Below, one piece after another: positions 1 through 64,000 of a stretch of 64,000 bases of DNA (positions are counted from its first letter, which is position 1; every line of letters begins with the position of its first letter). The notes beneath the pieces were generated by a model. That model saw nothing but the letters and a program-made list of their open reading frames with translations, was not told the origin of the DNA and searched no databases. Made by a program: the position numbers and the translations under genes. Origin of the DNA: a virus; IMG/VR virus record IMGVR_UViG_3300032213_001850, positions 1 through 64,000 of that record; one strand, written 5' to 3'.

Positions 1-8
1 AACCATCC

Positions 9-383
9 GTGAGAATCGCGAATATGGTCCTGAGATGGTGTCGTAGTAATATGGGTATAAACAAACGAAAAAAGTTTGAACCGATTTGGTCAGTAGTGAA
101 AGGATATGATACAGACTGTGGAGTGTATGACGCGGACGACAACGAAGTATACATATACTGGGACCAATGTAGTGATGTGAGAGAGTTAATCAATACGTGT
201 ATACACGAATGGACACACCAACTACAACCAATAAGAACGAAGTATTATAAGTACCCCGGTTCATATAGTAGAAACCCTTACGAAAGACAAGCGAGAAGGA
301 ATGAAGATAAGTATACACCGATAGTGTGGAAAGAATTAAAACATAAAATAAATAAAAAGTATAAAGATGGATTTCGCGATTAA
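9..383 (+). CDS. Putative zinc metallopeptidase-like protein (HExxH); may extend upstream of the window
   Basis: HEWTH motif followed by NPYERQAR, which supplies a likely third ligand Glu. Confidence 0.55.
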   Translation: MRIANMVLRWCRSNMGINKRKKFEPIWSVVKGYDTDCGVYDADDNEVYIYWDQCSDVRELINTCIHEWTHQLQPIRTKYYKYPGSYSRNPYERQARRNEDKYTPIVWKELKHKINKKYKDGFRD

Positions 384-597
384 TAAATTAAAAGATGATG
401 AGGTAGTATTGATAAAAAAGATTAAGTCTTTAAAGGATGGAAAACCTAAGTGGAAGTGTAGTGAAGAACTTAACGAGTTACGGTCCGCGATTAAGTTGTT
501 GGAGAGATACAACGATATAACCGAAAGTGATTTACAAAACGAAGATGAATACTTAAAACAAATCTTTGAGGTACACCCCGCAAAAGCAAAAGCTTAA
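367..597 (+). CDS. Hypothetical phage protein
   Basis: ORF overlapping the upstream stop; protein-like composition. Confidence 0.6.
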   Translation: MDFAINKLKDDEVVLIKKIKSLKDGKPKWKCSEELNELRSAIKLLERYNDITESDLQNEDEYLKQIFEVHPAKAKA

Positions 598-630
598 GTC
601 GACAATCTTAATAAAAATAAATTCAGTTAA

Positions 631-834
631 ATGTATAGTAGTATAGACATAGAGAAGTATAATAGTATAGAAGAACAAAGAAACCAAACTATGAGTGATA
701 ATAACTTTATAGAGTGGTGTAAACAATATAACATAGGTAGTAGAGTAGAGATAGTAAGTGAACATAGACTTAACGCAAATGAGTTAATGTCACAATATAC
801 TAAGTACACTAACTACATAAGTAAAAGAAATTAG
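631..834 (+). CDS. Hypothetical phage protein
   Basis: ORF with A-rich leader, same strand as neighbours. Confidence 0.5.
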   Translation: MYSSIDIEKYNSIEEQRNQTMSDNNFIEWCKQYNIGSRVEIVSEHRLNANELMSQYTKYTNYISKRN

Positions 835-1186
835 AGTTGGTTTTCTAATGTTTTCATTTTTTTTATTTTAATTACAAAGAGCTCCGAGAGGATGAACCGA
901 TATCGTAAATGATGTCGGTTTCTTTGTGCGCATTTTTCAACAAACTTTTTTCGCGGGGTTGGAGGAAAAACGAAACAGTTACCTGTAGCTCGGCAAAAAG
1001 TCGCTATGAAAAAACGGGTCGGACCCGTGCGAATACCGGGGTCAATTTTTTTGTGTATAGGAGCTATTTTGACATGGTGTATGATACACACAAAGTGAAA
1101 TTAACTGTTTTTCTTTTACCTAAGATATACTTATTAATACGATATCGGAATAGGTTGACTTATTTCTTAACCAAAACAAATGAAAT

Positions 1187-1297
1187 ATGGAAGTATTAGA
1201 TTTCGTTTTACACTATCCGTTTTGGGTAGGTGTATTAGTAGGGTGGAAATTATTACCTTACGCAATTACTTTTTTCAAAAGGTTTATTAAATTATAA
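1187..1297 (+). CDS. Small membrane protein, 36 aa (MEVLDFVLHYPFWVGVLVGWKLLPYAITFFKRFIKL), below ORF-track cutoff
   Basis: Read from sequence; one hydrophobic helix with basic tail; A-rich leader; followed directly by a terminator. Confidence 0.55.
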   Translation: MEVLDFVLHYPFWVGVLVGWKLLPYAITFFKRFIKL

Positions 1298-1303
1298 ACT
1301 GAG

Positions 1304-1336
1304 ACCCTCTACTTAAAATGTAGGGGGTTTTTTATT
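1304..1336 (+). terminator. Rho-independent terminator
   Basis: accctctac-ttaaaat-gtagggggt hairpin followed by a T-run. Confidence 0.8.
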
Positions 1337-1346
1337 TGCATTTGAG

Positions 1347-1354
1347 ATATTTAT
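1347..1354 (+). promoter_or_regulatory. ATATTTAT putative phage late promoter
   Basis: Same octamer lies in intergenic gaps before about ten genes in the window. Confidence 0.55.
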
Positions 1355-1360
1355 TGGTAT

Positions 1361-1561
1361 ATGAAACTAAAAGAATTATTATTAAATAAGTTAATGGATG
1401 AGGGAGTTTGTGAAAGACTACCTAACGAAACGGACAATGAGTTCTTAACCCGTTGTGCAAATCAAATCTATAATCCAATTGGTTCAGTTGCAGATAGAAG
1501 TAATGTACCTCTTACAATGAAAAAGAAAATCGTTATTCCTATACCAATTAAAAAGAAATAA
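1361..1561 (+). CDS. Hypothetical protein
   Basis: ORF directly after ATATTTAT motif. Confidence 0.6.
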   Translation: MKLKELLLNKLMDEGVCERLPNETDNEFLTRCANQIYNPIGSVADRSNVPLTMKKKIVIPIPIKKK

Positions 1562-1562
1562 T

Positions 1563-1898
1563 ATGTTGGCCGAAAAAACATATACCTCTGCAGCAAACGA
1601 TTTTGGAGTTTCAGTAGGAGTTGCACATATTATACAAAAAGAAATAAAAGAATTAAAAAACAAAAACGAAATTGTAAAGTATAGTGATGATTCGTATATA
1701 AACAATGTAATCAATCGTTGTATTGAGATGGGTAAATATAAGTTATTACAAAGAACTATTTATAGAATAAGAAAAAAAGCAGGCAAAAGAAATATCAAAG
1801 AAGTTAGTATTTATAGAAAATGTTGGTATTTTATAGCAAATGGATATGATAAAAGAAATAAACCAAAATCCGGAGCGATACTCCACCAAATTAGATAG
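1563..1898 (+). CDS. Hypothetical protein (3' half uncertain)
   Basis: Coupled to upstream stop; overlaps next ORF by 59 nt. Confidence 0.4.
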   Translation: MLAEKTYTSAANDFGVSVGVAHIIQKEIKELKNKNEIVKYSDDSYINNVINRCIEMGKYKLLQRTIYRIRKKAGKRNIKEVSIYRKCWYFIANGYDKRNKPKSGAILHQIR

Positions 1899-2871
1899 AT
1901 ACCAAATCTCTGCCACATCCTCTATCAAACCTTTGGATTTACCTTTTGGAGATTTACCAGAAGGTTTGATGCCAGTATTAGAGGTAGATGGCATCATAGT
2001 GAATGTAAATGAGTATAAATTAATTTCTCAAGCAACATTAGATTTAATTAAAGAATCTAATAACCCACACTATGATATAAAGATGAATGGTGAAGTAAAA
2101 ACAACCTCTAATAAAATTGGTACAATCGGACAAACTATCCCCTCTATAACACTCAATATAGATAATTTAATTTCAGTAGGAACGAATAGAGATATATTAA
2201 ATAGAGTTGCAGGTGTAACAGATGTAAACTATGTATATGAAGGTAGTGTTGTTATAGAAGGTACTTTATTAACACAAAACTTAATAGACCAAATTAACTA
2301 TACTCTTAATAAGGATATAGATAGACCAATGGATGAATATACTCTTGCTGAATTAAAACTTTCCGATGCAAAGAACTATGATATAACTGGATTAACCCTT
2401 GCAACAGCTCAAACGGATGATACAATATTCAATAATGATAAACTAAAAGAATTCCTTATCGGTATTAAAGAAAGAATGAAAGCACTTACTTTAGATTTCA
2501 ACATTATAAAGGATATACACTATAAAGGTCAAATACCACCTGATTTTCCTACTTATGTTGTTAAAAGGATGGCAACTGCAGAAGATGAACAAGAAGATGG
2601 TGATTTTAATATTGTAACCAAAACATCCGAATTAGTAAGTGTCGAAAAAACACCGGCTCAAAAACTACAAGAAGAACAACAACTTGCAGCTAAGAAATTA
2701 CAAACACAATTAGAAGAAAGTATAAGTGTACAAGAACAAGCACTTGCAGGTGCACAAGCTGCCGATAATAGAACACAACAATATATTCAACAACAATTGG
2801 AAGTGACTCGTAATCAATTGGCCTCAACAAGTGCTGCATTACAAAGTGTACAAAAAACATTAGAAAAATAA
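1840..2871 (+). CDS. Hypothetical protein with C-terminal Gln-rich coiled coil
   Basis: 343-aa ORF; heptad Q/L/A-rich C-terminus. Confidence 0.75.
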   Translation: MDMIKEINQNPERYSTKLDRYQISATSSIKPLDLPFGDLPEGLMPVLEVDGIIVNVNEYKLISQATLDLIKESNNPHYDIKMNGEVKTTSNKIGTIGQTIPSITLNIDNLISVGTNRDILNRVAGVTDVNYVYEGSVVIEGTLLTQNLIDQINYTLNKDIDRPMDEYTLAELKLSDAKNYDITGLTLATAQTDDTIFNNDKLKEFLIGIKERMKALTLDFNIIKDIHYKGQIPPDFPTYVVKRMATAEDEQEDGDFNIVTKTSELVSVEKTPAQKLQEEQQLAAKKLQTQLEESISVQEQALAGAQAADNRTQQYIQQQLEVTRNQLASTSAALQSVQKTLEK

Positions 2872-2879
2872 AAAGTTAT

Positions 2880-3152
2880 ATGAAATTAAAGTTATTAAGT
2901 GAAAACACAATCAAATGTATGGAACATATCGGAGTAGTGATGCGAATGATTGCATTTGGAACTCTTTCTATTATGGGCCCTCAAACTCCTTTCTTACCTA
3001 TGTGGATATGGAATACAATCGATGCCGTCATTTTAACATATGCTGCATGGGAAAGAAACAACAAAGCTTATATCATTTTAAATGCCTTTTGGTGTATAGT
3101 TGGATTGGTAGGCATTTACACATCAATTTTTGGAAATGGTATCTCACACTAA
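2880..3152 (+). CDS. Small multi-pass membrane protein
   Basis: Three hydrophobic segments. Confidence 0.6.
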   Translation: MKLKLLSENTIKCMEHIGVVMRMIAFGTLSIMGPQTPFLPMWIWNTIDAVILTYAAWERNNKAYIILNAFWCIVGLVGIYTSIFGNGISH

Positions 3153-3291
3153 GTTAATATCAAACATAGTAACCCTTATAATCCTTTCCCCACTACTTAT
3201 GGTTGCAATGGTTGGTCTTATTATCTATTGGGTGTGTAAGTTTCCGTTTTGGTATATAGAGAGAAGGAAATGGTATAGAAATGAGAAATAG
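3136..3291 (+). CDS. Small membrane protein, 51 aa (MVSHTKLISNIVTLIILSPLLMVAMVGLIIYWVCKFPFWYIERRKWYRNEK)
   Basis: Read from sequence; long hydrophobic stretch followed by basic tail; overlaps upstream stop. Confidence 0.5.
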   Translation: MVSHTKLISNIVTLIILSPLLMVAMVGLIIYWVCKFPFWYIERRKWYRNEK

Positions 3292-3370
3292 AATGGTACT
3301 ATCAATAGAAGGTATGTTCTAAAAATTTTCTTAAAAAACGACTTTCTCCCCCTACCCCCCTACCCCTTTA

Positions 3371-3400
3371 TTTGGTAATTTAAAAAAATTATTGTATATT
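3371..3400 (+). promoter_or_regulatory. Bacteroidota-type housekeeping-sigma promoter (TTTGG...TATATT)
   Basis: TTTGGTAAT at 3371 and TATATT at 3395; the same spacing recurs at several other sites. Confidence 0.65.
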
Positions 3401-3421
3401 TATTTAAAATAGATTATAATT

Positions 3422-3429
3422 ATATTTAT
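3422..3429 (+). promoter_or_regulatory. ATATTTAT putative late promoter for the ATP-grasp/Hint gene
   Basis: Octamer ends 26 nt before the ATG at 3456. Confidence 0.55.
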
Positions 3430-3455
3430 AGAAAGAAATAAAACATAAAAAAAAT

Positions 3456-4901
3456 ATGAAAGCAGTATTAATAGCTACGGATTACATTAAAACACCAACA
3501 AATGATTACAAGGTTTTAGAAATAAACACCCAAGCGGCAATTATTGCAGATATGGATGTTTTAGACTGGACAGGTCTTACTAACTTTATTCAAAGTAATT
3601 CTTTTACAAACGTACATTGTATATTACCAACATACGATAAAAGATTCTCAGTTAAATTAAATCAAATTTGTGATTCTATTGGTGGAATCCAATACCAATC
3701 ATACGAAACAGGTGATAGTTCTATTACCGTACCATATATTGAAGATAATGATAATACACTTATTATAAGACTTTCATATGATACTACTGCAGTTATTGAT
3801 GATGAATATGCAAAAGATATGTATAATTTTTTAAGAGCAATAGGAGGCCAGACTTTTAACGCAAAAACATACATACCAAATATTGTTGATGATTTTTCAA
3901 ATATTGATGATTTTTCATATACATCAAATACACCAAATTTTATTATAAAAAAGAGATATCCAAATTATGATAAAAATTTACATCCTAGATTATACAAAAT
4001 TCAAAATTTAGCAGAATTAAATGCATTAAAAACGGAAGTTGAAGTAGATACCGAATTTTTACAAGAGTTTGTAGACTCAGAAATTTTATCTGGTAAAAGA
4101 ACAATTGTTAGAGGTATTGATATTATATATGGTGCCGATTTAAATGTTATTTCAATGGGTGGTTATAAGGTATCAAGCTTTATTAGAGAAGATATTTGGG
4201 AAACCACTTTTAACGAAACAGGTAAACTATCTAGCAAAGACAGACCTAAATATATAACTTATTACACAAATCTAACAGAATTAAGTGCATATATATACGA
4301 TGCCGACCAACTGGTTTTAATGGCAGATGGTAGTAGAAAAGAATTTTCACAATTAGAGACAGGTGATAGTGTAAAATCAATTTCATTATCAACTTTACCT
4401 TTGGATGAAACCGAATATAAAGTATCCGAGTGGTCTGGTAGTCACACCGAATTTATTGCAAATTTTGAAGTAAGTGAAACAGCGGTAGTAGTAAAAACAA
4501 CAAAAACGCAAAACAATTTTTTCATTAAAATAACCTTAGATGGTACAATAGAGTGGGATGATTTACCTGGAACACAAATTCTTGTTAGAGAAGATGATAT
4601 TATTAGATTCAAACTGGTTAATGAATTGGAAATCGGTGATGTAATGGAATTATTTAGTACCGAAACTGAAACTGTTGTAAGTAAAACTGTAACTGATTTA
4701 GAAATTACATTTAAAGAAAATGCAGAAGTCGGTTCAATTGATGTAGAACCACTTGATTTATTTTTACCATTAGTTACCAATACATTTGCAATTATACAAC
4801 ACAATGCATGTAATACTAACTTTTGTAGACAATATGGTCAGGATTGTAATTGGTACTACAAATGTACCGACTGTTCAGGAGTGCAATGTCCAGCTAAATA
4901 A
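3456..4901 (+). CDS. Fusion of circularly permuted ATP-grasp ligase, Hint (intein-like) domain and Cys-rich C-terminal peptide
   Basis: N-terminal D-x11-EIN (TDYIK...KVLEINT), FIIKKRYP and FLQEF fit a permuted ATP-grasp; LVLMADGSRKEFSQLETGDSV is Hint block A; IDVEPLDLF...IIQHN is blocks F/G; then a 31-aa six-Cys tail. Confidence 0.7.
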   Translation: MKAVLIATDYIKTPTNDYKVLEINTQAAIIADMDVLDWTGLTNFIQSNSFTNVHCILPTYDKRFSVKLNQICDSIGGIQYQSYETGDSSITVPYIEDNDNTLIIRLSYDTTAVIDDEYAKDMYNFLRAIGGQTFNAKTYIPNIVDDFSNIDDFSYTSNTPNFIIKKRYPNYDKNLHPRLYKIQNLAELNALKTEVEVDTEFLQEFVDSEILSGKRTIVRGIDIIYGADLNVISMGGYKVSSFIREDIWETTFNETGKLSSKDRPKYITYYTNLTELSAYIYDADQLVLMADGSRKEFSQLETGDSVKSISLSTLPLDETEYKVSEWSGSHTEFIANFEVSETAVVVKTTKTQNNFFIKITLDGTIEWDDLPGTQILVREDDIIRFKLVNELEIGDVMELFSTETETVVSKTVTDLEITFKENAEVGSIDVEPLDLFLPLVTNTFAIIQHNACNTNFCRQYGQDCNWYYKCTDCSGVQCPAK

Positions 4902-4917
4902 ATAAAAACAAATAATT

Positions 4918-5031
4918 ATGGAAATTATAAAAAATGATATAGTAGAAATTACTATTGAAGAAAAAACCGAAATTGCCAATATATTTCAAAGTATTATATT
5001 GAGTATTAAAAATGATATATTAAATCAATAA
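4918..5031 (+). CDS. Small protein, 37 aa (MEIIKNDIVEITIEEKTEIANIFQSIILSIKNDILNQ)
   Basis: Read from sequence; A-rich leader; fills the gap between the Hint gene and the next promoter. Confidence 0.55.
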   Translation: MEIIKNDIVEITIEEKTEIANIFQSIILSIKNDILNQ

Positions 5032-5035
5032 TTAT

Positions 5036-5064
5036 TTTGTAAATCAAAATATTTTTAGTATATT
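5036..5064 (+). promoter_or_regulatory. Bacteroidota-type promoter for the tailoring-enzyme operon
   Basis: TTTG at 5036 and TATATT at 5059. Confidence 0.5.
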
Positions 5065-5070
5065 AGTGTT

Positions 5071-5349
5071 ATGGAAATTAATATTAAAGAAATAACAACC
5101 GCATGGTTTGATTCGTTTTGGGGTTCAAAAGAACAAAAACTCTTAGCACAAGATAGATTGGATATATGTCTTAAATGCCCATCAAAAAATGAGTTATTTA
5201 AAGATAAAGAATGGTCACTTTATTGTAAAGAATGTGGTTGTCCATTGAGTAAAAAAATATATTCAAATTTAAGAAATTCATGTCCATTGGGTAAATGGGA
5301 AGAAGCAGCAAAAAAACATGAAAGTGTTTTTATAAAAAAAATGTTATAG
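5071..5349 (+). CDS. Small Cys-rich metal-binding phage protein
   Basis: CLKC...CKECGC..K......CPLGKW pattern. Confidence 0.7.
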   Translation: MEINIKEITTAWFDSFWGSKEQKLLAQDRLDICLKCPSKNELFKDKEWSLYCKECGCPLSKKIYSNLRNSCPLGKWEEAAKKHESVFIKKML

Positions 5350-5351
5350 AT

Positions 5352-5873
5352 ATGATTGCATCCATAATAGAATCTGTATATGGATTTTTAAGTGAAGAGG
5401 ATTTAAATTTATTAGATAATTTATGTGTTAATTTTGATATTGACACTTCAATTAGTACAACACCTAAAAAGGGAAATTTCTATTATAGAATGTTTGTAGA
5501 CAACGAAACTCAATTTATTGATTATCAAACTACTATTAAAACTCACATACAAAAAAAATATAAAGTTGATGTTGAAATAGCTGCTATTTGGATAAATAAG
5601 GTTACTTCCGAAACAAATAAAAATGATAAATTTCATCATGATGAATGTGATTTTACGGTTGTATCATATATTAATGATAATTTTGAAGGAGGAGAATTTA
5701 CATTTCAAAAAAATCAAACTCCACCCACCGAAAAAATAAAACCAAAAAGAAATTTAAGTTTAATTACAAACGATAAATTACCACACAAAGTATTACCCGT
5801 AACATCTGGTGAAAGATATTCATTAATAGTTTTTTGTGATATACCCAAAAAAAACAAAAAAACAATGTTATGA
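5352..5873 (+). CDS. 2OG-Fe(II) oxygenase (prolyl-hydroxylase-like)
   Basis: HHD...FEGGEF...HKV.PVTSGERYSL. Confidence 0.85.
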   Translation: MIASIIESVYGFLSEEDLNLLDNLCVNFDIDTSISTTPKKGNFYYRMFVDNETQFIDYQTTIKTHIQKKYKVDVEIAAIWINKVTSETNKNDKFHHDECDFTVVSYINDNFEGGEFTFQKNQTPPTEKIKPKRNLSLITNDKLPHKVLPVTSGERYSLIVFCDIPKKNKKTML

Positions 5874-6496
5874 CGGAAATAAATTTAAATAATGAAGATA
5901 TAATTTATAAATCAAATTTAAAATTAGAACCTAGATTTGATAAACAAACATTTATAGAAAAATTAATAACTGTTGATAATTTAGTAAAAACTACTAATCA
6001 AAAATTTGGTGCCGGTGCACCGGGTAGACAATCAAGTTTGTCGAAAATGTATATACCTGAACTAATCTTTATAAAAGATAAAATTTGTGAACTATTATCT
6101 AAAACATTTAAAATTAGTAATAATTTCATAATTTATGATTGGTTATATTATAGTGATAAAGACAACGCTTATACTGGATATCATACTCATGATATATTAG
6201 CACCAATACAATCAAGTATTAACCACATTGATAACTTAAAAACAGATTATAGTTTCACTTATTATGTTCAAATGCCAAATAATTTAAAAGATAATCAAGG
6301 TAAATTATTTTTTAAAACAAAATCGGGTTATGAATTTTCAGTATTACCTGAAGAAGATGATATTTTTATTTTTCCAGGTGATTTACAACACAAACCAGAA
6401 ATTAATCCAAATTCTACTAAATCAAGAATAGTGGTCGCGGGTAATGTTGCGTTTTTTGATAATCATATTGCAAAAAGTAAAAAAACTTTTTTATAA
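5870..6496 (+). CDS. 2OG-Fe(II) oxygenase-like (HxH type)
   Basis: YHTH...FTYYVQMP...IFIFPGDLQHKP...RIVVAGN. Confidence 0.8.
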   Translation: MTEINLNNEDIIYKSNLKLEPRFDKQTFIEKLITVDNLVKTTNQKFGAGAPGRQSSLSKMYIPELIFIKDKICELLSKTFKISNNFIIYDWLYYSDKDNAYTGYHTHDILAPIQSSINHIDNLKTDYSFTYYVQMPNNLKDNQGKLFFKTKSGYEFSVLPEEDDIFIFPGDLQHKPEINPNSTKSRIVVAGNVAFFDNHIAKSKKTFL

Positions 6497-6510
6497 TTAA
6501 AATAAATAAA

Positions 6511-6876
6511 ATGAATGTTATAAATACAAACCCAAAACTATATCTTAAATATATTGATGATATAAAAGGATTTGGTGTTTTTACTAACCAAAAGATTAAG
6601 AAGGGGGAATTAATTGAAGAATGTTATTCTCTTTGTGTTGATAAATCGGTTAATGGATTTGACCCTTACAATTTTTATTATAGAGGAGATAGTAGATTAT
6701 TACCACTTGGATTTGGTATGATTTATAATCATAATAATAGTGCAAATATTGGCTGGAAAATTATTGATGAAAACAAGAAAATTATAAACTTTTTTGCACT
6801 TACTGATATTGATATAGATTATGAACTTTGCCATAATTACGGACCGTTATATTTAAAACATAGACCATTATTATGA
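6511..6876 (+). CDS. SET-domain protein lysine methyltransferase
   Basis: KGFGVF..QKIKKGELIEE, IYNHNNSAN, ELCHNYG. Confidence 0.85.
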   Translation: MNVINTNPKLYLKYIDDIKGFGVFTNQKIKKGELIEECYSLCVDKSVNGFDPYNFYYRGDSRLLPLGFGMIYNHNNSANIGWKIIDENKKIINFFALTDIDIDYELCHNYGPLYLKHRPLL

Positions 6877-7460
6877 TTTATCAAGAAAAAATATTTACAA
6901 AAGAAGAATGTGATAAAATTATATCTTATCAAAATGTATATTTAGATTTACTTTTTAGAGATAAAGAACCATCTATTGATTTAGAAAACAGAAGAATAGA
7001 TAATGTGGGCATGGTTATCAAAGGTAAAAAATTAGGTAAATTTTTTAATGTTTGGGATATTGTAAATAATAGTGAATCGGAATGGATGTTTGAAAAACTA
7101 TTTAATTGGTTTTCAAATGTTTCAAAAATTCAATTGAATCCAAATAATAAACCATATGGTTGTTCTTTGCATAAATACTCAAAAGGTGATTCTTTTACAA
7201 AACACATAGATTTGAATACTAATTTTCCAGATAGAAGATGGAATTTGGGAATACAATTAAATGAGGATTATACTGGTGGTGAATATATTTGTTATGATAA
7301 TAACAACAACGAAATAGTATTAAGTAAAGAAGTAGGTACTGCAGTAGCATATAATTCTACAACCTTACATGAAATAAAAGAAATACTTTCAGGAGAAAGA
7401 TGGTCAATTGTTGTACCTGTGTGGAAAAATTACTTATTAGAAAAAAATAATTTACTATGA
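6873..7460 (+). CDS. 2OG-Fe(II) oxygenase
   Basis: KHID...IQLNEDYTGGEY...LHEIKEILSGERWSIV. Confidence 0.85.
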   Translation: MIYQEKIFTKEECDKIISYQNVYLDLLFRDKEPSIDLENRRIDNVGMVIKGKKLGKFFNVWDIVNNSESEWMFEKLFNWFSNVSKIQLNPNNKPYGCSLHKYSKGDSFTKHIDLNTNFPDRRWNLGIQLNEDYTGGEYICYDNNNNEIVLSKEVGTAVAYNSTTLHEIKEILSGERWSIVVPVWKNYLLEKNNLL

Positions 7461-8017
7461 TTTATTATGAAAAAATATTTACATATGAAGAATGTAAAAC
7501 CATTATAGGGTATCATAAAACATATAAAGAATTAGAAGGATGGTTTCCAAAAGAAAATATTAAGGGACAAAGAACATCAGATAGGCGTAAATCATTTTCA
7601 TATGAAGTTTATGTCATTCCAAATAATAATGAAACTGAATGGTTTTTTGATAGATTGATAAAATGGTTTAGTAAAAATAATAATATAAAAATTAACGAAA
7701 ATAATAAAATACCATCATGTACATTACACCGATATACAAAAGGTGACCTTTTTAAAAAACATATAGATTTAACAAAAGAATTTCATGAACGTAGATATAA
7801 TTTAGGAATACAATTAAATGATGAATATTTTGGTGGAGAATATAAAGCATGGGATGATAATGATATTGAACATACTTTACCAAAAGAGCCAGGGACCGCA
7901 ATTTCGTATCATTGTAGAATATTACATGAAATAAAAGAAATTTTAGATGGTGAAAGATGGTCAATTGTTTTACCAATAGAAAAAGATTTTATTATTGAAC
8001 CAAAACATTTTTTATAA
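7457..8017 (+). CDS. 2OG-Fe(II) oxygenase, tandem paralog of 6873-7460
   Basis: KHID...IQLNDEYFGGEY...LHEIKEILDGERWSIV. Confidence 0.85.
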   Translation: MIYYEKIFTYEECKTIIGYHKTYKELEGWFPKENIKGQRTSDRRKSFSYEVYVIPNNNETEWFFDRLIKWFSKNNNIKINENNKIPSCTLHRYTKGDLFKKHIDLTKEFHERRYNLGIQLNDEYFGGEYKAWDDNDIEHTLPKEPGTAISYHCRILHEIKEILDGERWSIVLPIEKDFIIEPKHFL

Positions 8018-8715
8018 TGTCTTTATTAATTAATAATGAATTAATATGGGTATCTGTGCCTAAGTGTGCAAGTTTTTCAATTGAAGTGGCCTTATTAAAA
8101 TCTAATTTAGATATAATACAACATTCGAAAGCCAATAAAAATCAAAAACACCATACCCATATTGCTTTACACATATTAAAAGAAGAATTTGGTGATAAAA
8201 AAAGTATATGTATTAAAAGAGATTGGTTTGAAAGATGGTTAAGTTCTCTACAATATATTTTAGAAAACATAAAACTTAATAATAGTTTGAAACTAATTAA
8301 AGAATGGAAAGATGTTGATAATCAATTTATATATGATACATTTACCGATGAGTTTTCAAATGTATTTCATTCAGGAGAAACAAAATCAGAAAATATATGT
8401 TATGGTAAATTTTTAAAAAATAAAGAAGAAATAATTAAATTTGACAAAAAATCTTCTTTTCATATGCAGAAATTATCAACACTTTTTTCTCAAAATCACT
8501 GGAAAGAAAATAATAAATGTGATTATGAATTTGACATAAACGAAATAGATAAATTTGTAGATTTTATAGAGGAACGATTTGGAGAAAAATTAATAATTAA
8601 TAAACTAAACTCAAACCCAAAAGCAAAAAGTAAAATAATTATAAATGATGAGTTAAAATCGTTTATTTGGGATAAGTTTGAAAAAAGATATAATAAAAAA
8701 AATTATTTGTTATAA
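8017..8715 (+). CDS. Sulfotransferase-family protein
   Basis: 5'-PSB-like VPKCASFSI and 3'-PB-like RDWFERWLSS. Confidence 0.7.
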   Translation: MSLLINNELIWVSVPKCASFSIEVALLKSNLDIIQHSKANKNQKHHTHIALHILKEEFGDKKSICIKRDWFERWLSSLQYILENIKLNNSLKLIKEWKDVDNQFIYDTFTDEFSNVFHSGETKSENICYGKFLKNKEEIIKFDKKSSFHMQKLSTLFSQNHWKENNKCDYEFDINEIDKFVDFIEERFGEKLIINKLNSNPKAKSKIIINDELKSFIWDKFEKRYNKKNYLL

Positions 8716-9556
8716 TGCTCACCGAAAGGATAATTTAGTTAATATGAAAATTTTAAAATATTGGACGGCAGATGAGTTTGAAGTTGCATCTTATAAATGG
8801 AATTTATCAAAAAGAAAAAATAGTATATGGAAAGAATCGGGTAGTGATAAAACTCGTAAATGTACTTACACATATAACGAATTAGGTTTTAGAGGTGATA
8901 GTATTAAAAAAGATGGATTTAAAATCATGTCTTTGGGATGTTCTCATACTGAGGGTGTTGGTGTAAATGATGATGAATCTTGGCCGGCACAATTCACAAA
9001 ATTAATTCCGAATGGTGTTAATATGAACTTTGGAACAGGCGGAAGAAGTGGTGATTTTGTAGTAAGATGTTTAATGAGTTATTATGATTTGATTAAACCA
9101 GATTTAGTATTAATTTTATACCCACCTATCAATAGAAAAGAAATATATACTGCGGATGGTGGAATTGAACCATATATGGCAACATCTGCATGGGGATATA
9201 TGGAAGAAACCGAAGAGGGTAGACTTATCCAAAAAAATTTACTTGAAATTCAAAATACTAATCATGATTTTGTAAATTGGTATAAAAACCATCAATTGGT
9301 AAAATTATTTTTAGAATCCAAAAAATGTAATTTTATTTGGAATGGAAGTTTAACACAATCACCTTATAAAGATGAATTTAGATATGATGGAGATTTTTTT
9401 GTAAATATAATAGATAGAGGTGTTGATGGTAGACATTGCGGCCCAAAACATCTTAAAAATTATGCAACAAAGTTATATGACCATATTAATAATAATTTTC
9501 CTAATTTTTTATTAAATGATAAAACTCAATTAAATGTTAAAAAAGATTTAATATAA
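8678..9556 (+). CDS. SGNH/GDSL-like hydrolase or acyltransferase (start probably 8744)
   Basis: YNELGFRG, GCSHTEG, NFGTGG, DGRH. Confidence 0.7.
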   Translation: MKKDIIKKIICYNAHRKDNLVNMKILKYWTADEFEVASYKWNLSKRKNSIWKESGSDKTRKCTYTYNELGFRGDSIKKDGFKIMSLGCSHTEGVGVNDDESWPAQFTKLIPNGVNMNFGTGGRSGDFVVRCLMSYYDLIKPDLVLILYPPINRKEIYTADGGIEPYMATSAWGYMEETEEGRLIQKNLLEIQNTNHDFVNWYKNHQLVKLFLESKKCNFIWNGSLTQSPYKDEFRYDGDFFVNIIDRGVDGRHCGPKHLKNYATKLYDHINNNFPNFLLNDKTQLNVKKDLI

Positions 9557-10602
9557 TGAAAGAAGATATATTAAAACAATACATATGTACAACACCATTT
9601 GTTTATTTAGAAGTACATAAAGGTGGGGTACATAGTTGTTGTCCGTCCTGGTTACCAAATAAAATTTCTAGTTTAGAAGATATTGATAAAGCGTGGGGAA
9701 GTGAAGAATTAAAAAAAGTACAAGAATCAATTTTAGATGGTTCATACAAATATTGTTCAAAAACAGAATGTCCGTATTTATCGGAATTACTTATTACTGG
9801 TAGTAAACCAAAAGGATTTATTGATAAAACTAATTTTAATATTAATGATTATAAAAAAGGCCCTACTAATATAAATTTTGCATTTGATAGAAGTTGTAAT
9901 TTATCATGTCCATCTTGTAGAAATGTTGCAATTATGGCAGATGGAACGGAATTGGAATTTATTGATGATACGATAAATAAAATTGTTGATGTGTATGGAA
10001 AAAATATAAAGATGTTATACCTTTCAGGTTCAGCCGACCCATTTGCATCTAAATCTTTTAGGAAATTTTTATTAGAATTTGACAAAAACAAATTACCAAA
10101 TGTAAATCATATTCATCTACATACCAACGCATTATTATTAACTGAAAAAATGTGGAATAGTTTAGGTCACATACATGATTTAATAAAAACCATTGAAATT
10201 AGTATTGATGCTGCAAATGAAGAAACTTATAAAATTGTTAGAAGAGGTGGCGATTGGCAAACATTGTTAAATAATTTAGATTTTATATCAACAATAAAAC
10301 TTCGTAACAAAAATGTTTCTTTTGTTGTACAAGATACGAATTATTTAGAAATGGAAGATTTTTATATATTGATGAATAAAATTTTTAAAAATAATATAAA
10401 TGTATTTTTTAATAAAATAACAAATTGGGGAACATACACATCATCAGAATATGCTATTAAACAAATATGGAATGAATCACATCCAGAATTTCAAATGTTT
10501 TTACATCAGCTTGATAAAATTAATAAAAAATATAAGTGTACCCACAATATGCATGATATAATTGATAAATATTTACCTAAAAAAATAAATGGTTTAATAT
10601 AA
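9556..10602 (+). CDS. Radical SAM enzyme with N-terminal SPASM/twitch-like Cys cluster
   Basis: CNLSCPSC; SGSADPF; HTNALL; ISIDAA; N-terminal C..PF...CCPSW...C....CP. Confidence 0.85.
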   Translation: MKEDILKQYICTTPFVYLEVHKGGVHSCCPSWLPNKISSLEDIDKAWGSEELKKVQESILDGSYKYCSKTECPYLSELLITGSKPKGFIDKTNFNINDYKKGPTNINFAFDRSCNLSCPSCRNVAIMADGTELEFIDDTINKIVDVYGKNIKMLYLSGSADPFASKSFRKFLLEFDKNKLPNVNHIHLHTNALLLTEKMWNSLGHIHDLIKTIEISIDAANEETYKIVRRGGDWQTLLNNLDFISTIKLRNKNVSFVVQDTNYLEMEDFYILMNKIFKNNINVFFNKITNWGTYTSSEYAIKQIWNESHPEFQMFLHQLDKINKKYKCTHNMHDIIDKYLPKKINGLI

Positions 10603-10648
10603 AATATATCTTAATAAACAAAAAGACCATATTAAAAAAATAATTTAA

Positions 10649-11227
10649 ATGAGAATTGCAATAATTGCTCATCATAGAAGTGGTAGTAATAGTATAAGTC
10701 AATGGTTATCAATGGAATTAGGTTATAAATGGATAACCGAACCATATAATATGGATGATGAATATTGGAACCATGACAAAGAAGAAAGACATCAAAATAG
10801 TTTAATAAATAATAATATAGTTGTAAAATATATTTATGGTCAATTTACTGATTCAAAACAAATAATTGAAATTATTAAATCATTTGATAAATTAATAATA
10901 TTAACTAGAGATAATGTTAGAGAATGTGCAATTAGTTCACTTTACACTAAAGTAACAAATAAATATCATGATAAATATGTATTGAATATCGATTGGTTAA
11001 ACAAAAATGAAAACCAAATAGAAGAAGAAATGTATAATATTAATATAACAAATAATAAATTAAAAAATATAAAAGAAGGATTACAAATAACTTACGAAGG
11101 TATTTTTGAAACTAAAGAAGACATTGCCAAATTAAAAGACTATTTAAAATTAAGTGAATTAAGATATGATAATTTTATAGATAAAAAAAATAAATATACA
11201 AATACTAAAAGGGAAAAATTATTATAA
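10649..11227 (+). CDS. P-loop sulfotransferase-like protein
   Basis: AHHRSGSNSI, EPYN, ILTRD..ECAIS, ITYE. Confidence 0.65.
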   Translation: MRIAIIAHHRSGSNSISQWLSMELGYKWITEPYNMDDEYWNHDKEERHQNSLINNNIVVKYIYGQFTDSKQIIEIIKSFDKLIILTRDNVRECAISSLYTKVTNKYHDKYVLNIDWLNKNENQIEEEMYNINITNNKLKNIKEGLQITYEGIFETKEDIAKLKDYLKLSELRYDNFIDKKNKYTNTKREKLL

Positions 11228-11231
11228 TAAA

Positions 11232-11261
11232 TTTGGTAATGTTAAAAATTTGTCGTATATT
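11232..11261 (+). promoter_or_regulatory. Bacteroidota-type promoter
   Basis: TTTGGTAAT at 11232, TATATT at 11256. Confidence 0.7.
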
Positions 11262-11291
11262 AGAGTATTATAAAGAATTAAACTCTAAATT

Positions 11292-11933
11292 ATGAAAACA
11301 CAACAAGAATTAGAAACAAATTATGACCGATTTATAGGTATAATTAAGAAGTATTTCACCGGAGAAAGATTGGAGAAATTACTCCATATGTATTCCGAAG
11401 AAGAATTAGGAACAAACCTTACAATATCCCCTGCATCCGGTTCAAAACACTATCACAATGCATATTTTGGTGGATATATAGACCACATTTTTAATGTATG
11501 TAAGAACTCTATGAAAATGAAGGAGTTATTTATTGCACAGGGTGGTATAATTGATTTTACAGATGAAGAATTGATATTTTGTGCATTACATCACGATTTA
11601 GGTAAATTGGGTATTGCAGGTGAAATGCATTACCTACCAAATGATAACGATTGGCAAATTAAAAATCAAGGTAAATTATTCAAGTCAAATGATGTAATTA
11701 CATATATGACTTTAACCGATAGAACATTCTTTACTCTTAATGAATATGGAATTTCTTATAATGAAAAAGAATACTTTGGTATCAAATTAACCGATGGTAT
11801 GTTTGACGAAGATAATCAAAAATACCTAACAGGTCATAATGGTGCAAAAGCTCCAAGATATAAAATTCAATACATTCTACATTGGGCAGATTGGATGTCT
11901 ACCGTAATTGAAAGACAAAATAACGAAATTTAA
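11292..11933 (+). CDS. HD-domain phosphohydrolase
   Basis: H.AYFGGYIDH...ALHHDLGK...LHWAD. Confidence 0.85.
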   Translation: MKTQQELETNYDRFIGIIKKYFTGERLEKLLHMYSEEELGTNLTISPASGSKHYHNAYFGGYIDHIFNVCKNSMKMKELFIAQGGIIDFTDEELIFCALHHDLGKLGIAGEMHYLPNDNDWQIKNQGKLFKSNDVITYMTLTDRTFFTLNEYGISYNEKEYFGIKLTDGMFDEDNQKYLTGHNGAKAPRYKIQYILHWADWMSTVIERQNNEI

Positions 11934-12011
11934 TGTCATTTTGTCAATAATAATCCTTTGGTATATTATTTGGACTATATAGGATATTATTAACTAAAAA
12001 ACATTTATATT

Positions 12012-12398
12012 ATGTACATGATTGATTACAGTAAGTTATTCGATGAATTTTTTCCAATTCATCAACCAAAAGAAAGAACAACATATGTTGCTTCAAAATT
12101 TGCAGTAGACATTAAAGAAGATATTGCAACATTGGCGTTGTCCGTAATAGGACATGACCCCAAAGATATTGAAATCAATTGCTTTGAGGACAAAATTGAA
12201 ATTAAATCTAAAAAAACACAAGAGGACAAAGAAAATCCTTTCAATCAACTAATTTCAGACATCGAAGAAAGAGTTCAAGTGGGCAAAAACTTTGATGGTA
12301 GAAAGGCAAAAGCTGAAATTAAAAATGGTATTCTCTTAATTACTATTGAAAGAAAAGAAGAGTCCAAACCAAAAAAATTAACCCCAAAATTAGGTTAA
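12012..12398 (+). CDS. Small heat-shock protein (Hsp20/alpha-crystallin)
   Basis: G.DPKDIEI...AEIKNGILLITI and C-terminal KPKKL motif. Confidence 0.8.
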   Translation: MYMIDYSKLFDEFFPIHQPKERTTYVASKFAVDIKEDIATLALSVIGHDPKDIEINCFEDKIEIKSKKTQEDKENPFNQLISDIEERVQVGKNFDGRKAKAEIKNGILLITIERKEESKPKKLTPKLG

Positions 12399-12420
12399 TT
12401 CAGTTATTTTTCGTATATTG

Positions 12421-12454
12421 AAAAGGTAGGAGATTAAACACTTCTACCTTTTTT
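12421..12454 (+). terminator. Rho-independent terminator after hsp20
   Basis: aaaaggtaggag-attaaaca-cttctacctttt hairpin plus T-run. Confidence 0.75.
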
Positions 12455-12477
12455 ATTATAAACAAATATTTATTACT

Positions 12478-12654
12478 ATGATATACAACGAAAAAATACA
12501 AATGTTATTAGAATCTTTAGACGGAAAATTAAGGATTTTACAAAACGGAATTACTGGTGCACAATCAATGACACCAACAGTTGCACACACTACATTAGAA
12601 GATGCAAGAAAGATAGTAGAGCGTGTTTCCGAATTAACCAGAATCAATCGATAA
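12478..12654 (+). CDS. Hypothetical protein, 58 aa (MIYNEKIQMLLESLDGKLRILQNG...)
   Basis: Read from sequence; follows ATATTTAT at 12466; stop abuts the next ATG. Confidence 0.65.
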   Translation: MIYNEKIQMLLESLDGKLRILQNGITGAQSMTPTVAHTTLEDARKIVERVSELTRINR

Positions 12655-13788
12655 ATGAATTGGCTTAAATATTTAGTCGGATTTTCTGCACTAATTATTG
12701 CCGGATGTGCAGCTTACTTCTCCGTAACGGGTTTAGGTGTTCTATTTAGTGGAGCAGCTGTATCTGTAATGGTGATGGCCGGTGCATTGGAGTTTGCAAA
12801 GTTAGTTGCAGCAACTTATCTAAAACAAGAGTGGGATAATATAAAAGGATTTAATAAGTGGTATTTGACCTCTGCCGTTGCATTATTGATGTTAATCACT
12901 TCTGCGGGTATATTTGGATATCTTTCGAATGCATTCCAATCTCAGTCCTTAAAATTGCAACAGGTAGATAGAGAAGTTTTAGTTTATACAACAAAAATCG
13001 AACAAAATACCGCTCAAATTACTCAACTTAACACTCAATTAGGTAATTTATCCTCAACACAAAACACAATTTTAGAAAAAGGTAAGGTAAATTCTCGTCT
13101 TTTACGTTCAGTAGACCAAAAAGATAGACAAGTTGCAACAATTAACAAAAAAATTGGTAATTTACAAGACGAAAATGCTAAAAATAACGAAAAAATCAAC
13201 GAAATTAAGATTACAAACTTAGATTTGGAGAAAGAAGTGGGTGGATTTAGGTTTATTGCGGAAGCTTTTGGTATGGAATTAAAAAATGTAGTGAAATTCT
13301 TCATATTTTTGATTGTAATTGTATTTGACCCGTTGGCAGTAGCTTTAATTATCGCATTTAATGGTTTAATTGAAACTAAAAAACAAAAACAAAGAAGACT
13401 TTTGGCGGAAATGGTAGAACATGACCAAAAATTGGGTTTATATGATGATTTAGACTATTTGATGGAAGAAAACTATAAAGGTTACGAAGTTTACGGAGAT
13501 GATATTATTAACGAAAACAAAAAAGATGAGATTAACAAGAAAAAAGAAGATACAAATGTTAAATCTACTGATGTTGTGGTTGATGCTACACCAATTTCTG
13601 AAAATGTAGAAGAAAAACTTCCAGATTTAAAATGGGAAGAATATATGCATCCGGAATTTCCTTGGAATAAGAGAAATTTATGGATAAATAACCCAAAGGC
13701 TGTTAATTATTGGTTATCGACTAGAGGTGGTAATGTTAGAGACCTTGCAAGAATTAGAAGTGAAGAAGAAAATACCAAAACTTATTAA
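12655..13788 (+). CDS. Membrane protein with periplasmic coiled coil
   Basis: Three N-terminal TM helices, long coiled coil, TM IVIVFDPLAVAL. Confidence 0.75.
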   Translation: MNWLKYLVGFSALIIAGCAAYFSVTGLGVLFSGAAVSVMVMAGALEFAKLVAATYLKQEWDNIKGFNKWYLTSAVALLMLITSAGIFGYLSNAFQSQSLKLQQVDREVLVYTTKIEQNTAQITQLNTQLGNLSSTQNTILEKGKVNSRLLRSVDQKDRQVATINKKIGNLQDENAKNNEKINEIKITNLDLEKEVGGFRFIAEAFGMELKNVVKFFIFLIVIVFDPLAVALIIAFNGLIETKKQKQRRLLAEMVEHDQKLGLYDDLDYLMEENYKGYEVYGDDIINENKKDEINKKKEDTNVKSTDVVVDATPISENVEEKLPDLKWEEYMHPEFPWNKRNLWINNPKAVNYWLSTRGGNVRDLARIRSEEENTKTY

Positions 13789-13791
13789 AAA

Positions 13792-13821
13792 TTTGGTAAT
13801 TTAGAATTATTTTCGTATATT
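13792..13821 (+). promoter_or_regulatory. Bacteroidota-type promoter
   Basis: TTTGGTAAT at 13792, TATATT at 13816. Confidence 0.7.
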
Positions 13822-13827
13822 ACATAT

Positions 13828-14715
13828 ATGAGTATAGGATATGCATGTATTAACCTTTCATTAGGTAAAAAGATTACAACGAATAGAACAATGGTCAAAC
13901 GAACTTTCATAGCAAAGGGATTAGACTATGTATCGGATTTGGTATTGCAGAATGTTACAGACCTCGAACAAATTATAGATTGGAACGAACAAAACGGAAT
14001 TAAAATGTATCGTATGAGTAGTGATATGTTTCCTTGGGCAACCGAATACGAATTTACTAAATTAAAAGACTGGAACGAAATACAAAAGATACTACAAAGA
14101 TGTGGTGCAAAGGCAACGATGTATAAACAAAGATTATCATTTCACCCCGGTCCGTTTAATGTATTAGTATCCCCAAAAGAAAATGTGGTATTGAATACGA
14201 TTAAAGATTTAGAAGTGCATGGTCGTATAATGGATGCAATGGAATTATCTAAAACACCTTACAATAAAATTAATATACATTGCAACGGAGTATATGGTGA
14301 CAAGATTGCAGCAATGGATAGGTTTATAACTAACTTTGACAAACTATCTAATTCAGTAAAGAGTAGACTAACAATTGAAAATGATGACAAAGCAAGTATG
14401 TATTCAGTTAAAGACTTAATGTATATACACAATGCAATAAAGATACCTATTGTATTTGACTATCACCACCACACATTTAACACAGGGGATTTGAGTGAAC
14501 GAGATGCATTGGCATTAGCAATTACAACGTGGCCGAAAGGTATAACACCGGCAGTTCATTATTCCGAATCAAAAGCATTACATGAAAACAATACAAAAAT
14601 TAAAGCACAAGCACATTCCGATTATATTACAACCCTCCCCGATACATACGACATGGGTGTGGACATTATGGTTGAAGCAAAACAAAAAGATTTAGCAATA
14701 TTAAAATTTATATAA
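13828..14715 (+). CDS. uvsE: UV DNA damage endonuclease
   Basis: IGYACIN, YRMSSDMFP, RLSFHPGPF, IENDD, FDYHHH, HYSES, AHSD, MVEAKQKD. Confidence 0.93.
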   Translation: MSIGYACINLSLGKKITTNRTMVKRTFIAKGLDYVSDLVLQNVTDLEQIIDWNEQNGIKMYRMSSDMFPWATEYEFTKLKDWNEIQKILQRCGAKATMYKQRLSFHPGPFNVLVSPKENVVLNTIKDLEVHGRIMDAMELSKTPYNKINIHCNGVYGDKIAAMDRFITNFDKLSNSVKSRLTIENDDKASMYSVKDLMYIHNAIKIPIVFDYHHHTFNTGDLSERDALALAITTWPKGITPAVHYSESKALHENNTKIKAQAHSDYITTLPDTYDMGVDIMVEAKQKDLAILKFI

Positions 14716-15074
14716 TGAAAAAATACGCATTATTCATCGGAAGATGGCAAACATGGCACAAAGGACATGAATGGTTAATTAATCAACAATTAAAAAAGGG
14801 AAAGAATTGTTGGGTTGCAATTAGAGATGTACAAAAGGATGAAAATAATCCTAAATCAGCACAAGAAGTATTACAAGAATTACAAAAAGAACCATTTTTT
14901 ACTCAAAATTGGGATAAAATCTTATTATCGATTATTCCAGATATTGAAAGTGTAAATTATGGTAGAGGTGTTGGATATGAGGTTATATACCATGAACCTC
15001 CTACTAACATTGAAGTAATTAGTGGAACTAAAATCCGTAAAGGTGAAATTGAAAAAGATGGTAGTAGAGCGTAA
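14715..15074 (+). CDS. HxGH nucleotidyltransferase (cytidylyltransferase-like)
   Basis: FIGRWQTWHKGH and ISGTKIR. Confidence 0.8.
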   Translation: MKKYALFIGRWQTWHKGHEWLINQQLKKGKNCWVAIRDVQKDENNPKSAQEVLQELQKEPFFTQNWDKILLSIIPDIESVNYGRGVGYEVIYHEPPTNIEVISGTKIRKGEIEKDGSRA

Positions 15075-15267
15075 AAGACACATTGCAAAAACTATCTCAT
15101 ATCGTATTATAAGTACCATAGTTGGTTTCTTATTAATGTGGTTGATAAGTGGTTCAATAAAAGTTGGAGCAGCATTTGGAGTAGCAGAATTGATTTATAA
15201 ACCCATACAATATTATATTCACGAAAGAGTTTGGTATAAGTGGATTAAATACGGATTAAAAAAATAA
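15058..15267 (+). CDS. DUF2061-like small membrane protein
   Basis: RHIAKTISYRIIST...YYIHERVW. Confidence 0.75.
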   Translation: MVVERKRHIAKTISYRIISTIVGFLLMWLISGSIKVGAAFGVAELIYKPIQYYIHERVWYKWIKYGLKK

Positions 15268-15291
15268 AAACATTATTATAATAATCAAGCT

Positions 15292-15873
15292 ATGGAATTT
15301 ACATATACAATAGAACCCAATTTCTTATCAAAAGAAGAATGTAATGAGATATTAAATTTTTCATTAAAAGAATTAAAATTAGTACCATCCAAAATTGTTA
15401 GTAGCTATATAGATGATACTATTGATACTAATGTAAGAAAATCAAATCAAGTATTTTACCCTTATTATGAAAAATTTCCATTTTTATTGGAAAAAATGAC
15501 TAAATTATTAAATCAATATATTTTTGTTAAAGGTTTTGATTTAGATTATAAAGATAGTCAATTTCAATTTACAGAATATCATCCAGGTGGCCACTTCAAA
15601 TGGCACAGAGATGTTTCTGGAAAAAAAATAACAAATTATGATAGGTATTGTTCGTTGGTGATACAATTAAACGATGAATATGAGGAAGGTGATTTGCAAA
15701 TAAAAGATGATAAAAATAAAACACTAATAGTTGAAAAGGGTGTTGGAAATTTAATATTATTTTTATCTAATATTGAACATAGAGTTATACCCGTAAAAAG
15801 TGGGATTAGATATACATTAGTTAATTGGGTAAAGTTGATAGAAAATAAAAATTATAAAAAAACATTATTATAA
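15292..15873 (+). CDS. 2OG-Fe(II) oxygenase (prolyl 4-hydroxylase-like)
   Basis: FLSKEEC, WHRD, IQLNDEYEEGDL, HRVIPVKSGIRYTLV. Confidence 0.85.
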   Translation: MEFTYTIEPNFLSKEECNEILNFSLKELKLVPSKIVSSYIDDTIDTNVRKSNQVFYPYYEKFPFLLEKMTKLLNQYIFVKGFDLDYKDSQFQFTEYHPGGHFKWHRDVSGKKITNYDRYCSLVIQLNDEYEEGDLQIKDDKNKTLIVEKGVGNLILFLSNIEHRVIPVKSGIRYTLVNWVKLIENKNYKKTLL

Positions 15874-15874
15874 T

Positions 15875-16528
15875 ATGGGAACTCTTTGGGTATTCGGTGA
15901 TTCTTTTACTAATGGTGATGGGTGTATTAAAACAAAGGGAATTAGAGATGGTGGTACTAAATACTATTATGAATATAAAAAAGCCGGTGACGATATCTGG
16001 CCAAACCATTTAGGGAATTTGTTAAATCTAAAAGTAAAAAATTGTGGCATAAGTGGTGCAAGTAATGATAAAATAATTGATAGAATTATTGATGAATTTA
16101 ATAATTTTAAAAAAGATGATATCGTTTTAATTCAAAAAACATTTTCACAAAGATTTGACACACCAAGTAATAATGAATTAGAGACACATTTTGGTGAATC
16201 ACTTACTATTATGGCTCAAGACTTAGAAAAAAATCCACATATAAAAAATAAATCAGAATTAGAATGTGTGTTAAATTATGGTGTTTTATTTTCGGATAGT
16301 ATCTTATTTAAAGAAAGACACAATAAAAGATTTAATTTTATTAAAAATGTAGTGGATTCCAAAGTTTATAAATGTCATATGTGGGATATTTTTTATTTTA
16401 TGAAATCATTTGAAAACATATCTGAACATACTAACGGTAAAATTATAGACTATCATTTAAGTTTTAATGGCCATAAAAATTTTGCAGACACTTACTATAA
16501 ATTATTATCTAATAAAACATTAATATAA
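15875..16528 (+). CDS. SGNH/GDSL-like protein
   Basis: VFGDSFT, NCGISGASN, DYHLSFNGH. Confidence 0.75.
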   Translation: MGTLWVFGDSFTNGDGCIKTKGIRDGGTKYYYEYKKAGDDIWPNHLGNLLNLKVKNCGISGASNDKIIDRIIDEFNNFKKDDIVLIQKTFSQRFDTPSNNELETHFGESLTIMAQDLEKNPHIKNKSELECVLNYGVLFSDSILFKERHNKRFNFIKNVVDSKVYKCHMWDIFYFMKSFENISEHTNGKIIDYHLSFNGHKNFADTYYKLLSNKTLI

Positions 16529-16574
16529 TCTACGATATAAATAAATAAAATACATACTTAAAAAACAAAAAAAT

Positions 16575-17210
16575 ATGAAATTAATACTTGACAAAGGTTC
16601 TAACGGACTAATAACAAGAGAGTTTGCGGAGTATCTCAAAACTCCTGTGTTAAAATCGGAAATAACACAACAGGAATCCGATGAGTTAAGATTGCAACTA
16701 AGTGAAGCTTTAGTAAAACACCCAGGATTAGGTATTTCTGCAACACAAATTGGAATTAAAAAAAGAGCTTGTTTAATTAAATTTGGTGATGAGGAATTAT
16801 TCTTAGTAAATCCAATTGTAAAAGAAAAATCAAAAGAAGGATTCTTATTTTTGGAAGGATGTTTATCAATTCCATCAACTTTAAGGTCACCGGTTAGAAC
16901 TATTAGAGCTTCTAAAGTTGTAATAGATACGGACAATTTAGGTGAATTAACATTTGAAATAAATCCAGAAGGAGATGAGGCAAATAAAACAGTTTCAAAA
17001 GAAACAATGATGACCGTTATCGTTCAACATGAAATTGACCATTTAGACGGAATTACAATTAAAGATAGAGTATATAACACACAGATTGTCAAAAAAACTA
17101 CATATGGTAGAAATGATAAGATTGTTATGAAGTCTCCAAAAGGTGATTTGGAAGAGATTAAATACAAACATGCAAACAAATATTTTTTACAAGGATATGA
17201 AATCGTTTAA
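16575..17210 (+). CDS. def: Peptide deformylase
   Basis: GLGISATQIG, EGCLSIP, QHEIDHLDG. Confidence 0.93.
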   Translation: MKLILDKGSNGLITREFAEYLKTPVLKSEITQQESDELRLQLSEALVKHPGLGISATQIGIKKRACLIKFGDEELFLVNPIVKEKSKEGFLFLEGCLSIPSTLRSPVRTIRASKVVIDTDNLGELTFEINPEGDEANKTVSKETMMTVIVQHEIDHLDGITIKDRVYNTQIVKKTTYGRNDKIVMKSPKGDLEEIKYKHANKYFLQGYEIV

Positions 17211-17211
17211 T

Positions 17212-17481
17212 ATGGAAATGATATTAATTATACTATTCCTAGTTTTAGGATTTGCAACAATAATAAGAAATCTTTTATTTAAATTAGAAAAATACGAAGA
17301 TATAATCGAAGAGAATGATAAATTCATCGAATCAGAATTACAAAGAAACGAAGCATTACTGGAGGCATTACGAGAAATTGATACTCGTCAAATGTTTGAG
17401 AAGGATGATGAAGTAGGTTCTATATTTTATCAAATAAAAGAAACTATCGAAAAATTCAAAACAAAACAAAATGCCAATTAG
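17212..17481 (+). CDS. Hypothetical membrane-anchored coiled-coil protein
   Basis: N-terminal hydrophobic helix from Met at 17212. Confidence 0.65.
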   Translation: MEMILIILFLVLGFATIIRNLLFKLEKYEDIIEENDKFIESELQRNEALLEALREIDTRQMFEKDDEVGSIFYQIKETIEKFKTKQNAN

Positions 17482-18169
17482 AAAAAAAAGGGGCCCTAAT
17501 AGACAATACTTTACGAAGGATACGGAAGATGCTATCATTGAATATAATCTTACAACCGACCAATATATTAAAGATAAATTGTATAGAGAAAGAATTGCAT
17601 CTGCATTTGACAAACTTGCAGAGATAGTTTACAACAAATGGAAGTTTACTTATTTCGATGATGACCCAAAAGATGTAATGGCAGAGGTTGTTGCATTTAT
17701 GATTGAAAAAATTCATATGTATAAAAATGGTAAAGGTAAAGCTTTCTCATACTTTACAATTGTTGCAAGAAACTATCTTATCTTAAATAATAATGCAAAC
17801 TACAAAAGATACAAAGATACGGATATAATGTCTGGTTTACCCGAATCGTTTGATACTGAAAATAATTTTAGAGAAGAGGAGAGAAACGAAGAGCATAGAA
17901 CATTTAATGTTAGAATGTTACAATATTGGGATAAACATTTAGAAAACTATTTTCCTAAAAAAAGAGACATGCAAATTGCAGATTCTGTTTTGGAATTATT
18001 TAGAAGAGCAAATTATATAGAAAACTTTAATAAAAAATCATTATATTTACTTATTAGAGAAATGACCGGACATCCGACTCATTACATAACCAAAGTTGTC
18101 AACAAAATGAAAGAAAGACAAATGGAGTTATATAATGAATTTGATAAAGAAGGTGATATAAAAATTTAA
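17471..18169 (+). CDS. Phage sigma factor-like protein (T4 gp55 / sigma70 region 2-like)
   Basis: Region 2-like KDVMAEVVAFMIEKIHMY...KGKAFSYFTIVARNYLI. Confidence 0.65.
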   Translation: MPIRKKRGPNRQYFTKDTEDAIIEYNLTTDQYIKDKLYRERIASAFDKLAEIVYNKWKFTYFDDDPKDVMAEVVAFMIEKIHMYKNGKGKAFSYFTIVARNYLILNNNANYKRYKDTDIMSGLPESFDTENNFREEERNEEHRTFNVRMLQYWDKHLENYFPKKRDMQIADSVLELFRRANYIENFNKKSLYLLIREMTGHPTHYITKVVNKMKERQMELYNEFDKEGDIKI

Positions 18170-18172
18170 TTT

Positions 18173-19870
18173 ATGATACAATTAGGTTTATCAGGATTTT
18201 ACCACGATTCAGCAGCAGCTTTAGTTATAGATGGTAAAGTTATATGTGCAATTGAAGAAGAAAAACTATCCGGCGAAAAGCATGATAGTTCTTTTCCGTT
18301 TAAAGCAATTCAATGGTGTTTAGAATACGCAAAGATAACAATTGATGAAGTTGATATGGTTTGTTGGTATGAAAACCCAAACGATAAATTTGAAAGAGTT
18401 AGAGAAACGATTGGTAAGTGGGGTGGTTTAAGATACCCAATGAAATGGAGACAATTCTTAAAAAGATGGAATCAATCGGAAGGTAATTTAAAAGGAATAT
18501 TAAAATCAATTGGATATGATGGAGAAATTTTATATTCATTACACCATCATTCACATTTAGCACTATCTTACTACACATCACCATTTGATAAAGCAATAGG
18601 TTTGTCAATTGATGGAGTTGGTGAATCACATACGATATATGCAGCAATGTGTGATGAGTTTGGTTTTCATAAAATACAAACATTACACTTTCCACATTCA
18701 TTGGGATTGATTTATTCAGCATTTACTGCTTATTTAGGATTTAAACCAAACGAAGGTGAGTATAAAGTAATGGGCCTTGCTCCATATGGTGATAATGAAA
18801 AATATAATAAGATATTTGATAAAGTTGTTACTACCGGTGGTGAAATAGACATTGTAAAGATGGATATGTCTTACTTTACATGGCATACATCGGATAACGA
18901 TATGTTTAATGATAAGTTGATTGATTTAATTGGATTTCCACCAAGATTCAAAGATGAACCAATAGAACAACATCATAAAGACTTAGCTGCTTCATTACAA
19001 AGATGGTATGAAGCTGCGTTATACTTTATTATCAATAGAATTACAAATACTTGGGAATGTGAGAATTTAGTATTAGGTGGTGGTTGTGCATATAATGGAA
19101 CTGCTAATGGTAAAATTAAACAATTCACTGCAATTAAGAATGTATTCATTCCATTTGCTCCATCGGATAGTGGTTCTGCAATTGGTGCATGTTTATATCA
19201 TTATCATCAAACATTTGGCAATCCCAAAGTAAAAGGTGGAGATAACCAATCACCATATTTGGGTGAGGAGTGGAGTAATCCTGAATTACTTAAAATTATA
19301 TTACAAAATCATAGAAGTAAGGTTGTAATGTATGATACCAATGATGTATTATGTAAAGAAGTTGCAAAGTTAATCAATGAAGGTAATATTGTAGGATGGT
19401 TTCAAGGTAGAACTGAATTTGGTGCAAGAGCATTGGGTAATCGTTCTATATTAGGTAATCCACATTTGTCCGACATTAGAGATAGAATTAATAAGGTTGT
19501 CAAAAAGAGAGAGATGTTTAGACCATTTGCTCCATCGGTTACAATTGAAGATTATCAAAAGTATTTCCTATCAGAAGAAGATGTTCCTTATATGAATCAG
19601 GTTGTCAAAGTTAAAAAAGGAGTAAACATTCCGTCAGTAACCCATGTTGACAATTCTGCAAGGATACAGACACTTAAAAGAGAGGATAATCCACTTTACT
19701 ATGACTTATTAAAGGAGTTCGAAAAACTAACAGGAACACCCATTCTATTGAATACATCATTTAACTTAAAAGACCACACAATGACAAATGACCCACAAAA
19801 AGCAATTTGGACATTTAATAATTGTGATATGAATTATTTAGTATTAGGTAAATTTTTAATTAGCAAATAA
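18173..19870 (+). CDS. O-carbamoyltransferase (NodU/CmcH family)
   Basis: YHDSAAAL, EEEK, HHHSH, DGVGE, EGEYKVMGLAPYG, EFGARALGNRS, RPFAP, LLNTSFN. Confidence 0.93.
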   Translation: MIQLGLSGFYHDSAAALVIDGKVICAIEEEKLSGEKHDSSFPFKAIQWCLEYAKITIDEVDMVCWYENPNDKFERVRETIGKWGGLRYPMKWRQFLKRWNQSEGNLKGILKSIGYDGEILYSLHHHSHLALSYYTSPFDKAIGLSIDGVGESHTIYAAMCDEFGFHKIQTLHFPHSLGLIYSAFTAYLGFKPNEGEYKVMGLAPYGDNEKYNKIFDKVVTTGGEIDIVKMDMSYFTWHTSDNDMFNDKLIDLIGFPPRFKDEPIEQHHKDLAASLQRWYEAALYFIINRITNTWECENLVLGGGCAYNGTANGKIKQFTAIKNVFIPFAPSDSGSAIGACLYHYHQTFGNPKVKGGDNQSPYLGEEWSNPELLKIILQNHRSKVVMYDTNDVLCKEVAKLINEGNIVGWFQGRTEFGARALGNRSILGNPHLSDIRDRINKVVKKREMFRPFAPSVTIEDYQKYFLSEEDVPYMNQVVKVKKGVNIPSVTHVDNSARIQTLKREDNPLYYDLLKEFEKLTGTPILLNTSFNLKDHTMTNDPQKAIWTFNNCDMNYLVLGKFLISK

Positions 19871-20646
19871 TGAAAATACATGCATTTGGAGATAGTTGGA
19901 CAGAAGGAGAAGGAACTAACTGGTCCATAGAACAATCATTTAAAGACAGAAAACAATTACAACTATTCAGAAATGAAAGTAGTTGGGTAAACATTCTTGC
20001 CAATAAATTAGGATTAGAACCTGTAAATAATGGGTGGAGTGGTAAAGCAAATAATGTTATTTTTAATGAGGTTATAAATGATTTAAGAAATGGTAAAATT
20101 CATAAAGATGATTTTATTGTTATCATGTGGAGTTCATCGTTAAGAGATTATGTTCCATTTTTACCAAAAGGTGAATGGATAAGTTGGGGACAAATGGAAT
20201 TATCAGCCTTACCACATAAGTTTACAGAATCATATACATACGGAGATGAGAAGTTTAATAATTTTTTGGCTGAGTATAAAAAATTCTTTTTAGGAAATTT
20301 ATTTACACAAAATTATTATAATATAATAAATCAAAATTATATAATTTATTTACAACATATGTTAAATGAATATGGTGTAAAATATATTATGTGTGATGCA
20401 TTTGACTTAATGATTCAAAATTTAGATAAAAAAGATGATAACACTTATTTAATTGATAAATCAACATATTGGGGTTTTGCAAACGAATCTTTGGAATCAT
20501 GGTTAATGAAAAATTATAAAGGTAAAGATGTTTGGGAAAAGAAAATTCCAAACCCAATGAAAGTTGCACAACATCCAAATAAAGAAGGTTACAATCTAAT
20601 AAGTCAGGAACTTTATAATTATATAATAAAGAACAACATAATATAA
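19870..20646 (+). CDS. SGNH/GDSL-like protein
   Basis: AFGDSWTEG, NNGWSGKAN, QHPNKEGY. Confidence 0.75.
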   Translation: MKIHAFGDSWTEGEGTNWSIEQSFKDRKQLQLFRNESSWVNILANKLGLEPVNNGWSGKANNVIFNEVINDLRNGKIHKDDFIVIMWSSSLRDYVPFLPKGEWISWGQMELSALPHKFTESYTYGDEKFNNFLAEYKKFFLGNLFTQNYYNIINQNYIIYLQHMLNEYGVKYIMCDAFDLMIQNLDKKDDNTYLIDKSTYWGFANESLESWLMKNYKGKDVWEKKIPNPMKVAQHPNKEGYNLISQELYNYIIKNNII

Positions 20647-21053
20647 TGTCAAACGAATTTCAATTATTTGATGGTAAAAACTTATCATCATTATTTAAAG
20701 ATATATACGAAAACCAACAAAACAAAAAGAAAAACATTTCCGATTTGATTGAATCACTTCGTAAATTGATTAAAAATGTTGGTGAAGCAACGGTCATTGC
20801 ACCTATCATAAAAGATTTAATTGAGGTATCGGTTAAAAATGATGACCATTTAATTAAACTTGCAACAATTGCACAAAGACTTGCAGCTGCAGAAGCCAAA
20901 GGTATTGGTGAGGATGGTTGGTTAAGTGAACAAGAAAAAGAACAATTACTTGCAGATATGGAGGACGCAATAGATGCTGTTGAAGAAAAAACCAAAGAAA
21001 AAATGGTTGATTTGGAAATAGAAATTGAAGAAATAAAAACTAAAGTAAAATAA
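20646..21053 (+). CDS. Hypothetical helical phage protein
   Basis: Coupled ORF at the start of the structural module. Confidence 0.7.
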   Translation: MSNEFQLFDGKNLSSLFKDIYENQQNKKKNISDLIESLRKLIKNVGEATVIAPIIKDLIEVSVKNDDHLIKLATIAQRLAAAEAKGIGEDGWLSEQEKEQLLADMEDAIDAVEEKTKEKMVDLEIEIEEIKTKVK

Positions 21054-22279
21054 TGGAAATAAATTCATTTTTAGCAACTGTTGAAACTGTATATACATCT
21101 TTACCAACTGATAGAAAAATAGATATAGATAGTAATTTCATTCCAAAATATAATGATAATAAAAATTATATTGAATCATTTGATAATATGGAGTATTTGG
21201 GTGCAATTAAATTCAAATCAAATAAAGTAAATTCAAAAAGTGAAAACATTGCATTTCCTTTTGATAAAAATAATATAACATATCCAATAACAGGTGAAAC
21301 TATTGTAATTTTAAAAATACAAGATGGATATTATTGGTTACCATATAGTATTTCTTTATACCCAAATTATAGAGAAAATGCTGCAATTTCTATATCAACT
21401 ACGGATAGGGAACCAATAAGTTTAAATACATCTAATAAAAATGCAGATTATAAATCTGCAAAAGATGGTACACCAAATTCTGCACCTACTAAATCCGATT
21501 CCCAAAAATCTTTATATAAAAAAAATGAAAAGATTAAATTTTTATTACCAAAAGAAGGTGATACAATTTTACAAGGTAGAGTTGGCAATACAATTCGTTT
21601 TAGTGAGTTCTTTTTGACAGAAGATGATAAAACTTCCTCACCTGGAATTTATATTCGTAATAAACAAAATAACGAATTAGATTCTGAGCCGATTGGAACA
21701 TTGGTCGAGGAGAATATTAATAAAGATGGAACTTCTGTATATTTCACATCAGGTAAAGTAAAAGTCCCATTCAAAGAAACAATTAAAAAACAAAAAATAG
21801 CATTTACTAACTATCCAAATTCAACGGATTTGACTGGTGACCAATTATTTGTAAATTCCGATAGAATAGTGTTATCTGCAAAATCAAAAGAATTTATTAT
21901 ATTTGGTAAAAGTAATACGGGTATAATAACTGATGGTAAATTTAGTGTAGATTCTATTGGTGATTCACATATACATTCCAATAACAACATTATATTACAA
22001 ACAAAAAGAAACGTTGTAATATCAACGGATGGTGTTGGTAATATTTGGTTAGGTGAAGTTAAAAAAACATCAGGAAAAGCCGGTGAGCCGGTTCAAAGAG
22101 CAGTATTGGCGGGAGAATTAATTGCATTAATGGAAGAAATGTTGGATGCAATCAATAAGATGGTTTTTGCAACAGGAGTAGGCCCAAGTGGAGCAGGGCC
22201 ACATAATGCTGCAATTTTTACCTCAATTAAGAAAAGATTAGGTAAAATACAATCAAGTAGAACATTTTTAAGTAAATAA
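21053..22279 (+). CDS. Putative baseplate hub/central spike protein (gp5/VgrG-like)
   Basis: N-terminal OB-fold-like YPITGETIV; beta-repeat region EGDTILQGRVGNTIRF, NSDRIVLSAK; position upstream of gp25/gp6 homologues. Confidence 0.55.
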   Translation: MEINSFLATVETVYTSLPTDRKIDIDSNFIPKYNDNKNYIESFDNMEYLGAIKFKSNKVNSKSENIAFPFDKNNITYPITGETIVILKIQDGYYWLPYSISLYPNYRENAAISISTTDREPISLNTSNKNADYKSAKDGTPNSAPTKSDSQKSLYKKNEKIKFLLPKEGDTILQGRVGNTIRFSEFFLTEDDKTSSPGIYIRNKQNNELDSEPIGTLVEENINKDGTSVYFTSGKVKVPFKETIKKQKIAFTNYPNSTDLTGDQLFVNSDRIVLSAKSKEFIIFGKSNTGIITDGKFSVDSIGDSHIHSNNNIILQTKRNVVISTDGVGNIWLGEVKKTSGKAGEPVQRAVLAGELIALMEEMLDAINKMVFATGVGPSGAGPHNAAIFTSIKKRLGKIQSSRTFLSK

Positions 22280-22280
22280 T

Positions 22281-23735
22281 ATGTGGGCAATTTTTAAATT
22301 GAATGTTTTGACCGCAATGGTTACAGGACAATTTAAGGCTGACCCGGATGAGTTTGCTGAATTTTATGCAAATGAATACGATAAGGCAATAAAAAGTGGT
22401 GGTGATTTATTGTATGGAGTCAACGTTATCAATGGTAGTGTTAAAGGTATGGCAGATGCTATAAAAATTGCATTAAAAAAAGGAACGGATAGTGTTGGTA
22501 GTAATTTTAATGTATTGGCGGAAATATATCCCGCAGCATTTGATGCATATTGGTTGGGTGCAGAAATGTCACCATTACCAAACCCATTAATAAAGCCTTT
22601 GGGATGGCCTACAACACCACCTGCACCTGGTACAATACAAAATATTGGCCCGGACCCGATATCATTGGCAGCTACTGCAACATTACATAAAGCAGAAGTG
22701 GAAATATTAAAAGCGTTGGAAGATGAGTTGAAAAAACAAACAATAACATTACCGGCAATTGCACCATTACCATCAATCACTATTCCTGTATATGAAACTG
22801 CCCAAAAAATAATAAACAAAGAAGCAGTTGCACCGGATATAAAAAATCATCCGGTGGTTAAAGGTGCAGTTGAGATAATAAAAAAATTAAAAGAAGCTAA
22901 AAAGAAAAAACCAGCAATAGGAAAACAAATTAAAAAGGCCTTAAAATTTGAATTTCCAAAATTACCAGATAGGAAAAAAATAATAGAAGAAACAAAAGAA
23001 AAATTATTAGAAAAAGCAATTGAAGAGATTAAAAATCAAATTATACCTCCAATTGAAGATATCATACTACAACCAATATATCAGTATGTTCAAATGGCAG
23101 TTGCAATATTAGATTCTATTCCAAGTCCAAAACCAACTACATCAGAAATTAAAAAATTTGTAAAAGATACTGCAAAGGGGTTAATACCTGAAATAGATAT
23201 ACCAATTGAAATTCCAAATATACCAACGAAAGAAGAATTACAAGAACAAATTGATGCTAAAACTCCTACTGACGAGGAAATAAGAGCATTAGCAGAAGAA
23301 AAAATAAAAGATTTAATTCCAGACCCACCATTCATTAGTTTTACCCCACCTAGTTTTATTTTTAGTACCAAAACAAATGTAATGATTGACCCGTTTCTTC
23401 AACTTGCACAGGTACATTTAATGGGTGTTGGTGGTAATATGATGGTGACATCACAATATACACCACCTGCACCACCTGCACCTGCAATTATAAATTATAC
23501 GGGATACCAAGTAAAATCAGGACCACCTGTGCCAGATTTTCCTTCAACGGTTGAATTTCCTCAAATTGATTTGGGTAGTATTGAAATTCCTAGTTTTCCG
23601 GAATTACCACAATTGCCAAACATAAGTCCTGTCGATTTATTAACATCATTGGCAATATCTTTACCTGATGTAAAAATAAATGCACCAAAGGTTGATGTAA
23701 ACATTAAAATACCAACAATACCAAATGTTGGATAA
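22281..23735 (+). CDS. Proline-rich putative virion protein
   Basis: 484 aa, Pro/Ile/Lys-rich, within baseplate module. Confidence 0.6.
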   Translation: MWAIFKLNVLTAMVTGQFKADPDEFAEFYANEYDKAIKSGGDLLYGVNVINGSVKGMADAIKIALKKGTDSVGSNFNVLAEIYPAAFDAYWLGAEMSPLPNPLIKPLGWPTTPPAPGTIQNIGPDPISLAATATLHKAEVEILKALEDELKKQTITLPAIAPLPSITIPVYETAQKIINKEAVAPDIKNHPVVKGAVEIIKKLKEAKKKKPAIGKQIKKALKFEFPKLPDRKKIIEETKEKLLEKAIEEIKNQIIPPIEDIILQPIYQYVQMAVAILDSIPSPKPTTSEIKKFVKDTAKGLIPEIDIPIEIPNIPTKEELQEQIDAKTPTDEEIRALAEEKIKDLIPDPPFISFTPPSFIFSTKTNVMIDPFLQLAQVHLMGVGGNMMVTSQYTPPAPPAPAIINYTGYQVKSGPPVPDFPSTVEFPQIDLGSIEIPSFPELPQLPNISPVDLLTSLAISLPDVKINAPKVDVNIKIPTIPNVG

Positions 23736-23780
23736 TTATTTAAATCAAATATTTATTACTAAAACATACAAACAATTATT

Positions 23781-24278
23781 ATGAAATCAGACATTTTATT
23801 AACTTTAATTAAAGAAGTTGTTAAAAACGAAGTTAAACAACAAGTTAAAGAAGAACTTGTTAAACTAATTAAATCTGGTGCAGTTACATTGAACTCACAA
23901 ACAAAAACATCTACTCCATCGTTAAGAGAGATGACAGAAGTTACTCCTACACCGGTTAAAAGACAACAACCTGTACAACAACCACAAAGACCACAAAGAG
24001 AATTTTCAAAAGACCCAATGATAAATGAAATTTTGAATATGACTCAACCATTTACTTCCGAACAAAGGAAAGAGGGTGCACAGGCAGTTGGAAGTGTATT
24101 GGATATGATTAAACCAGAATTAAGGGTCGATGAAAGTGAGTGGGAAACAATGGATTTTAGAGAGGTAAATGTACCATCCAATGTCCCAAATTTTGAATCA
24201 ACCGGTGATGGTTTACAAGATGCTACAATAAAAGCATTGACAAGAGATTATAGTGAATTAGTAAAAAGATTTAAATAA
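23781..24278 (+). CDS. Hypothetical phage protein
   Basis: Follows ATATTTAT at 23749. Confidence 0.7.
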   Translation: MKSDILLTLIKEVVKNEVKQQVKEELVKLIKSGAVTLNSQTKTSTPSLREMTEVTPTPVKRQQPVQQPQRPQREFSKDPMINEILNMTQPFTSEQRKEGAQAVGSVLDMIKPELRVDESEWETMDFREVNVPSNVPNFESTGDGLQDATIKALTRDYSELVKRFK

Positions 24279-24715
24279 TGGCAATAGAGTTAGGAAAAAT
24301 TAATGTAGACGACTTATCGGAAAATAATTACAAAGTATTGGGTATTGGTATTAATAGAACATCCAATTCTAATGGTATTTTTTCCGTTAATTATACTACC
24401 CTATCTCAGGCCAAAGATAATATTATAAATCTAGTAATGACCGCAAAAGGTGAAAGAGAAATGAACCCAAATTTTGGATGTGATGTTTGGCAAGTTTTAT
24501 TTGAACCAATTATAGATGAAACGATTTCTCAAAAAATAGAAGATAGTATTTTAGATGCTGTTAAAACTTGGTTACCTTATATTGAAATTCAACAAATAAT
24601 CTTTGATTATGATAGTGATGATATAGATGCAAATAAGATATTATTAGAAATACAATTTTCTTTAGCAGCAAATCCATCTCTATCGGATACGATAACCTTA
24701 AAAATAGAAAAATAA
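24278..24715 (+). CDS. Baseplate wedge protein, gp25-like
   Basis: NIINLVMTAKGEREMNPNFGCD...LFEP...WLPYIEI. Confidence 0.85.
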   Translation: MAIELGKINVDDLSENNYKVLGIGINRTSNSNGIFSVNYTTLSQAKDNIINLVMTAKGEREMNPNFGCDVWQVLFEPIIDETISQKIEDSILDAVKTWLPYIEIQQIIFDYDSDDIDANKILLEIQFSLAANPSLSDTITLKIEK

Positions 24716-24719
24716 TAAA

Positions 24720-26732
24720 ATGGCTATAAAGTCTATAAATAAAAATTGGGGAAACACCAAAAACATAAATTACTTAGGTAAGGATTTTGATGCATTAAAA
24801 CAAAATCTTATTGATTTTACTAAGACATATTTTCCAAATCAATATTCGGATTTCAATGATGCATCTCCGGGTATGGTTTTCTTAGAACAAGCTGCAGCAA
24901 TTGGTGATATGTTATCTTTTTATCAAGATATACAACTTAAAGAATCAATGTTATCAAATGCAACTGAAAGGAAAAATGTAATTGCATTGGCTCAATCTAT
25001 GGGATACAAACCAAAAGTAACAACCCCGGCCGTAACAACATTAACTGTTTATCAATTAATTAAAAGTATTGGTTCAGGTGTAAACAACAAACCAGATGAT
25101 AGCTTATTTTTAAAAATTAAAAGTGGAATGGAAGTTACATCAAAAAGTAACTCGAATGTAGTTTTTAGAACAATTGATGCAGTCGATTTTGCAAATTCAA
25201 GTAGTAGAGAAATTGACGTTTATAGTAGAGATGGAAGTGGAGAACCGACACAATATTTGATAACTAAACAAGTTCAGGCAATATCTGCTAGAGAAGTTTC
25301 TACAACTATTACGGTTTCAAATTCAACGGATTACCCAATTATAACATTATCGGATTCAAATATTATACAAATAACAAATGTTGTTGATGAAGAAAACATT
25401 CAATATTATGAAGTCCCATATTTGGCACAAGAAACTATTTTTGTGGAACAACCAAATACACTATTAAACAATAATGAAAATGATATATCTGCAGACGTTC
25501 CTTATATTTTAGAAGTTCAAAAAGTACCTTATAGATTTTCGACCAAAGTAAATTCAGATAATACTATTGACTTACAATTTGGAAATGGTAGTTTAAGTGA
25601 AAGTGATGAAATCCTTTTGCCAAACCCAAAAAATGTTGGATTGGGATTAGCAAATTCAATACAAAGATTAAATGAAGGTATTGACCCATCTAACTTTTTA
25701 AAAACAAATACATTGGGTATTGCACCTAACGGAAAACAATTAACTATAAAATATTTAGTTGGTGGTGGGGTATCATCTAATGTAAATGCAAACGATTTAA
25801 CAACCATTTCAAAAATAGAATTTGAAGAAGATTTGGCATCTATAACTGATATAAATTTATATAGTTTATATAAACAATCAATTGGAGTTGAAAATTCCGA
25901 TGCTGCAACTGGTGGTAGAGATAGTGAATCAATTGAAGAAATTAGACAAAATGGTTTGGCAATGTTTGGGTCTCAAAACAGAGCAGTAACTAGACAGGAT
26001 TATATTGTGAGAGCATTATCTATGCCAGAAAGATATGGCAGTGTTGCAAAAGTATATGTTAGTCCCGATGGTGAGGTGGATAATAATTCTCCATCATCTA
26101 TTTTGGCATCACCACAAAATATTAATGAATTTGTTAATTTAGTTGATGGATTAAAAAATAGTTCTAGACAAGATATACAAAAAGAATTAGTTAAATATCT
26201 TAGTCAAAAGAAAACATCTATTAGTGAAGTAAATAATCCATTTGCAATTAATATGTATGTATTGGGGTATAATTCTAATAAAAATTTAACAATAATAAAC
26301 AAATCAGTTAAACAAAATCTAAAAACGTATTTAGGAGAATATAGAATGTTAACCGATGGTGTTAATATTATTGATGGGTTTATTATTAATATTGGTGTAG
26401 ACTTCGATGTAGTTGTTTATTCAAATTATAATAAGAGAGAAGTTATTACAAACTGCTTAACAGAATTGCAAACTTATTTTAATATAGATAATTGGACATT
26501 CAACAAACCAATAAATCTTTCAGAAATAGAATTGATACTAGCAAATGTGGAAGGGGTAATGAGTGTTCCATCCGTAAAAATTTCAAACTTATGTGGTGGG
26601 GACGGTAATTATTCACCAAACAGATATAACATAGATGAGGCAACCAAAGGAAAGATTGTCTACCCTTCCTTAGACCCTTCTATATTTGAAATTAAATATC
26701 CAAACAAAGACATAAAAGGGAGGGCATTATAA
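24720..26732 (+). CDS. Baseplate wedge protein, gp6/baseplate J-like
   Basis: DFDALKQNLI, YSDFNDASPG, QFGNG, GGRDSESIEEIR, QNRAVTRQDY. Confidence 0.85.
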   Translation: MAIKSINKNWGNTKNINYLGKDFDALKQNLIDFTKTYFPNQYSDFNDASPGMVFLEQAAAIGDMLSFYQDIQLKESMLSNATERKNVIALAQSMGYKPKVTTPAVTTLTVYQLIKSIGSGVNNKPDDSLFLKIKSGMEVTSKSNSNVVFRTIDAVDFANSSSREIDVYSRDGSGEPTQYLITKQVQAISAREVSTTITVSNSTDYPIITLSDSNIIQITNVVDEENIQYYEVPYLAQETIFVEQPNTLLNNNENDISADVPYILEVQKVPYRFSTKVNSDNTIDLQFGNGSLSESDEILLPNPKNVGLGLANSIQRLNEGIDPSNFLKTNTLGIAPNGKQLTIKYLVGGGVSSNVNANDLTTISKIEFEEDLASITDINLYSLYKQSIGVENSDAATGGRDSESIEEIRQNGLAMFGSQNRAVTRQDYIVRALSMPERYGSVAKVYVSPDGEVDNNSPSSILASPQNINEFVNLVDGLKNSSRQDIQKELVKYLSQKKTSISEVNNPFAINMYVLGYNSNKNLTIINKSVKQNLKTYLGEYRMLTDGVNIIDGFIINIGVDFDVVVYSNYNKREVITNCLTELQTYFNIDNWTFNKPINLSEIELILANVEGVMSVPSVKISNLCGGDGNYSPNRYNIDEATKGKIVYPSLDPSIFEIKYPNKDIKGRAL

Positions 26733-27790
26733 TGCATATATTTTACACATCATCATATGACGCAAGTGTATATCTACAACAACCTGAACAAAATGCAGGT
26801 AGAGATGAGATATTGGAAGTAGGTAAACTTTACTACGGAGGAGTAAAGGATATTGCTAGAACTTTTATTAAGTTTGATGTTTCTAATTTGGAAACCGGCA
26901 GTAATTGGAAAGCTTATCTTAATCTTAAATCTGCAAATTCTGAAGAAATTCCACTGGAATATACAATATATGCAAATGCAGTTTCTCAAAGTTGGACAAT
27001 GGGGACTGGTACAAAATTCGATAATATAACTTCTGATGGTATTAGTTGGAAATATAGAAATGGAATAGATAGTTGGCAAGATAATGTAATAGCAGGGACT
27101 GCGGTGTTTACCAATGGAACAACGGGTTCTGCAAATGCAGAAGGAGGTACTTGGTATTTAAGTGGTTCTGCATCACAATCATTTAATAATGAACCAGACG
27201 ACATCAGAATGGATGTAACAAATATTGTAAGCCTTTGGTTGAGTGGTTCGTTGCCAAATAATGGATTTATAGTACATCATAGTTTAAATTCGGAAAATGA
27301 TTCATTAGACTATGGATTATTAAAGTTCTTTTCAAAAGAAACTAATACAATATACGAACCAAAATTAGAAGTAGTTTGGAATGATATTTCGTTTGTAACT
27401 GGAAGTTTATTACCTGTAACAGGTTCTGCAGAGGATGGATACAAGGTTGTAATTACAAATCTTAAAAACGAATACTCATCAAATACAAAGGTAAAAATTA
27501 GAGTTAAGGGTAGAGATATGTATCCTTTAAAATCTTTTGGAACAACATTTGCATACGACCAATCAAAATATATAACAAATATTTATTATCAATTAGAAGA
27601 TTATATTACATCTGAAGTTATTTTACCTTTCGGAGATTATACAAAAGTAAGTTGTGATTCAACATCAAATTATTTTATTATGAATTTGAATAGTCTTCCA
27701 AAAAATAGAACTTATAAATTAAAATTGAAAGTTATAGAGGGTGGTATATCAACAATAATTGATGAAAAATATATTTTTGATTTAGTATAA
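26732..27790 (+). CDS. Virion structural protein (DNRLRE-like beta-sandwich)
   Basis: DASVY...NAGRDEILEV, RTFIKFD, DVTNIVSLW, NNGFI, PKLEVVW. Confidence 0.55.
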   Translation: MHIFYTSSYDASVYLQQPEQNAGRDEILEVGKLYYGGVKDIARTFIKFDVSNLETGSNWKAYLNLKSANSEEIPLEYTIYANAVSQSWTMGTGTKFDNITSDGISWKYRNGIDSWQDNVIAGTAVFTNGTTGSANAEGGTWYLSGSASQSFNNEPDDIRMDVTNIVSLWLSGSLPNNGFIVHHSLNSENDSLDYGLLKFFSKETNTIYEPKLEVVWNDISFVTGSLLPVTGSAEDGYKVVITNLKNEYSSNTKVKIRVKGRDMYPLKSFGTTFAYDQSKYITNIYYQLEDYITSEVILPFGDYTKVSCDSTSNYFIMNLNSLPKNRTYKLKLKVIEGGISTIIDEKYIFDLV

Positions 27791-27791
27791 T

Positions 27792-28928
27792 ATGACAGGA
27801 TTAGAAGCAATAGCAGAAAAATTACAAGAACAAAAAAAGAAACAATTCGAAGAAATTCTAAGTGTATCCGGTTCGTCTGCAATATCAAAAAATGATTATA
27901 ATGTAACCATCGTTGATAATGTAAATCCCGCAACTTCATTAATATTTAAAGGGTTAGATAAACCAAAATACGATGAAACCGAATTACTTAAAGCAGTAAA
28001 TGTATCAGTCACAGAATTGGCACCGAATATACCAATAGCAAATTTGGATTTAATTCCAAAACCAATATATGATGCAGAGGTAACATCTAGTAATGAACTA
28101 AGAATTCAAAATACAAGATTACAATTAACAATAGATTCATTAAATAATACTATTACCGATTTAAGAGCACAAGTTCAAACTGAAATAAATAATAGATTAA
28201 CAATTGAACAAACAAATGATGCTTTAGTAAATCAATTAGATACTTTAAATGGAACAATTACGGATTTTACAGGTCAAATTACTACATCATTACAAAAATC
28301 GGTAGATGAAAGTATTTTAAGAGCATCGTTACAGTCACAAAATACAGGATTTAAAGCACAGATTAAAGCACTTATTAAACAAATTGATTCTTTAAATTCA
28401 ATCATTGAAGGTTTACAAGCTCAATTGGGTGCATTACAACAACAACAAGCAATTGAACAATCTGCACAAAATGTAGCATTTGCATCTGGTGCTGAAGTTA
28501 TTAATGAGGTTGGTTTAGTTAAATTTACATCTAAAGGAAATGATACGGATGGATGGATAACTGCTGCAGTATCTACACATCAATTAGAAAGAAAAAGACA
28601 ACAAAAATGGCAATATGGTGAAACGATAGAGTTTACAAATAATGATAAGTTTCCAATTACAATCAATATAAACACTACATTTGGGACGAAAGGTAAGTGG
28701 TTTAGCCTTACAGAAACTAGTTTCACTTTAGGAGCAGGTAGTGCAAAATCACTAAAACCCACATTATATAAGGGTAGGCCCCCATTAAAATTTGGTGATA
28801 GAGAACGTAGTTCCGATTCTATTGGTAATATAGCTATCGAAGTAGTAAGACAAGATGGTTCTAAAAAATCAAAAAGTTTTAAAACCAAATTAATGGTGAG
28901 ACATCCTGATTCTTTTCCAGGATTTTAA
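27792..28928 (+). CDS. Putative virion protein (coiled coil plus C-terminal beta domain)
   Basis: Long heptad region; located in structural module. Confidence 0.6.
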   Translation: MTGLEAIAEKLQEQKKKQFEEILSVSGSSAISKNDYNVTIVDNVNPATSLIFKGLDKPKYDETELLKAVNVSVTELAPNIPIANLDLIPKPIYDAEVTSSNELRIQNTRLQLTIDSLNNTITDLRAQVQTEINNRLTIEQTNDALVNQLDTLNGTITDFTGQITTSLQKSVDESILRASLQSQNTGFKAQIKALIKQIDSLNSIIEGLQAQLGALQQQQAIEQSAQNVAFASGAEVINEVGLVKFTSKGNDTDGWITAAVSTHQLERKRQQKWQYGETIEFTNNDKFPITININTTFGTKGKWFSLTETSFTLGAGSAKSLKPTLYKGRPPLKFGDRERSSDSIGNIAIEVVRQDGSKKSKSFKTKLMVRHPDSFPGF

Positions 28929-28938
28929 AAAATAAAAT

Positions 28939-29832
28939 ATGAGTATAAAAAAATATACAAATTTTGAAAATATAAATAATAAAACCGAAAATTCTGGTCA
29001 ATTTTTGGAAGATAAAGATTTGTTCATAGTTTCAAAAAAAGAAATACAAATAAGTGAGTTTGGTAACACTCCATATGATGTTATGGAAATATCGGTTTAT
29101 GATATTAATAATAATTTGTTACCACACAAATCTGGAAATAATGTAGCATATATAAAATCTACGGATATTAAGAACTACATGTACGATATTACAAATAATT
29201 TAGGTAAAAAAGAAGTTGCAATTGATATTGAAAAATTATTAAGTGATTTAGGATTTACCAATGGTATATTAAAAATAAATCTTAACTTTGTTAGAAATAG
29301 AGTTGGTAACGAAAATGAATTACAAAGGGTTTGGATACATGAAATATCACCTTCAAGAGAAGAAATTCGTATTTTGCCATTAAAAACAAATAACGAAAGT
29401 ATAAATAAACTTAATATAAACCAATTTAAGAATTTAAAAGCGTTATCTAAAGATTTTATTTTTTATAAGGAAAGTATTTTAAATACTATAAATTCTTTTG
29501 ATAATTCTTTTCTATCAAAGGTGGATGATTATTTAATTTCTCAATATGGAAACGATTATATTAAAATTTTAAAAAAGGATTTTGGTATTAATGATTTTGA
29601 AGGATACAAAAAAAGAATAGTAGAAAATTTTAAAAATTCCGTTAATTATTTTTTGACAAATAAGGAATATAAAATAGGAAATCCCAATTTTGGAAAACCA
29701 TCAGAAGTTAGATTCTATGATTACGAACAATATGCATATGAATATTTACTTAATGAAATTAATAGTATGTTACTGGATTGTATAAAATACAATTCATCTA
29801 TTTTTAAAAGAAGAGATATAATTGTTAAATAA
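28939..29832 (+). CDS. Putative baseplate-associated protein
   Basis: EISPSREEIRI motif; located in structural module. Confidence 0.55.
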   Translation: MSIKKYTNFENINNKTENSGQFLEDKDLFIVSKKEIQISEFGNTPYDVMEISVYDINNNLLPHKSGNNVAYIKSTDIKNYMYDITNNLGKKEVAIDIEKLLSDLGFTNGILKINLNFVRNRVGNENELQRVWIHEISPSREEIRILPLKTNNESINKLNINQFKNLKALSKDFIFYKESILNTINSFDNSFLSKVDDYLISQYGNDYIKILKKDFGINDFEGYKKRIVENFKNSVNYFLTNKEYKIGNPNFGKPSEVRFYDYEQYAYEYLLNEINSMLLDCIKYNSSIFKRRDIIVK

Positions 29833-29856
29833 AATATTTATATAAAATAATAAATT

Positions 29857-32800
29857 GTGCAGAATATAAATCCAGACGCTTTCGAAAATATTCAAATAAA
29901 TAATGAATCAGGCCGTGCCGAAATTATTGGTGGAGGTGGTGGTGGAGGTTCATCGACATCAAATACAACGGGCACATTTAATCTATATTTAAATTGTGCT
30001 GATATTGCGGAATACTTTGATGGAAACAATACATTGGGAGTTGGTACATCTCAATATATATCATATGCACCTGTAACAACATTTGGTTCGTCTAGAACAT
30101 ATACATCAAAAATAGATAATAAAGTTGCAAAAAATTACTTTGTAGTATTTTTGAACAATGAATCCAAAGGATACAACCAACAAACCGGTGAACCAACTTA
30201 TTATGAATCAATAAGAGCATCGGAATATAGATTAAAACCCGGAAGTCAAACCGAATATGAGTTTTATGAATATAAAAATTTACCAGGAGTAGATGGTACT
30301 ATGGAGTTACAATTTTTATTCGAACCGAAAAAAGTTGCAGATGACCCTATTATAACTCCTGCTACTAAAAATTACGATTTTAAATTAAATTTAAATTCAA
30401 ATTTTTCAAATGAATTAGAAAATTCTTTTTCATTAAAATATGAAATTGTTAAGTTAAATCAAGTTATATTAACTGGTAATTTAACACCAACGGTAGATAG
30501 TACAGATTTATTATCTTTGAGTGAAGAAATATTAAATTCTTCAAATGTTGTTTTTAGTGTTGTAGGAGACCTTCCGAAAAATTTTACTTTTGAAAATATA
30601 AAAATAAAAAAAGGAGCGGTTATAAGTTTTTCTCCCGATATTGCATCATCAACTGACCGAATATTAACAATACCTGCATCCAATTTAAAAAGTGGAAATG
30701 TAGATATTGATGTTACATTTGCAAAAAACATTCCACAACCAGTTGTTAGTACAATTGATACACAATACAATGACCAGGTTAAAGATAGTGATTCCGATAA
30801 AGTAATTGAAATACCTTTTACAACATCGAATGCAAATAGTATAAACGTAACATTTCCAAATGGTAGTGTAAGAAATATAACAACTACATCGTTTAGCGTA
30901 TCATTTAAAAACGATTTAGGTGGAAGTTTTGATTTACAAAAATTAATACTAACTCCTGTTTTTGATAATATTTTAGGAGCATCTAAAGAAGTATTTGTTA
31001 AATTTGTAAGAATTAACAATACTCCCGATATTGTAAGTGTTTCATACCCTGCATCCATTGATATTCCGGCGTTTTCGGACTACAATATTGAATATGAGGT
31101 AAAATATGAAGCATCGAATACAACTCATGTAAAAGTTGAATTATTACAAAAAGATAATACAAAAATTGTTTATTTAGATAAATTGACACCGATTGGTTCT
31201 TTTAAGGTAAATATTAAAGCTTTAAAACAAAAATTTGTAAATTGGGAAGGAAATATATCTTTTATATTTACATCAATTAATAATGCTGGTGATGTTACAT
31301 TGAGTAGTAATACCTATTCATATACAACAAATGTTATATATCCAACAATACAAATGGATGAAGATTTAATTAATACATCTTTATTCAATGCATTTAAGAA
31401 TCAAATTAAAATTCCAGATTTAGATAAAGATAGTAAATATTTAACACATCTTACTAATTTTGGAGATGATAATCAATTTTTGGTTTCAAGTTGGGAAAAT
31501 GATGATTGGACATTATCAAAAAAATCCACAGATGAATTAGGTAATGAATTTGTTAGGCCAGAAGATAAGGTTGAAAGTTTAATATTAAAATTATACAAAC
31601 CACTTTCGGCAAATATTACAAATAATTCAACATTATGGATTACCAAATTATTAACGAATCCATTAATTGAAACTATTGTTTTAAATCAACAAGATGATTT
31701 AAAATGTCCACCTTTAAAAGGCCCTAATTTTAATGTTGAGGTGGATTTTGTAACAGGAAAATCAACCGGATACGAATCGTTGGATGATTTAATATTGAGC
31801 GGTTCTACTTCATCTGCACAATTGGTAAATAAATATCTAAGTGGTTCCGTTATTGACACAGAATATTTAAATATAGAATATACAAGTGGTTCGGAATATC
31901 TTTGGGAAAACTTTGTTCATTTTAGTTCTGCAACTGAGAGAGTGGATAATTTTGTATATAAAGTTAAATTAATTGAATTATATGAACAATTAATAATAAG
32001 TGCATCCACAAACTATACAGGAGGTTCGTCTGGGTCGTATACTGGTTCAATTTCATCATTACAAGAAGTTGATAGACAGAATACAAAGAAAAATCAAATT
32101 ATCCAATCATTTGATGGGTTTGAAACATTTTTATACAACGAATCATCTTCATCTTTAAATTGGCCATATACGAATGGTAATAGAGATTTAAGTGTATCGA
32201 ATAATGTTTCCAATTGGTATGAAAATATAATAACATTGGCAGAAGATTTTGATATTGAAAATAGAAACTGGATTAATAATAATATTCCACAATATATTGT
32301 AAATAATGAAGATAATGCAAGTTTGTTATTATTCTTTTCAATGATTGGCCAACACTTTGATAACATATATTTTCATACGAAGGCAATTGAAAAAAGTAGA
32401 GGTTTGGGATACAAACAAACAGGAAATATTTCTGATAAACTATTATTTGATATTTTAAAATCTTTTAATTGGGATGCTAAAAATTTAGCTGCAGATAATC
32501 AACTTTGGAGTTTAGTATTTGGTGTTGATAAAGCTGGAGATGAAGTAAATTCAAACCCTGCAAAACAAAGAAATTTTGAAGTTTGGAGAAGAATTGTAAA
32601 CAACTTACCTTACTTATTAAAACATAAAGGTACAAGACAAGGTATTTATGCATTATTGGCTTGTTATGGTATTCCATCATCAAACCTTTCAGTTTTAGAA
32701 TTTGGCGGGCCGGAAGTGACCGAAGAACAAAAAGGTAAATTGGTAATGGATAATATTACTAATGCTCTTAAATTTAATAGTGGTGCTAAAATAGAAGTAG

Positions 32801-34827
32801 AATGGAAAAATACTGATAAAGGTAGAAGGCCAAATACAATTGAATTATTTATAAAACCAGATTCAGCACAAAGCTCTTCTATCATATCTGGAACTAATTG
32901 GGATGTTGTAGTGAGTGGTTCTACTAATAGTGAATATGGTAAAGTATTTTTTAATTATAGTGGTTCTACTAATATATCAACATCATTATTACCAATATTT
33001 AATGGTAGATTTTTTGGTATATCAGTAAGTAGTGGTTCAACTGGGTTAAAATTAGATGTAAGACAATCGGAAAAAGAAAGAACTATATTTGAAGAATCGA
33101 TTACGGGTTCTTCATTAACTAATTGGAATAATGGCTCTACATTAAATATTGGTGGTACATATGTTGGTAGTGTAGATGAATTCCGTTTATGGAGTGAACA
33201 ATTAAATACCGATGTATTTTATCAACACGTTTCATTCCCTGAAATGGTTAATGGTAATTCTTACACAGCATCAACTGATGATTTGTATTTCCGTTTAGAT
33301 TTCGAATATCCTAAAAACTTAGCTCAAACATCTTCTTTAATAAATGTAGATACAAACATATATTTTAGTAGTAGTGTTAGTAGAAATCATTTAGAAGGTG
33401 GAAATGTATCAATTATATCTGGCTCAACTATATTATCTGAAAATACAAACGCATTATATTCAGCTAGTGCTAGTGGGTTTAGTTCAAGTGTAACGTATCC
33501 ATTCCAATTTGAACCAATAGATAGAACAATTGTAATGTCTTATCCAGATGGTGGTGCAAGTAGATTTCAAACATCAAAAATTAGATTTGAAGAACAAACT
33601 TTAATTTCCGATTTATCTTCAAAAAGTAGAGCAACTAAAAAATCATTTGACCAATCTCCAACGGATTCTAATAGAGTTGGTTTATTTTTCTCTCCTACAA
33701 AGGAATTAAATATTGATATTGCAAAGTCATTGGGTGGATTAAATTTGGACAATTATATTGGTGACCCATCGGATGAATATAAATCAAATTATGTTAGATT
33801 AGATGAATTAAGACAATATTATTTCCAAAGATTTGATAATAGAGACATATATGCATATATCAACTTAATCAAATTATATGAGAAGTCTATGTTTGATGAT
33901 ATTAAAAAAATGTTACCGGCAAGGGTTAAAGCTACAACCGGTTTATTAATCGAACCTCACTTTTTAGAAAGAAGTAAAATTGCAAGAAAAAGACCAGTTG
34001 GTGAAGATTATCAATTAAATACCGAAATAAAATATAGTGATACAACATTAACAACGGCTGAAAATAATCAATATGAAAGTATACTTGATGCAAATTTAAG
34101 TGAAAATTTAATTGGAGAAAATAATCAATATGAATCACTAATTTCAACAACCGATACACAAAGAACAATTGCAGAAAATTATCAATATACGGCATCTTAT
34201 GTATATTTTGATGATACATCGTTAACGGCTGAAAATTTGCAATATGAAGTAAGTATAGATGCCAAATTGGAGCAACCTACTATTACAACGGAAATTGATT
34301 TAGGAGTAGAAACTTATGGTGAAACCGCGTATGAGACTATTGGATTTGGTATTTATGCACAAAATGGTAATACAATTAGAACTTATTTAGACAAAGATAA
34401 TAGAAGAGTAAAAGAAAGAATTAGAGTTCAATTGATTACAGAGGAAAAAGAAAGAATGATAACTAAATTTGCAGTGACCGCATCTGCAACTGGATTTGGA
34501 GACCCACGTGGAGGATATGTTTCTGCTATTGAAACATATAATCAAACTTATTTAAACATCCAACCATTTAGTGGTTCCACAATTCCTACAGTTCAAAATA
34601 ATATAGTTGCAGTAGTACCTGTGGACGGATATTTACCGACACATTATAGAAATACATCGGATTTAACAAGAGGATTGGAAAATTCATATTATAGAGGGTC
34701 AAAAAATACTGCAGCAACTACTTTGGATGGTTCATCACCAATTGAAACATTTGTATCTAATCCAAATACATTAACGGTAAATAGAACAGGCAGAAATACA
34801 TCAGAACCAATTTTGGAAGTAGAATAA
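29857..34827 (+). CDS. Large baseplate/tail structural protein (gp7-like) with LamG-like domain
   Basis: MIGQHFDNI, LLKHKGTRQGIYALLACYGI (baseplate wedge/tail-I-like), GSVDEFRLW (LamG-like), MLPARV. Confidence 0.7.
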   Translation: MQNINPDAFENIQINNESGRAEIIGGGGGGGSSTSNTTGTFNLYLNCADIAEYFDGNNTLGVGTSQYISYAPVTTFGSSRTYTSKIDNKVAKNYFVVFLNNESKGYNQQTGEPTYYESIRASEYRLKPGSQTEYEFYEYKNLPGVDGTMELQFLFEPKKVADDPIITPATKNYDFKLNLNSNFSNELENSFSLKYEIVKLNQVILTGNLTPTVDSTDLLSLSEEILNSSNVVFSVVGDLPKNFTFENIKIKKGAVISFSPDIASSTDRILTIPASNLKSGNVDIDVTFAKNIPQPVVSTIDTQYNDQVKDSDSDKVIEIPFTTSNANSINVTFPNGSVRNITTTSFSVSFKNDLGGSFDLQKLILTPVFDNILGASKEVFVKFVRINNTPDIVSVSYPASIDIPAFSDYNIEYEVKYEASNTTHVKVELLQKDNTKIVYLDKLTPIGSFKVNIKALKQKFVNWEGNISFIFTSINNAGDVTLSSNTYSYTTNVIYPTIQMDEDLINTSLFNAFKNQIKIPDLDKDSKYLTHLTNFGDDNQFLVSSWENDDWTLSKKSTDELGNEFVRPEDKVESLILKLYKPLSANITNNSTLWITKLLTNPLIETIVLNQQDDLKCPPLKGPNFNVEVDFVTGKSTGYESLDDLILSGSTSSAQLVNKYLSGSVIDTEYLNIEYTSGSEYLWENFVHFSSATERVDNFVYKVKLIELYEQLIISASTNYTGGSSGSYTGSISSLQEVDRQNTKKNQIIQSFDGFETFLYNESSSSLNWPYTNGNRDLSVSNNVSNWYENIITLAEDFDIENRNWINNNIPQYIVNNEDNASLLLFFSMIGQHFDNIYFHTKAIEKSRGLGYKQTGNISDKLLFDILKSFNWDAKNLAADNQLWSLVFGVDKAGDEVNSNPAKQRNFEVWRRIVNNLPYLLKHKGTRQGIYALLACYGIPSSNLSVLEFGGPEVTEEQKGKLVMDNITNALKFNSGAKIEVEWKNTDKGRRPNTIELFIKPDSAQSSSIISGTNWDVVVSGSTNSEYGKVFFNYSGSTNISTSLLPIFNGRFFGISVSSGSTGLKLDVRQSEKERTIFEESITGSSLTNWNNGSTLNIGGTYVGSVDEFRLWSEQLNTDVFYQHVSFPEMVNGNSYTASTDDLYFRLDFEYPKNLAQTSSLINVDTNIYFSSSVSRNHLEGGNVSIISGSTILSENTNALYSASASGFSSSVTYPFQFEPIDRTIVMSYPDGGASRFQTSKIRFEEQTLISDLSSKSRATKKSFDQSPTDSNRVGLFFSPTKELNIDIAKSLGGLNLDNYIGDPSDEYKSNYVRLDELRQYYFQRFDNRDIYAYINLIKLYEKSMFDDIKKMLPARVKATTGLLIEPHFLERSKIARKRPVGEDYQLNTEIKYSDTTLTTAENNQYESILDANLSENLIGENNQYESLISTTDTQRTIAENYQYTASYVYFDDTSLTAENLQYEVSIDAKLEQPTITTEIDLGVETYGETAYETIGFGIYAQNGNTIRTYLDKDNRRVKERIRVQLITEEKERMITKFAVTASATGFGDPRGGYVSAIETYNQTYLNIQPFSGSTIPTVQNNIVAVVPVDGYLPTHYRNTSDLTRGLENSYYRGSKNTAATTLDGSSPIETFVSNPNTLTVNRTGRNTSEPILEVE
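34000..34284 (+). repeat. Five in-frame 19-aa repeats (A/G)ENxQY within the large structural protein
   Basis: GEDYQL / AENNQY / GENNQY / AENYQY / AENLQY at an exact 19-residue period. Confidence 0.7.
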
Positions 34828-34875
34828 CTAAATTTAAAAAATAATTATATTTATAAACAAAGATAATATTAAACT

Positions 34876-35499
34876 ATGGGATATTTAAGTAACACAGAAC
34901 TAACCGTTGACGCCATTCTTACCAAAAAAGGTAGAGAAAAATTAGCAGCAGGTCAAGGTTTAAACATTACTCAATTTGCATTAGCGGATGATGAGATTGA
35001 TTACACATTATACGAACCGGCTCACCCATTAGGTTCATCTTATTATGATGCATCTATTAAAAATATGCCTGTATTAGAAGCTAATCCAGATGAAACTCAA
35101 GTAATGAAGTATAAGTTGGTAACTTTACCTAAAAATACAACTAGAATTCCAGTTGTTGAATTTGGTGTTCCTAACATTGCAGTTAATCAAAGAAGTGGTG
35201 AGGTATCACTATCTCCAACTACATCTCCTGCAGGTAATAGAACAATGGGATATACGATTATTCTTTCTAATAAAAATGCGGGTGATATTGTAGGTGAAGG
35301 TGTGACATCAGATGCTGGAACAACTCCGGTATTCATTGGTGATAATGCATCTGCAACGGCAGCAATCGCTAAAGGATTATCTTTCAAATTTATTCCAAAC
35401 CCATCATTGACTTCGACTATCAAAACAACAATAACTGTTTATGGTAACGAAACTGGTGGTTCACAAACTATTCCAATCACAGTAACTTACGTTCAATAA
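34876..35499 (+). CDS. Virion structural protein
   Basis: DAILTKKGREKLA, FALADDEIDY; follows ATATTTAT at 34847. Confidence 0.7.
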   Translation: MGYLSNTELTVDAILTKKGREKLAAGQGLNITQFALADDEIDYTLYEPAHPLGSSYYDASIKNMPVLEANPDETQVMKYKLVTLPKNTTRIPVVEFGVPNIAVNQRSGEVSLSPTTSPAGNRTMGYTIILSNKNAGDIVGEGVTSDAGTTPVFIGDNASATAAIAKGLSFKFIPNPSLTSTIKTTITVYGNETGGSQTIPITVTYVQ

Positions 35500-35508
35500 T
35501 AAAATACT

Positions 35509-36762
35509 ATGGCATTAATACGAGACAATAGAGGAGCCCTTTTAGCAAGTAATTTATCAAATTATTTAGCAGGTGCGTCAAACACAACGGGAACACCTGT
35601 CGATACGACACAATTGATAAGTATCATTAACCAATTTTTAGGAGCAGGTGAACAAATATCTGCCGATGTAACTACCATTACAAATGGTATTTATAAAAAG
35701 TTTGGTTCAATCGATAAAGTAGTAAATAGAACACAAATTGTAACTTCTGGAATATGGAGTGGTGATACTGGTTCATTGGACGCCAAAGCAACTTATACAT
35801 CATCTACTCAGGCTGCATCTACAAGTGGTAGATACTATTTAGATGTATATAATGGATTACCATCATCAGGTACTTCGGAGGTTCAATTCTCAATTGCATA
35901 TGGTGATGCCAACGGATTTGGTGCACCAACTATAACACAAAATGACGATTCAACCTTACCAACCAAAGCAACTTATAATCAATTCAAAAATATATTATTA
36001 GACCCTGCAGATAATTACTTTAGTGTTTATACAGGTTCAGTTGCAGGTGGCCATGATATGAAAAATTTCTATGTATTAAATGTTAATAGAGCAAGATACA
36101 AAGAAAGACTAGACCCAGGAAATATTTCAATAGATTTATCTGGTTCAGTTAGAAGTATTACTTTAATTGATGATAGTGGTGGTAGTGATGAAAATGTAAC
36201 AACTGCGGGTAGAGTTTACAACTTAGTTAGTGGTTCATTAAATATCGGTTCGGCATTAACTGCTTCAATCGCTATAACCGGTGGATATAGTGCAGCACAA
36301 AATGGACAAGGATATGGTTTATTTTATCCAGATATGGGTATTATATTATTAAATCCATTAGCATTAGCAGCTGCATGTGACCCAAATTTAGCACCTGCAA
36401 CAAATTCAATACAATCAGTTTATCATCAAAATAATGGTAATAAGTCAGGTTCAGTTGCATTATTGATGGCCATTAGTGGTGGTGCAGACTTACAAATAAG
36501 AAGAACTGAAAATATTTCAACTTCTCATTACTTTGTAAGAGCAAATAATAGAGAATTTAATTTCTCAAATAACCCAACATTTACAACAGGTTCAGTTGGT
36601 GCATTTGTTAACCCATTATTTGAAAGAGACCCACATGTATACATTACATCGGTAGGTTTATATGATGATGCAAATGAATTATTAGCAGTTGCAAAAACTT
36701 CTCAACCAATTGAAAAATCTTTTGATAAAGAGATAGCAATTAAAGTTAAATTAGATTTCTAA
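35509..36762 (+). CDS. Virion structural protein (tail collar/baseplate-like C-terminus)
   Basis: YITSVGLYDDANELLAVAK...KVKLDF. Confidence 0.7.
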   Translation: MALIRDNRGALLASNLSNYLAGASNTTGTPVDTTQLISIINQFLGAGEQISADVTTITNGIYKKFGSIDKVVNRTQIVTSGIWSGDTGSLDAKATYTSSTQAASTSGRYYLDVYNGLPSSGTSEVQFSIAYGDANGFGAPTITQNDDSTLPTKATYNQFKNILLDPADNYFSVYTGSVAGGHDMKNFYVLNVNRARYKERLDPGNISIDLSGSVRSITLIDDSGGSDENVTTAGRVYNLVSGSLNIGSALTASIAITGGYSAAQNGQGYGLFYPDMGIILLNPLALAAACDPNLAPATNSIQSVYHQNNGNKSGSVALLMAISGGADLQIRRTENISTSHYFVRANNREFNFSNNPTFTTGSVGAFVNPLFERDPHVYITSVGLYDDANELLAVAKTSQPIEKSFDKEIAIKVKLDF

Positions 36763-36785
36763 TCGGAGAATAAAATAAAAACTAT

Positions 36786-36811
36786 AACCCACCTTAATTT
36801 GGTGGGTTTTT
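36786..36811 (+). terminator. Rho-independent terminator
   Basis: aacccacc-ttaattt-ggtgggtt followed by a T-run. Confidence 0.8.
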
Positions 36812-36835
36812 AGTTTTAGAATATTTATATACGAT

Positions 36836-38029
36836 ATGTTAAAAAGAATACCAAAGTCAGATATTAGTATTAGGCCGTTTAAGGCATACAAAGAATGGAG
36901 TTTCAATAACTTTGATTCTGGTTCAATTACTATGTTAGATGCAAATGAAGCTTCAACGGATTTAAATTTAATTACAACGGGTAGCTTAACAGGTTCTACA
37001 TATCCTAAAAATTCATTATTCGGTCAATTAAGAGCTCAATTTTACAATGATTTAGGAGATAATCCATTTTTAAGAACCGGAGAAAAAACAAATTATTATT
37101 CAAATAAACCAAAAGCTCAAGAAAGATTTTTAAGTGGTTCGGCAAAAGTAATATCAATTCCAAACATTTATGTAGGTGAGGGGATTAAAAAGGGTTCTTT
37201 AATATTGATAGATAATGGAACAACTTATTTTGATGATACATATGGTAATTTAGTTGGTGATGTTCCTGATAGAATTTATTTTGGAAAAATAGATGTGGAA
37301 AACCAAACAATTAATTTTACCGATATTGCAGATAATGCATATAGTGGAACAATTGATTCTTATTTTTTAGATATTGAAAACAATGAATTTACAATGTCGT
37401 ATTCAGGAACAGAATATGATATGGTAATAGTGTCTTTTGATATAGAATCTGGATTAATGTTGGTTGATGATATACCATTTTTAGAACCAGAAGCACAGAT
37501 AATTAGATTTGGTAATGTTTTTTATAATCAAGGATTAATAGTAATGACACGTGAATTTGATTCTTTATTAAATTCAAATTGGGATTTATCATTTAAATCA
37601 ACTAAAACAATTTATGAACACGAATATTTGTTAATAGCCGAACAAGATGAGTTCAATGTATCACAAAACCCATCTGCAATTATTAATGTAGGTAGACAAT
37701 CACAGAGATATATAACATCGGATGGTAAATCTATGAGTATTATTACAAATCCAGGAGTAAATTATATCAAAAAGAAAACTATACTAGAAAATGGAAATAT
37801 ATTAGATTATAGATTTACATCATCTTACAATGAAACGACATTGGCTGGGTTTGAACATTATTTTGAAAGTGGTTCTGCAGATACTACCGGTTCTTTTTTA
37901 ACACCATTTATTACAACAATAGGATTATATGATGACGATTGTAATTTGGTTGCAGTAGCAAAATTACCACAACCAATAAAATCGGAACATGATTTGACTG
38001 TAAACTTTATTGTACGATTTGACACATAA
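36836..38029 (+). CDS. Virion structural protein, paralog of 35509-36762
   Basis: GNVFYNQGLIV, EFNVSQNPS, FITTIGLYDDDCNLVAVAKL...VRFD. Confidence 0.7.
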   Translation: MLKRIPKSDISIRPFKAYKEWSFNNFDSGSITMLDANEASTDLNLITTGSLTGSTYPKNSLFGQLRAQFYNDLGDNPFLRTGEKTNYYSNKPKAQERFLSGSAKVISIPNIYVGEGIKKGSLILIDNGTTYFDDTYGNLVGDVPDRIYFGKIDVENQTINFTDIADNAYSGTIDSYFLDIENNEFTMSYSGTEYDMVIVSFDIESGLMLVDDIPFLEPEAQIIRFGNVFYNQGLIVMTREFDSLLNSNWDLSFKSTKTIYEHEYLLIAEQDEFNVSQNPSAIINVGRQSQRYITSDGKSMSIITNPGVNYIKKKTILENGNILDYRFTSSYNETTLAGFEHYFESGSADTTGSFLTPFITTIGLYDDDCNLVAVAKLPQPIKSEHDLTVNFIVRFDT

Positions 38030-38060
38030 TCTTATATTTATATTTAAAAAAACAAACACA

Positions 38061-38306
38061 ATGGCAAGTATTATAGAAATGTATAATGAGGATAAAAAAT
38101 TACAAGTAGCTACGACATCCGATAAAACACCATACTATTCAGAAGGAACCGATGGTAAAACTGCAAATTTAGTAGATGAAAAATCTATATCCGAATTGGA
38201 GAAAAAATTATCTACCAAAAGATATGGTGCTGGTGTGGGAGATTGGGGTGCAGTATATAGTGATGCAACGGGGAAAAATTATAGCAAAGTAGTAAAAAAG
38301 GATTAA
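38061..38306 (+). CDS. Hypothetical protein
   Basis: Start at 38061 after ATATTTAT (38034) and A-rich leader. Confidence 0.6.
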   Translation: MASIIEMYNEDKKLQVATTSDKTPYYSEGTDGKTANLVDEKSISELEKKLSTKRYGAGVGDWGAVYSDATGKNYSKVVKKD

Positions 38307-38314
38307 TTAATTTA

Positions 38315-38740
38315 ATGGCTAAAAAAGTTACAAAAAAGAACAATTCAAAATGGGTTGCTAAAAAGTATGGATTTAAGTCTGGTTTAGAAGAAACCATATC
38401 ATCCCAAATTGAAAGTAGAGGTATAGTCGTAGAATATGAAACGGAAAAGGTTGCATATATCATACCGGCATCAGAACACAACTATCATCCAGATTTTAAA
38501 TTACCGAATGGTATAAGAGTTGAGACCAAAGGTAGATTTGTTGCCGCAGACCGTAAGAAACACCAATTGGTAAAAGAACAAAATCCCAATTTGGACATTC
38601 GTTTCGTATTTTCCAATTCAAAGAACAAAATCAGCAAAAACTCTAAAACTACATACGGAATGTGGTGTGAAAAGAACGGATTTAAGTATTCGGACAAATT
38701 CATCCCAGAAGAGTGGTTTTTAGAGGAAAATAGACCGTAA
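38315..38740 (+). CDS. Endonuclease I-like Holliday junction resolvase (T7 gp3 family)
   Basis: FKSGLEE, YHPDF.LPNGIRVETKGRF..DRKKH, PNLDIRFVF, TTYGMWCEK.GF. Confidence 0.9.
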   Translation: MAKKVTKKNNSKWVAKKYGFKSGLEETISSQIESRGIVVEYETEKVAYIIPASEHNYHPDFKLPNGIRVETKGRFVAADRKKHQLVKEQNPNLDIRFVFSNSKNKISKNSKTTYGMWCEKNGFKYSDKFIPEEWFLEENRP

Positions 38741-38744
38741 ATTA

Positions 38745-38774
38745 TTTGGTAATATCAAATATTTGTCGTATATT
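38745..38774 (+). promoter_or_regulatory. Bacteroidota-type promoter for replication/recombination genes
   Basis: TTTGGTAAT at 38745, TATATT at 38769. Confidence 0.7.
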
Positions 38775-38780
38775 TAGGGG

Positions 38781-39722
38781 GTGTTGAAGCAAAATGATAA
38801 GAATATAGTCGTATCTACCCTAAGTGGCGTTTTGGGTAGTCACCTCACTCTTAAAGGGAATGAGTTGGCATTTTACTGTCCTTTCTGCAATCATCACAAA
38901 CCAAAACTTCAAGTCAATACCGAAACTCAAAAGTGGCATTGTTGGACTTGCAATAGTGGTGGTAAGAAATTGACCTCATTATTAAAAAAGTTAGATGTTG
39001 ATAGAAAGACTATTTCAATCATTAGAGAAATCTACGGAGATAACAATTATAACCCACAATTAGAGGACGCCGATACAAAGGTGTTCATTTCCCTACCAAA
39101 AGAATTTATCAGTCTTAGTGAGACTCCAAAGGGGTTTAATCCAGAATTTAAACATGCAATACATTACCTTACTCAAAGAGGTATTACTGAAAAGGACATA
39201 ATCAAATATAACATAGGATATTGTAAAGAAGGGTTGTATGGACAAAGAGTAATTATACCATCATACAATTCCGATGGTACATTAAATTACTTTGTTTCTC
39301 GTTCGTATTATCCGGAGAACAAAATGAAATACAAAAATCCTCCAATCAGTAAAAATATAATATGTTTTGACTCTCAAGTAAATTGGAGTGAACCGATTAT
39401 ACTTTGTGAGGGTGTATTTGATGCAATCACAATTAAAAGAAATGCAATTCCACTTTTAGGTAAATTTCCATCAAGAATATTGGTTGAAAAAATCTTTATG
39501 AGCGGTATTACCGATATTATTATTTCATTAGACAACGATGCAATAAATGAGGCACTTAAAGCTGCCGAATATTTTAGAAAACAAGGTATTCATGTAAAAA
39601 TGATGTATCTTAAAGACAAAGATGCCGCCGATATGGGGTATGAAAAATTCTATGAGGAATTAAAGAAAACCAAAGAGTTTTCTCCCGAAGAATTATTATT
39701 AAACAAAATAAACTCACTATGA
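38781..39722 (+). CDS. DNA primase (Zn finger plus TOPRIM)
   Basis: CPFC...HCWTC, YLTQRGI, CEGVFDA, LDNDA, KDAAD. Confidence 0.88.
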   Translation: MLKQNDKNIVVSTLSGVLGSHLTLKGNELAFYCPFCNHHKPKLQVNTETQKWHCWTCNSGGKKLTSLLKKLDVDRKTISIIREIYGDNNYNPQLEDADTKVFISLPKEFISLSETPKGFNPEFKHAIHYLTQRGITEKDIIKYNIGYCKEGLYGQRVIIPSYNSDGTLNYFVSRSYYPENKMKYKNPPISKNIICFDSQVNWSEPIILCEGVFDAITIKRNAIPLLGKFPSRILVEKIFMSGITDIIISLDNDAINEALKAAEYFRKQGIHVKMMYLKDKDAADMGYEKFYEELKKTKEFSPEELLLNKINSL

Positions 39723-40342
39723 AAGGGAATGAACAAATAGAGGTTTTTGGAGAAAAAATTGAAATTCAAAATACAAAAAAGAATGGTAACAATGTCATTA
39801 TGCATATTGGAGAAAAATATTTAATGACTAAACTTGCAGAAATTGTTACAAAAAACGGAGGTGACATATTAGAAATTGGATTTGGAATGCATTTATCTGC
39901 CGATGCTATACAATCAAATGCAAATGTGACATCACATACCATAATAGAAATTCATCCAGTACAATATGAAAGAGCATTAGAATGGGCAAAGTTACAAAAA
40001 ATAAAAACAACAGTTATATTAGGTGATTGGATTGAATTATTACCATTGACTAATATGAAGTTTGATGGAGTATTACATGATACACATTTAGACCCGAATA
40101 TACCTAAATTTTTAGATTATATAGTAGATAATTGTAAAAAAGGTACAATTGTAGGTTTTTTTGAATTTCAAAAATTTGACGCTCGTTTAAATGGATATAG
40201 GGTTAATATACCTGAGGCAGAGTATCAAACGATTCCATATAAAGAAAATTTATCTTTTAAAGACAATCAATTTGAACTAAAATACACCACATTTGATGGT
40301 GATGAATTTTATAGTGAAAAGAATATAAATAAACTATTATGA
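39719..40342 (+). CDS. Class I SAM methyltransferase, GAMT/Rmt2-like
   Basis: GGDILEIGFGM.LSA..IQ, SHTIIEIHP, GDW, FDGVLHDT. Confidence 0.75.
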   Translation: MKGNEQIEVFGEKIEIQNTKKNGNNVIMHIGEKYLMTKLAEIVTKNGGDILEIGFGMHLSADAIQSNANVTSHTIIEIHPVQYERALEWAKLQKIKTTVILGDWIELLPLTNMKFDGVLHDTHLDPNIPKFLDYIVDNCKKGTIVGFFEFQKFDARLNGYRVNIPEAEYQTIPYKENLSFKDNQFELKYTTFDGDEFYSEKNINKLL

Positions 40343-43300
40343 GTTTAAAAACAATTTACCACATTGCCGATGTTCACATCCGTAATGTAAAAAGACACAA
40401 AGAGTATAGACAGGTATTTGAAAAAATGTTTGAGGAAATCCGTAAAAGAGGAACCGAAGATGCAATCATTTATTTAGCAGGTGATATTGCCCACGCTAAA
40501 TTAGAAATGTCTCCTGAATTAGTCAACGAAATAAGTTGGTTATTCAAAGAGTGTGCTAAAACTTGTCCTACAATTCTTATTACTGGAAATCACGATTGTA
40601 ATATGAACAATATGGATAGAATGGATGTTCTTACTCCATTGGTTGATGCATTAGAATTAGAAAACTTTTATTATTTAAGAGACACACAAGTATTTTCTAT
40701 TGGTGGTATTGATTTTTCAGTATTTTCAATTTTAGATAACAAAGACAATTGGATTAGTGCTGACAAAATGTTTGGTAATAAAAAGATTGCTTTATTCCAC
40801 GGGCCTGTTGATAATTCACAAACTGATATAGGTTATGTGGTAAGTAGTAGACATTTTACAACGGATATATTTGATGGATTTGATTTAGCCTTATTAGGTG
40901 ATATTCATAAGCGTCAAGAAATGATAAGTCCGAAAGGTTGTAAGGTAGTTTACGCAGGTTCTCTATTACAACAAAACTTTGGTGAGACATTGGATAGACA
41001 TGGTTTTTTAGCTTGGGATTTAGATACAATGACCTATGAGGAAATTGACATTCAAAATGACTATGGTTATTATACTATGGATATTGACAATGGTAAGGTT
41101 CCAGTTGTAAACGATATGCCAAAACATCCTCGTTTGAGAGTAAGATTGTCAAACACCGATACTGCGGACACTAAAAAGGTAATTGCAGAAATCAAAATGA
41201 AATATGGTGTTGATGACTTTACAATTATTAGAACGGACTCTCTATCAAAAAAGAAAACAGGAGATAGAAGTAATAAATTAGACTTTGAAAACATTGCAGA
41301 TATAAACTATCAAAACTCTTTAATAAATGAGTATGTGGAAAGAATGATGCCGTTTGTTGATGCAAAAGACTTAGGTGAATTGGAAAAGATAAATAGAGAT
41401 GTTAATAGTAGAATTACACATGAGGAAACTTTAAGAAACATTTATTGGAAACCGATTAGATTTGAGTTTTCTAATATGTTTAGTTATGGTGAGGACAATA
41501 AGATTGATTTTAGTAAGTTAAACGGATTGATGGGATTGTTTGCACCAAATGCACAAGGTAAATCATCTATATTTGATGCAATTTCATTCTGTCTTTATGA
41601 TAAGAGTAGTAGAGCATTCAAAGCACAAAATATCTTAAACAATAGAAAGCAAGATTTTAGTTGTCATTTACATTTTCAAATTGAAGGTATAGATTATCAT
41701 ATTGAAAGAACTGCAAAAACTATAAACAAAGGAAAAAATGTAAAAGTTGATGTTCAGTTTTATAGACAAGATGGTGATGACAAAACTTCTTTGAACGGAA
41801 CCGAAAGGAGAGACACAAATACAGTAATTGAACAATATGTTGGTAAGTATGAAGATTTCGTATTGACTGCATTATCGTTACAAGGTAATAACTCCATATT
41901 CATTGACAAATCACAAAGTGAGAGAAAAGACTTACTTGCTCAATTTATGGGATTGAATGTTTTTGACAAATTATACGATACGGCAATTGAAGATATCAAA
42001 GAAGTTTCGGTATTGATTAAAAACTTTAAGAAAAACGACTTTACTACCGAACTTGCGGATAAAGCAAATGACTTAAAAGAAAAGAAAGGTGAGTTAAAAG
42101 AATTAGATAAAGAATTAGCTAGATTGAATGGTGATAAGGATGGATTAGATAGTGTTATATTAGAATTAAGTAGAAACCTTACTCCAATTGATGGTAATTC
42201 AAATATTGATGATTTAAATACTCGTAAAGAAAAATTAAAAAGTGACATTGAAATAAATGAAATTTATATAGAAAACAAAGTTGGTAATATTAACGCCATA
42301 ACTGAAAAGATGGTTGAGTTATTACAAAGTGTAAACGAAAAGAAACAATCAAATGGTATTGATATAGAAATTGTCTATTCAAACTATCAACGAGAACAAA
42401 AATCTTTAATTGAAGCAGAGAAAGTATATTCAAATGCAAAGTTATATTTAAGTTTAGCTGAAGAAAAAATAAAACATTTGGATAAACATGAGTATGACCC
42501 AAATTGTAAATATTGTTGTGATAATACATTTGTTAAAGATGCGATGGTTGCAAAAAATGCATTACCTGAATTGGAAGCAATAGTTAAACAAGCAATGATT
42601 GATTGTGTTGGTATTCAACAAACTCTGGATACTATGGAGGACATTGAAGAACAATATAATGAATGGAATGACTTTAAAAATAAATTGGAACAATCTAAAT
42701 CTATTCATAAAACTTATGTATTAGAATTTGATGGTTTGAATACTAAAAAAGAATTATTAGAAACCCAATTAGACAATGTAGAGGATGATATTGAAAAGTA
42801 TTATGAGAATGAGGACACTATTCAAAGCAATAAAGAGTTAGAAAAACAAATCAAAGACTTAGAAATTGCAAAGAAAGGATTTGAGTCGGACATTAAAGAT
42901 ATTACTAAACAAATAGCAACTACAAATGGTTCTATATCATCATTACAGACTTATATAGACAACATCAAACAAAAGATGAATGAGGTTAAGGACTTAGAGG
43001 AAAAGAACCGATTATACACCTATTATTTAGATGCCGTAAAGAGAGATGGTATTCCATATGAATTGATTTCAAAAGCTTTACCTGTTATTGAGAATGAGGT
43101 AAACAATATCCTTGCACAAGTTGTAGACTTTGGTGTTACAATGGAAATGGATGGTAAATCAATAAATGCAAAAATAGTTTACGAAGACCAGGAATGGCCA
43201 TTGGAGATGTGTAGTGGAATGGAGAAGTTCGTTAGTGGACTTGCTATTAGAGTTGCACTTATTAATGTATGTAACTTACCTCGTCCGAATTTCTTAGTAG

Positions 43301-43482
43301 TAGACGAAGGATTTGGAACATTGGATGCAGATAATTTATCATCTTTATTTATGATGATGCAATATCTTAAAACTCAATTTGATTTCATTTGGGTTATTTC
43401 TCACTTAGAACAAATGAGAGATATCGTAGATGGATTGATAGAAATAAAAAAAGAGAATGGATTTAGTAAGATTGATTTCTAA
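40339..43482 (+). CDS. Fused Mre11/SbcD nuclease and Rad50/SbcC ATPase (gp47-gp46 fusion)
   Basis: ADVH, GDIAH, GNHD, LGDIH, YAGS; Walker A APNAQGKSS, Q-loop, zinc hook CKYC, signature CSGME, Walker B VVDEGFG, ISH. Confidence 0.92.
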   Translation: MSLKTIYHIADVHIRNVKRHKEYRQVFEKMFEEIRKRGTEDAIIYLAGDIAHAKLEMSPELVNEISWLFKECAKTCPTILITGNHDCNMNNMDRMDVLTPLVDALELENFYYLRDTQVFSIGGIDFSVFSILDNKDNWISADKMFGNKKIALFHGPVDNSQTDIGYVVSSRHFTTDIFDGFDLALLGDIHKRQEMISPKGCKVVYAGSLLQQNFGETLDRHGFLAWDLDTMTYEEIDIQNDYGYYTMDIDNGKVPVVNDMPKHPRLRVRLSNTDTADTKKVIAEIKMKYGVDDFTIIRTDSLSKKKTGDRSNKLDFENIADINYQNSLINEYVERMMPFVDAKDLGELEKINRDVNSRITHEETLRNIYWKPIRFEFSNMFSYGEDNKIDFSKLNGLMGLFAPNAQGKSSIFDAISFCLYDKSSRAFKAQNILNNRKQDFSCHLHFQIEGIDYHIERTAKTINKGKNVKVDVQFYRQDGDDKTSLNGTERRDTNTVIEQYVGKYEDFVLTALSLQGNNSIFIDKSQSERKDLLAQFMGLNVFDKLYDTAIEDIKEVSVLIKNFKKNDFTTELADKANDLKEKKGELKELDKELARLNGDKDGLDSVILELSRNLTPIDGNSNIDDLNTRKEKLKSDIEINEIYIENKVGNINAITEKMVELLQSVNEKKQSNGIDIEIVYSNYQREQKSLIEAEKVYSNAKLYLSLAEEKIKHLDKHEYDPNCKYCCDNTFVKDAMVAKNALPELEAIVKQAMIDCVGIQQTLDTMEDIEEQYNEWNDFKNKLEQSKSIHKTYVLEFDGLNTKKELLETQLDNVEDDIEKYYENEDTIQSNKELEKQIKDLEIAKKGFESDIKDITKQIATTNGSISSLQTYIDNIKQKMNEVKDLEEKNRLYTYYLDAVKRDGIPYELISKALPVIENEVNNILAQVVDFGVTMEMDGKSINAKIVYEDQEWPLEMCSGMEKFVSGLAIRVALINVCNLPRPNFLVVDEGFGTLDADNLSSLFMMMQYLKTQFDFIWVISHLEQMRDIVDGLIEIKKENGFSKIDF

Positions 43483-43648
43483 GAACTACCTTATCAGCCT
43501 TCAACACACTAGATTGTGGTTTTGAGACACCGATGTGTTTCTTAATTAGATTTTCAACTAGGCTACCCATTTTAAACCCGTGTTCTTCACAATACCCTTT
43601 GAGAAGTTCATGGGTTTCTTTTTTGATTTGTAACATTGCGTATTTCAT
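43463..43648 (-). CDS. Small DNA-binding protein (ribbon-helix-helix-like)
   Basis: YAMLQIKKETHELLKGYCEEHGFKMGSLVENLIKKHI fits strand-helix-helix; preceded on the - strand by ATATTTAT (43710-43717). Confidence 0.65.
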   Translation of the reverse strand: MKYAMLQIKKETHELLKGYCEEHGFKMGSLVENLIKKHIGVSKPQSSVLKADKVVLRNQSY

Positions 43649-43655
43649 AACTTAT

Positions 43656-43705
43656 TTAGTTTTCTTTAGTTTTCTATAATACATTAAAGTATTTATTAGT
43701 TTTCT
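43656..43705. repeat. Three direct copies of TTAGTTTTCT, putative operator
   Basis: Copies at 43656, 43666 and 43696, upstream of the RHH-like gene. Confidence 0.7.
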
Positions 43706-43738
43706 TTATATAAATATGTGATAATAATTTTTTTGAAG

Positions 43739-43746
43739 ATATTTAT
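43739..43746 (+). promoter_or_regulatory. ATATTTAT putative late promoter
   Basis: Divergent partner of the - strand copy at 43710-43717. Confidence 0.55.
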
Positions 43747-43759
43747 TTAAAAAGATTAA

Positions 43760-46700
43760 ATGGCTGTTATAAAGAAAACCTTATTTGCAAAAAATTTAGA
43801 TAAATATGCGGTATTAGTAAATGATACTCAACCGGATAGTAAATATTTTAAAATAAGTGAACTATCCGACACATTCACAGGTGGTAAAAATGCATTTTTA
43901 ATTGCAGGTTCGGAATACTTAGTTCCTGATACAAAAATACAAATTGAATTAAAGGATTCGGCTGGTAATGTTATTTATCACGAACCAGGTGAAGGTATGA
44001 TATCATCATCAATTAATGGTGAATCATTTGTTGCAGAATATTATGAAGGTGTTTCTAAGGTAGTTGCAGTTTATGTATACCCGGATACTGCATATGGCCC
44101 TTGTACTCTTACAATATTAGGTGAATTAAACCAATATGTAGATGGAAATGGTTTTACTAAACCCGTATCTTTAGATTGGGAAAATAAGTATAATGTAAAA
44201 TGGCAAAAACAAATTAATGTAAATCCATCATTAGCAAACACAACTAAAATTAGATTTTATAAAAGGCCAATTGTAAGTATTACCGAATTGTTGGAACCAG
44301 TTTATAGAATAGAAAGTGGTTCTAAGGTAAGTTCGGGGATAAATCAATCTTTTGCAAACATAAAAATATCCAATTTAGAAACTTTTGCAGGTGATGTAAA
44401 AAGAGTAAAAGTATTTAGAACATCATTTGGTGATATATCCGATTTTAGTTTGATACAAGATATATTGGTTGAATCAAAAGAACTATTAACCACATTTGAA
44501 TTATCAGGAAGTGTTGTAGGAAATACCGGAATATTTACATCGGAAACTCTTAAAAATTACTGGAATACGAGTTCATTAAATGTAGAATTATCAAATAATA
44601 GAGTTGAGAGTGGTATAAAAATGATTGGTAGTGGAAAATTAACATATACCTCATCTTTAGATATAAGAAGTGCAAATACATATGAATTAAATTTAGATGC
44701 ATTTTATTCTGCATCCACATCTAGCAATTTAGGAATATATTTAAATTATGTGTCTCAATCTACAACATTTACAAGTAGTATTGGAACATTGGTAGGAACA
44801 CAGCCAACTAAAAATTTATTAGACACCACTATACCATTTAAAATAGATAAAGATTATCCATCTGCTAGTTTATATTTTTCACAATCTCAAGGTGAATGGC
44901 ATTTAGGAAATATAAGTTTAAAATTATCACAAGATACTGCTTTTTCTCCTGATGAGGTTTCTTTTATTACAACAATGCCTACTGTGATTGGTAATGAAGA
45001 TTTTAATTTTAAGTTTGAATTTTATGATGTTAATAATAACTATGTACCTGTATTTGTTACACAAAGTGCAAATTTTACAGGTGGTTCAAATACAATTACA
45101 AAATTATTAACATTTGAGTCCGATAGAACTGCATTTAGATTTTCAACTGGGTCTTTTGCAAATCCACCAAATCAATCGGTAAGATTTAAAACTATAAAAA
45201 CTAATTTCACAGGTTCTATAACATATGCATCATCTGCATTTGATGTTGGTGGTAATTACATTCAACCATCAACTTACGCTGGAACATATCCAGGTGCATT
45301 TGTATCTCAAAATGATAATGGTGCACTTTTAAATATAGCCAGTTTTAGTGGAAGTGTTGCAAGTGTATTAGTTGGTTCAATTGTTTATACCGCATCATGT
45401 GAAGGTTTTACTGAATTTGAAACCATTTATAGATTTGAAGATGGTGATAATGCACCCGGTGTATTCGTAACTGCAAATACAAATCAATTTATTTATAAGG
45501 CAACCGACTTATCTCTTAACCCAACGGGTCAAGTTATTACAATAGAAGCAAAACGTAAAAACTTAGCATCAGCTTCAACTCCATTGACTATAAATTCTGG
45601 AAGTGGGAAACCACCTCTAACATATGTTTCTACAAATACTACAAATGGTGTAGATACTTATACAATATCCGGAACTTCATATCCATATTCAACCAATGAA
45701 ACAATTTATTCCATTTCCGGTTCTGACCAATTTGGTAACGTTTTTTCTGATGCAATTAAAATAAGTCCTGTAAAAATATTAGACGGTTTTTCGGTTGCAA
45801 CCAGTAATGAGAATACATCGTTCCCTGCTAATTCAGCGGGTTCGGTGATTGGTGGGTTTGCTGCAAGTAGTGGTTCTATAACTGTTAAAGTTGGTAACGA
45901 AGTTATAAGTTATGCATCACCTATTGCTAATAACAAATTTAGTGCAAGTATTTCTGCAACTTCTGGATTAACTGCTAATACATTTAATGGAACAAATTAT
46001 TCAATAAATGCTTTAAGCCAAGATAGTGGTTCCTTAACGTTATTAGTAAAATATCAAGATGGTGGTGGTACTATAATAAGTTCTTCAAAAGAAGTAACAT
46101 ATTCAAAGGTTAAAAAGGCTGCACCGGTATTATCTTTTGTAATTGGTAATAATAATCAAACTGTAACTGCAAAATCAACGGGTGCACAAATTGACGCATT
46201 TGTAACTGCAAGTTTATCTGTAATTGAAACATATGATGGTATTAGTTCTACTAAAACATTAACTGCGTCACCTACCACTACTGCTACCAATTCATATACA
46301 ATTGGTAATAAAACAACTACAACAATTGCATTACCAAATATGGCAAACGGAACCGATTCGGTTGATATTACAATAACAGGTTCGGTAGTTGATTCGGAAA
46401 ATACAACAAGATTGGTTTATGGTAATATTTCATTAGCAAAAAGTAAAAAGGCCGTTCCAAATATAGTAATAACTGCTACACCACAGGCACAATCGGTGTT
46501 GGCAAATTCATCAGGTGTCCAAACTGGAACATTATCAAATGTTACAATTGAAGCACTGGAAGGTAGTACGAGTCGATTTACATCAATGACTGGGACATAT
46601 AGTGGATTTTCTACTAATCCAACAATTAGTGATAATATTTTAACTATGACATCTGCCGTTATGAACGCTGCAGAAGCGTCGGTAACATTGACGGTAACTC

Positions 46701-48934
46701 ATACTGATAGTGAAGGAACCACCGGTCAAACTAAAACAATAGTAGTAAGGACAACAAAGGTAAACGTTGGAACAAATGGAACTAATGGTGACCCCGGTGC
46801 ACCTGGTAGTACCGGTGTAACTGGACCCGGTGTAGTTCATACCGGAGTTTGGACAAGTGGTAGAACATATCAATTTTCAAATGGGTTAACGGATGGTACA
46901 GGTAGGAGAGATACGGTTTTATGGAGTTCAACTGGAAATGCACCTTATAATACATACTATGCGTCCACCAGACAACATCTTTCAGCAACAGGTAACGTAA
47001 TAAATGGTGCACCACACCAATCATCACAAACGGCTTGGACTTCTTTAGGTGCACAAGATTTTTTTGTAGCTGCTAAAGTAGGTATATTTGAAGACTCTTT
47101 TGTTCAAAACACGTTAAACATTGGTACGAATTCGAATGGAGCGTTGTCATCCGCAAATATTACTTTGGCGGGTGGTAGTGCGTATCCGTATATATCCATC
47201 GGTCAAAGTTCAACTGCAGGTGAACAAGGATACAATGTAAATGGTATTTTTATTGGAGTGGTCAATGTTAGTGATTCACCTGTGTATAGATTATCTTTAA
47301 AATCTGCCAGTAATTCTTTATTATGGAATGGTACATCTTTGACTATAAATGGTGGAGGAACATTTAGTGGTGACATATCAGCAGCTACTGGTACATTTAC
47401 AGGAGGAGTTTCAGGAACAGGATATAGCTTAAATAATTCGGGATTAAGTTTAACAAATGCCGGTTCATCTATATCATTGGGTAATGGTGTTACATTAAAT
47501 AGTAGTGGGTTAAGTGGAACGGGATTTAGTTTAACCACAACGGGTGTGGTTGCAAATACTGGTACAATTGCTGGATGGGGAATCACCGGTGCCGAATTAT
47601 TCAAATCCAATGGTGTACATACCATTAGCTTAAATTCGACAGATGCTGCATATTATATTACAAGAAATAGTACCAATCAAACAAAAGTAAAAATATCACC
47701 GGCCACCTACTATAACAAAATAACTGTTTCTTCTTCTGACTTTGTTAATTTTACATATGCATATACCACAAGATTGACAGGTACCGGTAATAGTTCTCAA
47801 GAAGAAACTAGAACATTACCCGCAACAAGTGGAAGACACGATGCTGCCGGTGGGCCAGGAACTGATGGGCCCACATTTGGTGTTATACAATTAATATATC
47901 CCACCGAAGAAATTTGGGTTGATTCTGATGGTGTAAATGGTTTAGATTTTTTAGGATTTATAGCAACTATTGCTGCTAGTGGTGGAACGATTAATAATGA
48001 TGATGGGGTGGATGCAAAGTATAGATTAACATTGGTTGCGGAAAAATTTGCAAATTATACCGATGCTGCCAATAGAACCAATATAATTCAAACATATAGG
48101 TCAACTATTGTTGAAAATACTTTAAAAAAACCTGCAGGTGAAACTTTTACTTATGCCGATTATTCATTTGGTCTTTCTGGTGGTGGTTTTCAAGTAGATA
48201 GTAATTTAAACTGGTTTTATGTTTATTTAGAACAATACGTTAGTTGTACAACTACCAATGGTGTACCAGAAGAAGACTCTGCATTGATTGAGGTGCGCGA
48301 TTTTGGTGGAACTGTAAAAGTACAGTTTGGTAGAGTAGATAATGGATTTTCACAATTGGCACCTGCAGGTTTGCAAGTGTATACGGGTGTTAGAACTTAT
48401 ATGAATGCATCGGTGTCGGGTGTAAGTGGAGACAACTTTTTTGAAGTTAAAGGTAAATCTGCATTTTTATCAGGATTAGCTGTTAATGGTACATTTTCTG
48501 CGACTACTAAACAATTCCAAATTACACACCCATTAAATGAAAATAAATGGTTATATCATACTGCAATTGAGGGCCCTCAAGCAGACTTGATTTATAGAGG
48601 TAAATTAAATTTAATAAATGGTGAAGGTAGTTGTAATATAGATGTTTCTTCAAGATTAACAAATGGAACATTTAATTCATTAACAAGAAATCCACAATTA
48701 TTTTTGCAAAACAATGATTCATTTGATAGAATAAAAGGTAAAATTGAAAATGGAAATGTATATGTTGTTAGTGAAAACGAAAACTCTTCTGCATCGGTTG
48801 ATTGGACAGTTATTGCTGAAAGATGTGATACGGAAATATTGATGGGTGGTACATATGGTGGTGATGGTAAATATAAAACCGAAAAGTGGAAAAGGGAATT
48901 TCGTGATACTTTAATGATAACGGGTTCTGTATGA
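43760..48934 (+). CDS. Large tail fibre / receptor-binding virion protein
   Basis: 1724 aa, S/T/G-rich beta repeats, short collagen-like GTNGTNGDPGAPGSTGVTGPG, C-terminal KQFQITHP...LYHTAIEGPQ..IYRG domain typical of phage fibre ends. Confidence 0.7.
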   Translation: MAVIKKTLFAKNLDKYAVLVNDTQPDSKYFKISELSDTFTGGKNAFLIAGSEYLVPDTKIQIELKDSAGNVIYHEPGEGMISSSINGESFVAEYYEGVSKVVAVYVYPDTAYGPCTLTILGELNQYVDGNGFTKPVSLDWENKYNVKWQKQINVNPSLANTTKIRFYKRPIVSITELLEPVYRIESGSKVSSGINQSFANIKISNLETFAGDVKRVKVFRTSFGDISDFSLIQDILVESKELLTTFELSGSVVGNTGIFTSETLKNYWNTSSLNVELSNNRVESGIKMIGSGKLTYTSSLDIRSANTYELNLDAFYSASTSSNLGIYLNYVSQSTTFTSSIGTLVGTQPTKNLLDTTIPFKIDKDYPSASLYFSQSQGEWHLGNISLKLSQDTAFSPDEVSFITTMPTVIGNEDFNFKFEFYDVNNNYVPVFVTQSANFTGGSNTITKLLTFESDRTAFRFSTGSFANPPNQSVRFKTIKTNFTGSITYASSAFDVGGNYIQPSTYAGTYPGAFVSQNDNGALLNIASFSGSVASVLVGSIVYTASCEGFTEFETIYRFEDGDNAPGVFVTANTNQFIYKATDLSLNPTGQVITIEAKRKNLASASTPLTINSGSGKPPLTYVSTNTTNGVDTYTISGTSYPYSTNETIYSISGSDQFGNVFSDAIKISPVKILDGFSVATSNENTSFPANSAGSVIGGFAASSGSITVKVGNEVISYASPIANNKFSASISATSGLTANTFNGTNYSINALSQDSGSLTLLVKYQDGGGTIISSSKEVTYSKVKKAAPVLSFVIGNNNQTVTAKSTGAQIDAFVTASLSVIETYDGISSTKTLTASPTTTATNSYTIGNKTTTTIALPNMANGTDSVDITITGSVVDSENTTRLVYGNISLAKSKKAVPNIVITATPQAQSVLANSSGVQTGTLSNVTIEALEGSTSRFTSMTGTYSGFSTNPTISDNILTMTSAVMNAAEASVTLTVTHTDSEGTTGQTKTIVVRTTKVNVGTNGTNGDPGAPGSTGVTGPGVVHTGVWTSGRTYQFSNGLTDGTGRRDTVLWSSTGNAPYNTYYASTRQHLSATGNVINGAPHQSSQTAWTSLGAQDFFVAAKVGIFEDSFVQNTLNIGTNSNGALSSANITLAGGSAYPYISIGQSSTAGEQGYNVNGIFIGVVNVSDSPVYRLSLKSASNSLLWNGTSLTINGGGTFSGDISAATGTFTGGVSGTGYSLNNSGLSLTNAGSSISLGNGVTLNSSGLSGTGFSLTTTGVVANTGTIAGWGITGAELFKSNGVHTISLNSTDAAYYITRNSTNQTKVKISPATYYNKITVSSSDFVNFTYAYTTRLTGTGNSSQEETRTLPATSGRHDAAGGPGTDGPTFGVIQLIYPTEEIWVDSDGVNGLDFLGFIATIAASGGTINNDDGVDAKYRLTLVAEKFANYTDAANRTNIIQTYRSTIVENTLKKPAGETFTYADYSFGLSGGGFQVDSNLNWFYVYLEQYVSCTTTNGVPEEDSALIEVRDFGGTVKVQFGRVDNGFSQLAPAGLQVYTGVRTYMNASVSGVSGDNFFEVKGKSAFLSGLAVNGTFSATTKQFQITHPLNENKWLYHTAIEGPQADLIYRGKLNLINGEGSCNIDVSSRLTNGTFNSLTRNPQLFLQNNDSFDRIKGKIENGNVYVVSENENSSASVDWTVIAERCDTEILMGGTYGGDGKYKTEKWKREFRDTLMITGSV

Positions 48935-49914
48935 TAGTTTTTATTACAACAGGTTACGGAAAAAATGTTATTGGGGGGGCCGATTTATGGTGCAATAACT
49001 TTATTGAAAATGTTTTACCATTAGTCAAAGAAGATTACAAAATTATAATTGATGGTAGACCTTTGATTAGAGAAATTGATGCAATATACACTTTTGGAAA
49101 CGAAAAAGAAGTTGATAAAATATTAGACGAATGTGATAAGATTATTTTCTTACACCATTCTTACAAACAAAATCCTATCATTAAAAACTATTTACACAAA
49201 ACTTATCTTACATTTGTCCATGCTTTTATTCCTGACATGTTGGGTTTAAATTCTGATTATGAAAATATAATGACAAAAGTTGATTGGGAATGGCAAAAAG
49301 AAATATTAGATAATTCCGACAATATAGTTTGGATAGGTTATGAAAAAGATTCGATACATAAACAATATCCTAAAACAAAAACTATCACAAATTATTATGA
49401 GTGGAAACATAATAAACCATTTACAGGAATAATAACTAATAAAATTGGATATGCTGCAAGATGTGAGACCAGAAAGAATGCACACTATTTAGATTATATT
49501 CCATCGATTATCTTTTCAAACAAATACGATTACAAAAGAATGTTGGAGGGGTCAAAAACCAATTCCGACTATCATAGGTTTATGGAATTTGATTATACAT
49601 TTCATAATAAATTTTTTGAAGGTAATTTTCAAATATTTCATGGATGTTATACAAAAGAACCATTTGGATATGCAATTTTCGATGCAGTTGATAATGGTAA
49701 AGTTCCAATCATACATACCGATTGGATGACACATATTGATTACAAATATAGAGCAAGTAGTAAAGGAGAATTTCATCAAAGATATTTAGAAATACAAGAA
49801 GATAGTTTTGAAAAAATAAATTTAGAATTTTGTAAATTAAGAGACGGATTAACAAAATATACAAATAAACAAAATTGGATTAAAAAAATATGCAGTTACT
49901 TAATCAAAAATTAA
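48931..49914 (+). CDS. GT-B-fold glycosyltransferase-like protein
   Basis: GGADLW N-terminal motif, EPFGYAIFDAVDNGKVPI. Confidence 0.65.
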   Translation: MIVFITTGYGKNVIGGADLWCNNFIENVLPLVKEDYKIIIDGRPLIREIDAIYTFGNEKEVDKILDECDKIIFLHHSYKQNPIIKNYLHKTYLTFVHAFIPDMLGLNSDYENIMTKVDWEWQKEILDNSDNIVWIGYEKDSIHKQYPKTKTITNYYEWKHNKPFTGIITNKIGYAARCETRKNAHYLDYIPSIIFSNKYDYKRMLEGSKTNSDYHRFMEFDYTFHNKFFEGNFQIFHGCYTKEPFGYAIFDAVDNGKVPIIHTDWMTHIDYKYRASSKGEFHQRYLEIQEDSFEKINLEFCKLRDGLTKYTNKQNWIKKICSYLIKN

Positions 49915-50645
49915 TAAAAGAATATCTTACCAACAATCACACCATTGATGAAAACGGAAACATGATTTTGGAACCAGTAAAATATCGTTGGTCACATGGT
50001 GCAACCGATTTACACTTAGGAGATGGATTGCTGATATATTCACTCATAATGTTTAATAGAGCAAAGATATGTGTATGTATTGGGTCAGGAGGTGGATTTA
50101 TACCACGTCTTATGACACAAGCTAGAAAAGATTTATGGGAACAAAAGATATTTGAAGGAAATCCACAACAAGAATGGGGAGATATTGGAACTACAATTAT
50201 AGTGGATGCTGCAAATGGTATTGGGGGACATACTGATTGGTTAAATGAAGATTCTTTTTTAAGATATCATTTTACACCACAAATAATTTTAGAAACATCG
50301 GAAAAATCATTTTATGATTATTTTGTAAGACAAGATATTAAAATAGATTATTTGCATATCGATGGTGACCATTCTTATGAGGGAGTTAAAAAAGATTTTG
50401 AATTATATTCAACAATTATGTCTGAAAATTCAATTATTACTATTCATGATAGTGACCAAAATTACCATGATACACTTATAGTTACTGAAAATTCTAAAAA
50501 AGATTTTGTTCCTTTTGAAGGGCCTGCAAGGTTTATTAAAGATTTAGAAAAAAATGAGGATTGGAATTTGGTAAATTTAAAAAATTTCCGTATGTTTGAT
50601 AAAAAAGTTACAAGTACAGGTTTAACACTGTTAACTAGAAAATAA
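49890..50645 (+). CDS. Class I SAM methyltransferase (Methyltransf_24-like)
   Basis: CIGSGGG, IDYLHIDGDHSYEGVKKDF, IHD. Confidence 0.8.
   Translation: MQLLNQKLIKEYLTNNHTIDENGNMILEPVKYRWSHGATDLHLGDGLLIYSLIMFNRAKICVCIGSGGGFIPRLMTQARKDLWEQKIFEGNPQQEWGDIGTTIIVDAANGIGGHTDWLNEDSFLRYHFTPQIILETSEKSFYDYFVRQDIKIDYLHIDGDHSYEGVKKDFELYSTIMSENSIITIHDSDQNYHDTLIVTENSKKDFVPFEGPARFIKDLEKNEDWNLVNLKNFRMFDKKVTSTGLTLLTRK
50567..50598 (+). promoter_or_regulatory. Bacteroidota-type promoter inside the 3' end of the methyltransferase gene
   Basis: TTTGG at 50567 and exact TAnnTTTG (TATGTTTG) at 50591. Confidence 0.55.
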
Positions 50646-50654
50646 AAAAACTAA

Positions 50655-51497
50655 ATGAAAAAAACAAGATTAGTAACAGTTACAGGTTCAAGAACATTAA
50701 CACTTTGGCATATGTTAAATCATTATAAAAATATGGTGGATGAAATGTATGTCGTAGTTTATGAGTGGGATGGTACAAATATTTTAAAAGAAGTTGGTAG
50801 AATATTAGAAAATTTTCCAACTGCTAAGATTGTTAAAGTAGAAAGGAGGGAAAAGTTTAATTGGGAAGTTGTTACACAATTATATAATGAAACTAAATTG
50901 ATGCATCCTGATGATTGGTGGGTTGTTTCTGATGATGATGAATTTCATGTATATCAAATGCCTTTACCATTTATGATTGAAGATTGTGAAGAAAATAATT
51001 GGGATATGATAAGAGGTGGGTTTATTGATAGAATTGGTGAAGATGGTAGTTTTCCTGAAATACAACCATATAAAAATATATTTGAACAATTTCCACTTGC
51101 AGGATTTTTTAGATATCCATTATCAGGTGCTTGTCCTAATAAAGTGTGTGTTATGAAAGGATATGTTGAGATAACTCCTGGCCAACACTATGCTAAATTA
51201 AATGGTGAAACTACTTGGGGTTTGCAAGACAACAATAAATTAATAGCACCTATTGATAGATATTCTACTCAGGTCCACCATTTTAAATGGGATAGTACGT
51301 GTATAGAAAGAATTAAAGCTGTAGCAGATATTAAAAAAGATTATGCATATTCAAAAGAATATCTAAAAATGTATCAAGCAATTAGAAGTAATAATTTTCA
51401 AATTGATATTACTAATCCGGAATTTATGATGGAGAATATAGGTGAAGGAGAATATTCTCAATGGAAAAATCTTTTTGCAAAAATTGTTACAATATAG
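50655..51497 (+). CDS. GT-A/GT2-like glycosyltransferase
   Basis: HMLNHY, WWVVSDDDEF (DxD), GQHY, HHFKW. Confidence 0.7.
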   Translation: MKKTRLVTVTGSRTLTLWHMLNHYKNMVDEMYVVVYEWDGTNILKEVGRILENFPTAKIVKVERREKFNWEVVTQLYNETKLMHPDDWWVVSDDDEFHVYQMPLPFMIEDCEENNWDMIRGGFIDRIGEDGSFPEIQPYKNIFEQFPLAGFFRYPLSGACPNKVCVMKGYVEITPGQHYAKLNGETTWGLQDNNKLIAPIDRYSTQVHHFKWDSTCIERIKAVADIKKDYAYSKEYLKMYQAIRSNNFQIDITNPEFMMENIGEGEYSQWKNLFAKIVTI

Positions 51498-51527
51498 TTT
51501 GGTAATTTGAATAAAAAATCATATATT
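51498..51527 (+). promoter_or_regulatory. Bacteroidota-type promoter
   Basis: TTTGGTAAT at 51498, TATATT at 51522. Confidence 0.6.
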
Positions 51528-51544
51528 TAAAAAAATAAGTTATT

Positions 51545-51760
51545 ATGGCAAAAACAACAACAAAAACAGAAACAACGGCAACTAATCAAAATGAATTATT
51601 TTTATTAGAACAAAGAAAAGTAAAAGCTTTAGAAAAAATAGGCAATTCTTTGGATGCTTTAGTTATTTGGTTTGAAGAAATTAATAAAGATGAGTGGAGT
51701 GAAAGAACTCAATATTATTTATCCGAATTCCATAGAAAGATTATAAATAATGAGGATTAG
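51545..51760 (+). CDS. Hypothetical protein
   Basis: ORF after promoter, overlapping next gene. Confidence 0.65.
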   Translation: MAKTTTKTETTATNQNELFLLEQRKVKALEKIGNSLDALVIWFEEINKDEWSERTQYYLSEFHRKIINNED

Positions 51761-53168
51761 TCCATATAGATTGGGAGTAATAGTACCTTACAGAAATCGT
51801 TATGAACATTTAGAAAGATTTAAAACGGTAATGACTACCTATTTAGATTATCTAAAAATAAAATACGAATTGATTATTGTCGAGCAAGATGATGCAAAAC
51901 AATTTAATAGAGGTATGTTATTAAACATTGGTTTTAAAATTGCAAAAGAAAAAAAATGTCACTATGTTGTATTTCACGATGTAGATATGCTTCCGGTTGG
52001 TGTTGATTATTCTTATTCGGAAATTCCATTACATTTATCAACAAACTTTATTACGGAACCTGGTGAAAAAGAAAGAATTTTATTTGATACTTACTTTGGA
52101 GGTGTTACATTATTTCCTGTAAAAGATTTCGAAGAAATTGATGGATATTCTAATAAATACTGGGGATGGGGATATGAAGATGATGATTTACTATTTAGAT
52201 GTAAGGAAAAAATGATTCCATTAAATACACTAAAAATTAAAAATTTGGGTAAAAAAGGAAAAGCATTAAAATTTAATGGAATAAATTCATATGTTAAATC
52301 TAAAAATATAATTGATTTTAATTCAAATTTTACAATTTTTGTATCGTTTTATCCCGATGAATTAGAGTTAAATTATTTAAAAGAATGGGACGAGTTTACT
52401 ATATTCAGTATACCTGGATATGATTTTGCAATTAGTTATAGTTCTTTTAAAAGATATAATTTTTGTACATTTGACAATAAAAAAAATGCATTATATGTTA
52501 ATTCAAATATAAAAACAAATTATAAAACAAACTTTACAATTACATCGGATATAAAATCAAAAACGTTCAAAGTATATCAGGATGGAAAATTCATAGGAGA
52601 AACAAATTCATATAAAAAGTTATATAATTATTCCGAACAACCGAATTTTTATTTAGGTGTAGGTAATCCGGAAAGAGAAGGTGACGAAAGATTTTTTAAA
52701 GGACATATGGATTCATTTGCTTATTATGATTCTTTATTATCAGATGAACAAATTTTAGAAATATCAACTACTCAAGAAAATTTTAGAAAATTAGAATCCA
52801 ATTTTAATTTAAAAACTTATTATAATGCAAATGATATGATTGATTATAAATTAAAAGATTTATCAAGAAATAAAAATATTGGAGAAATATTTGGATGTGA
52901 AATAGTTGATTTGGATTTTGATGAATATACTGAAATACAAATACCACATAGAAGACCATCTACATTTCATTCTTTAAAACACGAAGAAAATGGATTTGTT
53001 ACCAATAGTTGGAAAGATAAAGCAACAAGATGGAATCAATTAAGATTTGAAAATGAAGTAACAAAACATTCATCATTAATAACAAGAGATGGAATTTCTA
53101 CATTAGATTATGCTGTTCATGGTATTGTAGAAAACGGAAAAATAACACAAGTAAATGTAGCAATATAA
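51750..53168 (+). CDS. GT7 (beta-1,4-galactosyltransferase-like) glycosyltransferase with inserted LamG-like domain
   Basis: IVPYRNR, FNRGMLLN, FHDVDMLP, YFGGV, GYSNKYWGWGYEDDD; insert starting ALKFNGINSYV. Confidence 0.85.
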   Translation: MRISPYRLGVIVPYRNRYEHLERFKTVMTTYLDYLKIKYELIIVEQDDAKQFNRGMLLNIGFKIAKEKKCHYVVFHDVDMLPVGVDYSYSEIPLHLSTNFITEPGEKERILFDTYFGGVTLFPVKDFEEIDGYSNKYWGWGYEDDDLLFRCKEKMIPLNTLKIKNLGKKGKALKFNGINSYVKSKNIIDFNSNFTIFVSFYPDELELNYLKEWDEFTIFSIPGYDFAISYSSFKRYNFCTFDNKKNALYVNSNIKTNYKTNFTITSDIKSKTFKVYQDGKFIGETNSYKKLYNYSEQPNFYLGVGNPEREGDERFFKGHMDSFAYYDSLLSDEQILEISTTQENFRKLESNFNLKTYYNANDMIDYKLKDLSRNKNIGEIFGCEIVDLDFDEYTEIQIPHRRPSTFHSLKHEENGFVTNSWKDKATRWNQLRFENEVTKHSSLITRDGISTLDYAVHGIVENGKITQVNVAI

Positions 53169-54571
53169 TGAAATTAGGAGTTTGTGTCCCATATCGTAAC
53201 AGAGAAGAGCATATGAATATATTTGTTCCTCATGTATCAAAGTTCTTAGAAGAAAGAGGAATTGAACACACAATATATCTTGCACACCAATGTGACGATA
53301 AATTATTCAATAGAGGTTTAATGAAAAACATTGCAGCAAAGTATGCATTTGACGATGGGTGTGATTATATAGTATGGCACGATATTGATATGGTTCCTGA
53401 AGATGATAGTTGTGATTATTCATTTCCAAAAGATAATCCACAACACATAGCAGTTCGAATTTCACAATCTGATTATCAATTAAAATATGAGGAATACTTT
53501 GGAGGTGCAGTTGTATTCTCAAAAGAACAAGTTGAAAAAACAAATGGTTATTCAAATGATTATTGGGATTGGGGTATGGAAGATGATGATTTGTTTTGGA
53601 GATGTGTAATGGAGGGATATGCAGAAAAAACTAAATTGGATTATAATGTAGAAAAATTTGTAGGATACTTTAATGGTACGGATGCAAAGATAAGTTATAA
53701 ACCTTCTAGAGAACAAAAAGATTGTTTACATGAATCACATACGGTATCAATATTGGTAAAATCAGACCAACAAATAGAAAAAGCACCAATTTGGTTAATA
53801 GGTGACGCCGATAGACAATTTATAGAATACCCAATATTCAGAAAACCTGGTTATGATTGGGGATTATCTTTTAATAATAGTAGAGCATATACAATGCAAC
53901 TTTGGGATAGAATGCGAAATCATTTATATCAATGGATTAAACGATATGAAAATCAATGGAGTTGGATAACAATGGCCGTTGATGCTGAGAATAAAAAAAT
54001 ACATTTCTATCTAAATGGTAGAGAAAGTGATGCAAGATTAGGAACAGGTACACAATCACCATTGAAATATGATGAATCTTTAAAAAGATATGCAATGGAA
54101 CCATTCAATATTGGTTATTCTAAATCTCCTGTTGAAATATTTTTTAAAGGATACATTTCTGATATTAAAATGTGGAATAGATACTTAACTGCAAATGAAA
54201 TAAAAAATTTACACAAGAAAACTCCACAAGAAAATTTGATATTAGATTTTGACTTTGACAATGAAGTAGATAATTTAGAAAATGTAGAAATTTTAAAAGA
54301 AAAAATAGAAATACCACATACAATATTACCTTATAGAAAAGATGGTAAATTTTTATGTTTACCACATCAAACTGAGGGATTGATTAACGAAGGCGGAATT
54401 GATAAATGGGCAAAAGGTAAAACAACGGCAGAAAATGAAAGAAGATATGTGCTTCAAATGCAACAAGGTAAAATAAATTATAAAAAAGATGGAATCAATA
54501 GTATGAAATACGAATTTATTTCAATAGACACTATTTATAATAAGCACAAAATGATAAATGTAAAAGCATAG
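53168..54571 (+). CDS. GT7 glycosyltransferase with inserted LamG-like domain, paralog
   Basis: VPYRNR, FNRGLMKN, WHDIDMVP, YFGGA, GYSNDYWDWGMEDDD; insert with FYLNG...FKGYISDIKMWNRYLT. Confidence 0.85.
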   Translation: MKLGVCVPYRNREEHMNIFVPHVSKFLEERGIEHTIYLAHQCDDKLFNRGLMKNIAAKYAFDDGCDYIVWHDIDMVPEDDSCDYSFPKDNPQHIAVRISQSDYQLKYEEYFGGAVVFSKEQVEKTNGYSNDYWDWGMEDDDLFWRCVMEGYAEKTKLDYNVEKFVGYFNGTDAKISYKPSREQKDCLHESHTVSILVKSDQQIEKAPIWLIGDADRQFIEYPIFRKPGYDWGLSFNNSRAYTMQLWDRMRNHLYQWIKRYENQWSWITMAVDAENKKIHFYLNGRESDARLGTGTQSPLKYDESLKRYAMEPFNIGYSKSPVEIFFKGYISDIKMWNRYLTANEIKNLHKKTPQENLILDFDFDNEVDNLENVEILKEKIEIPHTILPYRKDGKFLCLPHQTEGLINEGGIDKWAKGKTTAENERRYVLQMQQGKINYKKDGINSMKYEFISIDTIYNKHKMINVKA

Positions 54572-54573
54572 TT

Positions 54574-55974
54574 ATGGCATATAAAAAACCTCTTTACGAA
54601 GATGTAAAGAATACTTTGGATGGAGTTGGTAAAGGGATGTGTTTGGCAAAATGGACACAAGTAACAGCCCACTTACACACAGGACACAATCATAGTTGTC
54701 ACCACCCAAATACACATAAAATATCAGAACAAGAAATTAAAAGAAACCCATCTGCAATTCATAACACTTTGTTTAAAAAACAGAGAAGAAAAGAAATGAT
54801 GAATGGTGCAAGACCTACTGAATGTGATTATTGTTGGGGTGTAGAAGATAATTCCGATTTATATTCTGATAGAGTTTTTAAATCATCCGAAGATTGGAGT
54901 TGGCCATTGGCAGACCAAATTATTAATTCAAATTGGAGAGATGATTTTAACCCACGTTATGTGGAAGTTGCATTCTCTAATACTTGTAATTTTAAATGCT
55001 CTTATTGTTCACCAACATTCTCTACAACTTGGATGGATGAGATTCAACAATTTGGTGGTTATAATACAACTGACCATTTTAATGATTTGAAACACCTTGC
55101 TGCGGAACAAAAAATGCCAATACCAAATAGAGAACACAATCCATATGTAGAAGCATTTTGGAAATGGTGGCCGGATTTATATAGGGATTTACACACATTT
55201 AGAATTACAGGTGGTGAACCATTATTATCAAAAGATACTTGGAAAGTATTGGATTATATTATTGATGAACCAAACCCAAACAAAAATTTAGATTTTTCAA
55301 TAAACACTAACTTAGGTGTACCTGATGAACTAATTACTAAATTAATTGAAAAATTAAAAAGAATTACTGAAGAAGATAAAGTAAAAGGATTTGTATTATT
55401 TACATCTTGTGATGCATGGGGTGAACAAGCTGAATACATTCGTAATGGTTTAGAGTTTCCTAGATTTTGGAATAATGTAAATAGAATTTTAAGAGAAGTT
55501 CCAAGAATCACTATTACATTTATGGTAACTTATAATATGTTATCTGTATTTAGTTTTGATAAATTAATTAAAGGTGTATATCAATTAAAAAATGATTATG
55601 CAGGAGACGATAGATATTGGTTATCACCGGTATTATTAGATACATCGTATTTAAGACACCCTCGTCATCAAACGGTTCAAATACTTCCACATCAATTTAA
55701 ACAAAACATATTTGACCAAGCTCAGTTAGCATTCTATCATGGTATTCCATATTATTCAAAAGGATATGTTGGGTATTCCGATTTAGAAATTCAAAAACTA
55801 AAAAGAACATACGATTGGGCAATATCACCAATAAAAGATGAAGAATTACACAAAGCAAGATATAATTTTTATCAATTCTTTAGTGAACATGATAAAAGAA
55901 GAGGAACAAACTTTTGTAAAACATTCCCAGAATTAGAAGAATTTTATCATTTCACAAAAACAATACAGTTATAA
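54574..55974 (+). CDS. Radical SAM enzyme with N-terminal twitch-like Cys cluster
   Basis: CLAKW...SCHH...ECDYCW; CNFKCSYC; ITGGEPLL; INTNL. Confidence 0.85.
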   Translation: MAYKKPLYEDVKNTLDGVGKGMCLAKWTQVTAHLHTGHNHSCHHPNTHKISEQEIKRNPSAIHNTLFKKQRRKEMMNGARPTECDYCWGVEDNSDLYSDRVFKSSEDWSWPLADQIINSNWRDDFNPRYVEVAFSNTCNFKCSYCSPTFSTTWMDEIQQFGGYNTTDHFNDLKHLAAEQKMPIPNREHNPYVEAFWKWWPDLYRDLHTFRITGGEPLLSKDTWKVLDYIIDEPNPNKNLDFSINTNLGVPDELITKLIEKLKRITEEDKVKGFVLFTSCDAWGEQAEYIRNGLEFPRFWNNVNRILREVPRITITFMVTYNMLSVFSFDKLIKGVYQLKNDYAGDDRYWLSPVLLDTSYLRHPRHQTVQILPHQFKQNIFDQAQLAFYHGIPYYSKGYVGYSDLEIQKLKRTYDWAISPIKDEELHKARYNFYQFFSEHDKRRGTNFCKTFPELEEFYHFTKTIQL

Positions 55975-55975
55975 T

Positions 55976-56710
55976 ATGCACAAAATAGAACATAAAAAAC
56001 CTTTAATAATGGCAGATTTGCCATGGTGGCCACATAATGCATATGGTATTATAGATACCGCTGCATTCTATGTTATGAATGAAAATGATTGGACAATAAG
56101 TGGTACATGGAAAAGAAGTGAGAATTCCGATAATGCCGACGAAATGGCAGGTATTTTTATTCGTAGGGGATTACATACGGGTATTGTTTATAGAAAACCT
56201 GATATGATTATGATAAATTTTTGGTATATTGAAAACGATGAAGAAAAATATGCCGATAGAATTTTATTTTACAAAGACCAAAAGTTTTGGGATAAACCAC
56301 ATTTATTTACATTAAATTGGGATTCTAAAACATTTACATATGAATTATGGATTGATAATGAAATGGTTAATACCGAAACATTGGGTGGTAAATTGAGAGA
56401 TTATGTAAATTCACCATATTTTATTGGAGCGGCAGATACAAAAGGAGAATTCAGTTGGGCCCAAGAATGTTATACGGATTTCTTTATGGTATCTAAGAAA
56501 AAATTAGATGGTAAAACTTGCAACAATTTTAGAAGAAATATAAAAAAATATACAAAACCAAATAAATATGGGTTTAATATAGTTGATAAAGAACCATTAG
56601 GATTATTGGCATGTTTTGATTTCCAAAACGAAACACCATATAAATTTTGGGATGTAACGGGAAATAATAATCATTTAATGAAACATTGTAAAGCCTTAGA
56701 AATGTTATAA
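55976..56710 (+). CDS. LamG/ConA-like domain protein
   Basis: WTISGTW, ELWIDNE, FIGA, FDF...WDVTGNNNH. Confidence 0.55.
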   Translation: MHKIEHKKPLIMADLPWWPHNAYGIIDTAAFYVMNENDWTISGTWKRSENSDNADEMAGIFIRRGLHTGIVYRKPDMIMINFWYIENDEEKYADRILFYKDQKFWDKPHLFTLNWDSKTFTYELWIDNEMVNTETLGGKLRDYVNSPYFIGAADTKGEFSWAQECYTDFFMVSKKKLDGKTCNNFRRNIKKYTKPNKYGFNIVDKEPLGLLACFDFQNETPYKFWDVTGNNNHLMKHCKALEML

Positions 56711-56711
56711 T

Positions 56712-57683
56712 ATGAAAATACTAATTACAGGAGGAGCTGGTTATCTTGGTTCGGTTATAACCGGCCATATGTTAAAAGAAGGTTATAAAGTAATTGTTTT
56801 GGATAAATTAATTTTTAACCAAACATCATTACTCCAATATACTTCAAATAATAATTTTAAATTTATTCATGGTGATGTGCGTAATGAAAAATTATTAGAA
56901 AAACTTTGCAATGAAGTGGATGTAATAATTCCTCTTGCTGCAATTGTAGGATTTCCTGCATGTGCATCTGAACCTGATTTGGCAAGAGAAATTAATTTCC
57001 AACAAATAGTAAACATAGTTAAATTTACAAACGGAAAAGGTAAAAAGATTTTATATCCAAATACAAATAGTGGATATGGTTTAAGTACAGGACAATTAGA
57101 ATGTACCGAAGAATCACCACTAACTCCAATATCAGTTTATGGTACTACTAAATGTGAAGCTGAAAACTTTTTAAGAACTGCAACCGATTCAATTATATTT
57201 AGATTAGCAACTGTATTTGGTGTCTCACAAAGAATGAGAACAGATTTATTAATTAATGATTTTACTTATAAAGCAATTACCGACAAATATATTGTTGTAT
57301 TTGAAAAAACATTTAAAAGAAATTTTATTCATATAGAAGATGTTGCAAATGCATTTGTGTTTATGTTAAAAAATTATGATAAATATAAAGGTGAAGTTTT
57401 CAATGTAGGATTAAGTGATGCAAATCTTTCAAAGCAAGAATTGCTCGAAAAAATACAGACACATGTAAAAGATTTTGCAGTAGTATATGATGATTATTAT
57501 GAAGACCCGGATAAACGAAATTATATTGTATCTAATGAAAAAATAGAAGCAACTGGTTGGAAACCGGAATGGAATTTAGATAGAGGTATTGAACAATTAA
57601 TAATGGCTTACCAAATGATTGTACCAAAAATGGGTGCAGAATTTAGAAATGGATTTCCTTTGGGATACGCAAATCAAACATAG
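56712..57683 (+). CDS. NAD-dependent nucleotide-sugar epimerase/dehydratase
   Basis: ITGGAGYLGS, LAAIVG, YGTTK, RLATVFG. Confidence 0.9.
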   Translation: MKILITGGAGYLGSVITGHMLKEGYKVIVLDKLIFNQTSLLQYTSNNNFKFIHGDVRNEKLLEKLCNEVDVIIPLAAIVGFPACASEPDLAREINFQQIVNIVKFTNGKGKKILYPNTNSGYGLSTGQLECTEESPLTPISVYGTTKCEAENFLRTATDSIIFRLATVFGVSQRMRTDLLINDFTYKAITDKYIVVFEKTFKRNFIHIEDVANAFVFMLKNYDKYKGEVFNVGLSDANLSKQELLEKIQTHVKDFAVVYDDYYEDPDKRNYIVSNEKIEATGWKPEWNLDRGIEQLIMAYQMIVPKMGAEFRNGFPLGYANQT

Positions 57684-57684
57684 T

Positions 57685-58230
57685 ATGAGTAATAAATGGG
57701 ATGAGTTTCAAATTACTCCATCAAAAAAATTTGGTTATGAAGTACCAACATATACTCCATCAATTTATAGAGAATATAGAGGTGAGATATTTACAACCTT
57801 TCATTCGGAGGAACATCCAGTAATGACACAAATACATTATGATAAAAGTGAGATTAGTATTCATGGTAGATTTTCAAAATCATACAAAGGTGTATTAAGA
57901 GGATTACATTGGGATAGTAAAACGTGGAAATTAGTACAAGCTGCAGTGGGTGATATCTATTTAGTCGTTTTAGATATGAGACTAAACTCACCAACATCAG
58001 GAGAGTGGGAGTCTTTTATTATATCCGAAAGAAATAGAAATCAAGTATTAGTTCCACCAGGCTTTGCAAATGGACATTACGCATTAACTGATTGTATGTT
58101 TCATTATAACTTATTTTACAAAGATGGTTATGTTGATGCAGATGAGCAAGGTGTAGTTAAATGGAATGACCCGGAATATCAAATGGAATGGCCAACTACA
58201 AATCCAATACTACAAAAAAGAGATAGATAA
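57685..58230 (+). CDS. rmlC: dTDP-4-dehydrorhamnose 3,5-epimerase family
   Basis: RGEIF, SYKGVLRGLH, KLV, DMRLNSPT, VPPGFANG, WNDP. Confidence 0.85.
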   Translation: MSNKWDEFQITPSKKFGYEVPTYTPSIYREYRGEIFTTFHSEEHPVMTQIHYDKSEISIHGRFSKSYKGVLRGLHWDSKTWKLVQAAVGDIYLVVLDMRLNSPTSGEWESFIISERNRNQVLVPPGFANGHYALTDCMFHYNLFYKDGYVDADEQGVVKWNDPEYQMEWPTTNPILQKRDR

Positions 58231-58961
58231 TGTATGATTTAATAATAGGTTTTGGTTGTTCTTTTATGGAAGGTGGAGGACTTGATAATCCAGAAATTCA
58301 TAAAAGAATAAATAAATTAAATAAAGTGGCAGAATTGGAAGATGCTATTATTTTTAAACATAAAAATAATTTTATTGCATATTTGGGAGAAATTTATAAA
58401 TGTGAATATATCAATTTAGCAGAATCTAGATGTCCAAATGATTTGATTTTTCAAAATATATACAATTATTTTAACAATAAAAAAATTGATAAAAAAATAT
58501 TAATGGTCGGCCAAATTAGTTTATTTAGTCGTTTATATCTTTATTATGAAAAAACAAAAGAATATTTAAAATTAAATAGTTTAGATTTTAATTTACCACC
58601 ATTTAATAGTGAAGATAGATATAAAGAATTATATCAATATTATCAAAATTATTTATCATATGTATACAATGAAAATTTGGTATATAATAAAATTATTAGA
58701 GATATTGTAACATACACAAAATGGTTAGAATCCATTGGAATTAGTTGTATTTGGTTGTCGTATGATGGAACACCACATCAATTTTCAGAATCAAAAAATT
58801 TTATAAAATTCAACGGAGATAATTTAGGTGCATGGATTGAAAAAAATAAATTAAGATTGTGTGATATTTCTGAATTAGAAACGGGAGATTTGCATATGTC
58901 AATTGAAGGGCATGAGTTGGTAGCAAAAAAAATATATGAACATTTAAATAAAAATATATGA
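58230..58961 (+). CDS. SGNH/GDSL-like protein
   Basis: GFGCSFMEG, DLHMSIEGH. Confidence 0.7.
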   Translation: MYDLIIGFGCSFMEGGGLDNPEIHKRINKLNKVAELEDAIIFKHKNNFIAYLGEIYKCEYINLAESRCPNDLIFQNIYNYFNNKKIDKKILMVGQISLFSRLYLYYEKTKEYLKLNSLDFNLPPFNSEDRYKELYQYYQNYLSYVYNENLVYNKIIRDIVTYTKWLESIGISCIWLSYDGTPHQFSESKNFIKFNGDNLGAWIEKNKLRLCDISELETGDLHMSIEGHELVAKKIYEHLNKNI

Positions 58962-59596
58962 TAAAAAATTTAGAACAATATCCAATAGTAAGAACTGAGA
59001 CCGAAATTGGTTGGACACCGGAAAAATTAATCAGATTTGAAAATAGAATAGTAGAACATTGGGAAAATGCAAAAATCACAGGCCCTATACACTTATCAAA
59101 TGGTAATGAAGAACAATTGATTGAAATATTCAAAAGAGTTTCTGAAAATGATTGGGTATTCAGTACTTGGCGTTCACACTACCATTGGTTGTTAAAAGGA
59201 ATATCGTCCGATTATGCAGAGGAACTTATTTTGCAAGGTAAATCTATTACTTTATGTGATATAGACCATAAATTCTATGCTTCTGCAATTGTAGGAGGTA
59301 CTCTATCAATTGCATTGGGAGTTGCAATGGGAATTAAGCAAAAAGGAACTGACGAAAAAGTATTTGTATTCATTGGTGATATGTCATTTGAAAGTGGTAT
59401 ATTTTATGAAGTTCATAAATATGCAAGAAACTTTGACTTACCAATTGTATTTGTTGTAGAAGATAATGATGTTTCAACTTATACACCAACCGAAGCAACT
59501 TGGAATACAAAAAGAGAAATCCCATCGGATGTAATTCATTATACATATAAATCAAAATTCCCACATTATGGAACTGGAAAGTGGATTGCCTTTTAA
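58958..59596 (+). CDS. TPP-dependent dehydrogenase E1 alpha-like subunit
   Basis: GPIHLSNGNEE, STWRSHYH, GDMSFESG...VVEDN (TPP-binding motif). Confidence 0.85.
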   Translation: MIKNLEQYPIVRTETEIGWTPEKLIRFENRIVEHWENAKITGPIHLSNGNEEQLIEIFKRVSENDWVFSTWRSHYHWLLKGISSDYAEELILQGKSITLCDIDHKFYASAIVGGTLSIALGVAMGIKQKGTDEKVFVFIGDMSFESGIFYEVHKYARNFDLPIVFVVEDNDVSTYTPTEATWNTKREIPSDVIHYTYKSKFPHYGTGKWIAF

Positions 59597-60890
59597 GTTT
59601 TACTTTGAAAACATAGATTCTTATGGAAGAACTTTGCCAAATAATTTATCTAAAAAAGAATTAGAAGAATATAACTCTCTATGCTCTGAAGAATATAATT
59701 GGAATTCACATATAGAAAGTGGAAGAACCCAAAAATTAATTAATACATTTTATAGTTGGTTATCAGATAATAATGCAATTGCAAAAAATATCAACGATTC
59801 AAATTTAGTATATTTGTGTGAATCATATACTCCCCCCGCATATTATAAAAATTTATTCGTAGAAAATTTAAGCACGGAAGTATATAATAAAATTAAAAAC
59901 GGAGAAATTATTGTTATTTTTAGTTGGTTTAGTGAACCATTATATGATTCCGATTTTAATGAAAACATAGAAAAAATTTGTGAAGAAAATAATTTTGATG
60001 TTAATAAATTTTTTGTTTTTACTAGTGGAAATAATATAAAAAATACCTCGAAAATTAAACACATATCCGACCATTTCTTTCTAAAAAATTCAGCTGAGTT
60101 TTTAAAATATTTTTTACAAAATAAAATTTTCAAACCAAATACATTTGATTATGTTTGTGAAATTGTTAATCAAAATATATTTCAACAAAAGAAAGAAAAA
60201 CATTTTTTATGTTTAAATAGAAGTGCAGATAGACCACATAGATTTGGATTAGGAATGTTTATTGAAAAACATAATCTATGGGATAAAGGTGAATTTACTT
60301 TTTTATTATGTGACAAGAAAAAAGAAGATGATGAACTTGTTGAAGCATTTAGTTGTGAAACATTGAAAGAATATACTGAATATAAGGATTCTTTTTATAA
60401 TAAATTACCAATGGAAATTGACACTAAATTTTTAATGAAAGGTAATGAACTTTTTAACTTTGGAACATCTAGAATTTATTACAAACCAATATATGAAAAA
60501 ACTGCAATCAATATTGTAACAGAAACCACATTTACAAAAAATAAAGTTTTTATATCAGAAAAAACATTTCATCCAATAATTAACTTACAACCATTTATAA
60601 TGTTTGCATCAAACGGACAATTACAAGAACTTCGTAATTTAGGATTTAAAACCTATGGCCATATAATTGATGAAAGTTATGATGATGAAGAAAATAATCA
60701 CATAAGATTTAAAATGGTATGTGATGAAATATTAAGATTATCAGAAATGTCTATTGATGAAATAAATAAATTATTTTTATCCTGTAAAGATATATGTATT
60801 TATAATAGAAATCATTTATTAAGTTTTACAAAATATGATGTTTTCAAAAATAGTTTAGAAAAATTAAATAAAATTTGTTATGGAATTTAA
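59568..60890 (+). CDS. Hypothetical protein, possibly glycosyltransferase-like
   Basis: FLCLNR..RPHR, NIVTET, ISEKTFHPI..QPFI, LGFKTY...DESYD. Confidence 0.55.
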   Translation: MELESGLPFKFYFENIDSYGRTLPNNLSKKELEEYNSLCSEEYNWNSHIESGRTQKLINTFYSWLSDNNAIAKNINDSNLVYLCESYTPPAYYKNLFVENLSTEVYNKIKNGEIIVIFSWFSEPLYDSDFNENIEKICEENNFDVNKFFVFTSGNNIKNTSKIKHISDHFFLKNSAEFLKYFLQNKIFKPNTFDYVCEIVNQNIFQQKKEKHFLCLNRSADRPHRFGLGMFIEKHNLWDKGEFTFLLCDKKKEDDELVEAFSCETLKEYTEYKDSFYNKLPMEIDTKFLMKGNELFNFGTSRIYYKPIYEKTAINIVTETTFTKNKVFISEKTFHPIINLQPFIMFASNGQLQELRNLGFKTYGHIIDESYDDEENNHIRFKMVCDEILRLSEMSIDEINKLFLSCKDICIYNRNHLLSFTKYDVFKNSLEKLNKICYGI

Positions 60891-61881
60891 AGGAAAAAAA
60901 GTTATTATAACCGGTGCAAACGGTTTAGTTGGATTACCAACAGTTAAAAAGTGTTTAGATGAAGGTGCTGAAACAGTATATGCAGTAGACCTTAGAATTG
61001 GAGACAATCTTAAATTTTTACAAACAATGTATGGTGCCAATAAATTGGCATTGGTTACAACTGACCTAACATATCTTTCTCATTGTGAAAATTTATTTAA
61101 ACAAGAAAAAATAGATATAGTTCTTCACATTGCAGGTGTTAAAGGTTCACCGGCTAGGTCATCAACTCAACCTGCAGATTATTTATTCCCAATGTTGATG
61201 TTTAATACAAATATGATTAAAGCATCATTTGAAGCAAAAGTAGATTGGTTCGTGTATCTTTCATCGGTTGGAGTTTATAACCCATCAGAGATAATGAATG
61301 AAGAAGACATTTGGTCACAAGAAGAAACTTGGGCATCAACTCCATCTCGTTTAGATTGGCATCCAGGTTGGACAAAAAGAATGGGTGAATTAACTTTAGA
61401 TTCTTTAAGAGTTCAATATGGTTGGAAAAACTATACAGTTATTAGACCTTCAAACATCTATGGTGTAAATGACAACTTTGCAGAAGATGCAACTGTTATT
61501 AGTTCCAACATTTGGAAATTATTTAATGTAGAAGGTGACGACATGGTATGTTGGGGTAATGGTTCTTCTCGTAGAGACTTTGTATTTGGTGACGATGTTG
61601 CACAAGCTGCAATTGATGTAGTTAAAAAAGAAGTTAGTGATATTATTAATTTTGGATGTGCAGAAGCAGTCACTATTAAAGAAACAATTGAAACTATTGT
61701 TGAATGTTATACAGAACTTACAGGAAAAACTAAAAATATTGTTTGGGATGAAAGTAAAACAAATGGTGACCCCATCAGATGTTTAGGTTCTAAGAAACAA
61801 AAACAATATGGTATTTTACCACAAACCACTTTAAAAGATGGTATCATGCAATCAATTAAACAATATAAGAGTAGATTATAA
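60880..61881 (+). CDS. NAD-dependent epimerase/reductase (GDP-L-fucose synthase-like)
   Basis: ITGANGLVG, LSSVGVY, RPSNIYGVNDNF, WGNGSSRRDFVF. Confidence 0.85.
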   Translation: MEFKGKKVIITGANGLVGLPTVKKCLDEGAETVYAVDLRIGDNLKFLQTMYGANKLALVTTDLTYLSHCENLFKQEKIDIVLHIAGVKGSPARSSTQPADYLFPMLMFNTNMIKASFEAKVDWFVYLSSVGVYNPSEIMNEEDIWSQEETWASTPSRLDWHPGWTKRMGELTLDSLRVQYGWKNYTVIRPSNIYGVNDNFAEDATVISSNIWKLFNVEGDDMVCWGNGSSRRDFVFGDDVAQAAIDVVKKEVSDIINFGCAEAVTIKETIETIVECYTELTGKTKNIVWDESKTNGDPIRCLGSKKQKQYGILPQTTLKDGIMQSIKQYKSRL

Positions 61882-62903
61882 TGAAACATTTAATAACTGC
61901 AGGATGTTCATTTACAAGTTTAACAAAACCAAATGTAGATTTTTCTGTTGAAATTGAAATACCCCTAAGGCATAAGAATGTAAATATGTGGACGTGGGTT
62001 GATTGGGTTAGACATTATAATACAGAAACTCATATAGTATATAATTACGGTTGCCCTACAAATGATAATACAACTATAACAGAAAGTGCTTTATATGGTA
62101 TTAATAAATTAATTAAAGCAGGTGCAAATCCAAAAGATATTGAACTTGTAATCCAGTGGTCATGTGCAACCAGAAATTCTTTTTTTATACCAAATGGAGT
62201 TGTTGATAGAGAAAAATTACAAAGAGAACATCTTAACGATTTTGTTTCTGAAAAAAAATATAATTTTGAAAACGGATTTAAATATCTAACAGGTGGATAT
62301 AATAAAACGTCCCAACCAGATGAATTGAATGATATTTCTTTTAGTTATCTTGCAAATCAATTTTCACATGAAGAAAGAATAATTAATTGGTTAAAAAATA
62401 TTATTCTAATTTCTTCATTCTGTAAAAATTTGGGAATTAAGTATAAGTTTTTTCAACTTAATAATAATATTTCATCTTTCTTTTATACATCATATAAAGA
62501 AATGAATAAAGTAGAGAAAAGAAATTCAGAACCAGGAATACCAGCATCGGAAAATTTCCTAAAAACAAAAGAAATACAAAATACTTGGGAAGATAGTATA
62601 TTTTTGGATAACCCATATATAAATTATTTATTAGAGTTAGTTGATTTAAAAAACGATTTTTGGTTTTATGAAAGAGAAAATCATCACAAATTTGGTGGTT
62701 CTTTAGAATGGACAATCGATGCATGGGAAGATGATTTAAAAAATGATAGTGAATTTTCTTTATCAAATGTAATCTATTATGAATTAGAAGGTATGACCGA
62801 AAAAGAACAAAAAGCTTATTTTAAAAAAACAACATACGGACACCCCTCATCTTTGATGTGGAGAAAATTTTATTTAGAAGTTATAAAACCTAAATTTTTA
62901 TGA
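61881..62903 (+). CDS. SGNH/GDSL-like protein
   Basis: TAGCSFT, IQWS, GHPS. Confidence 0.65.
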   Translation: MKHLITAGCSFTSLTKPNVDFSVEIEIPLRHKNVNMWTWVDWVRHYNTETHIVYNYGCPTNDNTTITESALYGINKLIKAGANPKDIELVIQWSCATRNSFFIPNGVVDREKLQREHLNDFVSEKKYNFENGFKYLTGGYNKTSQPDELNDISFSYLANQFSHEERIINWLKNIILISSFCKNLGIKYKFFQLNNNISSFFYTSYKEMNKVEKRNSEPGIPASENFLKTKEIQNTWEDSIFLDNPYINYLLELVDLKNDFWFYERENHHKFGGSLEWTIDAWEDDLKNDSEFSLSNVIYYELEGMTEKEQKAYFKKTTYGHPSSLMWRKFYLEVIKPKFL

Positions 62904-64000
62904 AGTATTTAATTTGCAATGGTTGTTCATTTACAAGAGCTGGTAGATTGAACATAGATGTTACCGATGATAATTTTTTAACCGAAGATAATACTGCATC
63001 ACATTCATCAACAAATTCAAATGAATTTTATTATTATCCACATCAAATTCAATTATTACATCCTGAAATAAAAGTTATTAATTTAGGAAATGTTACAAAC
63101 GATAATCAAGTAATAGCTAGAAATATTATTTATAAAATTGAAAAACTAAAAAAAGAAGGATTTGATACGAAAGATATTTCCGTAATTGTTCAATGGTCAT
63201 CCTTTTACAGAAACTCATATTTTGTATCTCCATCAAAAATAGAAGAAAATAAAAAATTAAAATTAACACAACATAGAAAAAGATGGGATGATGATTATGC
63301 ACATATAAACGATTTTGCAGAAGAAAAAACTGAAGTTGGTGAAAATGGATATTATTTTTTATCTGGTAATTTTGGAATGGAACATGTTAAAAATCCTATG
63401 AAAGATTTTGCACATTTATATTTGGGACATTTGCATTCACACGAAGAACGATTATTGGTATTTTTGGAAACAATTATGATGTTACAATTGTATTTAAAAT
63501 CTAATGGTATTAAATATAAAATGTTTAATATAGCAAACAATTTTTCAGATACATATGTTTATAATTCTAATAAAGGTTCTGGATTTCCAATATTCAAACC
63601 AGAAAATTCTAAGAATAATGAAATGTATGAAATTATAAAAAATAAACATATACCAAATACTTGGAATGATAAAATGGAATATTTTAATAATCCTTATTTA
63701 AATTATTATTGGAATATTATCGATTGGAATGATTTTTGGTTTTATGAAGAAAATGGATTACATAAATATGGTGGTGTAACTGAGTGGGCTATTAGAAATT
63801 TTAATATAAATGACCCAATAAGAGATTTGAATTATAAAAATACTTTATTTTTAGAACAAGAATTAAAAAACGGAAAAGAATATACGGAAGATAATTTGAT
63901 AGATATTTATCAACAAGGTATGTGTCCATTAGGTCATGTATCGGCTAGAATGTATAAAATATTTGTGGATAAAATTGTATCAAAATGGGAACTATATTAA
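62900..64000 (+). CDS. SGNH/GDSL-like protein, paralog of 61881-62903
   Basis: CNGCSFT, VQWSS.YRNS, shared HEER and FWFYE...HK.GG..EW, GHVS. Confidence 0.65.
   Translation: MKYLICNGCSFTRAGRLNIDVTDDNFLTEDNTASHSSTNSNEFYYYPHQIQLLHPEIKVINLGNVTNDNQVIARNIIYKIEKLKKEGFDTKDISVIVQWSSFYRNSYFVSPSKIEENKKLKLTQHRKRWDDDYAHINDFAEEKTEVGENGYYFLSGNFGMEHVKNPMKDFAHLYLGHLHSHEERLLVFLETIMMLQLYLKSNGIKYKMFNIANNFSDTYVYNSNKGSGFPIFKPENSKNNEMYEIIKNKHIPNTWNDKMEYFNNPYLNYYWNIIDWNDFWFYEENGLHKYGGVTEWAIRNFNINDPIRDLNYKNTLFLEQELKNGKEYTEDNLIDIYQQGMCPLGHVSARMYKIFVDKIVSKWELY

Follow-up and report, generated by a model that had tools for sequence, protein, structure and literature searches.

A virus-encoded fusion of an ATP-grasp ligase, a Hint domain and a cysteine-rich tail: candidate hub of a peptide-maturation module

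Results

The window, the whole 64,000-nucleotide stretch of an IMG/VR virus record that was analysed, comes from an uncultured phage of freshwater type and carries an open reading frame at positions 3456..4901 of the plus strand that encodes a protein of 481 amino acids; both the frame and its translation were checked. The AlphaFold2 model of this protein (P0001, here AGH, for ATP-grasp–Hint–Cys-tail fusion) has a pLDDT of 92, with lower values of 39-53 in the cysteine tail, and describes a single chain in which an ATP-grasp amide ligase is followed by a Hint domain and then by a short tail rich in cysteines. Full-length homologues sharing this architecture number 323 at E<=0.01, and 264 cluster representatives are retained at E<=1e-3. 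At a minimum, the family counts 232 loci in IMG/VR and 264 clusters when grouped at 50% identity; judged from these sequences it is large, abundant in aquatic viromes and found in viruses only. A tblastn search of 50,697 deposited phage genomes with two family members as queries recovered no homologue. In Pfam the protein displays a weak match to PF01079 (Hint, E 0.086) alone, PHROGs and NCBIfam contain no match, and searches of the PDB by sequence and by profile found no ATP-grasp protein. The literature on ATP-grasp, Hint and phage, and on the gene cluster, yielded no description of the fusion. The family is unnamed in the libraries and literature searched, which agrees with the statement of the initial annotation that no phage system of this architecture had been described.

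The N-terminal domain (residues 1-273; 3456..4274, plus strand) is assigned by the AlphaFold2 model, Foldseek, VIA comparisons and residue conservation to the circularly permuted ATP-grasp amide ligases of the GspS/YgiC/glutathione-synthetase clade. VIA aligns it with E. coli YgiC (7uka, chain 94-378) at Z 10.5 over 197 residues with an rmsd of 3.6, with the synthetase domain of E. coli GspS (2io7, chain 311-610) at Z 9.9 and with eukaryotic glutathione synthetases at Z of about 9, while Foldseek matches the model to YjfC at E 8e-6. Unpermuted ATP-grasp enzymes (LysX/ArgX, RimK, Ddl and TTLL) cover just residues 48-276 in VIA alignments, and the N-terminal strand pair carrying D9...E22-x-N24 therefore represents the permuted element. 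An ATP-grasp fold is thus present at the N-terminus of the model, and the permuted GspS-type domain proposed initially is confirmed by the structural matches and the conserved residues. GspS, YgiC/YjfC, eukaryotic glutathione synthetase and the fungal Cp1B share with AGH a permuted fold in which the D...ExN metal site comes first, and these enzymes form amide bonds at a carboxylate, often that of a peptide C-terminus; YgiC and YjfC of E. coli are peptidyl-polyamine synthetases (PMC12568646).

AGH also differs from these enzymes. The AGH domain, at ~270 amino acids, is devoid of the first roughly 93 residues of YgiC; unlike GspS, YgiC and glutathione synthetase, it is fused to a Hint domain and a peptide, and it has no sequence-level match to solved structures. 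Alignment of the family with YgiC by hhalign is weak (46 columns, E 0.019) and places D9, E22 and N24 on D102, E115 and N117 of YgiC. Across 137 relatives of 20-80% identity, residues D9, E22, N24, R105, D115, K165 (in the FIIKK motif) and R219 are conserved at 97-100%. A one-to-one correspondence of these residues to the published catalytic residues of GspS is tentative, given the weakness of the alignment. The near-invariance of these positions gives the ligase the appearance of an active enzyme.

The middle of the protein (residues 277-450; 4284..4805, plus strand) was expected to be a Hint domain, and the fold is borne out by both structure and profile. VIA places residues 277-452 at Z 16.6 to the NpuDnaB intein, 16.2 to Tetrahymena BIL2 and 16.1 to hedgehog (1at0), and hhalign against the family's own complete Hint domains gives a probability of 98.8% and E 6e-17. 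The active site is largely decayed. The nucleophile position 1 is occupied by I280 in place of Cys, Ser or Thr (alignment and column counts); the family carries H, G, I or K here, preceded by Y, P, L or F. The block-B TxxH is missing, with L370 replacing Thr and T373 replacing His, and Ser is the consensus residue of the family in place of this His. Both Cys1 and the block-B His are lost across the whole family. The block-F His, which assists Asn cyclisation in many inteins, aligns with Asp434 in hhalign, and the Cys, Ser or Thr found at position +1 of inteins is absent: AGH has A451, and its relatives have A, G, L, P, V, Q, T, R, K and other residues. The terminal His-Asn dipeptide (H449-N450; 4800..4805, plus strand), which precedes the predicted scissile bond N450|A451, is retained, with H449 conserved in 96% and N450 in 99% of the 137 relatives; besides G364, these are the sole strongly conserved residues of the domain. 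The initial description of a Hint domain that lacks Cys1 and TxxH and keeps the terminal His-Asn is accordingly correct. Since Cys1 and the block-B His are absent, C-terminal cleavage is the only reaction open to this domain, and the persistence of His-Asn in 96-99% of relatives amid the decay of the remaining active site argues for cleavage after Asn450. The Hint domain thus looks to be, as predicted from its sequence, a cleavage-only one.

The C-terminal tail (residues 451-481; 4806..4898, plus strand) has low pLDDT; translation and alignments define it as 31 amino acids with a reduced mass of 3571 Da and a Lys-COOH end. As originally claimed, it holds six cysteines (C452, C457, C464, C470, C473 and C478) and begins with Ala at +1, so that relative to N450 a variable residue stands at +1 and Cys at +2. 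The tail had also been suspected of hypervariability, which holds in part: nonsynonymous change accumulates in it about three times faster than elsewhere in AGH, although its dN/dS of 0.33, against 0.14-0.15 for the rest of the gene and with dS partly saturated, gave no sign of positive selection. All six cysteines are invariant within the clade of AGH. The substitution pattern indicates that the tail is under purifying, not diversifying, selection.

An attached metal-binding tail would fit these data as well, because the tail is under purifying selection and its six cysteines do not vary within the clade. AGH might then be an uncleaved enzyme, in which the ATP-grasp domain targets a fibre, a small molecule or the product of the small downstream gene s40, the Hint domain serves as a spacer or interaction module, and the tail forms a zinc knuckle docking partner proteins. 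The loss of most of the Hint active site is consistent with this, as are the fibre-like genes downstream of AGH in many loci and the existence of cyanophage tailoring clusters without AGH. N450 (99%) and H449 (96%), however, are the top-conserved Hint residues, and their known role is Asn cyclisation only. Further evidence against an uncleaved chain comes from the relatives, where tails are very different between clades or just 5-7 amino acids long, and where a second self-cleaving module may follow the peptide. We consider the uncleaved enzyme unlikely.

The segment after the Hint domain ranges from 5 to 540 amino acids among the relatives. Some of them end in tails of 21 to about 140 amino acids with 4-16 cysteines, others in additional Hint or S74 domains or in short tails of 5-7 amino acids; an invariant zinc finger common to all homologues is not seen. 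In 16 relatives the Cys peptide is followed by a complete second Hint domain starting with Cys, and in 5-6 by a Peptidase_S74 domain, whose predicted cut would leave a ...K-COOH end, as in the plain tails. A further 21 distant relatives consist of Hint arrays only, with linkers of 0-6 amino acids and no peptide. Every architecture retains a Lys close to or at the C-terminal end; behind Hint arrays it follows directly as HN|K. Since relatives with a thioester-forming second Hint retain the ATP-grasp domain, the ligase is not simply an activator of the peptide C-terminus.

The genes that accompany AGH are conserved in 80 viral loci. The link to a cluster of tailoring enzymes is therefore much stronger than first claimed; AGH itself, which was said to head the cluster, is mid-cluster in most relatives. 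Immediately downstream lies s40 (4918..5031, plus strand), a small reading frame encoding a helical protein of 37 amino acids without cysteines. In 64 of 81 loci it starts 1-36 nucleotides past the AGH stop codon, and its product spans 37-50 amino acids across loci. The s40 sequence is conserved and co-diverges with the whole AGH gene, not with the type of tail; hhalign against YgiC returned no alignment. The next gene, c92 (5071..5349, plus strand; synteny, alignment and AlphaFold2), encodes 92 amino acids with the C-terminal tag described below, is present in 71 of 81 loci, mostly adjoining AGH, and has ten invariant residues (C33, C36, C52, C55, C57, C71, W12, R29, K62 and W76). No fold is assigned to c92, as the best structural match to its AlphaFold2 model (pLDDT 82) is at Z 3.3.

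A block of tagged tailoring enzymes, delimited by Pfam, synteny and tag statistics, extends over 5352..11227 on the same strand. By Pfam and synteny it encodes three 2OG-Fe(II) oxygenases (5352-5873, 6873-7460 and 7457-8017), an oxygenase-like protein (5870-6496), a SET domain protein (6511-6876), two sulfotransferase-like proteins (8017-8715 and 10649-11227), an SGNH-like protein (8678-9556) and a radical SAM enzyme (9556-10602), all of them tagged. Oxygenases occur at 79 of 81 AGH loci, ST232 at 72 and ST192 at 66, a Trp halogenase at 44 (Pfam E 4e-89) and an APS kinase at 22; methyltransferases and radical SAM enzymes are also among the partner sets. AGH loci thus display the arrangement of RiPP clusters, with a precursor encoded beside tailoring enzymes (oxygenases, sulfotransferase-like proteins, halogenase, SET and radical SAM). 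The tail contains Trp at 43 of the 44 Trp halogenase loci. This pairing was rejected as independent evidence: W-rich tails also occur with no halogenase within 8 kb, and the pairing follows one or two clades. Fibre-like genes are located downstream of AGH in many loci.

A late promoter had been suggested for AGH, and the sequence offers none better than chance: sigma-70-like sites are at chance level (17, against an expectation of 18 +/- 4.4). Upstream of AGH the plus strand has no T4-type late box TATAAATA. Contigs of about 89% identity in two metatranscriptome libraries cover nearly the whole AGH reading frame, a weak hint that the family may be expressed. In most DNA sequencing runs, just small shares of the sampled sequence words were present.

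About 15 enzyme families of AGH loci share a C-terminal tag, K..[LI][LI], which AGH lacks. The hydrophobic C-terminal pair is found in 87-100% of members of the 15 families, in 2% of AGH proteins and at a background of 19.5%. An origin of the tag as a by-product of ATGA gene overlaps was rejected, as 134 of 137 tagged proteins keep it at gaps exceeding 15 nucleotides. The occurrence of one tag on 15 unrelated enzyme families, with AGH as the constant untagged partner, might be linked to ligation of the enzymes themselves: the ligase would recognise the tag, activate their C-terminal carboxylates and join them to an amine of AGH, either the alpha-amine freed by the Hint domain or the C-terminal Lys. 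The closest structural relatives of the ligase act on peptide C-terminal carboxylates (PMC12568646), the Lys at or near the C-terminus persists in all architectures, even as HN|K behind Hint arrays, the tag is missing from the Syn9 cluster that has no AGH, and BIL2 of the Tetrahymena BUBL locus provides an example of Lys isopeptide conjugation driven by a Hint domain (PMC8616854). The case is nevertheless purely circumstantial. Joining a set of enzymes to a peptide has no precedent, each AGH fusion could be used a single time, and the tag may just as well direct docking, sorting or degradation through recognition by some other protein. We regard such ligation as most improbable.

Discussion

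Non-splicing Hint domains that precede a variable C-terminal module and end in His-Asn are known from BIL, PT-HINT (PF07591) and BIL2 proteins (PDB 6tmm/6y75), and AGH shares with them the Hint fold (Z 16.1-16.2 to C. thermocellum BIL and BIL2), this order and the terminal dipeptide. The layout of the Tetrahymena BUBL locus, in which a Hint domain drives ATP-independent conjugation (PMC8616854), is mirrored by AGH relatives with two Hint domains around the peptide. AGH differs in that its first Hint domain lacks Cys1 and the block-B His, in its fusion to an ATP-grasp domain rather than to a secretion or toxin scaffold, and in being viral; the PT-HINT profile PF07591 has no match on the AGH Hint domain.

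The likeness to PT-HINT proteins raises the possibility that the ligase-Hint part is a platform that frees a variable effector or toxin, with s40 encoding the antidote or chaperone and the neighbouring enzymes unrelated. Variable cargo of 5 to 540 amino acids behind a Hint domain follows the logic of PT-HINT, structures of BIL and PT-HINT proteins head the fold matches, and a small gene follows within 1-36 nucleotides in 64 of 81 loci. That gene, however, shows conservation instead of polymorphism, and its divergence tracks AGH as a whole, not the type of tail. AGH has no secretion or trafficking domain and instead begins with an enzyme whose active site looks intact, the tail displays no diversifying selection, and tagged enzymes accompany AGH too consistently for a chance association. 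The release of a toxin-like effector appears quite unlikely.

We favour a reading that places AGH at the hub of a module for peptide maturation, conserved and restricted to viruses, in which cleavage, ligation and modification are inferred, and we hold this reading to be about evenly poised between right and wrong. Asn450 would cyclise and cut the N450|A451 bond, releasing a six-Cys peptide of 3.57 kDa whose alpha-amine is free and which ends in Lys-COOH; the preceding ~450 residues of ligase and Hint would act as a built-in leader and leader peptidase. Cleavage at Asn450 is suggested by the 99% conservation of this residue and by the second self-cleaving domain that brackets the peptide in some relatives. 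The tagged neighbour enzymes, probably docked via their tags, may add hydroxyl, sulfate or methyl groups to the tail, or halogens in relatives. The AGH ligase would form one amide bond at a peptide carboxylate, for which the tail's Lys-COOH, the s40 product, a tagged C-terminus and a polyamine are candidate partners. Peptide release is opposed by the replacement of the block-F His by Asp434, by the variable +1 residue with Cys at +2, and by the 21 distant Hint-array relatives, which carry no peptide. A more specific version, in which the Hint domain frees the Cys peptide and the GspS-type ligase joins a peptide C-terminus (Lys-COOH or the K..[LI][LI]-COOH tag) to an amine, making AGH a hub used only once, is in our view very unlikely to hold in full.

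Related enzymes are known from Syn9 cyanophage, which encodes a tandem array of 2OG dioxygenases and Trp halogenases beside fibre genes, with a predicted role in peptide modification (Iyer et al. 2010, PMC2938197). Like AGH loci, this cluster combines distinct phage-encoded 2OG dioxygenases with Trp halogenases. Unlike them, it has no AGH homologue and its enzymes do not bear the C-terminal tag, whereas the AGH cluster encodes its own ribosomal Cys-rich peptide. Since cyanophage dioxygenase/halogenase clusters exist without AGH (PMC2938197), the tailoring enzymes of AGH loci may have a different substrate, for instance fibres.

That about 15 unrelated enzyme families carry one tag suggests a so far undescribed mechanism of docking or sorting. 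Among RiPP precursors, those of the borosin type, such as OphMA, combine a methyltransferase with its own core peptide, and thus resemble AGH in that one chain carries both a tailoring enzyme and, at its C-terminus, the core peptide. Borosins require a separate protease, whereas in AGH the Hint domain would release the peptide, and the class of enzyme and the peptide differ between the two. If the Hint domain does release the tail, AGH would be, to our knowledge, the first ribosomal peptide precursor with its own leader peptidase, the Hint domain, and its own ligase. A natural cleavage-only Hint domain joined to a peptide ligase could also serve protein engineering. Should AGH act as a hub used only once, it would constitute a virus-encoded form of tagging in which RiPP recognition is reversed, the enzymes bearing the docking peptide and the precursor the receptor. 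If the peptide-maturation reading is true, the AGH tail would provide a first candidate for the substrate of the large oxygenase, halogenase and sulfotransferase clusters of phages, which were described in cyanophages in 2010 (PMC2938197).

Domain architecture of the fusion

The fusion gene (3456-4901, + strand) is a single open frame encoding 481 aa. The single Pfam match, to a Hint family (PF01079, aa 279-310), falls short of the threshold at E 0.086, and sequence searches of PHROGs, NCBIfam and the PDB returned no relevant match. The AlphaFold2 model, for which an alignment of 137 diverse relatives served as input, has a mean pLDDT of 92, the tail alone being poorly defined (39-53). According to this model, residues 1-273 fold as an ATP-grasp domain belonging to the permuted clade. 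They superpose with VIA-align on YgiC with bound ADP (Z 10.5, chain 94-378), on the GspS synthetase domain (Z 9.9, chain 311-610), on eukaryotic glutathione synthetases (Z ~9) and on Cp1B (Z 8.6). The alignment of classical ATP-grasp enzymes (LysX/ArgX, RimK, Ddl, TTLL) is limited to fusion residues 48-276, and the N-terminal strand pair with D9 and E22-x-N24 is therefore the part that has been permuted. In a weak profile alignment, D9, K19, E22 and N24 of the fusion stand opposite D102, K112, E115 and N117 of YgiC. Residues D9, E22, N24, T25, R105, D115, K165 and R219 are 97-100% conserved in the 137 relatives, which span 20-82% identity, and judged by its sequence the domain looks like a working enzyme. 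YgiC and YjfC are described as peptidyl-polyamine synthetases (PMC12568646). Membership of this clade suggests that the ligase would form an amide at the carboxylate of a peptide. It is not merely an activator of the peptide C-terminus, because it is retained in relatives whose second Hint is of the thioester-forming kind.

Residues 277-450 are, in the same model, a Hint domain, with VIA-align Z scores of 16.6 to the NpuDnaB intein, 16.2 to Tetrahymena BIL2 and 16.1 to both the C. thermocellum BIL and hedgehog 1at0, and a Foldseek E of about 1e-8. Only three of its columns reach 80% conservation among the 137 relatives: G364, H449 (96%) and N450 (99%). Aligned by hhalign to the complete Hints found downstream in some members of the family (probability 98.8%, E 6e-17), this first Hint has I280 at the Cys1 position, L370 and T373 at the block-B Thr and His, and the conserved Asp434 at the block-F His; across the family, position 1 is H, G, I or K. 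The replacement of Cys1 and of the block-B residues excludes splicing and N-terminal cleavage. The chemistry kept by selection would then be Asn cyclisation and C-terminal cleavage, the sole known role of a terminal His-Asn. Asn cyclisation proceeds without an N-terminal nucleophile in engineered inteins. Predicted cleavage between N450 and A451 gives products with computed masses of 51.1 kDa and, for the peptide, 3571 Da.

Variation of the tail

Full-length homologues were sorted by what stands downstream of the first Hint. In 165 of them there is only a Cys-rich peptide no longer than 70 aa, and in 13 a longer Cys-rich tail. The Cys-rich peptide is followed by a complete Hint (Cys1, TxxH, HN) in 16 homologues, and by a self-cleaving Peptidase_S74 chaperone domain in five (one further homologue has S74 without the Cys-rich segment). 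One to three complete Hints follow directly, with linkers of 0-6 aa, in 21; three have a tail of merely 5-7 aa, and five carry other domains. The second-Hint and S74 layouts place the peptide between two self-processing modules, an arrangement hard to explain otherwise than by excision of the peptide; that the fusion is an uncleaved enzyme whose tail binds metal we hold to be unlikely. The predicted S74 cut leaves a ...K-COOH end, as in plain tails, and Hint arrays likewise finish HN|K. Arrays of two or three complete Hints beyond the first, at 0-6-residue spacing, belong to distant members (P0220, P0262, P0234, P0241, P0246, P0248 and P0259). S74 variants, with the motif SDxRLKxNI, occur in locus L014 (gene from 8001) and in homologues P0126, P0133, P0148, P0156, P0167 and P0186. 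Since Peptidase_S74 domains normally function in trimeric fibres, the Cys-rich segment may by analogy be trimeric in the phages that carry these variants.

The tail diverges faster than the rest of the fusion. Within the window's clade, identity at non-Cys positions is 0.61 for the tail and 0.83-0.87 elsewhere; the corresponding values for a more distant clade are 0.20 and 0.51-0.55. Estimated from 25 disjoint gene pairs, dN/dS comes to 0.149 for the ligase, 0.137 for the Hint and 0.192 for the whole tail, rising to 0.33 when the conserved Cys are left out; the tail is under relaxed purifying selection, not diversifying selection. Its Cys framework is constant inside clades and differs between them. 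A CWCPW...YCG motif with 2-4 Trp is common to the tails of a large clade bearing a halogenase, and W-rich tails are also found without a halogenase nearby.

Distribution and expression

The 90%-clustered protein collection holds 323 homologues of the fusion at E ≤ 0.01, nearly all full length and annotated throughout as 'hypothetical protein'; at 50% clustering the family has 264 representatives. Its ESM Atlas neighbours are 96-100% viral, and 185,579 species genomes of bacteria and archaea gave a single match, on a 5-kb contig in an archaeal MAG (L083, JABJFP010000318.1). This contig and one binned as a giant-virus MAG (L004, GVMAG-M-3300007547-5) look like phage contigs misplaced during binning. 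Two different family members used as queries found no fusion homologue in 50,697 deposited phage genomes. The window's parent record, of 81 kb and an estimated 43% completeness, has T4-like baseplate wedge and SbcCD-like genes. Compared by the gp6-like protein, the cultured phages closest to it, at 39-42% identity, are Microcystis phage Mel-JY01 and Flavobacterium phage immuto.

The late promoter proposed for the fusion in the initial annotation was not borne out: sigma-70-like matches are as numerous as in shuffles (17 versus 18 ± 4.4), and TATAAATA is as frequent as expected by chance, with none on the + strand upstream of the fusion. Two metatranscriptome libraries from two studies contain contigs about 89% identical to the window over almost the whole ORF, one of them covering 3465-4867 with 1404 nt. 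Because DNA can occur in such libraries, they are only a weak hint of expression. A metatranscriptome contig of a relative (run X20) joins the equivalent of 5018-5348 to 3369-3400, with the gene of the 92-aa Cys protein, c92, directly before the fusion's upstream region; this agrees with the gene order of other loci in which c92 lies upstream.

Conserved neighbourhood and C-terminal tag

At least 232 IMG/VR loci carry a relative of the fusion, and the ORFs of 80 were clustered. 2OG oxygenases are present in 79/81 loci, an oxygenase-like family in 68, two sulfotransferase-like families in 72 and 66, an SGNH/DUF6071 family in 50, a tryptophan halogenase (PF04820, E 4e-89; e.g. L061, 3965-5206) in 44, an APS kinase in 22 and a radical SAM enzyme in 21. 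The order of these genes varies by clade, the fusion standing first in the window's clade and mid-cluster in most others. The APS kinase (PF01583, E 5e-19) and a 125-aa HxGH-motif protein lie upstream of the module in 22-27 loci (L015-L081), which suggests a phage-encoded supply of PAPS for the sulfotransferase-like enzymes. The c92 protein (71/81 loci, mostly adjoining the fusion) has invariant C33, C36, C52, C55, C57 and C71, and its model (pLDDT 82) has no fold match among solved structures. A small ORF (s40; 4918-5031, + strand, 37 aa, 37-50 aa in the family) starts 1-36 nt past the fusion stop in 64/81 loci. It is helical, devoid of Cys and conserved at the protein level; its relatives end in ...IKxKHLS, and its length is below ordinary ORF cut-offs (here 70 aa). 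Such an ORF could be the antidote if the fusion were a platform similar to polymorphic toxins that releases a cargo, a reading that seems distinctly improbable.

The module enzymes share a C-terminal tag, [KR]-x(1-4)-[LIMFV][LIMFV]-COOH, typically KKTLI or KKSLL. Across the 80 loci it terminates 87-100% of the members of 15 unrelated families, including the oxygenases, both sulfotransferase-like families, halogenase, radical SAM, SET, SGNH and c92 (the window's enzymes lie within 5071-11227). Similar C-termini are found in 2% of fusions, 0% of fibre-like proteins, 10% of APS kinases and 19.5% of all other ORFs. An origin of the tag as a by-product of ATGA overlaps is ruled out by the counts: it persists in 134/137 tagged proteins separated by more than 15 nt from the following gene, and 39/190 proteins of untagged families that overlap the next gene end in a tag-like pair. 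The dioxygenase and halogenase cluster of Synechococcus cyanophage Syn9 (gp40-gp62; L084, record 32454-46304), called unprecedented in 2010 and of unknown substrate (PMC2938197), directly follows tail-fibre assembly genes. Unlike the module described here, it has neither a fusion homologue nor the tag; the tag thus accompanies the module that contains the fusion. In the Tetrahymena BUBL locus, Lys conjugation is driven by Hint (PMC8616854), and by this analogy the fusion might be a hub where tagged C-termini are ligated to its amine, the least probable of the readings weighed here.

Interpretation

Neither the combination of ATP-grasp, Hint and tail nor the surrounding set of tagged enzymes was found described in the literature or libraries searched. 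For the single parts, relatives are known, namely GspS/YgiC ligases, BIL and PT-HINT domains, phage dioxygenase clusters, and enzyme-core fusions, of which borosins are an example. The reading we prefer, and to which we give about an even chance, is that the fusion is a self-releasing precursor, in which the ligase-Hint part would act as the leader, as the leader peptidase and as one of the tailoring enzymes. The tail would be a core peptide freed by Hint cleavage, and the tagged neighbouring enzymes would decorate it.
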